NCBI GenBank assembly: GCA_965215165.1
Contig: CBDCCX010000006.1
Coordinates: 622,959-686,958, forward strand
Direction of reading: 5' to 3'
Source of the DNA: Rhodothermales bacterium
Lineage (GTDB): Bacteria; Bacteroidota; Rhodothermia; Rhodothermales; JANQRZ01
Length of the DNA stretch: 64,000 nt
The position numbers were made by a program, and so were the translations under genes. Below are positions 1 through 64,000 of the stretch, in pieces. The notes beneath the pieces are model-generated. The model was not told where the DNA came from, did no database searches, and saw only the letters and a program-made list of their open reading frames with translations. Positions within the stretch are counted from its first letter, which is position 1. Every line of letters starts with the position of its first letter.

Positions 1-141
1 CTGGCAAGGAGCCCTGGCAAGGAACAGCCTCGGCCTCACCCTGTTCGAAAACGACGGGCCCTAGACGCAGCGGTGCAGGGAAGTTTTATCTTCCGCCGCC
101 GGTCAGGTGGTGGAGCCGAGAGCAGGTAGGCGAGAGAGCGA

Positions 142-2451
142 ATGGATGAGCAGACCGCGCCGCGTGCGCTGACATCGAGAGACTTCCGCGTGGGCGACTG
201 GCTGGTCGCCCCGAAGGGCAACCGGCTGCGCGGGCCGGAGGGCGTCGTGCGCCTCGAGCCGAAGGTGATGCACGTGCTCGAGTGCCTCGCCGCCGCGCCC
301 GGCCGGACCGTGACCAAGGAGGAGTTCATGGAGCAGGTCTGGGCCGGCACCGTCGTCTCGGACGACGTGCTCGCCCGCTGCATCTCGGAGCTCCGGAAGG
401 TGTTCGGCGACAACCCGCGCCGCCCGACTTACATCGAGACGATCCGCAAGTCCGGCTACCGCCTCCTCGCCCCGGTCTCCGCTGCCGAGGCCCCGCCGCC
501 GGCTCGCCCGCTCCCCGAGCTCCCGTCACCGATCGAGGTGCCCCCCCCGGCCGGGGGCGCGGAGGTCGACGAGGCGGTCATCATCGACGAGATGGAGGCC
601 GACGAGGTCCGCGAGCACGGCGGGGCGAGCGGCGTCCCGGACGAGGAGTTCATGCTGGTCGAGGAGATCGAGCCGGGCTCCGACGGGGCCTCGGTCGCGG
701 TCGTGGCGCGCCCGGTTCGCTCGGCGCGCTCGCGCCGCCGCGAGGCGCTGCGGTGGGGCGTCGGCATCGCGGCCGTGCTCGCCCTCGCCCTCGTGGCGGG
801 CCTGCTCCTGCTCGACGGGGACGACGACGGGCCGCTCAAGACGGTGCCGTTCACGAGCTTCCCCGGCCAGGAGGCCGACCCCGAGCTGTCGCCCGACGGC
901 GCGCAGGTGGCCTTCACCTGGGAGAACGGTGACACCGGCAACATCGACGTCTACGTCAAGCAGGCCGGGGCCGAGACCCCGCTCCAGCTCACCGACGACG
1001 ACGCCCGCGAGTCCAGCCCCACCTGGAGCCCCGACGGGCAGAACATCGCGTTCGTCCGCAGCACCGAGGCGGGCGGGCGCGAGGTCACCATCGTCCCGGC
1101 CATCGGCGGCGGCGAGCGGGTCGTCGCGCAGTTCGAAGACCGCGAGGTGTCGAGCCTCGTGTGGTCGCCCGACGGCACGACGATCGCGCTCTCGGCGCAG
1201 GCCGAGACCACGGGCGCGTTCAGCCTCTTCCTGCTCTCGGTCGAGACCCTCGAGATGCGCCGGCTGACCGAGCCGGCGGCCGCCGAGTGGGGCGACGCCG
1301 AGCCGGCCTTCTCGCCCGACGGCGCGCGCCTCGCCTTCGTCCGCCGGGCCGGCGAGAGCGACGAGGACCTGTTCGTCGTCCCGACGCGCGGCGGCGAGCC
1401 CGAGCGGCTGACCGCCGACGAGCGGGAGATCGCCGGGCTGGACTGGACCCCGGACGGGCAGAGCATCGTCTTCGCCTCGAGCCGGGCCGAGGGCGCGGGC
1501 CTGTGGCGTATCGCGGCGAGCGGCGGCACGCCGGAGCGGATCGCGACGGCCGGCGAGGGCGAGAGCGTCCGGCAGCCGTCGCTGGCGCGGCGCGGCCGGC
1601 GGCTGACCTACGAGCAGCGGTCGTCCGACGCCAACATCTGGGCCATCCGGCAGGGCCGCTTCGGCCGCCTCCCGCTGATCCACTCGACGCGCTGGGAGTC
1701 GAACCCGCAGTTCTCGCCGAACGACGAGCAGATCGCCTTCGCCTCGGACCGCTCCGGCAACCCCGAGGTCTGGCTCGTCGATGCCGACGGCGAGAACCCG
1801 GTTCAGCTCACCGCCTTCGCCGGCCCGCCCGTGGCGCTCCCGCGCTGGGCACCCGACGGCCGCCGCCTCGCCTTCGACGCCCGGATCGACGGCAACACCG
1901 ACATCTACGTCGTCGACGTCGGCGGTGGGCAGCCGCGCCGCCTCACCGAGAACCCGGCCTCGGACGTGGCTCCGAGCTGGAGCACCGACTCGACGACGGT
2001 CTACTTCTCCTCCGACCGCAGCGGCACCTGGGAGGTCTGGCGCGTCAACGCCGAGGGCGGCCGCGCCAGCCGCGTCACTTACGCCGGCGGCTACAACGCC
2101 TTCGAGTCGCCCGACGGCGAGGCCCTGTACTACGCCAAAAAGGGTGAGCCGGGCCTGTGGCGGCACGGCGTCAACGACGAGGAGGAGACCCTCGTCCTCG
2201 GTGCCCTCGAACCCTTCGACTGGGGCAACTGGGCCGTCACCAACGACGGCATCTACTTCATCCGCCGCGAGACCACTGGCCCGACGATCCGGTTCTACAG
2301 CTTCGACTCCGGCTGGTCCAGCCCCATCGCCACGCTCGACGACGTCCCCGAGCAGCCGAGCCTCGCCGTCTCGGCCGACGGCCGCACGCTCCTCTACACC
2401 CACGTCGACCGCAACGAGAGCGACATCCTCCTCGTCGAGGATTTCCAGTGA
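142..2451 (+). CDS. Membrane-anchored winged-helix (OmpR/CadC-type) regulator fused to a TolB-like beta-propeller (PD40 repeats)
   Basis: 769-aa ORF. The N-terminus (FRVGDWLVAP...LEPKVMHVLECLAAAPGRTVTKEEFMEQVWAG...YIETIRKSGYRL) fits the trans_reg_C/CadC DNA-binding pattern. It is followed by an acidic/Pro-rich linker and one hydrophobic span (WGVGIAAVLALALVAGLLLL). After that come many SPDG..IAF / SPDG..LAF type blades, as in TolB/PD40 propellers. Confidence 0.8.
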   Translation: MDEQTAPRALTSRDFRVGDWLVAPKGNRLRGPEGVVRLEPKVMHVLECLAAAPGRTVTKEEFMEQVWAGTVVSDDVLARCISELRKVFGDNPRRPTYIETIRKSGYRLLAPVSAAEAPPPARPLPELPSPIEVPPPAGGAEVDEAVIIDEMEADEVREHGGASGVPDEEFMLVEEIEPGSDGASVAVVARPVRSARSRRREALRWGVGIAAVLALALVAGLLLLDGDDDGPLKTVPFTSFPGQEADPELSPDGAQVAFTWENGDTGNIDVYVKQAGAETPLQLTDDDARESSPTWSPDGQNIAFVRSTEAGGREVTIVPAIGGGERVVAQFEDREVSSLVWSPDGTTIALSAQAETTGAFSLFLLSVETLEMRRLTEPAAAEWGDAEPAFSPDGARLAFVRRAGESDEDLFVVPTRGGEPERLTADEREIAGLDWTPDGQSIVFASSRAEGAGLWRIAASGGTPERIATAGEGESVRQPSLARRGRRLTYEQRSSDANIWAIRQGRFGRLPLIHSTRWESNPQFSPNDEQIAFASDRSGNPEVWLVDADGENPVQLTAFAGPPVALPRWAPDGRRLAFDARIDGNTDIYVVDVGGGQPRRLTENPASDVAPSWSTDSTTVYFSSDRSGTWEVWRVNAEGGRASRVTYAGGYNAFESPDGEALYYAKKGEPGLWRHGVNDEEETLVLGALEPFDWGNWAVTNDGIYFIRRETTGPTIRFYSFDSGWSSPIATLDDVPEQPSLAVSADGRTLLYTHVDRNESDILLVEDFQ

Positions 2452-3491
2452 GCGGAGTCGCCCCGAACGGGCAGGCGGAGAACGGGCAGGCCGATGCGCT
2501 GACCGACCGCTTCGGCCGGCGGCACACCTACCTCCGGCTTTCGCTCACCGAGCGCTGCAACCTCCGCTGCCGGTACTGCATGCCGGCCGGCGGCGTGCCC
2601 CTCACCCCGCGCGACCATCTCCTCACGACCCCGGAGATCGTTCGCCTCGCGGGCCTCTTCGTCGAGGCCGGCGTAGACAAGATCAGGCTCACCGGTGGCG
2701 AGCCCCTCGTCCGCAAAGACGCAGAGGACATCGCCGAGGCGCTCGGCGCGCTGCCCGGCCTTGGCACGCTCGCGCTCACCACGAACGGCCTCCTGCTGGC
2801 GCGCAAGCTCGACCGGCTCCACCGCGCCGGGCTGACGCACCTCAACCTCTCGCTCGACACGCTCCGGCCGGACCGCTTCGCCGCCCTCACCCGGAGGCCG
2901 AAGCTGGACGAGGTGCTCGCCGCGCTCGACCTCGCGCTCGACTACGGCTACGCGGGCGAGCGGCTCAAGCTCAACGCCGTCGTCATGCGGAACGTCAACG
3001 ACGACGAGGTGGCGGACTTCGCCGCGCTCGCCGAGCGGCTCCCCCTCGAGGTCCGGTTCATCGAGTACATGCCCTTCGGCGGCAACGGCTGGGCGAGCGA
3101 CACGCTCGTGCCCTACGCCGAGATGCTCGAGCGCGTGCGCGAGCGCTTCCCGGTCGAGCGGCTCGGCGATGGCCCGCACGAGACGGCGCGGACCTACGCC
3201 GCTCCGGGGTGGCCCGGCCGCGTCGGGTTCGTCGCCTCGATGACCGCGCCGTTCTGCGCCGGCTGCAACCGCCTCCGGCTGACGGCCGACGGCGCGCTCA
3301 AGGTCTGCCTCTTCGGCCGCGCCGAGGTCTCGCTCCGCGACGGCCTCCGCAGAGGCGCGAGCGACACCGCTCTCCTCGCCCTCATCAGGGCGGCGGTGCA
3401 GCAGAAGAAGGCCGCGCACGACGGCATCGAAGAGATCGCTGACGCCGCCCGCCGTGCCGAGAACCGCCCCATGATTCTGATCGGAGGGTAG
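2448..3491 (+). CDS. moaA: GTP 3',8-cyclase MoaA (radical SAM, molybdenum cofactor biosynthesis)
   Basis: In-frame GTG at 2448 within ORF 2157..3491, overlapping the TGA of the upstream gene (GTGA). Motifs seen: LTDRFGRRHTYLRLSLTERCNLRCRYCMP (CxxxCxxC), GGEPL, and the C-terminal FCAGCNRLRLTADG cluster motif. The ORF upstream of 2448 is Arg/Pro-rich and overlaps the real upstream CDS. Confidence 0.9.
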   Translation: MSGVAPNGQAENGQADALTDRFGRRHTYLRLSLTERCNLRCRYCMPAGGVPLTPRDHLLTTPEIVRLAGLFVEAGVDKIRLTGGEPLVRKDAEDIAEALGALPGLGTLALTTNGLLLARKLDRLHRAGLTHLNLSLDTLRPDRFAALTRRPKLDEVLAALDLALDYGYAGERLKLNAVVMRNVNDDEVADFAALAERLPLEVRFIEYMPFGGNGWASDTLVPYAEMLERVRERFPVERLGDGPHETARTYAAPGWPGRVGFVASMTAPFCAGCNRLRLTADGALKVCLFGRAEVSLRDGLRRGASDTALLALIRAAVQQKKAAHDGIEEIADAARRAENRPMILIGG

Positions 3492-3735
3492 GTCGTTTCG
3501 CCGAAGAGTATGACCGCCAGCGCTCGGCGGCCCGCCATTTGCGGCGCACCGATTCCGGCGCAACGAGGATGAGCCAGAGGTGGACGGCGAACGCGTTGCG
3601 CGCGCTGCCCGCCGTCGCTAGCTTCCGCGCCCGCACCCGGCGTGGCGCGCCCGATCTCACACAAGCGAGCCCTTGCCAAAACGCTCCGCTTGTGTTCCTC
3701 AGCATTCCCTCCCACCACCGATAGCCCTCGCCCCG

Positions 3736-4245
3736 ATGACCGACAGCCCCACGGCCCAGGCCGACGCCCTCGCCCTCAGCCACACCGACGACGACGGCCG
3801 CGCCCGCATGGTCGACGTCAGCGCCAAGCCGGACTCGGCGCGGACGGCCGTGGCCCAGGGCCGCGTGCTCCTCGGCGAGGAGGCCTTCCGCCTCGTCGAG
3901 CAGAACCGCATCCGCAAGGGCGACGTGCTCTCGGTCGCCCAGGTCGCCGGCATCCTCGGGGCCAAGCAGACCAGCCGCCTCGTCCCGCTCTGCCACGACG
4001 TGCTCCTCGAGGGCGTCGACCTCGACCTCGAGCTGAACGAGGGAGCCTTCGCCATCGACCTCCGCGCCTTCGTCAAGACGACCGGCCCGACGGGCGTCGA
4101 GATGGAGGCCCTCACCGCTGTCTCCATCGCCGCCCTCACGATCTACGACATGTGCAAGTCGGTGTCCAAGGGGATAGCCGTCACCGACATCCAGCTCCTC
4201 GCCAAAACCGGCGGCCAGAGCGGCGACTACCGGCGCAGCAACTAG
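3736..4245 (+). CDS. moaC: Cyclic pyranopterin monophosphate synthase MoaC
   Basis: ATG at 3736 inside ORF 3673..4245. Motifs seen: MVDVSAKPDS, IRKGDVLSVAQVAGILGAKQTSRLVPLCH, and TTGPTGVEMEALTAVSIAALTIYDMCKSV. These are typical of MoaC. Confidence 0.9.
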   Translation: MTDSPTAQADALALSHTDDDGRARMVDVSAKPDSARTAVAQGRVLLGEEAFRLVEQNRIRKGDVLSVAQVAGILGAKQTSRLVPLCHDVLLEGVDLDLELNEGAFAIDLRAFVKTTGPTGVEMEALTAVSIAALTIYDMCKSVSKGIAVTDIQLLAKTGGQSGDYRRSN

Positions 4246-4326
4246 CAGGTGGGCGAGTCGGATTGGTGCGTTTGAAACCTATGGCGTGTGGTGCGTACCC
4301 TTACGCCTCACCCGAACCCCGCTCGC

Positions 4327-5313
4327 ATGGATGCCCTGTTCGCCACCGGGGGCGTGCTGATCATTCTGTTGGTCGTCGCGTTCCTGATCGTTTTTCTCTA
4401 CTTCATCCCGCTCGGTCTCTGGATCTCGGCGATCACCGCCGGCGTCCGCGTTAAGCTGACCGAGCTGATCGGGATGCGGCTGCGCAAGGTGCCACCGTCG
4501 GCCATCATCACGCCGCTCATCACCGCCCGCAAGGCCGGCATCGACGTGACCGCGAGCCAGCTCGAGACCCACTACCTCGCGCAGGGGAACGTCCGCAACA
4601 CGGTCCAGGCGCTGATCTCGGCGGACAAGGCCAACATCATGCTCCCGTTCCAGCAGGCCACGGCCATCGACCTCGCCGGGCGCGACGTGTTCGAGGCCGT
4701 CCAGGTCTCGGTCAACCCGAAGGTCATCGAGACGCCGCCGATCTCGGCCATCGCCAAGGACGGCATCCAGGTCCGCGCGATCGCGCGCGTCACGGTCCGC
4801 GCCAACATCAACCAGCTCGTCGGCGGGGCGGGCGAGGAGACCATCATCGCGCGCGTCGGCGAGGGCATCGTCTCGACCATCGGTTCGTCGGCGACGCACC
4901 TGATGGTGCTCGAGAACCCGGACAACATCTCGAAGACGGTGCTCGCCAAGGGCCTCGACAGCGGGACAGCGTTCGAGATCCTGTCGATCGACATCGCGGA
5001 CGTGGACGTGGGCGAGAACATCGGGGCGAAGCTCCAGACCGACCAGGCCGAGGCGGACTTGCAGGTGGCGCGAGCGAAGGCGGAGGAGCGCCGCGCCGCA
5101 GCCGTCGCCGCCGAGCAGGAGCAGCGCGCGGCCGTGCAGGAGCAGCGCGCCCGGCTCGTCGCCGCCGAGGCCGAGATCCCCCAAGCCATCGCCGACGCCT
5201 TCCGCCAGGGCAACCTCGGGGTGATGGACTACTACAACCTCCGCAACCTCGAGGCCGACACCCACATGCGCCGCTCCATCGGCGGCGACGAGGACCCGGC
5301 TGCCGGCACCTGA
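4327..5313 (+). CDS. floA: Flotillin-like protein FloA (UPF0365/YqfA family, SPFH domain)
   Basis: ATG at 4327 ([35 protein letters not shown] = N-terminal membrane hairpin). The product is colinear with the FloA family: [69 protein letters not shown]. The C-terminus is an Ala/Glu-rich coiled coil. Confidence 0.88.
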
Positions 5314-5337
5314 CCTAAGCTGTGCCTCGCGCTGTAT

Positions 5338-5357
5338 GGGCGACCGGCCGGTCGCCC
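5338..5357 (+). terminator. Perfect 20-nt palindrome GGGCGACCGG|CCGGTCGCCC (REP-like hairpin) 25 nt after the floA stop, followed by CTTTTTC
   Basis: Read directly from the sequence. A T-run lies at 5366-5370. The same arms recur at 5908, 5954 and 9826. Confidence 0.55.
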
Positions 5358-5371
5358 CTATGCCTTTTTCT

Positions 5372-5908
5372 ATGGATACTGCTGCTGCTCGCGTCACCGC
5401 CTTTGCCTCGCTCGGCATCTTGAGCGCCACGCAGGACCTCGTCCGCAGCGTCCTCCCCTCGCTCACCGACGCGGCCAATCCGGAGCTCGTCGCGGAGGAG
5501 ACCCTGGCGTTCGTGGCGACGGTGACGACGCGGGCCGCAGAGGTCGGGTTGCGAAGCGCGGCGCTTGCCGAGGCGGCGTGCCCGGCCCTGCTCGAGACGC
5601 CGTTTCTCTACCACGACTATCTGCTCGGCGGCCAGCTCATCGCCGAGCAGGCCGAGGGCGATGTCGCCGTGGACGAGGCCGTCTACGAGCGCCTCGGGCG
5701 GAAGATGGAGTTCTACGGCGTCCACTTTCCTGTCGGTCAGTTTCCCGGTCCGCGCGCCCTGCAGGACAAGCTGCCGCTCTGGATGGGCCGCATCTCGCCG
5801 CCGAAGCTCGCGACGATGCCCGGCCAGCGGCTCGGGGACACCGGGCCGCTGCTGACGACCCACCTCCGCCTCGTGCTCGCCTTCGCCCAACGGGTCGCCG
5901 GGGAGTAA
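5372..5908 (+). CDS. Hypothetical protein
   Basis: ORF 5336..5908. Its first 8 codons (MGDRPVAP) are simply the translation of the palindrome at 5338-5357, so I place the start at ATG 5372. ATG 5360 is also possible. Third codon positions are GC-rich throughout. No domain recognised. Confidence 0.5.
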   Translation: MDTAAARVTAFASLGILSATQDLVRSVLPSLTDAANPELVAEETLAFVATVTTRAAEVGLRSAALAEAACPALLETPFLYHDYLLGGQLIAEQAEGDVAVDEAVYERLGRKMEFYGVHFPVGQFPGPRALQDKLPLWMGRISPPKLATMPGQRLGDTGPLLTTHLRLVLAFAQRVAGE

Positions 5909-5930
5909 GGGCGACCCTTGTGGTCGCCCT
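5908..5930 (+). terminator. Hairpin AGGGCGACC-cttgt-GGTCGCCCT overlapping the TAA stop of the upstream CDS
   Basis: 9-bp arms at 5908-5916 and 5922-5930, read directly. Same arm sequence as 5338, 5954 and 9826. Confidence 0.55.
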
Positions 5931-5953
5931 GATTGGGAATGCCGCCACGTCTC

Positions 5954-5974
5954 GGGCGACTACGAGGGTCGCCC
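5954..5974 (-). terminator. Hairpin GGGCGAC-tacgagg-GTCGCCC, 18 nt downstream of the CNNM gene stop (5992)
   Basis: 7-bp arms at 5954-5960 and 5968-5974. It lies between two convergent genes. Confidence 0.5.
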
Positions 5975-5991
5975 CTACGTTCGCCCACCGA

Positions 5992-7281
5992 TCAGGTCCC
6001 GCCGGACTCCAGCCGCCCCGGCGTTTCGCGCGCGATCCGCACCGTCTCTATCCGGTTCGCCGACGCCTTGAGGATGGTGACGCGGTACCCGTCGAGGTCG
6101 AACTCGTCGCGCTCCTTCGGGATCGACGAGAGGCGGTCGAGCACCAGGCCGCCGACGGTCTCGTAGTCGCCCTCGGGGAGGGTCAGGTCGTAGTCCGCGT
6201 TGAGCGCCTGCACCTCGGCGCGGCCGCTGACGAGGAACGCGTGCTCGCCGATGCGGCGGACGGTCTCCTCCTCGGCGTCGAACTCGTCGCGGATGTCGCC
6301 GAACAGCTCCTCGAGGAGGTCCTCGACGGTGATCAGCCCGGCCGTACCGCCGTACTCGTCGATCACGATCGCCATCGCGTTGCCGGTCTCGAAGAACTCG
6401 TAGAGCAGGGCCTTGGCCGACTTCGCCTCGGGCACGAAGGCGACCTCGCGGACGATGTCGGCCAGCGACGCCGGCTCCTGGAAGAGGTCGTGCGCGACGA
6501 CCACGCCGACGACGTGGTCGACGTTTTCCCGGTAGACCGGGAGGCGCGAGAAGCCCGTCTCGACGAAGCGGGCGCGGGCCTCGGCGAGCGTCGCGCCCTC
6601 CTCGATGCCTTCGAGGTCGGTGCGCGGCACCATCGAGTCCTTGACCCGGAGGTTCCGCAGCTCGAAGACGTTCGAGAGGATCTCGCTCTCCTCCTCGTCG
6701 AGGTCGAGCGTGCCGCTCTCGCGGCTCTCGCGGACGATGGCCTCGTAGTCGCTGCGGAGGAACTGCTGGAAGCTCTGCGCCTCGATGCCGGTGAGGCGGA
6801 CGAGCAGCGAACTCGTCCACCCGGCGACCTTGATGACCGGCAGGAAGAGGTAGTACGTCAGCTTGAGCGGGAGCGCGCAGATGAACACCACCTGGTCGGC
6901 CGGCTCCCTGAAGAGCGACTTCGGGATGATCTCGCCGAAGATCAGCACGACCGTCGAGGCGATGATGGTCTGGAGCACGAGCACCAAGCCTTCGACGGCG
7001 GCGTCCGGCCCGAGCAGGCCGTGGGAGAACGCGCGCAGCGGGCCGTCGAGCGTGAGCGTCATCAGCGCCGAGTAGAGCACGAGCGCGATGTTGTTGCCGA
7101 CGAGGGTGGTCGTCAGAAACTTGGCCGGCTCGCGGATGAACTCGCGCACGAGCCCGCCGACGAAGCCCTCGCGGTGGGCGCGCACCTCGGCCTTGAGCCG
7201 GTTGGCGGTCACGAACGCGATCTCCGAGCCGGAGAAGAACGCGCTCAGGACCAGCATCAGGGCGATCAGGGCGAAGGCCAT
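5992..7281 (-). CDS. CNNM/hemolysin-family protein (DUF21 TM domain + CBS pair + CorC_HlyC), CorB/GldE-like
   Basis: ATG at 7281 (MAFALIALMLVLSAFFSGSEIAF = DUF21 start). CBS region: VKDSMVPRTDLEGIEEGATLAEARARFVETGFSRLPVYRENVDHVVGVVVAHDL. C-terminal region: YDLTLPEGDYETVGGLVLDRLSSIPKERDEFDLDGYRVTILKASANRIETVRI. Confidence 0.85.
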   Translation of the reverse strand: MAFALIALMLVLSAFFSGSEIAFVTANRLKAEVRAHREGFVGGLVREFIREPAKFLTTTLVGNNIALVLYSALMTLTLDGPLRAFSHGLLGPDAAVEGLVLVLQTIIASTVVLIFGEIIPKSLFREPADQVVFICALPLKLTYYLFLPVIKVAGWTSSLLVRLTGIEAQSFQQFLRSDYEAIVRESRESGTLDLDEEESEILSNVFELRNLRVKDSMVPRTDLEGIEEGATLAEARARFVETGFSRLPVYRENVDHVVGVVVAHDLFQEPASLADIVREVAFVPEAKSAKALLYEFFETGNAMAIVIDEYGGTAGLITVEDLLEELFGDIRDEFDAEEETVRRIGEHAFLVSGRAEVQALNADYDLTLPEGDYETVGGLVLDRLSSIPKERDEFDLDGYRVTILKASANRIETVRIARETPGRLESGGT

Positions 7282-7391
7282 CGGGGGATCGAGAGATCGG
7301 AGGATCGAGGGGGTAGGGAAGTCAGGCGAGGCGGTGGGTGCAACCTTCAACCCCCCGATCCCTCAATCCTCAACTCCCCCGATGGACCGCG

Positions 7392-8183
7392 TCAGCGGCC
7401 CGAAAACTCCGGGGTTTGCTTGTTGAGGAACGCGTGGACGCCCTCCTGGAAGTCCTCGGTGCCGCACGCCTGGCCGAAGAGCGCAGCCTCTAGCTGCAGG
7501 CCCTGCGCCTGGGGGAGGTCCACCGAGCGGATCGCGCTCAGCGCCATCGCCACGGCGAGCGGAGCCTTCGAGGCGATTCGGGCGACGAGCTCCTTTGCGC
7601 GGCCGAGGAGCTCGGCCGGGGCGACGACGTGGTTGACCAAGCCGATCTCGCCGGCGCGCACGGCCGTGATCCGGTCGCCGGTCAGGATCATCTCGGTCGC
7701 CAGGCCCTGCCCGACGAGGCGGGGGAGGCGCTGCGTGCCGCCGTAGCCGGGGATCAGCCCGAGGCCGACTTCGGGCAGCCCGAACTGGGCGGTGTCGCTC
7801 GCGACCCGGAGGTGGCAGGCGAGGGCGAGCTCGCAGCCGCCGCCGAGCGCGAATCCGTTGACCGCCGCCACGATGGGCTTCGGCAGGCCCTCGATCGCGC
7901 TCATCACCGACTGCCCGCGCAGGGCGAACCGGTGGCCCTCGAGGGCGTCGAGCTCGGTGAACTGCGCGATGTCAGCCCCGGCGGCGAAGGCCTTCTCGCC
8001 GCTGCCGGTGAGCACGACCCCACGCACGGCCGCATCCGCGCGGGCCTGGCGGACGGCGCGGCTCAGATCGCTGAGCACCTGGGTGTTGATCGCGTTGAGC
8101 TTGTCGGGCCGGTTGAGCGTGACCGTGGCGATGCCGTCGGCGTCGATGTCGTAGAGGAGCGTGTCAAAGGCGGGGGATTCCAT
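7392..8183 (-). CDS. Enoyl-CoA hydratase/isomerase (crotonase family)
   Basis: 263 aa. Motifs seen: ATVTLNRPDKLNAIN, GSGEKAFAAGADI, AAVNGFALGGGCELALACH, and GLPEVGLGLIPGYGGTQRL. Confidence 0.9.
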   Translation of the reverse strand: MESPAFDTLLYDIDADGIATVTLNRPDKLNAINTQVLSDLSRAVRQARADAAVRGVVLTGSGEKAFAAGADIAQFTELDALEGHRFALRGQSVMSAIEGLPKPIVAAVNGFALGGGCELALACHLRVASDTAQFGLPEVGLGLIPGYGGTQRLPRLVGQGLATEMILTGDRITAVRAGEIGLVNHVVAPAELLGRAKELVARIASKAPLAVAMALSAIRSVDLPQAQGLQLEAALFGQACGTEDFQEGVHAFLNKQTPEFSGR

Positions 8184-8219
8184 GCAGGGAAGAGAAGTGG
8201 GGGAAGGGCCGGCGAAGAG

Positions 8220-8267
8220 AAACGGATAGAGCGAGCCAAACGGATAGATCGAGTCAAACGGAAGGTC
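8220..8267. repeat. 18-bp direct repeat, about 2.7 copies (AAACGGATAGAGCGAGCC / AAACGGATAGATCGAGTC / AAACGGAAGGTC)
   Basis: Read directly. Units lie at 8220-8237, 8238-8255 and 8256-8267 (partial). The array lies between the hairpin at 8264-8284 and the enoyl-CoA hydratase start (8183). Confidence 0.7.
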
Positions 8268-8284
8268 ACACCGGCGGTGTGACC
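8264..8284 (-). terminator. Hairpin GGTCACACC-ggc-GGTGTGACC, 39 nt downstream of the last gene of the pspA cluster
   Basis: 9-bp perfect arms at 8264-8272 and 8276-8284. No clear U-tract. Confidence 0.45.
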
Positions 8285-8322
8285 GTACAGCGTTGCGGCA
8301 GGCCGGAGATGGGCCGCGCCCG

Positions 8323-9174
8323 TCAGCCGCGCAGGCGGTCGCGTGAGGCGGTGCCGGTGGTGGTCGGGTCCTCGAACGTGTCGAGATCGTCGAGCAGGTC
8401 GGTCGGCGGGGCGAAGATCTCCTCGATCTCCTCGATGGAGGCCTGCGTCTCCTCGACCTCGGAAATGAGGGTGTCGAGCTGGAACGAGATCTCCTCGGGG
8501 TTGCGCATCGTGAGCGACTGCTCGTGGATGTACTTCGTCACGTCCTCGATGGTCTCGAGCTGCGCCTCGATGACGGCGAGGTTCTCGTGCGCCTTCTTGA
8601 ACTTGGTGAGCCGCTTCTCGAGGATGTCGAGCCGCTTCTGCTTGATGGTCTGGACCTTCGGCGGGTCGTCGGCCATCTCGAGCCGGAGCCGGGCCATCGC
8701 GGTGACGACCTCGTCCTGGGTGGCCTGCTGGGCGAAGCGCTCGTAGCGCTCCTTCTGCTGGAGCAGGGTCAGGTACGAGTCGAGCAGGGCGTCGATCTTG
8801 CCGAGGTGGGACTCGAGCAGGCCCTGCGAGGCGTAGGACATCCGCTCGTAGTTCTCGCGTACCGCCTTCTCGATGTTGCGGAAGCGGATGTAGCGCTTCT
8901 GGCTGGACTTGGAGAGCTGGCGGAAGACCTCCTTCTCGGTCGGCGGCTTGGCGCGCTCGGCCATCTTGCGCGAGCGGACGACGCGGCGAAAGCCCTCCTG
9001 CCGAGGCATCATCCCGAGGTAGAGCAGCTCGAGGGCGGCGGCGAAGAGCAGGACGAAGTTGGCCGCGCCGGTCCCGGTGAGCACGAACGCCGTCACCATC
9101 GCCATGATGAGGAACACGAGGTTCCACGGGCTGAGGAAGGCCTCCTTCGTGTAGTTGATCGACTCGTTCGGCAT
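8323..9174 (-). CDS. Two-TM coiled-coil membrane protein, unknown family (third gene of the pspA cluster)
   Basis: 283 aa. Two adjacent hydrophobic spans (WNLVFLIMAMVTAFVL, FVLLFAAALELLYLGMM) are followed by about 200 aa of Glu/Lys/Leu/Gln-rich heptad-like sequence and an acidic tail. Confidence 0.6.
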   Translation of the reverse strand: MPNESINYTKEAFLSPWNLVFLIMAMVTAFVLTGTGAANFVLLFAAALELLYLGMMPRQEGFRRVVRSRKMAERAKPPTEKEVFRQLSKSSQKRYIRFRNIEKAVRENYERMSYASQGLLESHLGKIDALLDSYLTLLQQKERYERFAQQATQDEVVTAMARLRLEMADDPPKVQTIKQKRLDILEKRLTKFKKAHENLAVIEAQLETIEDVTKYIHEQSLTMRNPEEISFQLDTLISEVEETQASIEEIEEIFAPPTDLLDDLDTFEDPTTTGTASRDRLRG

Positions 9175-9263
9175 AGGCTATTGGTCGATTGGCTGATTCG
9201 CTGACTGGGTGATTGGGGGCATCGCAATCACCCAATCGGCGAATCGCCCAATCACGCAATGTG

Positions 9264-9809
9264 CTAGTCCCGGCTCCCCCCGAAACGGCCGATGGAACGG
9301 GAGGGGGAGGCGTCTGACTCAGGAGCCGGTGACTCAGGAGCCGCCTCCGCCGCCTCGCTGCGGTCCGCCGGGCCGATCGTCTTGGTCCGCGAGGGTCGGA
9401 CCTCCGGGGGTGCCTCGCCGTCTCGCGTCTCGCCGTGCTGCGCCTCGGCGTGCTCGTGGGCGTCGCCGAGCATCTGGGTTTTCATCTGCTGGACGAGGTC
9501 GGCGGCGTCGGCCTTCTGGCGTTCGGCGTCGAGGCGGGCGAGCTCTTCGCGGTCGGCCTCCTGCTTGGCTGCGGCGTCGAGGGCCTCCATCGCTAGCTCG
9601 TAGCGGGCCTCGGCGGTGACGTTCTGCTCGGTCACCTGGCGGAGCATCTCCTCGTGCGTCGCGTCGAGGCCGGAGGGGTCGAGGCTCCGGAGGGCCGCGT
9701 TGATGCCGCCGAGGCGCTTGGCGTCGCGGAGCTGCTGCTTGAGGGCGCGCACCTTGCGGAGGTGCGCCTTTTCCTCCTCCTTCAGTCGGTCGATCTCGTC
9801 GCGGTTCAT
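9264..9809 (-). CDS. Half-size PspA paralog (homologous to the C-terminal helices of the adjacent PspA)
   Basis: ATG at 9809 (aa 133 of ORF 9264..10205; the ORF part upstream overlaps pspA). 181 aa. The segment INAALRSLDPSGLDATHEEMLRQVTEQNVTAEARYELAMEALD aligns without gaps to PspA IADTLEQFEVAGVDQTHDEMLNRVNEQTAKQEARMELALDSID, with 19 of 43 identical by my count. AADLVQQMKTQMLG also parallels ASELVKQFKLEMG. Confidence 0.6.
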   Translation of the reverse strand: MNRDEIDRLKEEEKAHLRKVRALKQQLRDAKRLGGINAALRSLDPSGLDATHEEMLRQVTEQNVTAEARYELAMEALDAAAKQEADREELARLDAERQKADAADLVQQMKTQMLGDAHEHAEAQHGETRDGEAPPEVRPSRTKTIGPADRSEAAEAAPESPAPESDASPSRSIGRFGGSRD

Positions 9810-9825
9810 AGGGGTGCGGTGTGCG

Positions 9826-9851
9826 TCGGGGCGACCGGCCGGTCGCCCCGA
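9826..9851 (-). terminator. Perfect 26-nt palindrome TCGGGGCGACCGG|CCGGTCGCCCCGA between pspA and its half-size paralog
   Basis: Read directly. It lies 15 nt after the pspA stop (9866) and 17 nt before the next ATG (9809). Confidence 0.5.
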
Positions 9852-9865
9852 CAGATGGCACGTGC

Positions 9866-10639
9866 TCAGGCGGAACCGCCGGAGGAGGTCCGCTCGCGGT
9901 CGCGCCCGGCGGTCTTCTCGGCGGCCTCCGGCTCGGGAATGGTCAGCTCCGGCTCGGACGCGGCGGCGACCGGCTCGGCCATGCCCATCTCGAGCTTGAA
10001 CTGCTTGACGAGCTCCGAGGCCTGGATCTCCTGGGCGTCCTCCTCGATCTGCATCGCCTCGGTGTCGATCGAGTCGAGGGCGAGCTCCATGCGGGCCTCC
10101 TGCTTGGCGGTCTGCTCGTTGACGCGGTTGAGCATCTCGTCGTGCGTCTGGTCCACGCCGGCGACCTCGAACTGCTCGAGCGTGTCGGCGATCTTGGCTT
10201 GCCACTGGGCGCGCTCGTGGGCGCGGAGGGCTTCCTTGGCCTCGGAGATCTTCTTCTCGCGCTCGCGCATGAAGGCCTTCTTGACCTGGAGCGCCTTCTC
10301 ATAGGCCTGCTCGGCGTAGCTGAGCTGCTCCGAGGTGCGGGCCTGCGCCTCCTTCGTCTGCTGGAGCTGGAGGGCGTACTTCTGCGCGATGTCGTCGCGC
10401 CCGGCCTGGATGGCGGCCTTGACCTTGTTGGTCAGGTTCTGCAGCTCGGCGGTGTACTTCTTGTTCTCCTTCTGGAGCAGCATCGCGTTCGCCTTGACGG
10501 TGGCGATGTTCTCGTTCATCTTCGGCACCTGGTCGTTCATCTCGCGCATGTTCTGCTCGAGGATCAGGCGCGGGTCTTCCATCGAGGAGATGGCGCCGCC
10601 GAAGAGGGACTTAAGGAGTCGGGAAAATCGCTTCCACAT
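9866..10639 (-). CDS. pspA: PspA/IM30 (Vipp1) family membrane-stress protein
   Basis: 257 aa. The N-terminus MWKRFSRLLKSLFGGAISSMEDPRLILEQNMREMNDQV fits an amphipathic helix followed by the PspA start. The rest is long coiled-coil sequence typical of the family (AKQEARMELA). Confidence 0.85.
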   Translation of the reverse strand: MWKRFSRLLKSLFGGAISSMEDPRLILEQNMREMNDQVPKMNENIATVKANAMLLQKENKKYTAELQNLTNKVKAAIQAGRDDIAQKYALQLQQTKEAQARTSEQLSYAEQAYEKALQVKKAFMREREKKISEAKEALRAHERAQWQAKIADTLEQFEVAGVDQTHDEMLNRVNEQTAKQEARMELALDSIDTEAMQIEEDAQEIQASELVKQFKLEMGMAEPVAAASEPELTIPEPEAAEKTAGRDRERTSSGGSA

Positions 10640-10799
10640 AACGGGAGGGGGCAGAACGGTGAGACGGTGAACGTAGAATCGGTGCCTTTCGGGCAGACAC
10701 GCCGAACGGCTCGCAAGTCTGAAAGTACGAACGCGGGGCGCACAGCAGAACGGGCCTTAGGCGCAGAGAGAGACGCAGCCGGTCGGTTATTGTTGCACC

Positions 10800-12152
<1,353 letters not shown>

Positions 12153-12187
12153 GAGAAGGAAGGCAGGCGACTGGGGATCAACGCAGC

Positions 12188-12218
12188 GAGGCGGCCCACC
12201 GCACGGGTAGGCCGCCTC
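12188..12218 (-). terminator. Hairpin GAGGCGGCC-N13-GGCCGCCTC downstream of rpmE
   Basis: 9-bp perfect arms at 12188-12196 and 12210-12218, 25 nt after the rpmE stop codon. No obvious U-tract. Confidence 0.45.
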
Positions 12219-12242
12219 GAAAGGGGAGCGACGGGGGCCGCC

Positions 12243-12557
12243 TCAGGCGGACTCTCCGGTGGTCTCCGGGGCAGCGGCGTCCGTAGTCTCGGCCGGGGCC
12301 TCCTCGGCGGGCGCATCCTCGGCGGGCGCGGCCTCAGCGGGCGTGTCCTCGGCCTTCTTGCCGTAGCGACGGCGGAATTTCTCGACGCGGCCGGTGGTGT
12401 CCATGAACTGGCGCTTGCCGGTGTAGAACGGGTGGTTGGTCGAGTCCACCTCAGAGGTGTAGGTGTCGCCGCTCATCGTGGAGCGGGTCTGGAACGTGGT
12501 CCCGTCGGCGAGCTTGACGGTGACGAGGTGGTAGTCGGGGTGGAGGTCGGTCTTCAT
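12243..12557 (-). CDS. rpmE: 50S ribosomal protein L31 (Cys-less form) with acidic Ala/Pro/Glu tail
   Basis: ATG at 12557: MKTDLHPDYHLVTVKL...NHPFYTGKRQFMDTTGRVEKFRRRYG is the L31 signature. There are no Cys residues. A C-terminal extension of about 35 aa follows (AEDTPAEAAPAEDAPAEEAPAETTDAAAPETTGESA). Confidence 0.9.
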   Translation of the reverse strand: MKTDLHPDYHLVTVKLADGTTFQTRSTMSGDTYTSEVDSTNHPFYTGKRQFMDTTGRVEKFRRRYGKKAEDTPAEAAPAEDAPAEEAPAETTDAAAPETTGESA

Positions 12558-12757
12558 AGGTCTCGGGAGGGTGGCGCTGCAACGTGGGCAGAGGGGAAAA
12601 ATACAGCGTGGGTCTCGACGGGTCAAACGCCGGGCGGGAGTTCCTGCTGTTTTCGAAAAGGAGAGGCTCCGCGAGCTGAGCTTTTATCACGTACATGGGC
12701 AGGACGCTTGGGGTGCGGACACCTATCTTGCTGCCTTCCCCACCCACTTGGGTCCCC

Positions 12758-13060
12758 ATGAGCCGCTTCACCTTCGACCCGACCTGCGGTCTGGACATCG
12801 CGACGACGACCATCCACACGCTGGAGGATATCGCGACGATCAGCTATTGGGGCTACCGCGTCATCAACCACGACGGCGAGGACGGGCTCTTCATCCACGA
12901 GGCCTACTACGACCACCGCGAGGGGCTGCTCGGCATTGCGAAGAAACCGGCTACCGCCTGCGGCGACTCCCGCGAGGCGCTCCAGGAAACCGTCGGCATG
13001 ATCGCCGACGCCCTCGACGAGCCGACGCTCGAGTTCGCCGACTTCGCGCTCGAAGACTGA
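12758..13060 (+). CDS. Small hypothetical protein (100 aa)
   Basis: ATG at 12758 inside ORF 12695..13060. Third codon positions are GC-rich. The segment YRVINHDGEDGLFIHEAYYDHREGLLGIAKKPATACGDSREALQETVGMIADALDEP is loosely reminiscent of HicB/UPF0150-like folds. This is not confirmed. Confidence 0.45.
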   Translation: MSRFTFDPTCGLDIATTTIHTLEDIATISYWGYRVINHDGEDGLFIHEAYYDHREGLLGIAKKPATACGDSREALQETVGMIADALDEPTLEFADFALED

Positions 13061-13105
13061 ACAGTCAAGGACTGAACAGTCAAGGACTGAACAGTCAAGG
13101 ACTGA
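13055..13105. repeat. 15-bp tandem repeat GACTGAACAGTCAAG x3.4
   Basis: Units lie at 13055-13069, 13070-13084 and 13085-13099, with a partial unit at 13100-13105. All are identical. Each unit contains the inverted half-sites ACTG..CAGT. The array starts inside the last two codons and stop of the upstream ORF. Confidence 0.9.
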
Positions 13106-13315
13106 CCCTCGAGACCGAACGTGGGGGAGGCGACCCCGCGCCGTCGTGTTGTGCGTCTAGAGTGGAGGGTCGGACGGGCGGCGCGGCGCATGGTCCTCAG
13201 ACGAAAACGTCTCTATCTTCCAGCGGTTTGCTCGGGCGACTCGCGCTCGGGCGCTGTTCCGAAGGCGCGGTCGGTTGCCTGGATGGCCGAGCGCAGACTT
13301 CCAGCTAGACGGTAG

Positions 13316-14656
13316 ATGGTGGCTGACCTCCGTCCTATCGCTACGCGGCACCGGCTCTCGTTCCCGCTCGAGCTGCGGCGCGACCACCTCCGGGCCGTCC
13401 TCCGCCTCGCCGACGCGGGCGGCGACGGGGCCGTCGTGGCCTTCAAAAAGCACGACCTCGTTCTGCTCAACCACCCGGACTTGGTGCGGGGGCTCCTCAC
13501 GATGCCCAACATCACGAAGGCACGGGGGATCAAGACGGCGAACTACATCCTCGGCAACGGCCTGCTGACCAGCGACGAGCCGCACCACAGCCGCGCCCGC
13601 CGCCTTGCGCTCCCCGCCTTCCACCGCCGCCGGCTCCAGGGCTACGCCGAGGTCATGGTCCGCCACGCCGCCGAGACGGCCGAGAGTTGGCGCGATGGGG
13701 CGGAGACCGACCTCTACGCGGAGATGACGCGGATGACGATGGAGACCGCCGCCGAGACCCTCTTCGGCGCGAGCGTGGGGCCGGATGTGCCCGCCTTCAG
13801 CGACGCCCTCAGCTACTCGATGGACCTCTTCTGGCAGCACGCGACGAACCCGCTCAGCAAGGTGCTCCTCCGCCTCCCGGTGCCGTCGACGGTCCGTGTC
13901 CGCCGCGCCCGGCAGACGCTCGACGCGCTCGTCTACGGCTTCATCGCCCAGCGCCGCGCCTCGGGCGAGGACACCGGGGACCTGCTCTCGATGCTGCTGG
14001 CCGCCCAGGACGAGGACACCGGCCTCGGACTGAGCGACGAGGAGGTGCGCGACGAGGTGCTCACCCTCCTCGCCGCCGGGCACGACACGATGGCGAACGC
14101 CCTAACCTGGTCGTGGTGGCTGCTCGCGGAGCACCCAGAGGCCCAGGCCACGCTCCACGCGGAGGTCGACGCCGTGCTCGGCACCCGGCGGGCGGGCTTC
14201 GACGACCTGGCCGCGCTCCCGTTCACCCGGCAGGTGTTCAGCGAGGCCATGCGGCTCTACCCCCCGTCGTGGATGATCGTGCGCAAGGCGGCCTGCGAGA
14301 TCGAGATAGGCGGGCGCGCGTTCGCCGAGCGGACTACGTTTCTCGTCTGCCAGTACGCGCTCCACCGCGACCCCCGGTGGTGGCCTGACCCCGAGGCCTT
14401 CCGGCCCGAGCGGTTCAGCCCCGAGGCGCGGCAGGCGCGGCCGAAGTTCGCCTACCTTCCTTTTGGGGCGGGGCAGCGCGGCTGCATCGGCGAGGCGTTC
14501 GCCTGGACCGAGGGCGTGCTGGCGCTCGCGACGGTTGCGCAGCGGTGGCGGATGCACTCGGTCGGCGCGCGGCCGGGGCTGAACCCGACCGTGACGCTGA
14601 GCCCGGACGGCCCGGTGCCGCTCCGCCTCGAGCGCCGCAGCCCGGTGCCGGCATGA
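13316..14656 (+). CDS. Cytochrome P450
   Basis: 446 aa. I-helix LLAAGHDTMANAL, ExxR (SEAMRLYPP), PERF, and heme loop FGAGQRGCIGEAFA. Confidence 0.9.
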   Translation: MVADLRPIATRHRLSFPLELRRDHLRAVLRLADAGGDGAVVAFKKHDLVLLNHPDLVRGLLTMPNITKARGIKTANYILGNGLLTSDEPHHSRARRLALPAFHRRRLQGYAEVMVRHAAETAESWRDGAETDLYAEMTRMTMETAAETLFGASVGPDVPAFSDALSYSMDLFWQHATNPLSKVLLRLPVPSTVRVRRARQTLDALVYGFIAQRRASGEDTGDLLSMLLAAQDEDTGLGLSDEEVRDEVLTLLAAGHDTMANALTWSWWLLAEHPEAQATLHAEVDAVLGTRRAGFDDLAALPFTRQVFSEAMRLYPPSWMIVRKAACEIEIGGRAFAERTTFLVCQYALHRDPRWWPDPEAFRPERFSPEARQARPKFAYLPFGAGQRGCIGEAFAWTEGVLALATVAQRWRMHSVGARPGLNPTVTLSPDGPVPLRLERRSPVPA

Positions 14657-15594
14657 CCGCCGCCGACATCCGCCGCGTGCTCGTCGTCGGGGCTGGGACG
14701 ATGGGGCAGCAAATCGCCCTGCAGACGGCCTGCCACGGCCTCGACGTAGCGCTCTACGATCTCGACGCGGCGGCACTCGACCGGGCGACGGCGCGCATCG
14801 AGGCCTACGCCGCCGCACTCGCCGAGGCCAGCACGCTGCCCGACCCCCAGGCCGCGCTCGCGCGCATCGCACCCTGCACCGACCTGGCCGAGGCGGCGCG
14901 TGAGGCCGACCTGGTCAGCGAGTCGGTGCCGGAGGACCCGTTCCTCAAAGCCCGCGTCTTCGGCGACCTGGACCTCCTCTGCCCCGAGCGCACCGTGTTC
15001 ACGACCAACACGTCGGTGCTCGTGCCGTCGCTCTTCGCCGAGGCGAGCGGTCGCCCGGACCGCCTGCTGGCGTTCCACTTCCACCCCGACGTCTGGCGCT
15101 CGAACGTCGTCGACGTGATGCCGCACCCTGGCACCGATGCAGAGGTGGTCGCGCTCGTCGAGGCTTTCGCCCGGCGGATCGGGCAGGTGCCGATCGTGCT
15201 GCGGCGCGAGCGGAGCGGGTACGTCTTCAACGCGATGCTGAACGTGCTGCTCGAGGCGGCGCAGTCGTTGGTGGCCGGCGGCGTCGCGGCGGCGGAGGAC
15301 GTGGACCGGGCCTGGATGGGGATCACCAAGATGGACCGCGGCCCGTTCGGGACGATGGACCACATCGGCCTCGACACGGTCTGGCAGGTGGTCCACCTCG
15401 CCGCGGAGCGCACCGAGCGGCGCGACCTGAGGCGCAACGCGGCCTATCTCAAGGAGCACTTCCTCGACCAGGGCCGTCTCGGCGTCAAGTCCGGCGCTGG
15501 GTTCTACGCCTATCCCGATCCCGCCTTCGCCCGGCGTGGGTTCGTCGAGGGCGCGGCACCCCACCTCGACGCCGAATCGCGGGAAGGGACCTAG
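14653..15594 (+). CDS. 3-hydroxyacyl-CoA dehydrogenase (NAD-binding, 3HCDH family)
   Basis: ATG at 14653 overlaps the P450 stop (ATGA). Rossmann motif VLVVGAGTMGQQIA. The rest fits a 3HCDH N- and C-domain pattern (FTTNTSVL, LAFHFHPD, SGYVFNAML, GPFGTMDHIGLDTV). Confidence 0.85.
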   Translation: MTAADIRRVLVVGAGTMGQQIALQTACHGLDVALYDLDAAALDRATARIEAYAAALAEASTLPDPQAALARIAPCTDLAEAAREADLVSESVPEDPFLKARVFGDLDLLCPERTVFTTNTSVLVPSLFAEASGRPDRLLAFHFHPDVWRSNVVDVMPHPGTDAEVVALVEAFARRIGQVPIVLRRERSGYVFNAMLNVLLEAAQSLVAGGVAAAEDVDRAWMGITKMDRGPFGTMDHIGLDTVWQVVHLAAERTERRDLRRNAAYLKEHFLDQGRLGVKSGAGFYAYPDPAFARRGFVEGAAPHLDAESREGT

Positions 15595-16883
15595 ATTCCC
15601 TCTGGGCCGAGCCAGCCGCCGGTGAAGCCGCAGCGCCGGAGGCCCTGCACGACCGGCGCGCACGCCCGCATCAAGCGCCACGGCAGGCCGCTCCAGTGGT
15701 TCTCGATCATCAGCACCACCGGCCCCTGGTCGATCCCGTAGTAGTCCGACGAGGCCCACGGCGTCGCCCCGTTCGGGAAGGTCGGGTTGAAGGAGGCGAG
15801 GAAGCCGTAGGGACCCTCGGAGCACGGCATCGCCTCGTCGAGGTGGGCGAGCGTCGGGAGGACGATCTCCGGAGCGAAGGGGAGTGAGGCGGCGACGGCC
15901 CACGGCGCGAGCGTGCCGTCGTCCGGTCCCCACGGGACGCCGCGCGCCCGGTAGTGGTAGAAGTCGACGGCCTCGCCCCCGACGGTGTGGGTGGCCGGGC
16001 CGGGGCCGTCCGAGGCTGTGATGCCCCACACGTGCTCGCCGTAGCCCTGCCGGCCGCGCGTGTTGCGGAGGGCGTAGGCTTGCTGCACGTAGGTCGCCCG
16101 GCGGCTGTTCTCGAAGTAGTCGATCCCGCGCTCGCGCATGTAGGCGTCCTGGAGGCCGCGAAAGTCGACCCAGGCGTGGGAGAGCTGGTGGACGAAAAGC
16201 GGACCCGCCCAGAGGTGGGCGTGGCCGTAGAGCGTCTTCCAGCGGTAGCTCTCGACCCAGAAGTCGTAGTGCGCTCGGCCGAGCGGGAAGGTCGGCGAGC
16301 CGAGCGCGAGGATGTAGAGCAGGAGGGCCTCGTTGTAGCCGCGCCACCGGGCCTTGAGGAAGCCTTCCTCCGGCGTCCATCCGTGCGAGACGCCGACCTC
16401 GTTGCCGTTCGTGGCCCAGTGCCAGTCGGCCCGGCGGTAGAGTGCGTCGGCGAGGGTGCGGAGGTCGGCCTCGTCCTCGCGGTCGAAGTACTGCGCCGCA
16501 GCGAGCGCCCCGGCGAGCAGGAACGTCGTGTCGATGGTAGACAACTCGCACTCCATCGCACGGCGGCCCGACGGCATCTCGAGGAAGTGGTAGTAGAACC
16601 CGCGGTGGCCGGTGGCATCGGGGGCGTCGCTCTGCTCGCTCTCCCAGAAGAACCGGAGCGTGGTGCGGACCCGCTTGGCGGCGTCGGCCCGGTCGAGGTA
16701 GCCGCGCTCGGCCCCGACGGCGTAGCACGCCAGGCCGAGGCCGGTGGCCGCGATGCTGGCCGCCGCACCCGGCTTCGTGCTGTCCGGCACCAGGCCGGTC
16801 TCGGGGTGCGCCGTGTCGGCGAAGAACTGGAAGGTGGCGCGGTGGAGCCGGGCCAGCAGGTCGGACGGAGGGGGAGAAGGCAC
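15591..16883 (-). CDS. GH144-like (PF10091 'glucoamylase-like' (alpha/alpha)6) protein, putative endo-beta-1,2-glucanase, no signal peptide
   Basis: In-frame GTG at 16883, 17 nt after the MBOAT stop. The longer ORF (to 17588) overlaps the MBOAT CDS. Motifs seen: PETGLVPDSTKPGAAASIAATGLGLACYAVGAERGYL, ELSTIDTTFLLAGAL, and GYNEALLLYILALGSPTFP. These parallel the central domain of the neighbouring synthase (TSPTNIGLALNAVQAAYDFGYL, STVDSGNLAGSL). The start codon is uncertain. Confidence 0.65.
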   Translation of the reverse strand: MPSPPPSDLLARLHRATFQFFADTAHPETGLVPDSTKPGAAASIAATGLGLACYAVGAERGYLDRADAAKRVRTTLRFFWESEQSDAPDATGHRGFYYHFLEMPSGRRAMECELSTIDTTFLLAGALAAAQYFDREDEADLRTLADALYRRADWHWATNGNEVGVSHGWTPEEGFLKARWRGYNEALLLYILALGSPTFPLGRAHYDFWVESYRWKTLYGHAHLWAGPLFVHQLSHAWVDFRGLQDAYMRERGIDYFENSRRATYVQQAYALRNTRGRQGYGEHVWGITASDGPGPATHTVGGEAVDFYHYRARGVPWGPDDGTLAPWAVAASLPFAPEIVLPTLAHLDEAMPCSEGPYGFLASFNPTFPNGATPWASSDYYGIDQGPVVLMIENHWSGLPWRLMRACAPVVQGLRRCGFTGGWLGPEGI

Positions 16884-16900
16884 GGCCTGGAGCTGGAAAC

Positions 16901-18451
16901 CTAAAACTGGAAGTAGATGAACTCCTGCGCCCCGTACTCGCCGAACATCAGGACCGAGAGGACGAGCAGGGCGTAGGCAGGGTACCGAAGCCACACCGGC
17001 CGCCGCTTCAAGAACGTGCGGAAATCGCCGCGCCGCGCCGGGTCGCGCCCGTCCTCCCACTCCTCCAGCAGCTCGACCGCCACCAGCACGCCCATCGAGA
17101 GCCAGAGCAGGAAGAACTCGTAGCGCTCGAGGCCGACGACGATGTTGGTGCTGAACGGGTCGAGGGCGTTCTGGATCAGGGTGAAGGCGTCGCCTATCGA
17201 GGCGGCCCGGAAGAACACGAGCACGAAGACGATCAGCGAGAACGTGCACGCCATCTGCACGCCCATCTGCACGGCGGTGGGCGCGTGCCGGACGATCCGG
17301 TCGCGGAGCGCAGCCGGTGCGGCCACGCCCATGGGCTGGACCGAGGTGACGCGGCCCGCGACTCGCCAGTAGAGGCTCCCGGCCCGCTGCCAGAGGCGCT
17401 CCCGCGTGGGGCGCGTCGCCACGGCGAAGGCGAGGAACGCCCCGTGGAGCACGCCCCAACTCACAAAGGTCCAGCTCGCCCCGTGCCACAGCCCGCACAC
17501 CGCGAACACGAAAAAGGAGTTGAAGGCCCATTGCCACGGCGGCACGCGGCTGCCGCCCATCGGGAAGTAGAGGTAGTCCCGGAACCACGTCGTCAGGCTG
17601 ATGTGCCAGCGGCCCCAGAACTCGATGAGCGTCCGGGAGAGGAAGGGCCGGCGGAAGTTCTCCATCAGCCGGTAGCCCATCACCTGCGCCGCACCGATGG
17701 CGACGTTAGAGTAGCCGGCGAAGTCGCAGTAGATCTGGAACCCGAACACGAACGTCGCCAGGATGACGGGCCAGCCCGTGTGCGCCTCGGGGTTGGCGTA
17801 GACCGTGCCGACGTAGAGCGCCGCCCGGTCGGCCACCACCAGCTTCATGAAGAACCCCCACGCCATCAGCTTCAGCCCGTCGACCGCCAGCGACCACCGC
17901 AGCGGGTGCCGCTCGCGGAACTGCGGCAGCAGCGACTGGCTCCGCTCGATGGGCCCGGCCACCAGCTGCGGCCAGAAGCACACGTAGAGCGCGAAGAGGC
18001 CGAGGTGCCGCTCGGCCTCTTGCCGCCCGCGGTAGACGTCGATCGAGTAGGCCAGCGTCTGGAAGGTGTAGAAGCTGATCCCGACCGGCAAGAGGATCTC
18101 GAAGGCCGGCATGTCGACCAAGACGTTGAACGGGCGGAAGGCGGCCTCGACGGAGTCGCCGAAGAAGTCGGCGTACTTGAAGAAGAAGAGGATGCCGAGG
18201 TTCGAGGCCAGGCTCAGCAGCAGCAGCGGCCGGCGTGCGTCGCGGGAGTCGCGGCGGGCCATGGCCAGGCCGGCGGCGTAGTCGATGAGCGTCGAGACGA
18301 GGATGAGCGCGAGGTACTCGAGCTTCCAGCAGGCGTAGAAGTAGTAGCTGGCGGCCAGCAGGAAGGCCCAGCGTGCGCGGTGGGGCAGCGCGAAGTAGAG
18401 CGCGACGACGGCCGGGAAGAAGACGACGAAGTCGATCGAGTTGAATAGCAT
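16901..18451 (-). CDS. MBOAT family O-acyltransferase (AlgI/DltB-like)
   Basis: ATG at 18451 (MLFNSIDFVVFFPAVVALYF). Polytopic membrane protein. MBOAT core motifs FWGRWHISLTTWFRDYLYFPMGGSR and GLWHGASW are present. Confidence 0.85.
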   Translation of the reverse strand: MLFNSIDFVVFFPAVVALYFALPHRARWAFLLAASYYFYACWKLEYLALILVSTLIDYAAGLAMARRDSRDARRPLLLLSLASNLGILFFFKYADFFGDSVEAAFRPFNVLVDMPAFEILLPVGISFYTFQTLAYSIDVYRGRQEAERHLGLFALYVCFWPQLVAGPIERSQSLLPQFRERHPLRWSLAVDGLKLMAWGFFMKLVVADRAALYVGTVYANPEAHTGWPVILATFVFGFQIYCDFAGYSNVAIGAAQVMGYRLMENFRRPFLSRTLIEFWGRWHISLTTWFRDYLYFPMGGSRVPPWQWAFNSFFVFAVCGLWHGASWTFVSWGVLHGAFLAFAVATRPTRERLWQRAGSLYWRVAGRVTSVQPMGVAAPAALRDRIVRHAPTAVQMGVQMACTFSLIVFVLVFFRAASIGDAFTLIQNALDPFSTNIVVGLERYEFFLLWLSMGVLVAVELLEEWEDGRDPARRGDFRTFLKRRPVWLRYPAYALLVLSVLMFGEYGAQEFIYFQF

Positions 18452-18608
18452 CGCGCACGCCCCGAGTAAAGACGACTCAGCCGGCGGCGAGGAAAGAGCC
18501 GTTTCCCACGCCCCCCGCAAGACTTAGCCGGCAAGGTAGCGCAGAAGGCACCGATCCGCGCTGCACGCCTTGGTCCCTGTACGCCTCGGTCAGGGCGCTC
18601 CGGCGGGG

Positions 18609-19196
18609 CTACGACCGCGGCCACTGGTTGGCTCGCTCGCCCTGGGCCGCGAGCCGTGCCGTCTGCTCGACGCGCCTCGCCCTCGTCGTCTCGCGCTTCG
18701 CCGTGCTGATCCACTCCAAGATGCCGCGCTTCGCTGAGCGGGGAAAGGCTTCCCACTGCTCGGCCGCGCTGCCGTGCTCCTCGAACGCCGCCGCTAGGTC
18801 GTCCGGCACGACGAGGTTCTCGACGTCGTCGAGCGCGCTCCATGAGCCGTCGGCCCGGGCCGCGTCGATCTTGGCCTGTCCGGGCGGCGTCATCTTGCCG
18901 GCGGCGGTCATCCGGGCGATGCGCTCCTTGTTGGGGCGGCTCCACCCGCTGCCGGGCTTGCGCGGCGCGAAGTAGAGCATCGTCCGCTCGGCGTCGAGCG
19001 CGCGCGGCCGGCTGTCGATCCACCCGAAGCAGAGCGCCTCCTCGATGGCCTCGTTCTCGCTCACGGTCGGCGTGCCCGCCGCCTTCTTGTTGCGGACGAG
19101 CCAGACGCCGTCATCGCGGTCGTGGTGCGCTTCGAGCCAGGCGCGCCACTCAGCGCGGTCCAGTGGATAGGTCGAGTTTTCTGGCGGCTCGGACAC
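18609..19196 (-). CDS. YdeI/OmpD-associated family protein (DUF1801-like)
   Basis: 195 aa. The segments WRAWLEAHHDRDDGVWLV, EAIEEALCFGWIDS and FPRSAKRGILEWISTAKRETTRARRV fit the YdeI family pattern. Confidence 0.7.
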   Translation of the reverse strand: MSEPPENSTYPLDRAEWRAWLEAHHDRDDGVWLVRNKKAAGTPTVSENEAIEEALCFGWIDSRPRALDAERTMLYFAPRKPGSGWSRPNKERIARMTAAGKMTPPGQAKIDAARADGSWSALDDVENLVVPDDLAAAFEEHGSAAEQWEAFPRSAKRGILEWISTAKRETTRARRVEQTARLAAQGERANQWPRS

Positions 19197-19388
19197 GGGA
19201 ACGGTCCGCGAGACGGACGCTTTGACCAGGAGTGCGCTGACCAGACCGTTGGTGGCGAAGACACAGGGTGGCCTATCTACCGAGGTAGGCTCGTGACGCC
19301 CGTGCGTCTACCTGAATGGTGATCTGGTCGGTCTCCATGTGGCTGTACGAGTTAGCCCGGCAAAAACGATGCAACGCACGGTGGGGCG

Positions 19389-22300
19389 CTACGCCTGATC
19401 CGGCGCGTCGCCCGGCGGCTCCGGCACGGGCGGCGGCTCGACCGGCAACGACTTGGCGCGCGCCGGCTTCGCCGAAGCCTGCTTACCGTTCGTCGGCACC
19501 GATCCGCCACCGAGCGTGACGGTCACCTCGTGCGTCCCGCCGTCGTCCACGCTGGGGATGCGGGCGGCTCCGTTGACTACCTCACCATTGGCACCGTCAA
19601 CGGCCGTCACGCCAAGCTCGACGCCGTGGTTCTCGACGGTGAAGACGTAGGTCGTTTCGTCGCTCGGCAGGCGGTAGGACAGCTTGAAGCCGGGCCAGTC
19701 GGCGGGGATGCGGGGGTCGAGCCAGAGCGCGTCGGCCTCGACTCTCAGTCCGAGGATGGACTCGACGGCGACGCGGTAGGTCCAGCCCGCCGAGCCGGTG
19801 TACCACGTCCAGCCGCCGCGCCCCTCGTGCGGCGGGACGCTGTAGACGTCGGCGGCGATCGCGTACGGCTCAGTCTTGTAGTGGTCGGCCTTGGCCTGGG
19901 TGCGCGTGTGGTTGACAGGCGAGATCATTCGCAGCAGCTCGGTCGCCCGGCCGCCGCGACCCTGCTCGGCGAAGGCGCGGATCGCCCACAGCACGCCGTG
20001 GGTGTACTGCCCGCCGTTCTCGCGGACGCCCGGCAGATAGCCCTTGATGTAGCCCGGGTCGTGCTCGGTCTTGTCGAAGGGCGGCGTCAAGAGGCGGATG
20101 ATGCCGGCCTCTTCGTCCACCAAGTGCTCCTCGACGGACCGGAGCGCCTGCTCAGCGTGCTCGGGCGTCGCCACGCCCGAGATCACGGACCAGCCCTGGG
20201 CGATGGCGTCGATCCGGCACTCGTCGTTCTCGGTCGAGCCGAGCGGGAAGCCGTCGTCGTAGTAGGCCCGGCGGAACCAGGCTCCGTCCCACCCGGTGTC
20301 GTTGAGCGCGACCTCGAGGTCGGCGAGGTAGGCGGTGTAGCGCTCGGTGCGCTCGGTCTCGCCGCGCTGCTCGCAGAGCGGGATAAAGCGCTTGAGGATG
20401 TGGGCGAGGAAGAAGCCGAGCCAGACGCTCTCGCCCGTGCCCTCGTTGCCGACGCGGTTCATGCCGTCGTTCCAGTCGCCGGACCCCATCAGCGGGATGC
20501 CGTGCGCGCCCTTGGTGAGCGAGCGGTCGATGGTCCGCGCGGCGTGCTCGAAGACGGTGCCCGTCTCGTCGGCGACGCTCGGGGTGAGGAAGGCCTCGTC
20601 CTCGCCCTCTTCGAGCGGCCGCGCCGTCAGGAACGGCTCGACCTCGTCGAGCAGACTCCAGTCGCCGGTGGTCTTGAGGTAGAACGACACGGCGTAGGGG
20701 AGCCACAGCAGGTCGTCCGAGAAGCGGCTGCGGATGCCGGCTTCGGTGACGGGGTGCCACCAGTGGAGCACGTCGCCCTCGACGAACTGGTGGGCGGCGT
20801 TGCGGCGGATCTGAGCGCGTGTCAGGTCGGGCCGGGTGTAGACGAGCGCCGTCGAGTCCTGGAGCTGGTCGCGGTAGCCGAACGCGCCGCCGGACTGGTA
20901 GAACGCGCTCCGCCCCCAGAAGCGGCACGCGAGGTTCTGGTAGAGCAGCCAGCCGTTGGCGAGCACGTCGATCTCGGGCGCGGGCGTCTCGACGTGCGTA
21001 GCCGAGAGCAGCTCGCGCCAGAACGCCGTCACCTCGTCGAAGGCGGCCTGCACCTTGCCCGGCGTGTCGTAGCGCTTGACGACCTCGCGGGCGGCGTGCG
21101 AGTGCTCGGCCTGGCCGATGAGGAAGATCAGCTCGGCCGTCTCGCCGGGCGGGACCTCGACCGAGAGCTGGAACGCGGCGCACGGGTCGAGGCCCGCGCC
21201 GGTCTCGCCGCCGAGCGGCGCGTCGGTCGCGAGCGCGGCCGGGTGGACGGTGCTGCCGCCACGCCCGAGGAAGCTCGTCCGGTCGGCGGTGAAGCCCTCG
21301 AGCCTGCCCCCGTGCGCGGCGGCGAAGGCGACGCGCCGGGCGAAGGTGCCGTTGTAGTAGTTCCGGGCGAGGAGCGCGCCGGTCTCGTCGTCGTGGTGGG
21401 TGGTGACGTAGGGCACGTTCGGCGGGCGGCGGTCGCCGAGCACCCACTCGTGGTAACGGAAGACCGAGAGCCGGCGCGGCGCGTCGCCCGTATTCGTGAG
21501 CCGGAGCCGGGCGATCTTGACCGGGTCCTCGCGCGGGACGAAGAGGCAGACCTCCTGCTCAATGCCGTGGCTTCGGTGGTGGTAGGTCGTGTAGCCCCAG
21601 CCGTGGCGCGTCTCGTAGGGCGCACCGTCCGGCACCGGGCGCGGGGTCGGGCTCCAGAAGAGGCCTTCGTCTTCGTCGCGGAGGTAGAGCGCCTCGCCGG
21701 CCGGGTCGATGACCGGATCGTTGCTCCACGGGGTCAGCTTGTTCTGCTGCGAGTTGATCGACCACGTGTAGCCCTCGCCGCTCTCGGAGGCCGTGAAGCC
21801 GGCCGACTCGTTGGCGACGACGTTGATCCACGGCAGCGGCGTCCGGTCCAGCCCGCGCCCGGCGCTGCTGTGCTGGCGGATGACGTACTCGGTGCCGTCG
21901 GGCGTGAAGCCGCCGTAGCCGTTGAAGAACTGCAAGTCGCTGCCCCGTGTCTCGACGTCGTCTTTCTCGCTCGCCTCGCGCGCTGCCTCTTCGGCCCGCG
22001 GCGTGAGCGCCTGGTCGAGCGCGGGGTGGTAGACCCGAGCCGGCTGCCCGTCGCCTTCGGCACGCGGGCCGGTGACGAGCGCGGCGTCGACCTCCGGCTC
22101 GTCGTCTTTCAGCAGCGGCAGGCTGCCCTCGATCACGACGCGCGCGACCGTCAGGATGAGCGTCAGGTCCTCCTCGGCGAGCTGGTCCGTGCGGCGGACG
22201 AAGAGGCCGCCGCGCTGGTTCAGGAGGCCGCGTTGCGGCGAGGTCTGGATCGCCTGGAGGATCGCGTTCTGGAGCTCGCTGGCATACGAAGGCGGGTGGT

Positions 22301-25300
22301 CGTTGAGGATCACGAGGTCGGTCTCGAGCCCCTTGAGCCGCCAGTACTCGTGGGCCTTGAGCAGGAGCCGGAAGTGGGTCAGGTCCTCGGCCTTCGCGAT
22401 GCGGAAGACCAGCATCGGGAGGTCGCCCGAGATGCCGTGCGCCCAGAGGCCCGACTGCGGGCGGCGGTTGCGGAGCAAGATGTCCTCCCCCGCCCGGAGG
22501 TCGGAGCCGCCGTAGAGCAGGTACGACGCCAGGCGCTGGAAGTAGAGCGCCCGCTCGCCCGGCAGCCCGAGGTGCTTGAGCTCGACCAGCCCGTAGACCG
22601 AGGCCAGCTCGAAGGCGCGCTGCGAGGCGTTGGGGTGGTCGTAGCGCTCGGCGATGCGCTCGGCGTCCTCGCGCGTCTCGGCCGTGCCGAGCGAGAAGGT
22701 GACGGTCACGTTCTCCTTCGGCATCAGCACCACGATCCGGCGGAGCGACACGATCGGGTCGAGCACCGCGCCGTCGGTGCCCGAGAGCCGGGTGTCGGGG
22801 TCCATCGCCGCCGGGTGGTCGAGCGTGCGCCCGCGGCCGACGAACTTCATCCGGTCGGTCTCGAACTGAAGCTCCTCGAAGACCGGCCCGAGCGCCTTGT
22901 CGGCCACGGCGTGGACCAGCCACGGCCGGTGCTCGCCCTCCTTGCGCGGCCGGCGCGTGGCGATGATGGCGTTGTTCTTGGCCATGTACTCGGTCTCGAC
23001 GAAGAGCTTCGAGAAGGCGGGGTGCGCGGCGTCGGCGACGGGCGGGAAGAGGACCACCTCGGCGTAGCTCGTGATCTCGACGATGCGCGGGCGGTCGGAG
23101 TAGTTGGTCAGCGTCACGCGGCGGACCTCGACGTCGTCCTCGGGCGTGACCACGACCTCGGTGAAGGTCTCGATCCAGTCGTCGACGCGCGCCGTCTCGA
23201 CCTTGTTGGCGTGGAACCAGGTCTCGTAGCGGTCCGGCGGCTCGGCGGACTGCACGGGCTGCTGCCCGGCCGACCAGAAGCGGCCACTCTCGAGGTCGCG
23301 GATGTAGAGGAAGAAACCCTGCGCGTCGCGCGTGCGGTCCGGCTGCCAGCGCGTGACGCCCATGCCCTGCCGGTGGGAGTAGCCCGCGCCGGCGCTCGTG
23401 AGGTAGGTCGTGTAGCGCCCGTTCGAGAGCAGCATCCCGTGGGGCACCGCGTCGGTCAGGCTCTCCGGCCCGAGGTGCTCGACGTGCGCCGCGACGGGCT
23501 GCACCTCGACGGGCTCGACCTCGGTCTCGTCGAACGGGGCCGCGTCGATCTTCTCGACCACGCGCGGCACGCGCTCCTGGAGCAGCAGCTCGCCCGACTG
23601 CACGAACGGCTCGCGGTGGAAGCGGTCCTGCACGCGGTTCTCGAGGAGCACGTTCTGGAGCGCGAGCAGGCTCATCCCCTGGTGGTGCGCCATGTAGGCG
23701 CGGACGATCTCGTAGGCGTCGCCGTCGGCCTCGTCGTCGGAGCCGGCGACGCGGGCGGGCGTGAAGTCGATGGCTTCGTAGTAACCATACGGCGCGTAGG
23801 CTCCAAGCTTGTCGAGCTTCTGCAGGTTCGAGAGCGCGCGGTCGGGGCGGACCATGAGCGCGAGGACCGTCGCGTAGGGCGCGAGCACGTAGTCCTCGCC
23901 GAGGCCGCGCTTGAGGCCGAGCCACGGCACGCCGAAGGCGCGGTACTGGTACGTCAGGTGGAGGTCGAGCGTGTAGTAGGCGCTCTCGGAGATGCCCCAC
24001 GGGCGGCCCTTCGAGCGGCCGTAGGTGCGCTGGGTCGAGACGGCGTTGTAGAGCGTCTCGTCGAGCAGCGTCCGGGGGTAGCTCCGCATGAAGAGCAGCG
24101 GCATCAGGTACTCGAACATCGTCCCGCTCCACGAGAGCAGGGTCTTGCGCCCGCGCGTGCTCCGGGTCGGGCGGCTGAGGCGGAACCAGTGCTCGGGCGG
24201 CACCTCGCCCTTGCCGATGGCGAGGTACGAGGCGAGGCGGGCCTCGGAGGCGAGCAGGTCGTAGGTGCTGTCGTCGAACCGCCCGCGGTCCACGTCGAAG
24301 CCGATCGAGAAGAGGTCGCGGTCGGCGTTGTAGAGCATGGTGAAGTCCATGCCGCCGACGAGCGCGTCGGCGCGCGCGGCCAGGTCGCGCGCCGCGCCGA
24401 GGAGCGCCGCGAGGGCGTCGGACCCGGCCTGGAGGTGGGCGGCGTCGACGGCGCTGCTGCCGTCGCTCAGCAGCGCGCTCGTGCGGTCGAAGAGCACGCC
24501 GAGCGTCGTCGCGGTGTCGAGCGCCTCGGGCACGGGCCGCCGGTCGCCGAGCCACGGGGCGAGGGCGAGGAGCGCGTCGCGCGTGAGCCTAATCTGGGCG
24601 CGCGGTTGCCCGGCCCAGGCCTTGAGCTCGGCCACGTCCTCGTCGCGCCACGCGACTGGCGCGTCGAAGTCGGCGGCGGCGGCGAGGTCGGTCGCGGCCG
24701 CGAGGAGCGCGTCGAGGCGGTCGCGCCACTCGGTGAGCGCCGCGGGCGTGGGCCGGTCGAGCGCGGCCCCGATCCGCTCCATCGCGGCGGTGACGGCGTC
24801 GCGGTCGAAGCCGCCGGCCGGGACGCGGGCCAGGGTCTCGGCGAGGGCGAGCAGCGCGTCGCGCAGGCCGTCGAACGTCGCCGGGTTCGGCCACGGCGCG
24901 TTCGCCACCTCGACCAGTCCCTGCTTGACGACCACCAGCGAGCCGGCGAGGTTGCCCGAGTCGACCGTCGAGACGTAGCGCGGGTGCATCACCGCGCCGG
25001 TCTCGGTGGCGTACCAGTTGTAGAGGTGCCCCCGGTGCGTGTCGAGCGCCTCGATGCTGTCGAGCATCGCGCCGAGCCGGCGGACCTCCTCGCGGCGCGG
25101 CAGGTAGCCGAAGTCGTAGGCCGCCTGCACCGCGTTGAGGGCAAGGCCGATGTTGGTCGGCGAGGTGCGGTGGGCCAGCCCTTGGGCCGGCTTGACCTGG
25201 AGGTTGTCCGGGATCAGCCAGCGGTCGGCGTCGGTGAGGAACTCGTCGAAGTAGCGCCACGTCCGCCGCGCGAGCGCCCGCAGCCGCCGCGTGTCGTCGA

Positions 25301-28300
25301 AGGTGAGGCGGTAGCGCTCGGTCTCAGTCGGCGCGCTGACGGCCTTCGCCACCCACGGGGCCGCGATCCACGCGACGGCGAACGGGAGGGCGACCAGCCA
25401 CGCAATCGGCTCGGCGATCGAGATCAGCACGAGCGTCAGCACGCCGAGCGCGAGCGAGAGCCACAGCGAGCGCGGGATGTCCTTGGCCCCCTGCTCGGCC
25501 TGGTGGGCCGTCACCCACTCGAGCCGGTTCTTGCGGCTGACGAAGAGCCGCCACAGCGTCCGGGCGATGGCGTCGAGCATGACCACGGCCTGGTGCGCGA
25601 GGAAGACGACCGACAGGCCGGTCTGGAGCGCGTTCAGCTTGAGGTCCTCCCAGGCATGGCGGAAGTAGCTCGACGAGACGGTGTCGGCCGGCTGCCGCAG
25701 GAAGGCGTCGGCGAAGGGCGCGTAGATCGGGAAGGCGAGGACCAGCAGCGCGATGGCCGTCCAGACGAACGGCGAGCCGGGGAGCACCGTCCAGGCGAGG
25801 ACGAGGAAAACGACGAGCGCCGGCGGCGTGAGCGAGCGCCGCATATTGTCGAAGATCTTCCACCGCCCGGCGACAGACAGCGGGTTGCGCCGCCAGCGCC
25901 CGGCGGCGTCGCGGACCGCCGGCCAGAGCCACGGCAGGAGCTGCCAGTCGCCGCGCACCCAGCGGTGGAGGCGCATCGCGAAGGTGCTGTAGCGGCTCGG
26001 GTAGTCGTCGAACACCTCGATGTCGGTCACGAGCGCCGCCCGGGCGTGGTTGCCCTCCAGGAGGTCGTGCGACAGGACCGAGTTCTCGGGCACCGACCCG
26101 GCGAGCGTCTGCCGGAAGGCGTCGACGTCGTAGAGCCCCTTGCCGGTGTAGATGCCCTCGCCGAAGAGGTCCTGGTAGGCGTCCGACACGGCCGTCGTGT
26201 ACGGGTCGACGCCGATGTTGCCCGAGTAGATGCGCGAGAACGGCGACCGCAGGCTGCCCTCGGGGACGATCGAGACGCGGGGCTGCAGGATGCCGTAGCC
26301 CTCGGCCACGCGGCCGGTCTCGGCCGAGTAGCGCGGCACGTTGAGCGGGTGCGCGGCCGTGGCGATCAGGTCCACCGCCCCGTCGGGCGGGAGGCGGGTG
26401 TCGGCGTCGAGCGTGACGACATAGCGGACGGCGTGGCCCCGGACGGCGTCCTGGAAGTCGCCCTCGATGACGGTGTAGCTGGTCTCGGCGTCCGCCCCGT
26501 CGGACGGGGTGCGGAGCAGGTCGTTGAACTCTTCGAGCTTGCCGCGCTTGCGCTCCCAGCCCATCCACACGCCCTGACGCTCGTTCCACCGGCGCTCGCG
26601 GTGGAGCAGGAAGAAGCGGTCGTGCCCTGGCGCGCCGTCGCCCCCGGCCCGGCCCGTGCGGGCGTTGAGCGACCGGACGGCGCGGACGGCCGCCTCGACG
26701 ATGGCGTCGTCGCCCTCGACATGTTGCGCGTCGGCGTCGCGGAAGTCGGTCAGCAGCGCGAAGCGCAGCGCGGGGTCCGGGTTGGCGGCGGCATGGACCT
26801 CGAGGGCCTCGACCTGGGCGCGCGCGTTCTCCGCCGACGAGAGCAGCGTCGGGATGACGACGAACGTGCGGTTGGCGTCGGGCACGCCGTCGCTGAAGTC
26901 GAGCCGGGGAAGCTGCGACGGCGGCAGCAGCCTGGCGGTGCTGAAGTTGGCGAGCGTGACGGCGAAGTCGAGCAGCGGCAGAAAGGCCGCTGCAGCCGTG
27001 AGGGTGAGCAGGCCGGCCCGCGCCCCGGCCTCGTCGGCGAGCCACAGCACGCCGGCGAGCGCCAGGACGGTGACGACCGAGATGAAGCCGAGGTAGACCG
27101 CCGTCGGGTGGCGGTGGGCGAGGCGGACTAGCTGGTCCCGCACCGGCCCGTGGAAACCGACGGCCTTGCCGAGCGCCCGCTGCCCCGGCCCGACCAGCCA
27201 GTAGCCGACGTGCCCCTTCGGCTCCGGCTCTCCGGCTCGGTGCGCCTCGGCGGCGAGGGCGACGGCCCGGTCGGCCACGCCGAACTCGGTCTCGCCCGAG
27301 TGCCGCGCCAGGGTCTCGACGCGGTGGCGGTAGAGGTCGCGCGTGCCCTCGTCCATCGTCGGGTAGACGCCGTCGGGGTCGCCCCGGAGCGTGTCCTCGA
27401 CGGCCGAGAGGCCCTCGACGAAGTCGCTCCAGTCGGTCTCGCCGGCGTTGCGGAGCGAGAGGATGGCGTTCGCCATCGAGACCTGCCACTGCGTCTCGCG
27501 CTGCGTCACCACGCGCGCCACGTCCTCGAGCGTCACCCGCCGCGAGCGGAGGCGCTGCTCCAGCCACTCGAGCGCCGGGACCGCGCTCGGCCCCTGGGCC
27601 TGGAGGCGGCTGGCGAAGGTGGTGACGAACGGGCCCGAGAGCGGCGAGTGCTCCTTCGCCATCTCGGCCAGCGTGAAGACGACCTCCTCGGGGGCCGGCT
27701 GCTGCCCGATCTTGGCGGCCCACCGCGCCGCCGCCGTCCGCTGGGTGCGGGCCTCGAGGATCTGCACCGTCAGCGCCACGACCTTCTCGACCAGCACTAG
27801 GCGCAGCATGATCGGCAGCGCCCACAGCTCGGCCAGGGTCAGGAGGTCGACCTCCTGGTAGGCCGCGGTGAAGGTGGCGAGGTTGTCCTGGTCGAGCGTG
27901 TTGTCGGTGTAGCTGGCGAGGGTGTGGGCGAGCTCGAAGACGCGCGGCATCCCGGCGAACGGGCCGGTGCGGAGCTTGGGCAGCAGGCGGTAGTAGCTGC
28001 GCGGCAGGTTGTCGCCGATGTCGCGGACCTGGTCGCGGACGATGTGGAAGTTGTCGAGCAGCCACTCGGCGGCCGGCGTCACCACCTCGTCGCCGCCGGC
28101 TGCGGCGAGCGTCCGGTAGGCGTCGGTGAGGTCGCGGTAGGCGGTGCGGAGCAGGGGCCGCAGGGGCCGCGTGATGCGGCGCTCCTCGGCGACGGACTGC
28201 GTGCGGGCCAGCCGGCGCGCGTGCTCGGCGAGCTGCGCCGGCTTGAAGAGGTTGGCGACGGCGGGGCTGTCCGGCAGCGTCGTGTCCGTCGGGGTCGTGT

Positions 28301-28307
28301 CGTCCAT
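19389..28307 (-). CDS. cgs: Cyclic beta-1,2-glucan synthase (Cgs/NdvB/ChvB-type; GT84 + cyclase-like (alpha/alpha)6 + GH94-like domains)
   Basis: ATG at 28307 (aa 173 of ORF 19389..28823). 2972 aa. N-terminal cytoplasmic part plus TM pairs. GT domain with VVTLDADTRLPPD and HRWVRGDWQLLPW. Central TSPTNIGLAL region. C-terminal phosphorylase-like part with QFVEGDVLHWWHP and GSGDWNDGMN. Confidence 0.85.
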   Translation of the reverse strand: MDDTTPTDTTLPDSPAVANLFKPAQLAEHARRLARTQSVAEERRITRPLRPLLRTAYRDLTDAYRTLAAAGGDEVVTPAAEWLLDNFHIVRDQVRDIGDNLPRSYYRLLPKLRTGPFAGMPRVFELAHTLASYTDNTLDQDNLATFTAAYQEVDLLTLAELWALPIMLRLVLVEKVVALTVQILEARTQRTAAARWAAKIGQQPAPEEVVFTLAEMAKEHSPLSGPFVTTFASRLQAQGPSAVPALEWLEQRLRSRRVTLEDVARVVTQRETQWQVSMANAILSLRNAGETDWSDFVEGLSAVEDTLRGDPDGVYPTMDEGTRDLYRHRVETLARHSGETEFGVADRAVALAAEAHRAGEPEPKGHVGYWLVGPGQRALGKAVGFHGPVRDQLVRLAHRHPTAVYLGFISVVTVLALAGVLWLADEAGARAGLLTLTAAAAFLPLLDFAVTLANFSTARLLPPSQLPRLDFSDGVPDANRTFVVIPTLLSSAENARAQVEALEVHAAANPDPALRFALLTDFRDADAQHVEGDDAIVEAAVRAVRSLNARTGRAGGDGAPGHDRFFLLHRERRWNERQGVWMGWERKRGKLEEFNDLLRTPSDGADAETSYTVIEGDFQDAVRGHAVRYVVTLDADTRLPPDGAVDLIATAAHPLNVPRYSAETGRVAEGYGILQPRVSIVPEGSLRSPFSRIYSGNIGVDPYTTAVSDAYQDLFGEGIYTGKGLYDVDAFRQTLAGSVPENSVLSHDLLEGNHARAALVTDIEVFDDYPSRYSTFAMRLHRWVRGDWQLLPWLWPAVRDAAGRWRRNPLSVAGRWKIFDNMRRSLTPPALVVFLVLAWTVLPGSPFVWTAIALLVLAFPIYAPFADAFLRQPADTVSSSYFRHAWEDLKLNALQTGLSVVFLAHQAVVMLDAIARTLWRLFVSRKNRLEWVTAHQAEQGAKDIPRSLWLSLALGVLTLVLISIAEPIAWLVALPFAVAWIAAPWVAKAVSAPTETERYRLTFDDTRRLRALARRTWRYFDEFLTDADRWLIPDNLQVKPAQGLAHRTSPTNIGLALNAVQAAYDFGYLPRREEVRRLGAMLDSIEALDTHRGHLYNWYATETGAVMHPRYVSTVDSGNLAGSLVVVKQGLVEVANAPWPNPATFDGLRDALLALAETLARVPAGGFDRDAVTAAMERIGAALDRPTPAALTEWRDRLDALLAAATDLAAAADFDAPVAWRDEDVAELKAWAGQPRAQIRLTRDALLALAPWLGDRRPVPEALDTATTLGVLFDRTSALLSDGSSAVDAAHLQAGSDALAALLGAARDLAARADALVGGMDFTMLYNADRDLFSIGFDVDRGRFDDSTYDLLASEARLASYLAIGKGEVPPEHWFRLSRPTRSTRGRKTLLSWSGTMFEYLMPLLFMRSYPRTLLDETLYNAVSTQRTYGRSKGRPWGISESAYYTLDLHLTYQYRAFGVPWLGLKRGLGEDYVLAPYATVLALMVRPDRALSNLQKLDKLGAYAPYGYYEAIDFTPARVAGSDDEADGDAYEIVRAYMAHHQGMSLLALQNVLLENRVQDRFHREPFVQSGELLLQERVPRVVEKIDAAPFDETEVEPVEVQPVAAHVEHLGPESLTDAVPHGMLLSNGRYTTYLTSAGAGYSHRQGMGVTRWQPDRTRDAQGFFLYIRDLESGRFWSAGQQPVQSAEPPDRYETWFHANKVETARVDDWIETFTEVVVTPEDDVEVRRVTLTNYSDRPRIVEITSYAEVVLFPPVADAAHPAFSKLFVETEYMAKNNAIIATRRPRKEGEHRPWLVHAVADKALGPVFEELQFETDRMKFVGRGRTLDHPAAMDPDTRLSGTDGAVLDPIVSLRRIVVLMPKENVTVTFSLGTAETREDAERIAERYDHPNASQRAFELASVYGLVELKHLGLPGERALYFQRLASYLLYGGSDLRAGEDILLRNRRPQSGLWAHGISGDLPMLVFRIAKAEDLTHFRLLLKAHEYWRLKGLETDLVILNDHPPSYASELQNAILQAIQTSPQRGLLNQRGGLFVRRTDQLAEEDLTLILTVARVVIEGSLPLLKDDEPEVDAALVTGPRAEGDGQPARVYHPALDQALTPRAEEAAREASEKDDVETRGSDLQFFNGYGGFTPDGTEYVIRQHSSAGRGLDRTPLPWINVVANESAGFTASESGEGYTWSINSQQNKLTPWSNDPVIDPAGEALYLRDEDEGLFWSPTPRPVPDGAPYETRHGWGYTTYHHRSHGIEQEVCLFVPREDPVKIARLRLTNTGDAPRRLSVFRYHEWVLGDRRPPNVPYVTTHHDDETGALLARNYYNGTFARRVAFAAAHGGRLEGFTADRTSFLGRGGSTVHPAALATDAPLGGETGAGLDPCAAFQLSVEVPPGETAELIFLIGQAEHSHAAREVVKRYDTPGKVQAAFDEVTAFWRELLSATHVETPAPEIDVLANGWLLYQNLACRFWGRSAFYQSGGAFGYRDQLQDSTALVYTRPDLTRAQIRRNAAHQFVEGDVLHWWHPVTEAGIRSRFSDDLLWLPYAVSFYLKTTGDWSLLDEVEPFLTARPLEEGEDEAFLTPSVADETGTVFEHAARTIDRSLTKGAHGIPLMGSGDWNDGMNRVGNEGTGESVWLGFFLAHILKRFIPLCEQRGETERTERYTAYLADLEVALNDTGWDGAWFRRAYYDDGFPLGSTENDECRIDAIAQGWSVISGVATPEHAEQALRSVEEHLVDEEAGIIRLLTPPFDKTEHDPGYIKGYLPGVRENGGQYTHGVLWAIRAFAEQGRGGRATELLRMISPVNHTRTQAKADHYKTEPYAIAADVYSVPPHEGRGGWTWYTGSAGWTYRVAVESILGLRVEADALWLDPRIPADWPGFKLSYRLPSDETTYVFTVENHGVELGVTAVDGANGEVVNGAARIPSVDDGGTHEVTVTLGGGSVPTNGKQASAKPARAKSLPVEPPPVPEPPGDAPDQA

Positions 28308-28492
28308 CGGCGTGGGGTCGAGAGCGGAGTGCCGGAAGCTACGGCGGGGACGGGCGTCGTAGGGGAGAAGCCGCCGAGTTGGCCGGGCGCTAAAGGCGGC
28401 GCAGCTCGACACCGAAAAGGCCGGGCGTACCTTCTCGGCTGGGAGAGGGTTATCGCAACCTCGCGGGGAGGGCTTAACCGTAGCGGCGTCGC

Positions 28493-28900
28493 ATGAGAAC
28501 GGCTCTGGGGATAGGACTGGTGGCGCTGTGCCTCGCCTCGGCGGGCGCGCAGGCGCAGCCGACGGCCGGGCGCGCTGCCGAGGCCGGCCTCCCGCTCGTC
28601 GAGGTCTTCGAGGACGTGCTCGCGTCGAACACGCAGCACCGGAGCGTCGCCGAGGGACCGGAGGGCCTGCTCTACTTCGGCACGCCGCGCGGGGGTGGAC
28701 GAACGTGGCGGCGAGGAGTACACGAACCTCCCGCCAGGGCGGTACACGTTCGAGGCCGAGGATGGGTGGAAGGTCCGCAGTAGCGTCGGCACGTTCGCCT
28801 TCGAGATCGCGCCGCCGTGGCATGGGACGGCGTGGGCGCGGACGCTCTTCGCCCCGGTGATGGCGCAGGTGGACCTCGCCCGCTGGCGCGCTACGCTAGC
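28493..28900 (+). pseudogene. Collapsed relic of a periplasmic-propeller/Y_Y_Y two-component sensor
   Basis: The frame starting at 28493 encodes a signal peptide plus a first propeller-like blade (MRTALGIGLVALCLASAGAQA...VAEGPEGLLYFGT). After a frame change near 28690, a Y_Y_Y-domain end follows (EEYTNLPPGRYTFEAEDGWKVRSSVGTFAFEIAPPWHGTAWARTLF). The propeller body and all cytoplasmic signalling domains are absent. The end coordinate is approximate. Confidence 0.45.
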
Positions 28901-28975
28901 TTTCGAGCTACGGCTTCGATACGAGCCACCGAGTACGGGCCACCGAGGGGTCGCACGACGAAGAAGGGCCCGCGA

Positions 28976-29063
28976 GGGCCGTTGCCCCAGGGCCGTTGCC
29001 CCAGGGCCGTTGCCCCAGGGCCGTTGCCCCAGGGCCGTTGCCCCAGGGCCGTTGCCCCAGGGC
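28976..29063. repeat. 14-bp tandem repeat GGGCCGTTGCCCCA x6 plus a partial unit
   Basis: Six identical units lie at 28976, 28990, 29004, 29018, 29032 and 29046, followed by GGGC at 29060-29063. Six units total 84 nt, so every reading frame stays open across the array. Confidence 0.95.
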
Positions 29064-29246
29064 AGCGGGACGTGGCATAGCTTCCCTAGCTCACGCCGAC
29101 CGAGTAGCTCGAGACCCGCCATCCACCCGCTCCGCGCGCTCCGCCTCCCGTTCCTGTTCGTCGTCCTCACGGGCGTCGGGTACGCTGCCGTCTACGCGCT
29201 CGCGCCGCCCGAGGTGGGGCCGGTCGAGACCCCGGCGCTGCGGTGG

Positions 29247-30548
29247 ATGCTGGCCGTCGTGCTAGCCGCCGTCGGGGTGCTCGCCGTGCGGCTGGTGCGC
29301 TTCTTCGTGCTGGACGTGGTCTTCCTCCGCACCCAGGGCCACCGCGCGCCCGCGCTCGTCCACATCATCGTGGCCCTGGTGCTCTACTTCGTGCTCGGCC
29401 TCGCGATCGCGGGCGGGGTGTTCGGGCAGAGCCTGACCGGGGCGATCGCGACGAGCGCGGTGGCGTCGGTCGTGCTCGGCCTCGCGTTGCAGGAGACGCT
29501 GGGCAACTTCTTCGCCGGGGTCGCGCTCCAGATCGGCAGCCCGTTCCGCACCGGCGACGTGATCCGGCTCGGCGAGCACGAGGGCCGGGTCGCCTCGTTC
29601 AACTGGCGCGCCACGACGGTCGTCACGCCCGACGACGCGCGGATCGTGCTCCCGAACGCGCTCGTGGCCGGGGAGCCGATCGAGGTCTTCGCCCGCGCCC
29701 GGCCGGCGCGCCGCCGGCTCGCGGTGCCGGCCCCCTACGAGGTGGCCCCGCAGCGGATCGTCGGCGTGATTCAGCGCGCCATCGTCGGGGTGCCGGGCGT
29801 CGCCGAGCGGCCGACGCCGCAGGTCCGCGTAGCCGCCTTCGGGGACTCGTCGCTCGACTACGAGGTGCTCTACTGGGCCGAGGACTACCTCCGCGTCGCC
29901 CACACGGACGCGCTGGTCCGGGAGCGCGTGTGGTACGCCTTCTCGCGGAACGACATCTCGATCCCCTTCCCGCACGAGGTCGAGGTGCCCTACGAGCCGC
30001 CGAGCGCCAGCACTCAGGACCCGGTGGAGGAGCGGGCGCGGTGGCTCGGCGAGGCCTCCCTGCTGGAGCTGCTCACGGCCGAGGAGCGGCACCGCCTCGC
30101 CGAGCGCTCGCGGACCCTGCTCTTCTCGCCCGGCGAAACCCTGCTGCGGGCCGGCGACCCCGGCGGCTCGATGTTCGTCCTCTACCGGGGGCGGGTCGAG
30201 ATCCGCGTCCCGGCCCCGAGCGGCGGCCTGGTCCGCGTGGCCGAGATCGCGCCGGGCGAGGTGATCGGCGAGATGTCGCTTCTGACCGGCGAGGACCGCT
30301 CGGCCGATGCGGTCGCGCTGAGCGAGGTCGGCGTGGTGGAGGTGCGGCGGGCGGAGATGAAGAGCCTCCTGGACGCGAACGCGGCGCTCGCCGAGGCCCT
30401 CGCGCGCGAGGAGAGCGAGCGCCTCGCGCAACGCGCCGACGCCTTCGCCCGCGCCGAGGCCCGCAGCCGCGGGACGACCACCCCCGCCTCGATCCTCCAG
30501 CGCATCCGCCGCTTCTTCGACCTCGACGGCGCGTCGCGGCCTCGCTGA
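29247..30548 (+). CDS. MscS-like mechanosensitive channel with C-terminal cyclic-nucleotide-binding domain (bCNG type)
   Basis: ATG at 29247; an in-frame GTG at 29214 is also possible. Three TM spans. MscS core AIATSAVASVVLGLALQETLGNFFAGVALQIGSPFRTGDVIRL. cNMP-binding domain FSPGETLLRAGDPGGSMFVLYRGRVEI...GEVIGEMSLLTGEDRSADAVA. The part of ORF 28695..30548 upstream of this start is repeat or relic sequence. Confidence 0.8.
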   Translation: MLAVVLAAVGVLAVRLVRFFVLDVVFLRTQGHRAPALVHIIVALVLYFVLGLAIAGGVFGQSLTGAIATSAVASVVLGLALQETLGNFFAGVALQIGSPFRTGDVIRLGEHEGRVASFNWRATTVVTPDDARIVLPNALVAGEPIEVFARARPARRRLAVPAPYEVAPQRIVGVIQRAIVGVPGVAERPTPQVRVAAFGDSSLDYEVLYWAEDYLRVAHTDALVRERVWYAFSRNDISIPFPHEVEVPYEPPSASTQDPVEERARWLGEASLLELLTAEERHRLAERSRTLLFSPGETLLRAGDPGGSMFVLYRGRVEIRVPAPSGGLVRVAEIAPGEVIGEMSLLTGEDRSADAVALSEVGVVEVRRAEMKSLLDANAALAEALAREESERLAQRADAFARAEARSRGTTTPASILQRIRRFFDLDGASRPR

Positions 30549-30720
30549 AAGCCGCTGGTTGGCGTGGAGGCCGTGCCCGGCGCGGCCGGCCTGGAGGTGC
30601 GGCACCCGCGCGTCCGGTGACGGCGTTGGAGGAGGCGGCGCAGAGATAGTATTTTGAGGCGAGCACTTTTCTCGAGGCGGCTCCCCTCGCTCTAGCTCGT
30701 TCTGCTCAGCGCACAGCATC

Positions 30721-31110
30721 ATGGCTCAGGTAACACTGCACGTCTACGAGAACGAGGGGTTCGCCCTCATTTCCTTCGCCGGCGAAGTGCACGGGGACGA
30801 CATCGTGGCGGCGGCCCGCGACCTCCACGAGCACCCGCAGTGGAAGCGGGACTTCCACGTCATCTGGGACGGGCGCGGGGTGACGACGCTCGTCATCGGG
30901 CCGGAGGACGTGCCCGCGATGGTCGAGGCCAAGATGGAGGTCAGCACGGGCCGCGAGGTGACCGTAGCCGTGCGCGACGTGGACCAGGAGCTGGGGAAGC
31001 TCTGCGCCCTCCTGCTCCGGGTGCGGGGCCGCGAGGCCGTGGTGGTCGATTCGCTCGGGGACGCCTTCGCCGAGCTGGGCCTCGCGCAGGTGCCGGGGGC
31101 GCTCGAGTGA
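30721..31110 (+). CDS. Hypothetical protein (possibly a STAS/SpoIIAA-like fold)
   Basis: 129-aa ORF with an ATG start and GC-rich third positions. The alternating pattern FALISFAGEVHGDDIV...HVIWDGRGVTTL suggests a STAS-like fold. This is unverified. Confidence 0.45.
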   Translation: MAQVTLHVYENEGFALISFAGEVHGDDIVAAARDLHEHPQWKRDFHVIWDGRGVTTLVIGPEDVPAMVEAKMEVSTGREVTVAVRDVDQELGKLCALLLRVRGREAVVVDSLGDAFAELGLAQVPGALE

Positions 31111-31225
31111 CCCTCCCTGGGTAGCCTCGCCGCGCCGCCTCCCTTCGGTGGGGCGCGGCGCGTCGTGATTCCTGCGGCTGCCGTACCTTCGGCGGTCGTT
31201 CACCTCCCATCCGTGCCCGTCCTCC

Positions 31226-31696
31226 ATGCCCGTCGTTCTCCGCCAGGTTCTGATCGGCCTCGGCGTCGTCGCCCTCCAGTGGTTCGTGCTCGGCCGGCTT
31301 CAGCTCTGGGGGGCGTACCCCGACGCGGTGCTGCTCTTCGTGATCTACGCGGCGCTCCGCTTCGGGCGCGTCTTCGGGGCGACGGCCGGCTTCGCGACGG
31401 GCTTCCTGCTGGACGTGCTCTACGGGACGTGGGGCATCCACATGTTCGTCAAGACGCTGACCGGGTTCGCGGTCGGGACGTTTGGGACGCTCGGGACGGA
31501 TGTGTCTCGGCTCGGCGTGCTGCGAGGTGGGGGCCTGATGGGGATGACGGCTGCGGTGCACCAGGGGGTGTTCGTGCTCGTCCTCCTGCTGGCGCGCGGC
31601 GCGCTGTCGACGGACCTGGTCTGGTCGCTGTGGGCCGGGGTGACGCTCTACACGACGGCCGTGGCGCTGGTGTGGCTCCTCGTCCGCTCGCGCTAG
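31226..31696 (+). CDS. mreD: Rod shape-determining protein MreD-like
   Basis: 156 aa, polytopic. The segment YPDAVLLFVIYAALRFGRVFGATAGFATGFLLDVLYGTWGIHMFVKTLTGF parallels the conserved MreD core (P..ll.l.y.al......G...GF..G.llD). No mreB or mreC lies next to it. Confidence 0.55.
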   Translation: MPVVLRQVLIGLGVVALQWFVLGRLQLWGAYPDAVLLFVIYAALRFGRVFGATAGFATGFLLDVLYGTWGIHMFVKTLTGFAVGTFGTLGTDVSRLGVLRGGGLMGMTAAVHQGVFVLVLLLARGALSTDLVWSLWAGVTLYTTAVALVWLLVRSR

Positions 31697-31733
31697 CGGC
31701 GCGTCCGCTGGCACTAGCGGGAGTCCGCGGGCG

Positions 31734-32561
31734 TTAGCGGAGGGCGTCCTCGAGCGTCGTCGCCGCGTCGGTCGAGGCGTCGCGGTACTTGACGATGCAC
31801 GGCGCGCTGAGGCTCAGCCCGTGCTGACGCCCGAAGCCGGAGTCGACGGCGCGCGTGCCGGGGACGACGACGGCCCCGGCGGGGATCTCGAGCGGCCCGT
31901 CGCCGACCCGCTGGATCATCGTCTCGTTGGCGAGGTCGTAGACCCGCGCGGAGCCGGTCAGGATCACGCCCGCGGCGAGCACCGCGCCCTCGCGCACCAC
32001 GCACCCCTCGTAGACCCCGCACCCGCCGCCGACGAACACGTCGTCCTCGATCACGACGGGCACCGCGCCGATGGGCTCGAGCACGCCGCCGACCTGGGCC
32101 GCCGCCGAGAGGTGGACCCGCTTGCCGATCTGGGCGCAGCTCCCGACGAGCGCGTGCGAGTCTACCATCGTGCCGGCGTCCACGTAGGCCCCGACGTTGA
32201 CGTACATCGGCGGCATGCACACCACGCCGGGCGCGAGGTACGAGCCGCGCCGGACCGCCGAGCCGCCGGGCACGACGCGGACGCCCCGGTCCAGGCCGAG
32301 CCGCTGCGTCGGGTAGGTGGCCTTGTCGAAGAACGCGAAGGGGCCGTCGGAGTAGTCGACGATCTCGCCGAGCCGGAAGCCGAGCAGGATGCCCTCCTTC
32401 ACCCAGCCGTTGGCGCGCCACCGCCCCCCCTCGCGCTCGGCCGCGCGGACGGTGCCGGCCTCGAGCGCGTCGAGAAACGTCTCGAGGTCGGCGAGCGCGG
32501 CGTCCCGGTCGAGGGCGTCGGCGGAGGTGTGGCCTTCGATGGCGGCGCGAAGATCAGACAT
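31734..32561 (-). CDS. dapD: 2,3,4,5-tetrahydropyridine-2,6-dicarboxylate N-succinyltransferase
   Basis: ATG at 32561 ([10 protein letters not shown]). Contains hexapeptide-repeat left-handed helix sequence ([43 protein letters not shown]...[17 protein letters not shown]) and has DapD length and ends. Confidence 0.88.
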
Positions 32562-32619
32562 GGCGGAAGGCGAGGGGAAGGCAAGGCAACACACCGGCGG
32601 TGGGTCCGGGAAGTGGCAC

Positions 32620-33519
32620 TCAGGCAGCGGCCGTTTCGACGTGGGGCCGGTAGGCGTCGAGCACGCGGGTCCGGGTCTCGGGAGACACCGGCGCGAGCGG
32701 CGGGCGGACCGACTCGGCCAGCATCCCCATCTCGGCGAGCACCGCCTTGACCGGGCCGGGGTTGGCCTCGAAGAACGACGCGCGCATCGCGCCGAGCAAG
32801 GCGAAGTGCTGGGCGCGCGCCGCCTCGAAGTCGCCCCGCAGCCCGAGGCGCACCATCTCCGAGACGGCCCCCGGCACCGCGTTAGCGATCACCGACACCA
32901 ACCCGTCCGCGCCGAGCGCGAGCATCGGGAGGGTGAGGTCGTCGTCGCCCGAGTAGACCCCGAAGCCGTCGGGCCGGTGCGCGAGGAGGTCGGCAACCTG
33001 GTTCAGGTCGCCGCTCGCCTCCTTGGTGCCGAAGACCGACGGCACGGCCTCGGCGAGGCGGAGGGTGGTCTCGGCCGTGATGTTGGAGCCGGTGCGGCCG
33101 GGCACGTTGTAGAGCAGGAGCGGCGCGTCGGTGGCGTCGGCGATCATCGAGACGTGGCGCAGCAGCCCGGCCGGCGTCGGCTTGTTGTAGTACGGCCCGA
33201 CGATCAGGAGCGCGTCCGCCCCGGCGTCGGCGGCCTCCTCTGAGAAGGTCACACTCTGCGCCGTGTTGTTGGTCCCGGTCCCGACGACGACCGGCACCCG
33301 CCCGGCTGTCTGCTCCACGGCGAGGTCCACCAAACGCCGCCGCTCGTCGGGCGTGACGGTCGGGTTCTCGCCCGTCGTGCCGAGCACCACGAGGGCCTCC
33401 ATCCCGCCGTCGATCTGAAAGTCGATGAGGCGGCGGAAGGCGGCTTCGTCGATCCGGTCGTCCGGCGTGAACGGGGTGACGAGGGCGGGCGCGGTGCCGC
33501 GGAAGAGAAGGGTTGCCAT
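32620..33519 (-). CDS. dapA: 4-hydroxy-tetrahydrodipicolinate synthase
   Basis: 299 aa. Motifs seen: [35 protein letters not shown], and FGTKEASG (Schiff-base Lys context). Confidence 0.92.
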
Positions 33520-33567
33520 CGGAGGAACGGGGGGTTGAAAGATCAGTGAGTTGAGCAGGCGGTGTAG

Positions 33568-33587
33568 GGGCGAGGCGCGCCTCGCCC
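33568..33587. repeat. Perfect 20-nt palindrome GGGCGAGGCG|CGCCTCGCCC in the dapB-dapA spacer
   Basis: Read directly. Its ends (GGGCGA..TCGCCC) resemble the GGGCGACC/GGTCGCCC family, but the core differs. Confidence 0.6.
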
Positions 33588-33612
33588 GAAGGCTGGCGCG
33601 GCATCAATGAGT

Positions 33613-34383
33613 TTACCCCTCCATCTCCCCAAGCATGTCGTCGAGCGTGAAGAGGCCGGTGCGGCCGGGGAGCCACTCGGCGGCGCGGACGGCCCCAGCG
33701 GCGAACGCCTCGCGGCCCTTGGCGACGTGGCGGAAGGTGAGCTGATCGACCGGGCTGTCGAACCCGACCGTGTGCTCGCCGAAGACGTGCCCGGCCCGCG
33801 CCGAGGTGACGTGGAGCGCGGCGGGGTCGATGGCACCATGCTGCGCTTCGGTCTCGGTGTGCGTCTTGCGCGCGAGCCCGCCGAGCAGCTCGTCGGCGAG
33901 CAGCAAGGCCGTGCCGCTCGGGCTGTCAATCTTGTGGGCGTGGTGGACTTCGTGGACCCAGGCGTCGTACGCCCCCAGCCGGTCGAGGAGCGGGAGCGCG
34001 CCCCGCAAGGCCCGGACCAGGACGGCCACGCCGAGCGAGAAGTTGGGGGCCCAGAGAATCCCGTTCTGCCCCTCGTCCACCCAGCCCCGAACCTTGCTCA
34101 GCTCGTCCGTCCAGCCCGTCGTCCCGACGACCGCGTCGAGGCCCCAGAAGCAGTATTGGTGGAGGTGGTCGAGCGCCACGTCCGGGGTCGAGAAGTCGAT
34201 GGCGAGGTCCGCCCCGTTGAGCTCGCCTTCGGGGTCGCGCACGTCCGCGAGCGGGCGCGCCGCGTCGAACCGGGCGACGATGGCGTGGGGGCTGCGCTCG
34301 ACGACGGCCTCGACGGCCTGCCCCATGCGGCCGGTCCCGACCAGAGCGATGGCGAGTGCGTCCGGCATCAGTGCGTCCGGCAT
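33613..34383 (-). CDS. dapB: 4-hydroxy-tetrahydrodipicolinate reductase
   Basis: ATG at 34383, sharing 1 nt with the upstream stop (TGATG). A second ATG at 34368 arose from a 15-bp duplication (MPDAL-MPDAL). Motifs seen: IALVGTGRMGQAV and VHEVHHAHKIDSPSGTAL. Confidence 0.9.
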   Translation of the reverse strand: MPDALMPDALAIALVGTGRMGQAVEAVVERSPHAIVARFDAARPLADVRDPEGELNGADLAIDFSTPDVALDHLHQYCFWGLDAVVGTTGWTDELSKVRGWVDEGQNGILWAPNFSLGVAVLVRALRGALPLLDRLGAYDAWVHEVHHAHKIDSPSGTALLLADELLGGLARKTHTETEAQHGAIDPAALHVTSARAGHVFGEHTVGFDSPVDQLTFRHVAKGREAFAAGAVRAAEWLPGRTGLFTLDDMLGEMEG

Positions 34384-35045
34384 CAGGCGGCGAGGGTCGA
34401 GATGAAGGCGTTGAAGCGGATGGGGTCGCGCAGCGGCGGGCCGTGGCCGAAGACGACGAGCGCCGGGTTCAGCCCGAGGAGCGTGCGGGCCGAGGCGCGG
34501 TTCTGCACCGGGTCCGGCGTGAACACCTTTGGCGGTTCGTGCAGACCGGGGACCGTCGTGAGGAGGTGCATCCCGTTGAGCACGTCGCCGAGGATGAGGG
34601 TCCGGTCCGCCTCGCGCCAGTAGACGACGTGCCCCGGCGAGTGGCCGGGCGTCTCGATCACCGTGAAGCCGCCGACGGTGTCGCCCCCGCGGAGCCGCCG
34701 CGCCACCGGGTGGGCCGGCCCGCCGCGCGAGCGCATGAACCGGGCTACCGCGTTGTCCGGCATCAGCGGCCTGAGGTCGCCGGCCTCGACCGCGAGGGCG
34801 TCGGCCGCCCCGCACCAGAGCGGGACGCCGAGCGCCTGGCACACGGCGTGGCTCGCGCCCTGATGGTCGGGGTGGCCGTGGGTGAGGGCGTGGGCGGTGA
34901 CGGGGTGCCCGCGCAGGGCCTTTAGGATTTTTCCGGCGTTCTTCGGCACGCCCGCGTCGAAAAGGACGCCGCCCGCGACGTAGGCGTTGACGCCGCTGCG
35001 GGGCATCAGCGGGAGGTGGTAGACATCGTCGGCGATCTGGCGCAT
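34383..35045 (-). CDS. MBL-fold metallo-hydrolase
   Basis: ATG at 35045 (MRQIADDVYHL). 220 aa. Motifs seen: THGHPDHQG (HxHxDH) and ETPGHSPGH. It starts 7 nt after the thrA stop, and its stop overlaps the dapB start. Confidence 0.85.
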   Translation of the reverse strand: MRQIADDVYHLPLMPRSGVNAYVAGGVLFDAGVPKNAGKILKALRGHPVTAHALTHGHPDHQGASHAVCQALGVPLWCGAADALAVEAGDLRPLMPDNAVARFMRSRGGPAHPVARRLRGGDTVGGFTVIETPGHSPGHVVYWREADRTLILGDVLNGMHLLTTVPGLHEPPKVFTPDPVQNRASARTLLGLNPALVVFGHGPPLRDPIRFNAFISTLAA

Positions 35046-35052
35046 GGGGATT

Positions 35053-37515
35053 TTACAGCGCTTCGGCGGCGCGGACCACGTCGGCGAGGAGGACGGAGGC
35101 GGTGATCTCGGCGCTCGCGCCCGGCCCTTGCAGCACGAGCGGGTCGCCGGCGTAGCGGTCGGTGTGGAAGGCGAGTACGTTGGCCGCGCCCCGGAGGTCC
35201 GCAAACGGCGAGGCGGGGTCGAGAACCTGGAGGCCCGCCCGGAGGCCGTCCGGCGCGAGGCGCGAGACGTACTGAAGCTGCTCGCCGGGCGCGAGGGCAC
35301 CGAGCCGGGCGCGCCACCCCGCATCGGCCTCGGGCAGACGCTCCCAGAAGGCCTCGGCCGGCACGTCGCGCAGCGGCTCGGGCACGAGCGACTCGACCTC
35401 GGCAGCGTCCGCCCGCAGGCCCATCTCCCGGGCGAGGATGAGGAGCTTGCGGCCCACGTCCTCGCCCGAGAGGTCGGCGCGCGGGTCGGGCTCGGTGTAG
35501 CCGCTGTCGGCGGCACGGCGGACAGCCTCGGAGAACGCCGCGCCCTCGCGCATCGCGTTGAAGACGAACGCGAGCGTGCCCGAGAGCACGCCCTCGACCC
35601 GGCGCACCGTGTCGCCCGTGCGGACCAGGTCGCGGAGCGTCGAGATCACCGACAGGCCCGCCCCGACCGTCGTCTCGTAGAGGAACGGGGCCTCGCCCTC
35701 GCGCGCCGCTGCGCGGAGGTCGTCGTAGAACGCGGCGTCGAGCGTGAGGGCCTGCTTGTTCGGCGTGACGACGCCTGCGCCCGTCCGCAGCCACTCGGCG
35801 TAGCGCCGGGCCACGGCCTCCGACGCGGTCGCATCGACCAGAACGATCCGTTCGAGCCGGGCTGAGGCGATCCGCTCGGTGAGCGCGCCGAGCACGTCGT
35901 CGCTAGGCTCTGCGCCGCCGAGCCGGCCGAGCGCCGCCTCGAACCCGAGGCCGGCCTCGTCCCACGCCAGCCGCCGCGAGCTCGCCAGGCCGACGAGCCG
36001 GAGGTTCAGCCGCTGCCGCTCCAGCAGGTCCGGGGCTTGGCGGGCCAGCAGCGCGAGAAGCCTGCGCCCAATCGTGCCGGTCCCGATGATCGCGAGGTGG
36101 GCCCGCGTCCGCCCGAGCGCGAACGCCTCGTGCAGCGCGCCGACGGCCGCCGGAGCCTCCGCATCGCCGACCACGGCCGACAGGTTGTGATCCGACGCCC
36201 CCTCGGCGATGGCGAGCACGTTGACCCGCGCTCGCCCGAGCGTGGCGAACATCCGGCCGGCCAGTCCCGCCGTCTCCCGCATCCCGCGCCCGACGCCCGC
36301 AACGAGGGCGAGGTCCGGCGTCGCGCCGATGCCGCGCAGGTCCCCCCGCTCGCGCTCGCGCTCGAAGGCTCGCTCCAGCACCCAGACGGCCTCCGCCGCA
36401 TCGCCGCCGCGCACGGCGAAGCACAGGCTCCCCTCGCTCGACGCCTGCGCGATCAGCAGGACCGGCAGCTCGGCAGCGGCGAGCGCGGCGAAGGCGCGGG
36501 CCGTGAGGTCCGGCACGCCGAGAAGGCCTGCGCCGTCGAGGCTCACGAGCGCCGCGTTGCGGACCGAGGTGACGGCCCGGATCGCGGCACCGCTCGGCGG
36601 CGGGTCGGCTAGGACGAGCGTCCCGGCGGCGTCGGGCCGGAAGGTGTTCTTGATCCGCAGCGGGATGCCCTTCTTTTCGAGCGGCCGCATCGTGCCCCAG
36701 TGGAGCACCTTCGCGCCGAAGTGGGCGAGCTCGGCCGCCTCCCGGTAGGAGAGATGCGGCAGGGTGAACGCCTCCGGCACGACGCGCGGGTCGGCCGAGA
36801 GCACCCCGTCCACGTCCGTCCAGATCACGACCTCGGCCGCGCCGAGCGCGCCGCCGAGGATCGTCGCCGTGTAGTCGCTTCCGGAGCGACCGAGCGTCGT
36901 CGTGACACCCTCGGCCGTCGAGGCGACAAACCCGGTGACGACGGGGATAGTCTCGGGCGCGATCCCGGCAAAGGCCGTCTGCACGAGGCGCTCCGTCTCG
37001 GCGAAGTGGACGGCGGCCTCGCCCCAGTCGGCGTCGGTGCGGATGAAGTCGCGCGCGTCGAGGGCGACGGCCTCGTGCCCAGCCTGCCGGAACGCGGCCG
37101 CGACGAGCGGAGCCGAGAGACGTTCGCCCGCCGAGAGGATGGCGTCCTGGAAGCGCGGCGTGCACTCGCGCAGGAGGTACACCCCGTGGAGCAGCTCGGC
37201 GGTTGCGTCGAAGACCGCGCCCAGGGTAGGGCGGACGTGCTCGCGCTCAGCCTCGAGGACCAGGGTGCCGAGCGCCTCGGCGTGGCGGGTGCGGAGCGCC
37301 TCGAGGATCCGGTCGTGCTCCCCCGTCCGTGCCTTCGCCGCCTCGATGGCCGCCAGCAGCCGGTCCGTCACGCCGCCGAAAGCCGAGGTCACGACCACGC
37401 GCCGGCCGGGCATTGCCGCCACGAGCCGGACCACCTCGCGGACCCGTTCCGGCGTCGCCACCGAGGTCCCGCCGAACTTGGCGATGCGGAGCGGAGCGGC
37501 GGGCGCGGCGGGCAT
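35053..37515 (-). CDS. thrA: Bifunctional aspartokinase / homoserine dehydrogenase
   Basis: ATG at 37515. 820 aa. Aspartokinase N-terminus LRIAKFGGTSV, a central ACT-like region, and a C-terminal homoserine dehydrogenase (HLAIIGTGTIGRRLL...VVTPNK...SGYTEPDPRADLSGEDVGRKLLILARE). Confidence 0.9.
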   Translation of the reverse strand: MPAAPAAPLRIAKFGGTSVATPERVREVVRLVAAMPGRRVVVTSAFGGVTDRLLAAIEAAKARTGEHDRILEALRTRHAEALGTLVLEAEREHVRPTLGAVFDATAELLHGVYLLRECTPRFQDAILSAGERLSAPLVAAAFRQAGHEAVALDARDFIRTDADWGEAAVHFAETERLVQTAFAGIAPETIPVVTGFVASTAEGVTTTLGRSGSDYTATILGGALGAAEVVIWTDVDGVLSADPRVVPEAFTLPHLSYREAAELAHFGAKVLHWGTMRPLEKKGIPLRIKNTFRPDAAGTLVLADPPPSGAAIRAVTSVRNAALVSLDGAGLLGVPDLTARAFAALAAAELPVLLIAQASSEGSLCFAVRGGDAAEAVWVLERAFERERERGDLRGIGATPDLALVAGVGRGMRETAGLAGRMFATLGRARVNVLAIAEGASDHNLSAVVGDAEAPAAVGALHEAFALGRTRAHLAIIGTGTIGRRLLALLARQAPDLLERQRLNLRLVGLASSRRLAWDEAGLGFEAALGRLGGAEPSDDVLGALTERIASARLERIVLVDATASEAVARRYAEWLRTGAGVVTPNKQALTLDAAFYDDLRAAAREGEAPFLYETTVGAGLSVISTLRDLVRTGDTVRRVEGVLSGTLAFVFNAMREGAAFSEAVRRAADSGYTEPDPRADLSGEDVGRKLLILAREMGLRADAAEVESLVPEPLRDVPAEAFWERLPEADAGWRARLGALAPGEQLQYVSRLAPDGLRAGLQVLDPASPFADLRGAANVLAFHTDRYAGDPLVLQGPGASAEITASVLLADVVRAAEAL

Positions 37516-37644
37516 AGGCGAGGGGAGAGGGGAGCGCGCAAGATACCGACCCCGGTTTTCTGTCTTTGCTCGGTCTCCATTGACAGGCAGCGCGGCGACT
37601 TCGTAGATTGGCCGCCTCTGCCGCATCCCTTCGGGGCACCCTTC

Positions 37645-37717
37645 GGGGCATTAGCTCAGTTGGTAGAGCGCGTCGCTGGCAGCGACGAGGTCAACGGTTC
37701 GAATCCGTTATGCTCCA
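37645..37717 (+). tRNA. tRNA-Ala (anticodon GGC)
   Basis: Manual cloverleaf. Acceptor stem GGGGCAT/ATGCTCC with the G3:U70 Ala identity pair. D arm GCTC-AGTTGGTA-GAGC. Anticodon arm CGTCG-CTGGCAG-CGACG. T arm AACGG-TTCGAAT-CCGTT. Discriminator A. CCA is not fully encoded. Confidence 0.9.
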
Positions 37718-37722
37718 CCTGG

Positions 37723-37757
37723 AACGCCCCCCATCCACCGTGTGGGTCGGGGGCGTT
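37723..37757 (+). terminator. Hairpin AACGCCCCC...GGGGGCGTT followed by TCT, just 3' of tRNA-Ala
   Basis: 9-bp GC-rich arms at 37723-37731 and 37749-37757, read directly. Confidence 0.55.
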
Positions 37758-37812
37758 TCTCATGTCTTCTCCTCGCTCGACGCTGAGCTGCTATCAGCGG
37801 CGCACGTTGTGT

Positions 37813-38085
37813 TTACTGCCCGTCGAGGTAGGCCGTAAGCTCGTCCGAGGTCTGGAGCACATGGTCGTGGCGGAGCAGGTCGGAATGCTGCTGGTCTGGG
37901 GCGTAGCCGGTCGGCATCGCGGTGCGCTTGCTGACAACCCACGAGTGGAGCGGGTCGCGGGGGCGGCCGTTCATCAGGAACATCGCCGGGACGCCGAGGA
38001 GGCCGGCGACGGCCCCGTAGGTCGCTCGCCTCCGGCCGGCCTCGAGGGCGACGAGGATGCGCATGAGGTCGTCCGGTTTGGGCAT
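37813..38085 (-). CDS. Small hypothetical protein, possibly an MGMT/ATL-like DNA-binding domain without a catalytic Cys motif
   Basis: 90 aa. The segment ATYGAVAGLLGVPAMFLMNGRPRDPLHSWVVSKRTAMPTGY loosely resembles the tYG.vA...G....R.VG....PwHRVv pattern of the MGMT C-terminal domain. This is unverified. Confidence 0.35.
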   Translation of the reverse strand: MPKPDDLMRILVALEAGRRRATYGAVAGLLGVPAMFLMNGRPRDPLHSWVVSKRTAMPTGYAPDQQHSDLLRHDHVLQTSDELTAYLDGQ

Positions 38086-38104
38086 CTATGTAGGGGCGAA
38101 ATTG

Positions 38105-38524
38105 CTAGAGCGTATTATGAACTCGGCCCCCCTAGCAGGGGGGCAGCGAGGCTGCTGGCGGGACGAGCGGGGGGTCGAGGGCGGTTGGCACCCTGTTGCT
38201 CCACCCCTCGACCCCCTCCTGTCCTCCCCCTGCTAGGCTGCTAGGGGGAGGTATTCACAAAATCAACCTCGACCTCTCGGGGTCGGCTCGGCCATCGATG
38301 CGCTTCACCCCTCACACATCAGTCATCCCCGACCCCGATCGGGGACCCACAGGCGTGCTGACCGGTGGGTCCCCGCCTTCGCGGGGATGACGAGTATAGA
38401 GGGTTGGAGCCCAGCGTGGCACTCTTCTACGAAAACCTCCCCTTGTCAGCTCTGCTAGGGGGAGGAACACGATTCCAGGACGAGACAGCCGTCTGGATAG
38501 GCTCAGGTTCATAACACGCTCTAA
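38105..38524. mobile_element. About 420-bp hairpin-dense element bounded by imperfect inverted repeats (MITE-like or structured RNA; function unknown)
   Basis: Left end CTAGAGCGTATTATGAAC (38105-38122). The right end 38507-38524 reverse-complements to TTAGAGCGTGTTATGAAC (16 of 18 match). The interior holds at least five GC hairpins at 38127-38143, 38169-38216, 38222-38250, 38322-38391 and 38437-38466. No transposase gene and no target-site duplication were seen. Confidence 0.3.
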
Positions 38525-38774
38525 CAGTCTATGACGCTTTGGGAACTTCAAATGTCGGTGCGGCAAATTCAATCGCCACTTGAAAATAATGTATTTTATT
38601 AATGAAAGTAACTGTAAACACAATGTATAAATGCTTAATTTACTTTAATTCATCCAGACTTGATTTTGTGATTCTAGTACTCTATATTGTCGATGTAAGG
38701 GATAGTGGTGATTGCCCAACACCTATCACCATTCAACGTCCTGTCCTTCCGTACCATCTCAAGTGAGGTCTGCC

Positions 38775-39230
38775 ATGAAGAACGTTCTCATCATCGCTCT
38801 AACGCTTTCCCTTGGAGTGCTCATAGGCTGCGATAGCGCTTCGGTTACGTCTAGTGATAGCGAGTTGACTGATCCCGCACCTGCTGCCTCAGCCTCTTCA
38901 CCTATCATCTACGGTCCTACCGAATTTGCAGGCCCATGCACTTTTTTTGTTGCAGTTCCTCCTAGCGTGCCAAACAGCCTTATTAGATGGACGGTGGGTC
39001 CTGACGATGAGGGTAACATAAACTTTAATATAATCGGGAGCCCTAGGGGGCGCAGTATTGTTGTGCGACACAAAGGTACCTTTGGAGGTGGCGGTTATGG
39101 CTCGGGAACCCTCTTTGTATGGGTTCAGGACCCTTCTAATGGAGGTTCATTAGACATAACGACAACGAAAACAAACATTCTCACTTTCAGGAATACAGGG
39201 GAGTGCACATCTTCGGGTACCCCAGTCTAG
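38775..39230 (+). CDS. Low-GC lipoprotein of unknown function
   Basis: ATG at 38775, preceded by GAGG. Signal peptide plus lipobox MKNVLIIALTLSLGVLIGC. Codon usage is clearly AT-richer than in neighbouring genes. It is preceded by an extremely AT-rich stretch (38581-38640 has only 11 G/C in 60 nt). Confidence 0.6.
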   Translation: MKNVLIIALTLSLGVLIGCDSASVTSSDSELTDPAPAASASSPIIYGPTEFAGPCTFFVAVPPSVPNSLIRWTVGPDDEGNINFNIIGSPRGRSIVVRHKGTFGGGGYGSGTLFVWVQDPSNGGSLDITTTKTNILTFRNTGECTSSGTPV

Positions 39231-39251
39231 ACGCTTCTGTATTTTGACAAA

Positions 39252-39288
39252 GGAGCACTCCGGTAGATTGTATCTGCCGGAGTGCTCC
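39252..39288. terminator. Bidirectional terminator hairpin GGAGCACTCCGG-N13-CCGGAGTGCTCC between the lipoprotein gene and gyrA
   Basis: 12-bp perfect arms at 39252-39263 and 39277-39288. An A/T-rich TTTTGACAAA lies on the 5' side and ATGTTT on the 3' side. Confidence 0.7.
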
Positions 39289-39307
39289 ATGTTTACACAG
39301 CAAGAGT

Positions 39308-41935
<2,628 letters not shown>

Positions 41936-42152
41936 AGGGTCGGTCGGTGTAGGGTTCGCTAGCTGTGTCCGCTATCTATATAAGGTACGAAACCGGGCCG
42001 TCGACCGTCTGCCGGGGGGCATTCGTAATGCGTGAAACGGCGGGAGGTCGGGACCGGGCGGACCGGCGAGGCGGCCGGGACCGCCGCGCTCCGGGCGACG
42101 GCACGCCGTGTCCCTACGGCCCTACCGTCTTACCGCCCACTGGCGCGCCGTC

Positions 42153-43139
42153 TCAGTAAGCCACCAGGACGAAGGCCGGGCGCGGCGTCAGGCGGATGCC
42201 GGGGGCCGGGAAGTGGCCGTAGTGGAGCCACCCCGCGAGCGTGTCCCAGACCTTCCCTTTGAAGGGCAGCACCGTCGGCTCGATGTCGAGCGCGAGCCAG
42301 ACGTAGCTCGTCGTCAGGAACTCCTGCTCGTCGAGGTCGCGCGCGGCGTAGCCGACGGCGAGGTTCAGCCACTCGGGGAGGACGCCCTTGGCAGACTCGG
42401 GCGCGAGGGCGTGGAGGTTGGCCGTGAGCCAGAAGCTCTGCCCGGCGTAGTCGTCGGTGAAGTTCTTGCCCTCCCAGCCGCTCGGCCAGTAGCTCGCCTT
42501 GACCGTGAAGGCGTCGAGGGCCGGGACGTAGGCCTGCGCCGTCGTGAAGCCGATCCCGAGCGTGTTGAAGGCGAGGTCGCCGGGCGAGAAGCCCCACTGG
42601 GTGCCGAAGCCGTCGAGGAACTCGTAGTAGAACATCTGCGCCCACGCCGCGCCGGCCCCCCACAGCGGGGCGTCACGCTCGGGCACGCCGGCCCACGCGA
42701 ACGAGGCGCGGTAGAACCGGGCGAAGAACGACGACGAGTAGACGTGCCCGGCCTTGTCGGCCCAGCGGACGTAGTCCCAGTCGTTGAGGATGCGGAAGTC
42801 CGGGTTGCGGTCGGCCCACCAGCGGCGGCGCTGCGTCTCGAGCACAGCCAGCCCGGCCCCGGCGCTGAGGCCCGTCACGGCGGCGACCCGCCAGCCGTTG
42901 AGGTGCGGCGGGGGCGCGCCGAGCGTGTCGGACACAGCGGGAGACGCCGCCTCGCCCGGCCGAGCGGCCATCGAGTCCGGCCCCGCGACCAGCACGGTAT
43001 CCACGGTGTCCTGCACGGTGTCTTGGGCCGCGCTCTGGGCGCGAACCGGGAGGGCCAGGGCGACGAGCACGGCGAGCACGAGCGCGGCCGGGCGACGGCA
43101 TCGCTGGATCCGTATAGTAGCTCGGTCCGGCTCGGTCAT
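42153..43139 (-). CDS. DUF2279-like exported protein
   Basis: ATG at 43139 with a signal-like N-terminus (RRPAALVLAVLVALALPVRAQ). The segment WADKAGHVYSSSFFARF resembles the DUF2279/YfiM core. The C-terminal half has alternating aromatic residues, as in beta-strand-rich proteins. Confidence 0.5.
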   Translation of the reverse strand: MTEPDRATIRIQRCRRPAALVLAVLVALALPVRAQSAAQDTVQDTVDTVLVAGPDSMAARPGEAASPAVSDTLGAPPPHLNGWRVAAVTGLSAGAGLAVLETQRRRWWADRNPDFRILNDWDYVRWADKAGHVYSSSFFARFYRASFAWAGVPERDAPLWGAGAAWAQMFYYEFLDGFGTQWGFSPGDLAFNTLGIGFTTAQAYVPALDAFTVKASYWPSGWEGKNFTDDYAGQSFWLTANLHALAPESAKGVLPEWLNLAVGYAARDLDEQEFLTTSYVWLALDIEPTVLPFKGKVWDTLAGWLHYGHFPAPGIRLTPRPAFVLVAY

Positions 43140-43418
43140 AGGGAAGAGATCGAAAAGACGCACCAGGGCGAAGGGCCACCGTCCGCGCAAACTACGGCCG
43201 GAACGGGGCGGCGGTGCCGAGTCGCCGCGCTCCACGCGCCAAGCCTGACGCCGGGATGCTAAAGAAGCGGTATCGTATATTCCGTCGATAGAGGGTTATC
43301 TTGCGATCGCGAGCTACACATGCCACGAAAAGATTCGAAGGTGGAGGAGGCGACTGGAGAGGCCGGGTGTGACCAATCATCTGTATGTAAACAATAGAAA
43401 CGGCTAGGACCGAAGCGC

Positions 43419-44105
43419 ATGCCCGGAGGAAAGAAAGGCAAGCAAGTGCGCCTACTCGTGGTGGACGACCATCCGATCGTCCGGCACGGCATCGTGCAGC
43501 TCATCGAGCAGCTCGACGGCTACGAAGTGGTAGCGCAAGCCGGTACCGCCCCGGAGGCCCTGAACCTCGCCGTCAGCGATAGCTACGACCTCGCTATCAT
43601 CGACGTCTCCCTGCAGGGGCTGAGCGGACTGGAGCTAGTCAAGCAGATCCGCGAGCACGGCATCGAGATGCCGGTGCTGATGATGTCGATGCACGACGAG
43701 TCGTTCTACGCGGAGCGCTCGCTGCGGGCCGGGGCGCAGGGGTACGTGATGAAGCAGCGCGCCACGGCTGAGATCGTCTCGGCCATCGACCAGGTGATGG
43801 GCGGCGAGCTGTACCTCAGCGAGGAGCTGTCGGACAAGCTGCTGCGCCGCGCCGTCGGTGGGACCGTCGCGCCGGGCCAGGACGGCATCGCGCAGCTCTC
43901 CGACCGCGAGCTGGAGGTGCTACAGCTCCTCGGGCAGGGCGTCTCCACGCGCGAGGCCGCCGAGCGGCTCAGCCTCAGCGTCAAGACCATCGAGTCCTAC
44001 CGGGCCAACATCAAGCGCAAGCTCGAGCTCAAGAACGCGACCGAGCTGATGCGCTTCGCCTTCGACTGGGTGCGGGCCTCTGCGGGGGAAGGGGACGCGG
44101 AGTAG
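43419..44105 (+). CDS. NarL/LuxR-family response regulator (REC + HTH_LuxR)
   Basis: 228 aa. REC motifs VRLLVVDDHPIVRHG and DLAIIDVSL (phospho-Asp context). HTH: LSDRELEVLQLLGQGVSTREAAERLSLSVKTIESYRANIKRKL. Confidence 0.9.
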   Translation: MPGGKKGKQVRLLVVDDHPIVRHGIVQLIEQLDGYEVVAQAGTAPEALNLAVSDSYDLAIIDVSLQGLSGLELVKQIREHGIEMPVLMMSMHDESFYAERSLRAGAQGYVMKQRATAEIVSAIDQVMGGELYLSEELSDKLLRRAVGGTVAPGQDGIAQLSDRELEVLQLLGQGVSTREAAERLSLSVKTIESYRANIKRKLELKNATELMRFAFDWVRASAGEGDAE

Positions 44106-44376
44106 GTGGGGTCTCCACCGCCGCGTCCGGCCTCCGCGTCTGCCCCGTCGGTTCCGCTCCGGCGGGTGGATAGGCCGAGGCGGGCACGTCGCGACGTGCG
44201 GTGAACCCCGCCCCCGGAATGGGAGAATTGCCTGCGTTCGAACGGGGTGTGTTCCTGCTGTTCTCTCTCCTCGAGAGTTCTTAAATAGGTAACGCGGCGG
44301 CCGGGACCGCTGCCGGGCACGAGGGTAGGTTGCTGGACCTACGCCACCCGCACCACCACGACTGTTGAGAGGAGCC

Positions 44377-44745
44377 ATGAGCATGACTACGCTGAGGACC
44401 CAACGCCCGTCCTACACGCTGTCTCTGGTGGACCGGGGCGGCCTGGTGCAGTATCAGAGCGCCGCCATCGAGGCCCTGCTCGGCCACCGGCCGAACGACC
44501 TCGCCGGGGCGGCGTGGTTCTCTCTCGCCCACCCCGAGGACGCGCCGCCGGTGCGGGCCCAGTTCGCGGACCTCGTGAGCGGGAACGAGGCCAAGGCCCG
44601 GTGGGTGCTCCGCTTCCGCGCGGCCGAAGGCGGATGGCGGCACGTCGAGGTGTACGCCCGCAACCTGATGGTGGACCCGGACGTGGGCGGCGTCCTGCTG
44701 AGCCTCCGCGCCCTCGGCGAGCGGCACGACGAGGCGGCCCGATGA
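44377..44745 (+). CDS. Stand-alone PAS-domain protein
   Basis: ATG at 44377, preceded by GAGAGGAG. 122 aa. The sequence is PAS-like (YTLSLVDRGGLVQYQSAAIEALLGHRPNDLAG...FSLAHPEDAP...WRHVEVYARNLMVDPDVGGVLLSLR). No kinase domain follows. Confidence 0.6.
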   Translation: MSMTTLRTQRPSYTLSLVDRGGLVQYQSAAIEALLGHRPNDLAGAAWFSLAHPEDAPPVRAQFADLVSGNEAKARWVLRFRAAEGGWRHVEVYARNLMVDPDVGGVLLSLRALGERHDEAAR

Positions 44746-44872
44746 GCTGGCGAACTTCCGACGTGACGCGCCTCTGGGCACGCAGGTCAAACCGAGGGGG
44801 GCACGGTGGGCGCGAGGCGTCTGCCGAGGCGGGGCAGAGTATCTTTCGGCTCACCCCACTGCTCCGGTTCTC

Positions 44873-46300
44873 ATGGAACGTCGTACCAAGATCGTCTGCA
44901 CCCTCGGCCCAGCCTCGTCCAGCCCCGAGGTCATCCGCGGGCTGATCGCGGCGGGCCTCAACGTGGCGCGGCTCAACTTCTCCCACGGCACGCACGACGA
45001 CCACCGCGAGACCATCCGCGTGGTCCGCGAGGAGTCCGAGCGCGCCGGCCGCGTGGTCCCTATCCTGCAGGACCTGCAAGGGCCGAAGATCCGCCTCGGC
45101 ACCGTCGAGCACGGCGGCGTGCTGATCCACAAGGGGCAGACGCTGGTGCTGACGAGCGAGCCGCTCGAGGTCAGCACCCTCGAGCGAGTGTTCGTTTCCT
45201 ACGACTCGCTGGCCGACGACGTGGAGCCGGGCGGGCGCATCCTGATCGACGACGGGCTGATCGAGCTGCGCGTCACGGCCGTCAACGGGACCGAGGTCGA
45301 GACCGAGGTCGTCGTCGGCGGGCCGCTGCGCTCGAAGAAGGGCGTCAACCTGCCGCACATCCGCACCACCCGGCCGTCGATGACCGAGAAGGACATCGAG
45401 GACCTGGAGTTCGGCCTCGCCAACCACGTGGACTTCATCGCGCTCTCGTTCGTCCGCACCGGCGTGGACGTGGACGTGCTCCTGGACCGGGTGCGCGCGA
45501 GCGGCCGCGAGGTCGGCATCATCGCCAAGATCGAGAAGCCCGAGGCGGTCGAGCACTTCGACGAGATCCTCGGCAAGGTGGACGGCATCATGATCGCGCG
45601 CGGCGACCTGGGCATCGAGATGCCGATGCAGGAGGTCCCCATCGTGCAGAAGCAGATCATCCGCAAGTGCCTGGACGCCGCCAAGCCGGTCATCACGGCC
45701 ACCCAGATGCTCGAGTCGATGATGGACAACCCCCGCCCGACGCGCGCCGAGGCCTCGGACGTGGCGAACGCCGTGCTCGACGGCTCCGACGCCGTGATGC
45801 TCTCCGGCGAGACCGCCGCCGGCAAGTACCCCGTCCGCACCGTCGAGGCGATGAACGAGATCATCCGCACCGCCGAGCGCAACCGCGTCGGCCTCGGCGG
45901 CTGGCAGGCCGCGAGCCAGGTCTACGCCGACGAAGACAGCCGCGTGACGCGCGCGATCTCCTACACGGCGGTCGAGCTCGCCCAGGAGGTCGGGGCCGTC
46001 GCCATCGCGTGCCTGACGCACTCCGGCTCGACGGCCCGCGCCATCGCCCGCCACCGGCCCTCGGTGCCGGTGCTGGCGTTCACCGACAAGCAGCGCGTGC
46101 TCGGCCGCCTCGCGCTCGTCTGGGGCACGCGCGGCGTCGGCGTCCCCTTCCAGCACCACACCGACGACGGCATCGGCACCGTGCGCCGCATCCTGATTGA
46201 GCGCGGCGTGGCCGGGCCGGGCGACCGCATCGTGATCACGGCCGGCCTCCCGCTACCGGCGAAGGGCCTGACCAACATGGTCCACGTGAGCGAGCTGTAG
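44873..46300 (+). CDS. pyk: Pyruvate kinase
   Basis: 475 aa. Motifs seen: RRTKIVCTLGPAS, ARLNFSHGTH, GPKIRLG, IMIARGDLGIEMP, and ATQMLESMM. Confidence 0.95.
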   Translation: MERRTKIVCTLGPASSSPEVIRGLIAAGLNVARLNFSHGTHDDHRETIRVVREESERAGRVVPILQDLQGPKIRLGTVEHGGVLIHKGQTLVLTSEPLEVSTLERVFVSYDSLADDVEPGGRILIDDGLIELRVTAVNGTEVETEVVVGGPLRSKKGVNLPHIRTTRPSMTEKDIEDLEFGLANHVDFIALSFVRTGVDVDVLLDRVRASGREVGIIAKIEKPEAVEHFDEILGKVDGIMIARGDLGIEMPMQEVPIVQKQIIRKCLDAAKPVITATQMLESMMDNPRPTRAEASDVANAVLDGSDAVMLSGETAAGKYPVRTVEAMNEIIRTAERNRVGLGGWQAASQVYADEDSRVTRAISYTAVELAQEVGAVAIACLTHSGSTARAIARHRPSVPVLAFTDKQRVLGRLALVWGTRGVGVPFQHHTDDGIGTVRRILIERGVAGPGDRIVITAGLPLPAKGLTNMVHVSEL

Positions 46301-46310
46301 CCCAGGCCGG

Positions 46311-47498
46311 CTACGCCGTGGCGGTCGCCGAGCGGGTCAGGGGCTCGAAGCCGCCGTCGTCCCACTGCTCGCGCAGGTCGAGGCCGCGCGCGGCGAGGGC
46401 AGCGAAGAACGGCTCGGGCGGGACGATGCGCTCGGGCGGGGCCGCGCCGCCACCCGGCACCGCGCCGGTGGCGAGGAGCGTGGCGATGGCCGCCGCCGGG
46501 AAGCTTGTGCTGCGCTGCATCGCGGAGAAGCCCATCGCTGGGTCGTGGTGGTCGACGAGCTCGAAGGTGAGCGTCCGCGCCTCGCTCCCGATCCGGCCGT
46601 CGAGGCGGATGCGGACCAGGACCGCGTCGTGCGTGGCCCCGCCGAGGTGCTCGCGGAGCCGGCGCGTGAGCAGGTCGCGGTAGCTCAGGTGCGTCTGCAC
46701 GTCCACCGACCGCTCGTCGCCGAAGCCGAGCGCGAGCACGGCCCGCATCGCTGCGGCGTGGCCGGGGTGGCGGAGCGTCTTGTAGTCCAGGTGCTGGACG
46801 CGGCCGGCGAGGTCGAGCGGGAGGGTCGAGAGCTTGCTGGCCGTGGCGAAGGCCTCCAGCGTCTCGAAGGGCGGCGGGAACGAGACCGCCTCCAGGCCGG
46901 AGAGCGGCGGGACCGTCTGGAGCGCTCCGTCGCGGATCGCCGGGGCCGGGGCGGTGTAGCTCGTCACGAGGCGGTCGGCCCCGTAGCCGAGCCGGTGGAA
47001 GAGGGGGGCCTCCGCCTCGACAGGGATGTTCCCGACGCGCATCGTGACGGTCTCGACCTCGTCGAAGCGGCCCAGCCCGTAGAACACGAGGACGTTGACC
47101 AGGCCCGGAGCCAAGCCGCAGTTCGGGACTATCCAGCGCCCAGCGCGCTTCGCCTCGTCGTGGAGCGCCAGCTCCTGCCCGACCGCCGCCTCGTCGCCGC
47201 CGAGGTCGCAGAAGTGCGCGCCCGCGCCGAGCGACAGGGCCGCCAGCTTCGGGTTGAGCGTCGGCGCGCTGCTGCCGATCACGCACGCGCTCCCGGCCAG
47301 CACCGGGGTGATCGCGCGCTCGTCGCGGGCGTCGACGCGGACGGTGCGGACCTTCGGGCTTTGGATGAACTCCTTGAGCGCGCGCAGGCGGCCGCTCCGG
47401 TTGTCGCACACCTGCACGTGCGTCACCTCGGAGCGCACGGTCAGGTCGCAGGCAATCGCCGAGCCGATAGGTCCAGCCCCGAGGACGGTGATCTTCAT
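46311..47498 (-). CDS. Saccharopine dehydrogenase family NAD(P)-binding protein
   Basis: ATG at 47498 (MKITVLGAGPIGSAIA Rossmann motif). The segment HFCDLGGD...VPNCGLAPGLVNVL fits the Sacchrp_dh family. Substrate unknown. Confidence 0.75.
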   Translation of the reverse strand: MKITVLGAGPIGSAIACDLTVRSEVTHVQVCDNRSGRLRALKEFIQSPKVRTVRVDARDERAITPVLAGSACVIGSSAPTLNPKLAALSLGAGAHFCDLGGDEAAVGQELALHDEAKRAGRWIVPNCGLAPGLVNVLVFYGLGRFDEVETVTMRVGNIPVEAEAPLFHRLGYGADRLVTSYTAPAPAIRDGALQTVPPLSGLEAVSFPPPFETLEAFATASKLSTLPLDLAGRVQHLDYKTLRHPGHAAAMRAVLALGFGDERSVDVQTHLSYRDLLTRRLREHLGGATHDAVLVRIRLDGRIGSEARTLTFELVDHHDPAMGFSAMQRSTSFPAAAIATLLATGAVPGGGAAPPERIVPPEPFFAALAARGLDLREQWDDGGFEPLTRSATATA

Positions 47499-47670
47499 AG
47501 CGAAACGGTAGGGTGGAGAGACAGGGAACAGTTGAGGGGTGTGCGGAGCGTGGAGGGCGGGGAGGAAATCGCCCCGTCTCACTCGTTGCGATTACGGTTC
47601 AGTGTAAGACCCTCCCGCTCCGTCCAGTCCCCCCACGCCCAAAGATCGTCCTCCCGCGCCCTCTCCGCGC

Positions 47671-49302
47671 TCACCGCGACCCGGCGAAGCGGAGGAGGAC
47701 GGTCGACAGCCCGACGAGCCCCATCAGCAGCACGCTGTAGGCCGCCGCCGAGCCGAACTCGTAGAGCCGGAGCTGCGCCAGGATCTCGACCGAGATCGGC
47801 CGGTTGCCGAAGACGTAGAGCATGATCGAGGAGACGAACTCGCCGAGGGCCGCCACGAACGTCAGCAGCGTGCCGGCCGCCACGCCGGGCAGGATCGCCG
47901 GCCACACGACGCGCCGGAACGTCGTCCACGTCCCCGCACCCAGGTCGGCCGACGCCTCGGTCAGGCGCTCGTCGAAGGCGTCGAGCGCGGCCGTCGTCGA
48001 GCGGACCACGAGCGGGATGTGGCGGACGAAGTAGGCCAGCGGCAGCAGCCAGAACGTCCCGACGAGCACCTGCCCGGCCGACAAGGGCGACGGCTCGGAG
48101 AACGTCACGATCAGGTTGAGCGCGATCACGGTGCCGGGAATCGCGAACGGGAGGACGGCGAGCGTACGGAGCGCCCACCGCCCTGGCACGTAGCTGCTCG
48201 CCAACACGACCGCCGCCGCCACGCCGAAGACGACGTTCGCCGCCGTCGCTGCCGTCGCCATGCCGAGGCTGTTCAGGATCGGGTCGAGGAACTGCGGGTC
48301 GGCGAAGAGCGAGGCGTAGTTGCCCAGCGTCCAGCGCTCGGGCAGGATCTGCACGGTCCAGCTCGCCGTGTCGGCAAACGAGATCAGCCCGACCGTCAGC
48401 ACCGGCAGCACGACGAACACGAGCGCGACCGCCACCCCGATTCCGGCCACGACGGCGGCCGGTCCGCCCACCGGGGTCACCGGCCGCGCGGTGCCCTTCG
48501 ACGCGCCGAGGAGGGTGCGCCCCGGCCGGGCCTCGAGCAGAAGGAGGAAGCCGAGGCAGATCGCCGTCAGGACCGCCGAGACGGCGGCCGAGAGCGCGAG
48601 GTCGCCGTTGAGCTTGAGGTTGTAGATCTGCACCGTCAGAAATGGCTCGGTCCCGGCGAAGAGGAGGGGCGCGGTGAAGCTCGCCATCGAGAGCATGAAC
48701 ACCAGCAGCGCCGCCCCGACCAGCGCCGGCCGGAGCAGCGGCAGCACGACGCGGCGGAACGCCCGGCGGCCTCCCGCCCCGAGGTCGGCCGACGCTTCCA
48801 GGAGGCTCGCGTCGAGGTCCCGGAGCGCGGCGCTCGCGAAGAGGAAGAAGTAGACGTAGAAGGCGTAGACGTGGACCAGCCACACCGCCCACAGCCCGCT
48901 GAAGGCGAACGGCACCTCGGCCAGCCCCAGCCCGTCGCGGAGCGCGCGCGGCAGGATGCCCGTCTCGCCGTAGAGGAACAGGAACGCCAGCACGCCGACG
49001 AGCGGCGGCAGCGCCAGCGGCAGCGCCGCCGCCGCCTGCACCGTCCGCCGGAGCGGCAGGTCGTAGCGCCACAGCGCCCACGCCAGCCCCGTCCCGACCA
49101 CGCTCGCCCCGGCGACCGTCGCCAGCGAAATGCCGACCGAGTTGACGAGCGCCCGCACGTTCGCCCCGCGCCAGCCGCCGAAGAACTCGCCCAGGTGGCT
49201 GACCCCGAGGGCGAGGGTCTGCAGCGCCGGCCACAGCACGTACCCGACGAGCACGAGCGCCACCGGCACGGCGAGCACGAGAGCAGCGCGGCGCGTCAGC
49301 AT
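47671..49302 (-). CDS. ABC transporter permease with two fused transmembrane domains (Fe3+/thiamine-type)
   Basis: 543 aa. The EAA-loop context occurs twice: LLEASADLGAGGRRAFRRVVLPLLRPAL and LTEASADLGAGTWTTFRRVVWPAILPGV. No binding-protein or ATPase gene lies next to it. Confidence 0.85.
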   Translation of the reverse strand: MLTRRAALVLAVPVALVLVGYVLWPALQTLALGVSHLGEFFGGWRGANVRALVNSVGISLATVAGASVVGTGLAWALWRYDLPLRRTVQAAAALPLALPPLVGVLAFLFLYGETGILPRALRDGLGLAEVPFAFSGLWAVWLVHVYAFYVYFFLFASAALRDLDASLLEASADLGAGGRRAFRRVVLPLLRPALVGAALLVFMLSMASFTAPLLFAGTEPFLTVQIYNLKLNGDLALSAAVSAVLTAICLGFLLLLEARPGRTLLGASKGTARPVTPVGGPAAVVAGIGVAVALVFVVLPVLTVGLISFADTASWTVQILPERWTLGNYASLFADPQFLDPILNSLGMATAATAANVVFGVAAAVVLASSYVPGRWALRTLAVLPFAIPGTVIALNLIVTFSEPSPLSAGQVLVGTFWLLPLAYFVRHIPLVVRSTTAALDAFDERLTEASADLGAGTWTTFRRVVWPAILPGVAAGTLLTFVAALGEFVSSIMLYVFGNRPISVEILAQLRLYEFGSAAAYSVLLMGLVGLSTVLLRFAGSR

Positions 49303-49320
49303 AAAGTCGCCAAGCAGACG

Positions 49321-50200
49321 TCAGATAGAGTGAAACCAGCCGTCATCGACATGAACGCGCTCTACCACTTCGGTTTCGACTTCTACTCCAAGTCTCAACT
49401 CTTTGAGCTTGTCTGCTAGCGCATCTCCATCGATCAGGTCGATTGGAGGTGCTCCGTCTCGGGTTGCTTCGCGGACCGCATCGCGGGTGAAGTGCCCTGT
49501 GGTAATGAAGAGACCTTTGTCCGCTCGCCCAATCATGGCACCGCGAAAATCGCGGATGTGCGGGGAGGTCACAGACCCCTGATAGCGCTTGCACTGGAAA
49601 ATGACGTGGAAGCTCAACAAGCCTCCCACGCGCATGATCCCCTTGCCGTCGATGCCGCCGTCTCCGCTCTTGCCTGTCACCTCGACTTGGATGAACCCAG
49701 ATTCCCTAAGCAAGCGCTTGGTCAAGCGCTCGAAGCCATCGGGGGAGAGCTCTTCCGTGAGCACCCGGTGCAAGGTCGCGCGCCACGATTTAGCTTCTTC
49801 GGGGGCATCGTCAGAGGATTCCTCTAGCTCCTCCGCTTCACGCTCGGCACGCTCTCGTCTGTTCACCTCACGGACGAAACGGACAATCTCATCTGGGTCG
49901 ATCCGCTCCACGTCACGCTGGTCGGGTTTCAAGACCCACACGCCCCGGCTGGAGTTTTCGATGACGCCGTACTTCGTACTTCTTCAGGTAGGTTCGTGCC
50001 CAGGCCAGCCGGTACTCGATCTCTGTCTGGTTGCTCTTCTCAGGATTGTGTAGCGCCTCGAGTACATCGTCCGACAGGTCCAATCTGCTGGTGGTGGCTT
50101 CGTTGATCTCACTGATCGAACCTGAGCCGCCAAGTTCATGCAGCGCCGCGAGCAGGGGGTTCATCATCTCGTGGTACTGCGGGACCTGGTCTCTTTTCAT
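49321..50200 (-). pseudogene. mrr: Mrr-type restriction endonuclease, frameshifted by a 7-bp tandem duplication
   Basis: ORF 49913..50200 encodes an Mrr_N-like winged helix (QYHEMMNPLLAALHELGG...IEYRLAWARTYLKKY). ORF 49321..49941 encodes the Mrr catalytic core (GFIQVEVTGKSGDGGIDGKG...FQCKRY). The plus strand carries CGTACTT twice, at 49968-49974 and 49975-49981. Deleting one copy joins the two frames (YLKKYGVIENSSRGVWVLKP) into an 873-nt ORF. Confidence 0.8.
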
Positions 50201-50300
50201 CTTCTCGGGTCTATCGCTTGAGGCAGATGGAATCTACGCCTGGGCGCGACATGTTTAGGTTTTCCCGATCCACGCCAAGCGAGGCTATCTTTCTCCCCCT

Positions 50301-50373
50301 GCCCTCGTAGCTCAGGGGAAAGAGCGTCGGTTTCCTAAACCGCAGGTCGCAGGTTCGAATCCTGCCGAGGGCG
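50301..50373 (+). tRNA. tRNA-Arg (anticodon CCT)
   Basis: Manual cloverleaf. Acceptor stem GCCCTCG/CGAGGGC. D arm GCTC-AGGGGAAA-GAGC. Anticodon loop TTCCTAA with U33 and A37. T arm GCAGG-TTCGAAT-CCTGC. Discriminator G. There is one T:C mismatch at 27:43. Confidence 0.85.
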
Positions 50374-50384
50374 CGCAGTCGCGA

Positions 50385-50430
50385 GGGATCGGCGGCCGGG
50401 GCCAGGGGTTGAAGCAGACCCGCCGATCCC
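50385..50430 (+). terminator. Hairpin GGGATCGGCGG-N24-CCGCCGATCCC between tRNA-Arg and copA
   Basis: 11-bp perfect arms at 50385-50395 and 50420-50430. It ends 7 nt before the copA ATG, so it could be a tRNA terminator or a copA leader structure. Confidence 0.4.
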
Positions 50431-50437
50431 GCCTTGC

Positions 50438-52684
50438 ATGACACAGCCCCCCGCTCTACCCGAGGCCTCCACCGATGCAGCCCGGCTCGCGCTGCCGGTC
50501 GAGGGGATGGAGTGCGCCGCGTGCGCCGTTCGCGTCGAGAAGGCGCTCGGCAAGCAGACCGGCGTCCGCTCGGCGAGCGTCAACTATGCCACGGCCGAAG
50601 CGCTCGTCGCCTACGATCCGGCCGCAACCAGCCTGGACCGGCTCGCCGCCGCCGTCGAGGCGACGGGCTACCGGGTCCGAACCGAGACCCCCGACGAGGC
50701 GGAGGCTGCCGAGGAGCGCGAGGCAGGCTACCGGGCGACGCGCCGACGGACCATCATTGCCGTGCTGCTGTCGCTGCCGGTCATGGTGCTCTCAATGGCG
50801 CACGGGGCGCTCGACTTCGCCGGGATGCGGTGGGTGATGCTCGCGCTCACGACGCCCGTCGTGGTCTGGGCGGGCGCACCGTTTTTCGCCGGGGCGTGGC
50901 GCTCGCTCCGCCACCGCGCAACCGACATGAACACGCTCGTCGCGCTCGGCGTCGGCGCGGCTTATGGGTACAGCGCCCTCGCCACGCTCGCGCCGGGGCT
51001 GTGGGTGCGGACGACTGGCGCGGTGCCGGAGGTCTACTTCGAGGCCGCCGCCGTGATCGTCACCCTGATCCTGCTCGGGCGGCGGCTGGAGGAGCGGGCG
51101 AAGCGGCAGACCGGCGCGGCCGTCCGCGCGCTGATCGGGCTGCAACCGGAGACGGCGCGCGTCCGCCGCGACGGCCGCGAGGTCGAGGTCCCGGTGGCGG
51201 ACGTAGCGGTGGGCGACGTGCTCGTGGTGCGGCCGGGCGAGCGGGTGCCGCTCGACGGGACCGTCACGGAAGGCGCGTCGGCCGTGGACGAGAGCATGCT
51301 CACCGGCGAGCCGCTGCCGGTCGAGAAGCGGCCGGGCGACGCGGTCACGGGCGCGACGCTCAACCGGACGGGCGCGTTCGCCTTCCGCGTCACGCGCACC
51401 GGCGAGGGCACGACGCTGGCCCAGATCGTCCGGCTCGTCCGGGAGGCGCAGGGCCGCAAAGCCCCGATCCAACGCCTCGCCGACACCGTGGCCGGCGTCT
51501 TCGTGCCGGTCGTCCTGCTCATCGCCGTCGCCGCGTTCGTGGTCTGGCTCGCCGTCGGGCCGGAGCCGCCGCTTGCGCACGCGCTGCTCGCCCTCGTCAG
51601 CGTGCTCATCATCGCCTGCCCGTGCGCGCTCGGGCTCGCCACGCCGACGGCCATCGTCGTGGCGACGGGCCGCGCCGCCGAGCAGGGCCTCCTCTTCAAA
51701 GGCGGCGACGCCGTCGAGCGCGTCGGCGATGTCGAGGTTGTGCTGCTCGACAAGACGGGGACGCTCACCGAGGGCACGCCCCGGCTCACCGACATCGCCC
51801 CGCTCGGCCGGTGGACGGAGGCCGACCTGCTCGCGTTCGCCGCCGCGGCCGAAGCCCGGAGCGAGCACCCGATTGGCGAAGCCATCGTCGCCGAGGCCGA
51901 GGCGCGACGCCTCGCGCTGCCGCCCGCCGAGGCCTTCGAGTCGCAGACCGGCCTGGGGATCGAGGCGACGGTCGGCGGGCGGGCCGTGCGGATCGGCAAC
52001 CGGGACTTTTTGGCCGAGCACGGCATCGAACAGACCGGCCTCGATGGGATCGAAGCCGACCTGGCGCGCTCGGGCAAGACGGTCGTCCGCGTGGCGATCG
52101 CTGGCGAGGCAGCGGGCGTGCTCGCGGTCGCCGACACGGTGCGGCCGACCTCGAAGGAGGCCGTCGCCGCGCTCCACGGCCTCGGCCTCGAGGTGGTGAT
52201 GGTGACGGGCGATGCCGAGGCGTCGGCACGCGCCGTGGCGGCCGCCGTCGGGATCGAGCGCGTCGAGGCGAACGTCCGGCCCGCCGACAAGGCCGAGGTC
52301 GTCCGGCGCTACCAGCGCGCAGGCAAGACCGTGGCGATGGTCGGCGACGGGATCAACGACGCGCCCGCGCTCGCAGCTGCGGACGTCGGCGTGGCGATGG
52401 GGGCCGGGACCGACATCGCCGTCGAGGCCAGCGACGTGACCCTCGTGCGCGACAGCCTGCTCGCCGTCGCCGACGCGTTCCGGCTCTCGCGGCGGACGAT
52501 GCGGACGATCCGGCAAAACCTGTTCTTCGCCTTCGTCTACAACGTCGTCGGCATACCGGTCGCGGCCGGCGTGCTCTACCCGGCCTTCGGCCTCCTGCTC
52601 TCGCCGGTCATCGCCTCGGCGGCGATGGCGCTCTCGTCGGTGTCGGTCGTCACGAACAGCCTCCGCCTGCGCCGCCTCAGGTGA
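50438..52684 (+). CDS. copA: Copper-translocating P1B-type ATPase
   Basis: 748 aa. HMA domain [17 protein letters not shown]6 motif [13 protein letters not shown]. Also DKTGTLT and [10 protein letters not shown]. Confidence 0.92.
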
Positions 52685-55600
52685 TCTGCAAGAAGTCTTC
52701 GGCCAGCACCCGGTCGAGCGTGTCGGCGAGGAGGTCCGCGTCGGCGGTCGAGAAGACGAGCGGCGGCTTGATCTTGACGACGTTGTGCAGCGGCCCGTCG
52801 GTGCTGAGCAAGAGGCCGTGCTCGCGCATCCGCTCGACGAGGTAGGTCGCCTGCTCGGGAGCCGGCGCGAAGGTCTCGTGCTCGCGGACGAGCTCGACCC
52901 CGAGAAACAGCCCGAGGCCGCGCACGTCGCCGAGGACTGCGTGCCGCGCTGCGAGATCCGCCAGGCGCTGTTCCAGGTGGCGGCCGACCGTCGCGGCTCG
53001 CGCGCGCAGGCCCTCGCGCTCGATCACGTCCAGCACCGCGAGGCCGACCGCGCACGAGACGGGGTTCCCGCCGTAGGTGTTGAAATACTCCATGCCGTTG
53101 GCGAACGACGCGGCGAGGGCGGGCGTCGTCACGACCGCCGCGAGCGGGTGCCCGTTGCCCATCGGCTTGCCGAGCGTCACGATGTCCGGCACCACCGCCT
53201 GCGTCTCGAACCCCCACCAGTGCGAGCCGACGCGCCCGAACCCGACCTGCACCTCGTCGGCGATGCAGACGCCGCCCGCCGCCCGCGTGAGCCGGTACGC
53301 CTCGGCCAGAAACCCGTCCGGCAGCACGATCTGCCCGCCGCAGCCCAGCACCGACTCGGCGATAAACGCAGCCACGCCGCCCGGCCCGATGGCCTCGGCG
53401 AGATGCTCGGGAAACAGGGCGAGGTCGCCGCGCAGCGGGTCCGGCATCGGGACCGCGCGGACGTGGGGTGGCGCACCCGCCCCGCCCGGCCCGTCGTGCT
53501 TGTACGGGCTGATCTCGATGAGCGCCGCCGTGTGCCCGTGGTAGGCCCCGCCGAGCACGACGACGTCCTGCGCGCCGGTGTGGGCGCGGGCCAGACGGAG
53601 GGCGAGGTCGTTCGCCTCGCTGCCGCTGTTGACGAAGAAGCAGACCGAGAGCGGGTCCGGGAAGAGCGCCGTCAGCCGCTCGGCGTAGTCAACGATGAGC
53701 GGGTGGAGGTAGCGCGTGTTCGTGTTCAGCGTCGCCATCTGCCGCGCCGCCGCTCGGACGACCGCCGGGTGCGCGTGCCCGACGTGGCAGACGTTGTTGA
53801 TGCAGTCGAGGTACGGCCGCCCGGCCTCGTCGTAGAGCCGCGCCCCGATGCCCCGCACGAGGTGGAGGGGTCGCCGGTACGACGTGCTCAGCGACGGCCC
53901 GAGGCGCTCAGCCCGCGCGCCGAGAATCTCCTCGCGGCTCCGGCCCTTCGCAAGGAACGCATCGCCGGGGATGCGGAGGAGGAGGTTCGGGTCGGGGCAG
54001 ACGCTCGTCCAGACGGCGCGCTCGTCGGGGCTCCCGACACCGGGGAAGTCACCGCGCCGTTCGAGGAGGTCCGTGATGAGTTGGAAGTGGAGGTGCGGGG
54101 CCCAGCCGCCGTTCTCGTCCGGCGCGCCGAGCGTCCCGATCTGCTGCCCGGCGGCGACGGCCTCGCCCTCGGCTAGGTCATCGAGGGAGACCCGGCTGAG
54201 GTGACCGTAGAGCGTCCAGAACGGCGGGCACGCCGGGGGCCGGTGCTCGAGAATGACCGTCGGCCCGTAGTCGAGCGGCAGCGCGTTGTCGACGACGCTG
54301 TAGACGGTGCCGTCGAGGGGGGCGAAGACGGGCGCGCCGGCCGGCTGGAACAGGTCGATCCCGAGGTGGACGGTCCGCGCGCCGCCGGACGGGGTGCGGA
54401 ACTGCTCGCCGGTGTAGACCAGCCGCGCCTCGTCGTAGCGCCCGACGCCGACCTCGGCTCCGGCGGCACGCATCCGAGCCTCGATCTCGTCGGACGCCAG
54501 CATCGGCACCGAGAGCGCGTCGGGGTCCCACTCGGTGCTGCCCACGCTGAAGTCGAACACGACGACCGGCGCGGCGCTCGGCGCGGGCCGGACGACCGGC
54601 GCGAAGGTGTCTGCATTCGCCTCCAGCCACGCGGCGACGGCCGGGGCGTCGGGGCACGGCTCGAGGCCGCAGGCGGCGCGGAGACGGTAGGTCGCCCACC
54701 GGGGGTGCACGGCGTCGAGCCGGGCGAGCGCGGCCCACGCCGCCGCCTCGCTGACCGAGAGGTAGGCCTCGTCCGGCTCGTCGCGCCGCCGGAAGGCGGA
54801 CATCGCTACGCTCAGGCACAGGCGCTGCACGGCGAGCGGGAAGAACGCCGCTAGCTCCGCCTCGGTGAGCGGATAGGCCGCGTGAAACCCCGTCGCCACC
54901 GCTGCCATCGACCCGACCGGGTCGGCGGTGTCGAGCGCCGCATAGGCCGCCGCAATCGCGGGGTCGGCGACGGTGTAGGACCAGACCGCGTCGCCGAAGT
55001 CGATCAGGCCGACGACCGAGCGCTCCGGGGCGGTCGGTGGGGAGACCAAGACGTTGTGGTCGTTGGCGTCGCCGTGAATCAGGCTGAGGCGGAGCGCATC
55101 ACGGTGCGGCTTGAGGGCGCGCTCGGTCCGGTCCAGCAGGCGGTCGACAAGCGCGCGGCGGACCGGGTCGGCGACGTGCTCCAGACGGCGACGGGCCACG
55201 TCCGCTGCTCGGCTGCTCTCCCAGTCGAAGGCTCGGTGCGCGGCCGGCGGGTTGGCCCCGTCGAGGCCGGCGGCGAGGCGGCCGAGCGTGCGGCCGAGGT
55301 CCTGCAGCAGCGTCTCCGACTGCGGCCGGACGTCGGCGAGCGGGACGCCTGGGAGAAACGTCACGACCCAAGCGGAGAACGCTTGCCCGCCGTGCTCTAG
55401 CGCCGTCAGGTCTGAACCTGACAGGTCGGGGATGGCGGTCGGGCACGGCACCCCGCCGGCCGCGAGGCGTTGCATCATCTCGACTTGCATCTCCAGCACC
55501 GCCCGGTCCTCGGCGGCGCTTGCGATCTTCAGCACGAACGCCGGCTCGCCGTCAGCGTGGAGCAAAAAGTTCTGGTCGCGGTCGCTCGGCAGGGCCGTCG

Positions 55601-55688
55601 CCGAGGCGGTCAGGCCGAAGTGCTCGCGTGCAGCCTGCTCGGCGTCGGCGGGAGAGAGGCGAGGGCGGGCGTCGGCGAGCGTCGGCAC
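52677..55688 (-). CDS. Tri-domain fusion of an APH/hydroxylysine-kinase-like phosphotransferase, an M23 peptidase domain and a class-III aminotransferase of the AGXT2L phospho-lyase type
   Basis: 1003 aa. Kinase motifs [13 protein letters not shown] and IDFGD. M23 motifs TVHLGIDLF (HxxxD), TLYGHLS and APHLHFQL (HxH). PLP enzyme motifs [30 protein letters not shown] and [12 protein letters not shown] (Lys). The 3' end overlaps the copA 3' end by 8 nt (convergent genes). Confidence 0.8.
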
Positions 55689-55767
55689 AGCGAGCAGCGG
55701 GCAGAGGGAGATGGGAAAGGTACCTACCCGTGGTACCTCGTCTGCGTCGCCGCGTCCGTGGTGCGCG

Positions 55768-56211
55768 TCAGTGGTTCGCGAAGACGGCGGCGCGGCCGTC
55801 CCGGGTGAACATGAACACGTCGTAGGACTGTGCCGGCCGGCCCTCGATCTCCATGCCCGGCGAGCCGATAGGCATCCCCGGCACGGCGAGGCCGACGGTC
55901 TCCGCCGGCTTCTCGGCGAGGAGCCGGCGCACGTCCTCGGCCGGGACGTGGCCCTCGACCACGTAGTCGCCCACGACGGCAGTGTGGCAGGACGCGAGCT
56001 GGTCTGGCACGCCGAGGCGGGTCTTCACATCCGCCAAGCTCGGCACGTCGACGCGCTCAACGGTAAAGCCGGCCTCGGTCATGTGGTCGGCCCAGAGCGC
56101 GCAGCAGCCGCAGGTCGGCGTTTTGTAGACGGTCACGACCGGCTGCGCCTCGGAGCGGCAACCGGCGAGCGAGAGCGTGCAGAACAGGAGGGCGGCGAGG
56201 GCGAGGCGCAT
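55768..56211 (-). CDS. DUF411 (CopG-like) metal-binding lipoprotein
   Basis: 147 aa. Lipobox LSLAGC. Motifs seen: TPTCGCCALWADHM, CHTAVVGDYVVEGHVPA, and GMPIGSPGME. Confidence 0.8.
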   Translation of the reverse strand: MRLALAALLFCTLSLAGCRSEAQPVVTVYKTPTCGCCALWADHMTEAGFTVERVDVPSLADVKTRLGVPDQLASCHTAVVGDYVVEGHVPAEDVRRLLAEKPAETVGLAVPGMPIGSPGMEIEGRPAQSYDVFMFTRDGRAAVFANH

Positions 56212-56225
56212 GGGGGAAACCGGTC

Positions 56226-56256
56226 AGGGAGAGCGGAGACTAGGGAGAGCGGAGAC
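56226..56256. repeat. Tandem duplication AGGGAGAGCGGAGAC (T) AGGGAGAGCGGAGAC just upstream of the DUF411 start codon
   Basis: Copies lie at 56226-56240 and 56242-56256, read directly. The first copy begins 15 nt from the ATG (56211). Confidence 0.85.
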
Positions 56257-56517
56257 GGGCAGAACCTACGCACGGCGCGCGTTTCTGTTCACAGCCGAGG
56301 CAGCCGGCGAGCAGCAGGGCAGAGGCGAGCAGAGCACGGAGCATAGCGTGAGGCACGGTCGGGTGGAGCCAAACTACGGAGGTGCGCCGCCGCGTCAAAT
56401 CCTCGTGGGGAGGCGGGGCGCAGCGCGGCCGACGCTATTTTTCTGCCCACTGCCCACTGCCCACTGCTGCCCGTGCTCGTCCCCGACTACGCCAAGCCCG
56501 AGGCCCCTGGCCTCGCG

Positions 56518-56841
56518 ATGAACGCCGACACCTCGGTCTCGCTCTACCACGTCGTGTCCGCCGAGGACGGCTTCGAGCGGGCCGCGCAGGACGTGGTGGC
56601 GCTGCTGCGCGAGGCGCAGGCGCGCTTCCCCGGCTGGCCCCGCGTGTTCTACCTCGACATCGCCGGGCACGCCGACGAGAGCGGGCGGCTCGACGAGGAC
56701 TTCGTCGAGTTCCAGCAGGAGTTCTTCTTCGCGGTCGTCGCCCCGTTCGTGACGGCCTTCGAACTGCCGCTCACCGGCGGCCTGGTCAACCCCGAGCCGC
56801 AGCGCAACGACGTCCCGGACCGGCTGAAGATTGGCGGGTGA
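56518..56841 (+). CDS. Hypothetical protein
   Basis: ATG at 56518 inside the GTG-initiated ORF 56473..56841. GC-rich third positions. No domain recognised. Confidence 0.4.
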   Translation: MNADTSVSLYHVVSAEDGFERAAQDVVALLREAQARFPGWPRVFYLDIAGHADESGRLDEDFVEFQQEFFFAVVAPFVTAFELPLTGGLVNPEPQRNDVPDRLKIGG

Positions 56842-56944
56842 GGTCGGGGGCTGGGAGGTTGGAAAAAAGTGATAAAGCTAACCCCCTCCATACGATTTGC
56901 GTCTAGCTTCTGGTTTGCCGTCCATCGTTTCCTGTCTTCTACGG

Positions 56945-57748
56945 ATGCCCACCATGCGCCTGCTGCTGCTCGCCCTCGTGCTCGTCCTCCTCGCCGGCTG
57001 CGACTCTGCTGACGACCCCGTTTCCTCGTCGCTGCTCCCCGACGACGCTCAGTACGCCTGGTCCCTCGAGCAGCGTACTGTCGAGACGGACTCCCTCACG
57101 CTCCGGCTCAGCGATGAGGCTGACGTTCGGGTCGTTGCCCGTGATGCGGCGGTGCCGGGCTACCGGAGCCTCACCGAGATCGAGACTTCGATGCGCTCGG
57201 CACCGGATTCGGTCAAGAGCCGGATGTGGTACGACGTGGCGGACGAGCAGCTACGCGAGGTGGCCTACCGAAATGCTGGCGCTGCCGTTTCTGCCCAGCC
57301 GCGAGGGGGCACCAGCTTTGCCGCGCCGTCCCTTTTCGCGCAGCCCTACACCGTCACCGAACTGCTCCGGCGTCGCGGCGGTGCCCGAGCCGCGAGCACC
57401 TCGCTCGACAGTCTCATCGTCCGCGAGGACCCGCGCGTCGTGTACCGCCTGCCCCTAGCCGTCGGGCAGGAGTGGGTGTCGTTCACCGACCCGTTCGGGA
57501 GTACGCGCGAGGTCGTAGGGCGGGAGACGATTACGGTCGCCGCCGGGACATTCGACTGCTTCGTGGTCCGAACCGAGATCGACATCGTGGCTGCGCGCGC
57601 GCAGTTCGAGTGGCTCGACTTCGTCTCGCCCGAGCACGGCCTGGTGCTGCGGACGATTGACACCGTTCAGGAGTACCGAGGCCCGGACAACCAAGGCGGA
57701 CTCTTGATTCGGTTCGTCGAGCGGCTGGAGCGGACGGGCGGCGCGTGA
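56945..57748 (+). CDS. Hypothetical lipoprotein
   Basis: ATG at 56945 (or 56954). Signal plus lipobox MRLLLLALVLVLLAGC. It lies 46 nt upstream of the S9 peptidase gene on the same strand. Confidence 0.6.
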   Translation: MPTMRLLLLALVLVLLAGCDSADDPVSSSLLPDDAQYAWSLEQRTVETDSLTLRLSDEADVRVVARDAAVPGYRSLTEIETSMRSAPDSVKSRMWYDVADEQLREVAYRNAGAAVSAQPRGGTSFAAPSLFAQPYTVTELLRRRGGARAASTSLDSLIVREDPRVVYRLPLAVGQEWVSFTDPFGSTREVVGRETITVAAGTFDCFVVRTEIDIVAARAQFEWLDFVSPEHGLVLRTIDTVQEYRGPDNQGGLLIRFVERLERTGGA

Positions 57749-57794
57749 CGCGCGCGGCGGCTATCTTCCCGGCGTCACGCACGCCGACGCTCCG

Positions 57795-60212
57795 ATGCTA
57801 CTCCGCCTCGCCCTCGCGCTCCTCCTCGCCGTGCCCGCCGCCGCGCAGCCCGCGCTGACGGTCGAGCAGATCATGCAGGACCCCGAGACCTGGATCGGGG
57901 CGTGGCCCTCGGACGTGTTCTGGACCGACGCCGGCGACGCCGTCTACTTCGCGTGGAACCCGCAGGGCCGCTTCCCCGCCGACTCCCTTTACAAGGTCGC
58001 GCCGGGCGAGGTCCAGCCGGAGAAGGTGAGCGCCGCCGAGCGCCGAGCGCTGCCGCCGCGCTTCGAAGGCTGGCACGCCGACCGCCTCGCCTACGCCCCC
58101 GACTTCGCCCGCCGCGTCTTCGAGCGCGACGGCGACCTCTGGCTCTACGACCTGGGCACGCAGCAGCTTCAGCGGCTCACCGAGACCCGCGAGCGCGAGG
58201 CCGACCCGCGCTTCTCGCCCGACGGCCGCCGCGTCGTCTTCGCCCGCGAGGGCAACCTCTTCTCGCTCGACCTCGCCGCCGCCCTCGTTCGGCAGCGGAC
58301 CGACCTCCGCGAAGGCACCGAGCCGGCCGCCGACACGCCGAGCGACCAGGACGCCTTCCTCGAACGGCAGCAGCTCGGCCTCTTCGACGTGCTCCGCGCC
58401 GCCGCCCGCGCCGACTCGCTCCGCGAGGCCGCCGAAGAAACCGAGACCGCCGCCCGCACCCTTCCGCCGACCTTCTGGCTCGGCGACCGCGAGGCGCAGC
58501 AGCTCACCCTCAGCCCCGACGAGCGCTTCGCCACCTTCGTCCTCGCCGAGCGCGCCACGCCGACCGAGACGGGCATGACGGACTACGTCACCCGCTCCGG
58601 CTACGCCGAGGCCCTCACGGCGCGGCCCAAGGTCGGCGCGCCGGGCGATACCTACACGCTCGTCGTCCAAGACCTCGCGCGGGACACGAGCTACACCGTC
58701 GACCTGACCACGCTGCCGGGGGCCTTCGACCCGCCGGACCCCGCCGAGCTTGGCGAGACCGCCGACTCGTCCCGCGTGCTGATCCCCTTCGGCCCGAGGT
58801 GGAGTCCCGACGGTCGCTTCGCGGTGCTCGACGTGCGGACGCGCGACAACAAGGACCGCTGGATCGCCCGGCTCGACGCCGAGGCCGGCACCGTCACGAG
58901 CCTCGACCACCAGCGCGACGACGCGTGGATCGCCGGGCCGGGCATCGCGTGGTGGGTCGGGCCGAGCGCGGGGGGGTGGCTGGACGGGCAGACGTACTGG
59001 TTTCAGAGCGAAGCCTCGGGCTACAGCCACCTCTGGACCGTAGACGCCGCGACGGGGGAGGCGCGGCAGCGCACCGACGGCGTGTTCGAGGTCGACAACG
59101 TGCAGCTCTCCCGCGACCGGCAGTGGTGGTACTTCAGCAGCAGCGAGGGCTCGCCCTACGAGCGGCACTACTACAGAACGCCCGTCGAGCCTGACCTGGC
59201 GCAAGCGGGAGGCGACCGTGACCGGCTGACGCGGATGACCGGGCGCAACGAGGTGGCCCTCGGTCCGGACGAGGACTGGCTCGGCATCCTCCACTCCGAG
59301 AGCACGCGCCCGCCCGAGGTCTTCGTCGAGCCGCCGCTCGCCGGCGAGACGCCCGCCCGGCAGCCGCCGGTGCGCCAGGTGACGACCTCGACCACCGCCG
59401 CGTGGCAGGCCTATCCGTGGCGCGAGGCCGAAATCGTCACGGTCCCGGCGAGCGACGGGGCGGAGGTCCCAGCGCGGATCTACCGGCCGGAGACCCCCAA
59501 CGGCGCGGCGGTCCTCTTCGTGCACGGCGCGGGGTATCTCCAGAACGCCCACCGCTGGTGGAGCAGCTACTTCCGCGAGTACCAGTTCCACAACCTCCTC
59601 GCCGACCGCGGCTACCTCGTGCTCGACCTCGACTACCGCGGCTCGGCCGGCTACGGCCGCGACTGGCGCACCGCCGTCTACCGGCACATGGGCGGGCGCG
59701 ACCTGCAGGACTACGTCGACGCCAGCCGGTGGGTCGGCACCGAGTTCGGGATCGGGCCGGAGCGCGTGGCGGTCTACGGTGGCTCCTACGGCGGCTTCCT
59801 CACGCTGATGGCCCTCTTCACCGAGCCGGAGCACTTCGGCGGCGGCGCGGCCCTCCGCTCGGTGACCGACTGGGCGCACTACAACCACGTCTACACCGCC
59901 AACATCCTCAACACGCCCGCCCGAGACTCGCTCGCCTACGCCCGGTCCTCCCCGATCCACTTCGCCGCCGGCCTCGAGGACCCACTGCTGCTGTGCCACG
60001 GCCTGGTCGACACGAACGTGCAGCCCCAGGACATCTTCCGCCTGAGCCAGCGCCTGATCGAGCTGGGCAAGACCGACTGGGAGCTGGCGCTCTATCCGGT
60101 CGAGGGGCACAGCTTCGAGGAGCCGACGAGCTGGACCGACGAGTACCGCCGCATCCTCGACCTGATCGAGCACAGCGTCGGCCCGAGGCGGGCGGGCGGG
60201 ACGGAGGGGTGA
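57795..60212 (+). CDS. S9 family serine peptidase (DPP-IV-like propeller + alpha/beta-hydrolase)
   Basis: 805 aa. Signal peptide MLLRLALALLLAVPAAAQP. Propeller with SPDGR motifs. Catalytic region VAVYGGSYGGFLTL (GxSxGG), with HGLVDTNV and VEGHSF. Confidence 0.9.
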   Translation: MLLRLALALLLAVPAAAQPALTVEQIMQDPETWIGAWPSDVFWTDAGDAVYFAWNPQGRFPADSLYKVAPGEVQPEKVSAAERRALPPRFEGWHADRLAYAPDFARRVFERDGDLWLYDLGTQQLQRLTETREREADPRFSPDGRRVVFAREGNLFSLDLAAALVRQRTDLREGTEPAADTPSDQDAFLERQQLGLFDVLRAAARADSLREAAEETETAARTLPPTFWLGDREAQQLTLSPDERFATFVLAERATPTETGMTDYVTRSGYAEALTARPKVGAPGDTYTLVVQDLARDTSYTVDLTTLPGAFDPPDPAELGETADSSRVLIPFGPRWSPDGRFAVLDVRTRDNKDRWIARLDAEAGTVTSLDHQRDDAWIAGPGIAWWVGPSAGGWLDGQTYWFQSEASGYSHLWTVDAATGEARQRTDGVFEVDNVQLSRDRQWWYFSSSEGSPYERHYYRTPVEPDLAQAGGDRDRLTRMTGRNEVALGPDEDWLGILHSESTRPPEVFVEPPLAGETPARQPPVRQVTTSTTAAWQAYPWREAEIVTVPASDGAEVPARIYRPETPNGAAVLFVHGAGYLQNAHRWWSSYFREYQFHNLLADRGYLVLDLDYRGSAGYGRDWRTAVYRHMGGRDLQDYVDASRWVGTEFGIGPERVAVYGGSYGGFLTLMALFTEPEHFGGGAALRSVTDWAHYNHVYTANILNTPARDSLAYARSSPIHFAAGLEDPLLLCHGLVDTNVQPQDIFRLSQRLIELGKTDWELALYPVEGHSFEEPTSWTDEYRRILDLIEHSVGPRRAGGTEG

Positions 60213-60693
60213 CGAGCGGCTCGTCAGGTCCGCTGGGCGTGTTGCTGCATTGTTATTCCACTGGCCCTTCGCACCGCCGGGCCGGAGCAGCGGGCGATCT
60301 ACGACCCGGCAGCTGACGTGCTGCTCGACGACCGCTACGCGGCCATCCACCGCGTCGGGATCACGAGCGAGGGGTACACCTACGACCTGACCGCCCGCGC
60401 CCAGAAGCAGTTCAACGACTCGGGGGCGACGTACGCCTCGCGGTGGCTGATGCAGCTCGGCCTCCGGCTGTCGTTCTAGACGGGGTGCCTTTCTTGCCTC
60501 AGGCGGCAGGTTGTGGCTCGGTTTGCGGGGAGCGGCCTGCCACCTGCGTTTCGGAGGTCTCACGAAGGGCGGCATTAATCCTCGGTTAAGCCATACCGTC
60601 CGGCATTGCCCCGGCGTGTGAGGAGTGTATGTTGCCTTGCACCGAGCGCGCTGCCGCTCGCGCGTCCTCCGCCTCCCGCCTCCCGCCGCCTGC

Positions 60694-62868
60694 ATGTCCC
60701 GTCCGCCGCTGGCGTTTTGCCTCGTCCTCCTGGCCTGCACCGCGCCGGCCCTCGCGCAGCCGTTCGACGAGGCCACGCACGACATCGGCAACGTCGGCCT
60801 GACGGTCTCCAACGCGGGGTTCTACGGCAACCCCAACGTGCGCGGCACCCGCGGCGAGGGCGCGCCGTCGTTCGAGTACCCGCTCGAGAGCGGCATCGAG
60901 CACCTCTTCGAAGCCGGACTGTGGGTGGGGGCCGACCGCGGGGACATCATCACCGTCCGCACCGCCGCCATCACCAGCACCGGCGGCTACAACGCGGGCA
61001 ACACAGGCTACGAGACGACCCAGGCCAGCGTCATCCAGCGGCGCTCCTCGCTGCCCGAGTCGTCGGCCTTCACCCCGCTCGCCGTCAGCCAGCAGGACTT
61101 CGTCTCGACCTTCGTCGACACGGCGCGCGTGGTGCCCGGCACCTTCACCCCGACGCCCGACCCCGGCGGCGCGCTCGGCATGTCGGTCGAGAGTCGGAGC
61201 TACGCCTGGAGCTTCCCGTTCACCGAGTACTTCGTCATCGTCGAGCACGAGATCACGAACATCTCCGACGCGCCGTGGGACTCGGTCTGGGTCGGGATGT
61301 GGGACGACCTGGTGGTCCGCAACATCATCACCGTCGACAATACGGGCACGCCCTTCTTCAACAAGAGCGGGCGCGGCTTCCTCGGTTATCCCGAGTACGA
61401 CGCTGACGGCGCGCTCCTCGACGCCGCGCCGGACAGCCAGTTCGTCTCCTACGCCTGGAACGCCGGCGGCAGCGAGGAGAGCCTCAACACCTACGGCGCG
61501 ATCACCTTCCTCGGGGCCGAGTGGGACGACGGGGGCGAGCGGCGCTTCTTCCACCCCTTCCTCCAGGACGAGTACCGCGCGCTCGGCTACCCCGCGCCCC
61601 GCGCCAACCCCCGCTGGTGGAAGTTCACCGGGGCCTCAGACATCCTGGACCGGCCGAGCGACGACCTCGACCGCTACCAGCGCATGAAGACGCCAACGCC
61701 GCTCAATCAGCCGCTGCCGGGCGACGCCGTCACCCTCCGCGAGCGCCTCGCCACGGACGGGCTGACGAGCGAGGGCAACTGGATCAGCGTCTTCTCGGTC
61801 GGGCCGTTTCCCGAGGTCGCCCCCGGCGGGACGGTCACCGTCACGTGGGCCTTTGTCGCCGCGCTCAAGCCCGAGGCGTTCCAGACGATCTCGGCCCGGC
61901 CCATCGACAACGACGAGAGCCGCGAGCGCCTGCGCAACAACGTCTTCTGGGCCAAGCAGACCTATGCCGGCGAGGACTTCAACTTCAACGGCCGCCTCGA
62001 CCCCGGCGAGGACGTCAACGGCAACGGCACGCTCGACCGCTACCTCATCCCCGAGCCGCCGGCCTCGCCCGCGCTCCGCGCCGAGGCCGAGCGTGGCCGC
62101 GCCATCTTGTACTGGGACGCCTCGTCCGAGGAGAGCGTCGACCCGATCACCGGCCGCACCGACTTCGAGGGCTACCGCATCTACCGCACCGACCCCGGCG
62201 ACGACGTCGGCGGCAACCTCTTCGGCGAGGCCGACCTGGTCGCGCAGTTCGACCGGCCGGGCAACGAGACCGGTTTCAACACCGGCCTCGACGCCATCCG
62301 CCTCGACGCCCCGGTGACGTTCCCCGGCGACGAGCGGACCTACGAGTACCGCTACGTCGCCGACGGCCTGCTCAGCGGCTGGCAGTACGGCTTCGCCGTG
62401 ACCGCCTTCGACGAGGGCGACGCCGACGCCGGCCTGCCGTCGTTCGAGTCGAGCCGCGCCTCGAACGCCGTCCGCGTCTTCCCCGGCACCGCCGCCGTCG
62501 AGGGCGGGTCGCTGGAGCCCGTGGTCTACCCCAACCCGTACCGCGTGCGCGCGGCCTGGGACGGCACCGCCAACACCTCGCGCAAGCTCTACTTCTCGAA
62601 CCTCCCGGCGCGGGCCGACATCCGCGTCTACACCGTCGCCGGCGAGGTCGTCGCCGAGATGCGGCACGACGCCGGCAACCGCACCGGCTCCGACATCGGG
62701 TGGTACGACGCGCTCAGCGGCGAGAACCGCGTCACCGCCGGCGGCGAGTACGCCTGGGACATCCTGTCCGAGAACGGCTTGCAGATCGCCGGCGGCCTCT
62801 ACCTCTTCTCGGTCCGCAACCTCGACACCGGCCAGATCCAGACCGGCAAGTTCGTCGTCATCCGCTAG
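60694..62868 (+). CDS. Secreted protein with a T9SS type-A C-terminal sorting domain, unknown function
   Basis: ATG at 60694 with a signal peptide (MSRPPLAFCLVLLACTAPALAQ). N-terminal FEYPLESGIEHLFEAGLWVGA-type module. Asp/Asn-rich Ca-binding-like loop DFNFNGRLDPGEDVNGNGTLD. The C-terminus has VVYPNPYRV...GGLYLFSVRNLDTGQIQTGKFVVIR, typical of a T9SS C-terminal domain. Confidence 0.75.
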   Translation: MSRPPLAFCLVLLACTAPALAQPFDEATHDIGNVGLTVSNAGFYGNPNVRGTRGEGAPSFEYPLESGIEHLFEAGLWVGADRGDIITVRTAAITSTGGYNAGNTGYETTQASVIQRRSSLPESSAFTPLAVSQQDFVSTFVDTARVVPGTFTPTPDPGGALGMSVESRSYAWSFPFTEYFVIVEHEITNISDAPWDSVWVGMWDDLVVRNIITVDNTGTPFFNKSGRGFLGYPEYDADGALLDAAPDSQFVSYAWNAGGSEESLNTYGAITFLGAEWDDGGERRFFHPFLQDEYRALGYPAPRANPRWWKFTGASDILDRPSDDLDRYQRMKTPTPLNQPLPGDAVTLRERLATDGLTSEGNWISVFSVGPFPEVAPGGTVTVTWAFVAALKPEAFQTISARPIDNDESRERLRNNVFWAKQTYAGEDFNFNGRLDPGEDVNGNGTLDRYLIPEPPASPALRAEAERGRAILYWDASSEESVDPITGRTDFEGYRIYRTDPGDDVGGNLFGEADLVAQFDRPGNETGFNTGLDAIRLDAPVTFPGDERTYEYRYVADGLLSGWQYGFAVTAFDEGDADAGLPSFESSRASNAVRVFPGTAAVEGGSLEPVVYPNPYRVRAAWDGTANTSRKLYFSNLPARADIRVYTVAGEVVAEMRHDAGNRTGSDIGWYDALSGENRVTAGGEYAWDILSENGLQIAGGLYLFSVRNLDTGQIQTGKFVVIR

Positions 62869-62921
62869 CCTGACCCTTCCCCCTCACCGTCCTGCTCTCC
62901 TTCACGCAGCCCCCTGACCCC

Positions 62922-64000
62922 ATGAACACCGCTACCCGCCTCCTCGCGCTCGCCGCGCTGCTGCTCCCGGCCCTGCCGGCGGCGGCCCAGACGCCGCTCA
63001 CCGTGCGCGAGATCATCCGCGTCCCCCAGGCCAACCTCGACCAGCTCCAAGCCCTCGGCATCGACGCTACGCAGGACGACGTCGACCAGCTGATCGACTT
63101 CGAACAGTTCGGCGAGCAGGTCCAGTTCACCGCCGTCGTGCTGACCGACCCCTTCAACTCGGGCCTCGCTTCGTGGGACGGTACCGCGAACGTGCCGGGC
63201 CGCGTCCACGTCTTCGTCCGCGACACGACGGCCAACTCGCAGGGCTACGAGGGCATGAACGTCCAGCTCGTCGACGGCTCGGCGAGTGTGCTCGACATGC
63301 AGGTCGGCTTCGTCTACGACATCATCGGCGAGGTCGGCGAGTTCAACAACGTCATCCAGGTCAGCCCGAGCACCTTCGAGGTCGTCGGCTCCTACCAGTC
63401 GCTCGGGCTGCCGGACGCCATCGTCGAGCCGATTGACATCTCCACCGACGACCTCAACCGGGTCGTCGGGCAGGACGGCGACGGCAACGACGTCTTCCAG
63501 ACCAACTGGGCGAACTTCAACGACCTCAACAACCAGTACGTCCGCTTCGACGAGGCCGTCGTCGAGGCGAGCGTCGCCAACGACGCCGGGCGGCCGAACT
63601 ACCAGTGGCGCTCGTCGGGCGCGGACGCGGTCGTCAACGGCGACGACATCTCGCTGCGCTTCCGCAACGACCGCATCGGCGGCGACGGCTACCCGAACCC
63701 GCCCTACGGCACGCGCCCGGCGGGCGACCCGTTCGTGCCGCCGTCGACGGGGGCAGTGATCGAGATTCAGGGCTTCGCGGCGCTGCGGGCCTTCGACTTC
63801 GACAACGACATCGAGCCGGCCGCGATGTCGGTCGCCCCATGGACCGACGAGGACCTGCAGTCGCTCGAGTCGCCGCCGGTCTTCGGCAGCATCGAGGGGC
63901 CGGACGACGTGCCGGGCGACGAGGAGGTCGAAATCTCCGTCGAGGTCACGCAGGGGTCCAACCCGGTTGCGAGCGTCGTGCTGAGCTACGACGCTTCGAC
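62922..64000 (+). CDS. Secreted hypothetical protein, 3'-truncated by the window edge
   Basis: I translated this myself, because the ORF track omits it (no stop in the window). ATG at 62922, signal peptide MNTATRLLALAALLLPALPAAAQ. The frame is open to 64000 with GC-rich third positions and Asp/Asn/Val-rich sequence. Confidence 0.65.
   Translation, partial: MNTATRLLALAALLLPALPAAAQTPLTVREIIRVPQANLDQLQALGIDATQDDVDQLIDFEQFGEQVQFTAVVLTDPFNSGLASWDGTANVPGRVHVFVRDTTANSQGYEGMNVQLVDGSASVLDMQVGFVYDIIGEVGEFNNVIQVSPSTFEVVGSYQSLGLPDAIVEPIDISTDDLNRVVGQDGDGNDVFQTNWANFNDLNNQYVRFDEAVVEASVANDAGRPNYQWRSSGADAVVNGDDISLRFRNDRIGGDGYPNPPYGTRPAGDPFVPPSTGAVIEIQGFAALRAFDFDNDIEPAAMSVAPWTDEDLQSLESPPVFGSIEGPDDVPGDEEVEISVEVTQGSNPVASVVLSYDAS

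Follow-up and report, generated by a model that had tools for sequence, protein, structure and literature searches.

A gene for the synthase of cyclic beta-1,2-glucan (cgs) and the gene of a leaderless GH144 protein lie on one strand of the 64-kb stretch of DNA analysed here (the window), and their products may form a unit in which beta-1,2-glucan is made and turned over on the same side of the membrane, with the MBOAT gene next to the GH144 gene standing apart from it; a probability of about one half is given to this reading. Cyclic beta-1,2-glucans are relevant to osmotic adaptation and host interactions, and their described biology is one-way, leading from cytoplasmic synthesis through export to periplasmic decoration. 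To our knowledge, it includes no cytoplasmic degradative enzyme. The locus points to a large clade of predicted GH144 glucanases without export signal, spread over many phyla, with Cgs or Cgs-type GH94 genes and those for phosphoglucomutase and pentose-phosphate enzymes as repeated neighbours. Should these enzymes work on glucan made by the cell itself, the polymer would form a cytoplasmic pool subject to turnover and not solely a product for export, with possible roles in quality control, in osmotic adjustment or as a reserve. The features concerned are the following.

15591..16883, minus strand: leaderless GH144 gene, 430 aa (PF10091)
16901..18451, minus strand: MBOAT gene (AlgI/PatA/DltB-type membrane O-acyltransferase), 516 aa (PF03062)
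18609..19196, minus strand: YdeI/OmdA-like gene (ydeI), 195 aa (PF13376)
19197..19388, minus strand: 192-nt spacer from cgs to ydeI, holding a weak terminator-like hairpin (19392..19371)
19389..28307, minus strand: cgs, 2972 aa (Pfam and structure matches)
28695..30548, plus strand: MscS-type mechanosensitive channel gene with a C-terminal cyclic-nucleotide-binding domain (PF00924, PF21082, PF00027)

A preliminary description of this DNA had placed the four minus-strand genes correctly, and its family assignments (Cgs, YdeI-like, MBOAT, leaderless GH144) were borne out by Pfam searches; for the MBOAT gene the family stood, and the start was moved from 18454 to the ATG at 18451, which gives 516 aa. 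The spacing of 17 nt that it had reported is exact, the GTG start of the GH144 gene lying 17 nt past the MBOAT stop. The other gaps measure 192 nt (cgs to ydeI) and 157 nt (ydeI to MBOAT), and tight coupling is therefore seen only for the MBOAT-GH144 pair. The hairpin after cgs has 7 pairs, and terminator-like sites are not significantly enriched in the region (5 found, 3.7 expected from shuffled sequence). At the related loci L081 and L083 the slot between cgs and ydeI holds variable genes, a ParE toxin gene among them. The YdeI-like protein matches PF13376 (OmdA) with 73 bits, no hydrophobic or transmembrane segment was found in its 195 aa, and its orthologues, 78-82% identical, are encoded directly upstream of GH144 in both L081 and L083.

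Judged by its sequence, the 2972-aa protein is a real synthase of cyclic beta-1,2-glucan. Pfam detects two GH94 supersandwich stretches (513 bits), a GH94 catalytic domain (407 bits) and a central PF10091 match (75.6 bits). The closest solved structures are those of Agrobacterium tumefaciens Cgs (8RF0/8RF9; E=0, 2034 bits), with 8RF0 aligned in two stretches, of which the best covers residues 1278-2880 and the GT region is aligned separately; the T. italicus cyclization domain 8WY1 is matched as well (E=9e-122). The Cgs/NdvB/ChvB layout recognised earlier is present together with the motifs VVTLDADT (630), HRWVRGDWQ (781), TSPTNIGLAL (1048) and LHWWHP (2514); hydrophobic pairs lie at about 403-450, 826-865 and 947-990, and six to seven hydrophobic segments were counted. 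Alignment to 8RF9/8RF0 equates the GT aspartates of LDAD (D634/D636) and SHD (D748) with D624, D626 and D739 of the A. tumefaciens enzyme and the tyrosine of DPY with its primer Y694, residues whose roles have been described (PMC10901819). The GH189 residues are kept in LLASEAR, GTMFEY, WGISES and MAHHQG, at 8WY1 positions 353, 397, 439 and 533-534; in TiCGS, E1356 is the acid/base and E1442 the nucleophile, and E1400 and H1536/H1537 also have a role (PMC10834661). With the GH94 aspartates of FGYRDQLQD and GSGDWNDG (D2393 and D2528 in A. tumefaciens, 8RF9 alignment) retained as well, every GT84, GH189 and GH94 residue checked is kept, and the synthase is intact in this respect. It shares with A. 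tumefaciens Cgs the three-enzyme single-polypeptide architecture, about six membrane segments and the catalytic residues, and in the A. tumefaciens structure the enzyme domains all face the cytoplasm. The locus differs from described Cgs systems in its host, a high-GC Rhodothermales-like bacterium as opposed to an alphaproteobacterium, and in the downstream YdeI-like, MBOAT and leaderless GH144 genes, which belong to none of them.

The product of 15591..16883 is probably a cytoplasmic endo-beta-1,2-glucanase, a prediction drawn from its family and its missing leader. The earlier assignment to GH144/PF10091 holds: the profile is matched with 256 bits (cut-off 27), and the protein aligns with XcSGL (8XUL, the structure of an E239Q mutant) at about 46% identity over the full length (E=3.7e-112) and with CpSGL (5GZH) at E=8.5e-41. 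It resembles XcSGL (XCC2207) and CpSGL (Cpin_6279) in consisting of one (alpha/alpha)6 barrel about 425 residues long. CpSGL is a secreted enzyme. XcSGL carries an N-terminal signal peptide (PMC12102758, Table 3), which the window protein and its 120 closest homologues lack, and its disordered C-terminal tail has no counterpart in the window protein. E185, F230 and Y311, invariant in 32 homologues, align with E239, F286 and Y367 of XcSGL, which define the SGL clan (GH-S) and of which the Glu is the general acid (PMC12102758). The claim that no start yields a signal peptide is borne out by base composition and by orthologue N-termini. From the GTG at 16883 no signal peptide is found, and the next in-frame start upstream, the GTG at 16994, adds a stretch without coding signal: third-position GC in the GH144 frame is 0.37 upstream of 16883 and 0.95 within the gene, with the MBOAT frame at 0.90 there. 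In orthologues without an overlapping upstream gene, the first barrel helix is likewise preceded by just 10-20 polar residues, and none of the 120 closest homologues (0/120) has a leader, all showing short polar N-termini. These homologues span Rhodothermales, Acidobacteriota, Gemmatimonadota, Chloroflexota, Proteobacteria, Planctomycetota and others.

The linkage of the two genes was followed across genomes. In L081 and L083, Cgs is 83-87% and GH144 76-79% identical to the window proteins, the order on one strand is cgs, 3-6 variable genes (toxin-antitoxin and hydrolase genes included) and ydeI-GH144, and synteny with the window extends into the flanking genes (L31, thymidine phosphorylase, PspA, ECH, CNNM, FloA). 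Synteny in relatives so close may reflect shared ancestry only. Among 80 leaderless GH144 loci from other phyla, five have a Cgs or Cgs-type GH94 gene beside GH144 against a chance expectation of 0.4-0.6 (P about 5e-5 to 5e-4), so that the clade adjoins such genes more often than chance allows; a full-length Cgs is proven in only two of the five, and when just these are counted the probability by chance rises to 0.05-0.13. The two are a Waddlia locus (L059), where a 3034-aa Cgs ORF lies directly upstream of GH144 on the same strand, and a Collimonas locus (L054), where Cgs lies 6.7 kb off, beside a 6PGD-PGM-GH144 operon. L075 combines a 1300-aa GH94 protein without GT84 or GH189 domain with PGM and GH144, and the Cgs-type GH94 genes of L060 and L047 are cut off by contig or locus ends. 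Over 85 loci the neighbours of GH144 include phosphoketolase (12), PGM (11, often directly upstream), 6PGD (8) and G6PD (7), and a leaderless GH39-like gene stands directly upstream in 17 of the 85.

In the proposed unit, the GH144 enzyme would stay in the cytoplasm and cut beta-1,2-glucan that is not exported; candidate substrates are linear chains that have been released or have stalled, or cyclic glucan to be removed as conditions change. Cleavage would yield sophoro-oligosaccharides, which a GH94 phosphorylase, here possibly the C-terminal domain of Cgs itself, could turn into glucose-1-phosphate; the YdeI-like gene travels with GH144 in the window lineage. Several observations count against such a unit. 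Between cgs and the genes downstream lie the 192-nt gap and the weak hairpin, at most of the 80 leaderless GH144 loci no Cgs occurs within 10 kb, and the neighbours differ in a 73%-identical relative (L082) and in Rubrivirga (L085). An unregulated cytoplasmic glucanase beside the synthase would also be expected to run a futile cycle.

The MBOAT protein matches PF03062 with 64.8 bits (cut-off 27), has about 11 hydrophobic segments and keeps the invariant histidines H283 (RWHISL) and H323 (LWHGA). An identity as DltB proper was rejected (TIGR04091, 143 bits, cut-off 375). Up to about residue 225 the sequence is the same as in a paralogue from this genome (P0122), and in the remainder the two are about 55% identical, which is also the best identity of the C-terminal half to any other protein found except the orthologue in L084. 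L084 holds the sole orthologue found; its MBOAT-GH144 gap is 20 nt, and the C-terminal variant is 75% conserved between the two genomes, its neighbours reaching 76-82%. The short gap in two genomes and this conservation mark the MBOAT gene as functional and, as predicted from spacing, co-transcribed with GH144. We infer that it is a lineage-specific paralogue with a diverged C-terminal half, recently inserted. One MBOAT paralogue elsewhere adjoins an IS1595 transposase gene, a hint of mobility. Like AlgI (with AlgJ/F/X), PatA/PatB, DltB/DltD and WssH/WssI, the protein is a multi-pass MBOAT with conserved histidine motifs; it differs from these two-component systems in having no adjacent partner gene. 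Paralogues in L086, L168 and L169 have a membrane-anchored partner gene directly downstream, whose products carry GSSH...GDH and are SGNH-type-transferase-like by motif only, with no Pfam match. A homologue of the partner gene was not found in the window (tblastn, best E=0.98), and GH144 fills the downstream slot.

The preliminary description had joined synthase, MBOAT and glucanase in one route, in which the MBOAT would O-acylate beta-1,2-glucan in place of an OpgC/Cgm-type succinyltransferase and GH144 would trim or recycle it. The link of cytoplasmic glucanase and synthase has gained support, from L081 and L083 and from 5/80 other loci, and the MBOAT has dropped out of the conserved neighbourhood: it is absent from the orthologous locus of L081 and L083 and from all 80 other leaderless GH144 loci, even the Cgs-bearing ones, and among 80 unrelated MBOAT loci none has GH144 or Cgs. 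An acylation pathway of three enzymes is unsupported, and we consider it very improbable that the diverged MBOAT has been recruited for O-acylation of cyclic beta-1,2-glucan, working without its usual partner and alongside a co-transcribed glucanase that clears unexported product. What speaks for this route is the position of the MBOAT gene downstream of cgs on the same strand and 17-20 nt from GH144, its intact histidines, and a C-terminal half that has diverged from the paralogues and is held between two genomes, as would fit a new specificity. For O-acylation, bacterial MBOATs as a rule depend on an extracytoplasmic partner, such as the paralogues have and the window lacks, and MBOATs transfer their acyl groups at the membrane's outer face. 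GH144 is predicted to be cytoplasmic, and each enzyme would therefore meet a different glucan pool. One related MBOAT lies within a Wzx/Wzy exopolysaccharide cluster; the window MBOAT most likely stands outside the conserved glucan machinery and would be a diverged paralogue of a surface-polysaccharide O-acyltransferase. Acetyl as well as succinyl groups have been reported on cyclic beta-1,2-glucans (PMC11842490), and no MBOAT tied to a cyclic glucan was found in the literature searched. If true, the idea would supply the enzyme that puts acetyl or other acyl groups on these glucans, and a new three-part module of synthesis, decoration and turnover; it is the more striking one, and the current evidence does not favour it.

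Rather unlikely is the explanation that GH144 degrades imported beta-1,2-gluco-oligosaccharides, as in SGL/SOGP clusters, and is close to cgs by accident. Known beta-1,2-glucan utilisation systems do complete degradation in the cytoplasm, and the characterised PgSGL1 and PgSGL2 of another SGL family (GH192) have no signal peptides (PMC12102758); PGM, G6PD and 6PGD, neighbours at many leaderless GH144 loci, would equally serve imported-sugar catabolism, and the GH94 protein of L075 lacks the synthase domains. In Listeria innocua and Lachnoclostridium phytofermentans, clusters with the GH94 1,2-beta-oligoglucan phosphorylase SOGP likewise break down beta-1,2-linked glucose chains to glucose-1-phosphate in the cytoplasm, and the frequent PGM and the GH94 gene of L075 recall them, but they also encode an ABC importer, a LacI regulator and a beta-glucosidase of family GH3 (PMC12102758 supplement), none of which appears in the window or in the neighbour clusters that recur over the 85 loci. 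An endo-glucanase requiring chains several units long is also an odd fit for imported oligosaccharides, and linkage to a full-length Cgs recurs in three unrelated lineages (the window lineage, Waddlia and Collimonas). Distinctly unlikely is the notion that the four genes are unrelated in function and became neighbours only through descent and insertion. The differing genes between cgs and GH144 in close relatives, the long gaps with the weak hairpin, the position of most GH144 homologues away from Cgs and the transposase gene beside an MBOAT paralogue would fit it; against it, Cgs and GH144 both belong to families acting on the rare polymer beta-1,2-glucan, and the leaderless clade adjoins Cgs-type genes beyond chance.

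A ChvA-type exporter and an OpgC-type partner had been described as not visible in the window, and Pfam agrees, with neither an ABC_membrane/ABC_tran exporter nor an acyltransferase-3 (OpgC/Cgm-type) gene among the ORFs scanned in the 64 kb. Such an absence says little for the genome as a whole; in Brucella, cgs, cgt and cgm are likewise unlinked. On the other side of cgs, the start of the MscS-type gene is uncertain: another frame holds, at 28493..28783, an ORF of 96 aa whose N-terminus resembles a signal peptide. This channel gene is transcribed divergently from cgs, and the osmotic theme that it brings to the locus is context only.

The stretch has a G+C content of about 70%, and its coding frames are cleanly separated by third-position GC. 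ORF coordinates bear out the arrangement given in the preliminary description, in which four genes follow one another on the minus strand (15591..28307) and the GH144 gene lies only 17 nt past the MBOAT gene.

Features of the locus and its borders
19389..28307, minus strand: cgs, ATG start at 28307, 2972 aa
18609..19196, minus strand: ydeI, 195 aa
16901..18451, minus strand: MBOAT gene, 516 aa
15591..16883, minus strand: GH144 gene, 430 aa
13316..15594, plus strand: 3-hydroxyacyl-CoA dehydrogenase and P450 genes, convergent, one border of the four-gene unit
28695..30548, plus strand: MscS-type channel gene with a cyclic-nucleotide-binding domain, divergent, the other border

The remaining intergenic gaps measure 192 nt (cgs-ydeI) and 157 nt (ydeI-MBOAT). 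A weak hairpin with a T-run is found 3' of cgs, and such sites are as frequent as in shuffled sequence, i.e., at chance level. A sigma-70 promoter scan gave no hit, and Rfam at gathering threshold returned two tRNAs only, with no riboswitch near the locus.

Each enzyme of the locus belongs to a known family. The synthase matches the GH94 supersandwich, the GH94 catalytic domain and a central PF10091 in Pfam, and among solved structures it comes closest to A. tumefaciens Cgs (E=0) and to the cyclization domain from T. italicus (E=9e-122). The motifs and hydrophobic pairs described earlier are present where they were placed. Residues were checked at the positions for which mutational or structural evidence on Cgs function has been published (PMC10901819; PMC10834661). 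The GT aspartates (within LDAD and SHD), the primer tyrosine (DPY), the GH94 aspartates (RD and DWND) and the GH189 glutamates and histidines (LLASEAR, GTMFEY, WGISES and AHHQG) are all conserved, leaving the catalytic residues of the three domains intact. Judged by its sequence, the protein is thus a genuine Cgs, adding one more member, of Rhodothermales-like origin, to the known family; the genes neighbouring cgs have their nearest named relatives in Rubrivirga species and in MAGs that carry a Bacteroidota or Rhodothermales label. The scanned ORFs of the 64-kb window include neither a ChvA/Cgt-type ABC exporter nor an OpgC-type acyltransferase, in agreement with the preliminary description; such genes may still lie elsewhere in the genome. 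In Brucella, the genes for the Cgs exporter and the OpgC-type acyltransferase are unlinked.

The GH144 family comprises endo-beta-1,2-glucanases (PMC12102758). The 430-aa protein, which had been assigned to it from motifs, scores 256 bits against PF10091 and aligns over the whole barrel with its closest solved structure, XcSGL (XCC2207, 8XUL; E=3.7e-112, 46% identity), an endo-glucanase that has been characterised as specific for beta-1,2-glucan and carries a signal peptide (PMC12102758). In the window protein, the SGL-clan residues (E185/F230/Y311) are invariant across an alignment of 32 homologues. The window protein itself had been said to lack a signal peptide from any start, and this holds. 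The start codon of the gene is GTG 16883; the nearest in-frame start further upstream, GTG 16994, would add a faintly signal-peptide-like sequence (MASVPCLRPARPLGPDVRRVRGAGVHLLPVLGFQLQA) and was rejected, since GC3 in this frame falls from 0.95 inside the gene to 0.37 upstream, where the coding signal lies in the MBOAT frame (0.90), and since the extension has no counterpart in orthologues. Residues 40-58, the first hydrophobic stretch, align inside the crystallised XcSGL chain and therefore belong to the mature enzyme. In each of the best 120 homologues from the database (422-472 aa, 61-82% identity), a polar N-terminus of 5-30 residues precedes the conserved LQRxTFxYF helix. From the start-site and homologue evidence, the absent export signal is therefore a trait of a large clade and not an annotation slip. 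Among the matches listed in a genome-collection scan, this leaderless clade occurs in Acidobacteriota, Gemmatimonadota, Chloroflexota, Planctomycetota, Proteobacteria, Chlamydiota and others; these matches held no Rhodothermales, and close relatives were taken from individual protein look-ups.

In two such relatives, L081 (GCA_028284265) and L083 (GCA_038746285), the proteins are 83-87% (Cgs), 78-82% (YdeI) and 76-79% (GH144) identical to those of the window, and the outer flanks are syntenic (L31, thymidine phosphorylase, PspA, enoyl-CoA hydratase, CNNM and FloA). Their gene order is cgs, variable genes, a cNMP-binding gene, an NAD-binding oxidoreductase gene, ydeI and GH144. Of the proposed association of cgs, MBOAT and GH144, the linkage of cgs to ydeI-GH144 is thus conserved in both, and the MBOAT gene is missing. 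The 5-kb contig of a third relative (L084, GCA_038232975) has the MBOAT-GH144-dehydrogenase-P450 order of the window at 75-82% identity and ends inside the MBOAT gene, at residue 188. A 73% relative (L082) and a Rubrivirga locus (L085) have no cgs and no MBOAT gene nearby. The variable slot of L083 additionally holds DUF433, ParE toxin and hydrolase genes. Because the DUF433 and ParE genes occupy the equivalent of the spacer between cgs and ydeI in the window, this spacer may be a hotspot of variable insertions in which remnants persist. It has a lower GC content and contains, within 19240..19345 (minus strand), a 21-codon ORF (METDQITIQVDARASRAYLGR).

The leaderless clade was also surveyed in 80 loci from other lineages. 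A Cgs-type gene lies within 10 kb of GH144 in five of them. In Waddlia (L059), a Cgs ORF of 3034 aa is located directly upstream on the same strand; in Collimonas (L054), a 6PGD-PGM-GH144 operon adjoins the GT84 half of a Cgs, 6.7 kb away; L075 combines PGM and GH144 with a GH94 protein of 1300 aa that lacks both GT84 and GH189; and the Cgs-type genes of L060 and L047 end at contig or locus limits. Recurrent neighbours, counted over 85 loci, include P-type ATPase (19), DUF1440 (17), phosphoketolase (12), phosphoglucomutase (11, often directly upstream of GH144), 6-phosphogluconate dehydrogenase (8) and glucose-6-phosphate dehydrogenase (7). The sugar-phosphate enzyme and ATPase genes among them suggest that, in soil bacteria, the clade is part of a set of genes for cytoplasmic sugar-phosphate metabolism or stress. 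The directly upstream position of phosphoglucomutase was seen in L044, L054, L061, L064, L071, L075 and others. A leaderless GH39-like protein (~480 aa) is encoded directly upstream of GH144 in 17 loci from several phyla (L001, L002, L007, L009, L010, L012, L018, L020-L022, L025, L030, L039, L052, L076, L078 and L085), often with overlapping stop and start. The two genes, merged by single-linkage ORF clustering, were distinguished by direct tblastn, and L085 gives a Pfam GH39 match. Their specificity left aside, they may form a conserved two-enzyme unit, of which the window holds no GH39-like copy.

All catalytic domains of Cgs are on the cytoplasmic side (PMC10901819). Set beside the observed family assignments, intact catalytic residues, absent leader and gene-linkage patterns, the reading preferred here, with a probability of about 0.5, is turnover within the cytoplasm: GH144 would cleave the cell's own unexported beta-1,2-glucan into oligosaccharides, which a GH94 phosphorylase, possibly a domain of Cgs itself, would turn into glucose-1-phosphate. 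A leaderless GH144 might also catabolise imported oligosaccharides; we consider this unlikely, and the recurrent neighbours of the 85 loci include no gene for sugar import, for a LacI regulator or of the GH3 family. That the genes are mere neighbours is somewhat less probable again. With one Cgs-type gene assumed per 3-5 Mb genome, 0.4-0.6 of the 80 loci would have one by chance, and five give P ~5e-5 to 5e-4; counting the two proven full-length Cgs alone gives P = 0.05-0.13.

Least probable is the MBOAT-based acylation of the glucan that the preliminary description had put forward. MBOATs transfer acyl groups to acceptors located at the outer side of the membrane, and by its PF03062 match, ~11 hydrophobic segments and both conserved histidines the window protein is a bona fide MBOAT; comparison with the DltB profile rejected DltB proper as its identity. 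The pathway has no support from conservation, given that the MBOAT gene is absent from L081 and L083 and that none of the 80 distant GH144 loci has an MBOAT or YdeI-like gene in its vicinity. Conversely, GH144 or Cgs occurred at none of 80 unrelated MBOAT loci, a negative control from a metagenome scan on generic patterns (EFIYFQF) with MBOATs 24-36% identical. Among the papers searched, the 2025 GH144 paper included, none joins cyclic glucan with MBOAT, and none describes a cytoplasmic GH144 beside cgs or a widespread leaderless clade associated with genes for Cgs, GH94 and sugar-phosphate enzymes.

The 3,503,168-bp contig that carries the window encodes two further MBOATs, P0122 (74% identical) and P0229 (53%). 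P0122 is 84-85% identical to P0123 and P0124, whose genes (loci L086 and L168) are followed after 7-29 nt by a gene without Pfam match. The L086 product, of 395 aa, is anchored by one membrane segment and resembles SGNH-type transferases in its GSSH...GDH motifs only; that of L168 has 421 aa. L168 and L083 come from one assembly, so this genome keeps the canonical pair at another site, and its cgs locus lacks an MBOAT gene. A Salinibacter relative encodes its MBOAT and a small partner in a cluster with Wzx/Wzy, glycosyltransferase and sulfotransferase genes. The window contains nothing homologous to the partner gene. The window MBOAT and P0122 are 100% identical over the first ~225 residues and ~55% over the remaining ~290, a pattern suggestive of either a recent gene conversion or a join made during assembly. 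The C-terminal variant, with its 9-residue charged insertion, has a counterpart only in L084 (75%); among 5.8 billion proteins, no other relative of this half exceeds 55% identity. We read the gene as a duplicated surface-polysaccharide acyltransferase that, in a single narrow lineage, entered the ydeI-GH144 interval unaccompanied by its partner and has since been retained. In L087 (8908..11503), an orphan paralogue (P0125) without partner gene adjoins an IS1595-family transposase gene, which suggests that MBOAT copies are mobile within the lineage. A shared mobile module was rejected, the P450s of L087 and the window being only 34% identical.

Several minor features were noted. At the divergent border, a 96-aa ORF (28493..28783, plus strand) with a clearly signal-peptide-like N-terminus (MRTALGIGLVALCLASAGAQA...) overlaps, in a different frame, the 5' end of the channel gene (MscS/cNMP, 28695..30548); the channel frame is open from 28515 and includes the stretch YTNLPPGRYTFE. 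The overlap may reflect a frameshift in a longer sensor-channel gene. L081 and L083 have a separate cNMP-binding gene downstream of cgs. Between tRNA-Ala (37645..37719) and gyrA, G+C drops to 0.59 (~37720..39300; ~0.70 elsewhere); this stretch, whose three small ORFs have no Pfam match, may be an integrated element of small size or an extended regulatory region. Two adjacent ORFs on the plus strand with strong coding signal, 60622..62868 (748 aa) and 62874..63998 (>375 aa, running past the window end), likewise have no Pfam match. A 1115-aa ORF (52677..56024, minus strand) shows an unusual fusion of APH-type phosphotransferase, peptidase M23 and class-III aminotransferase domains.
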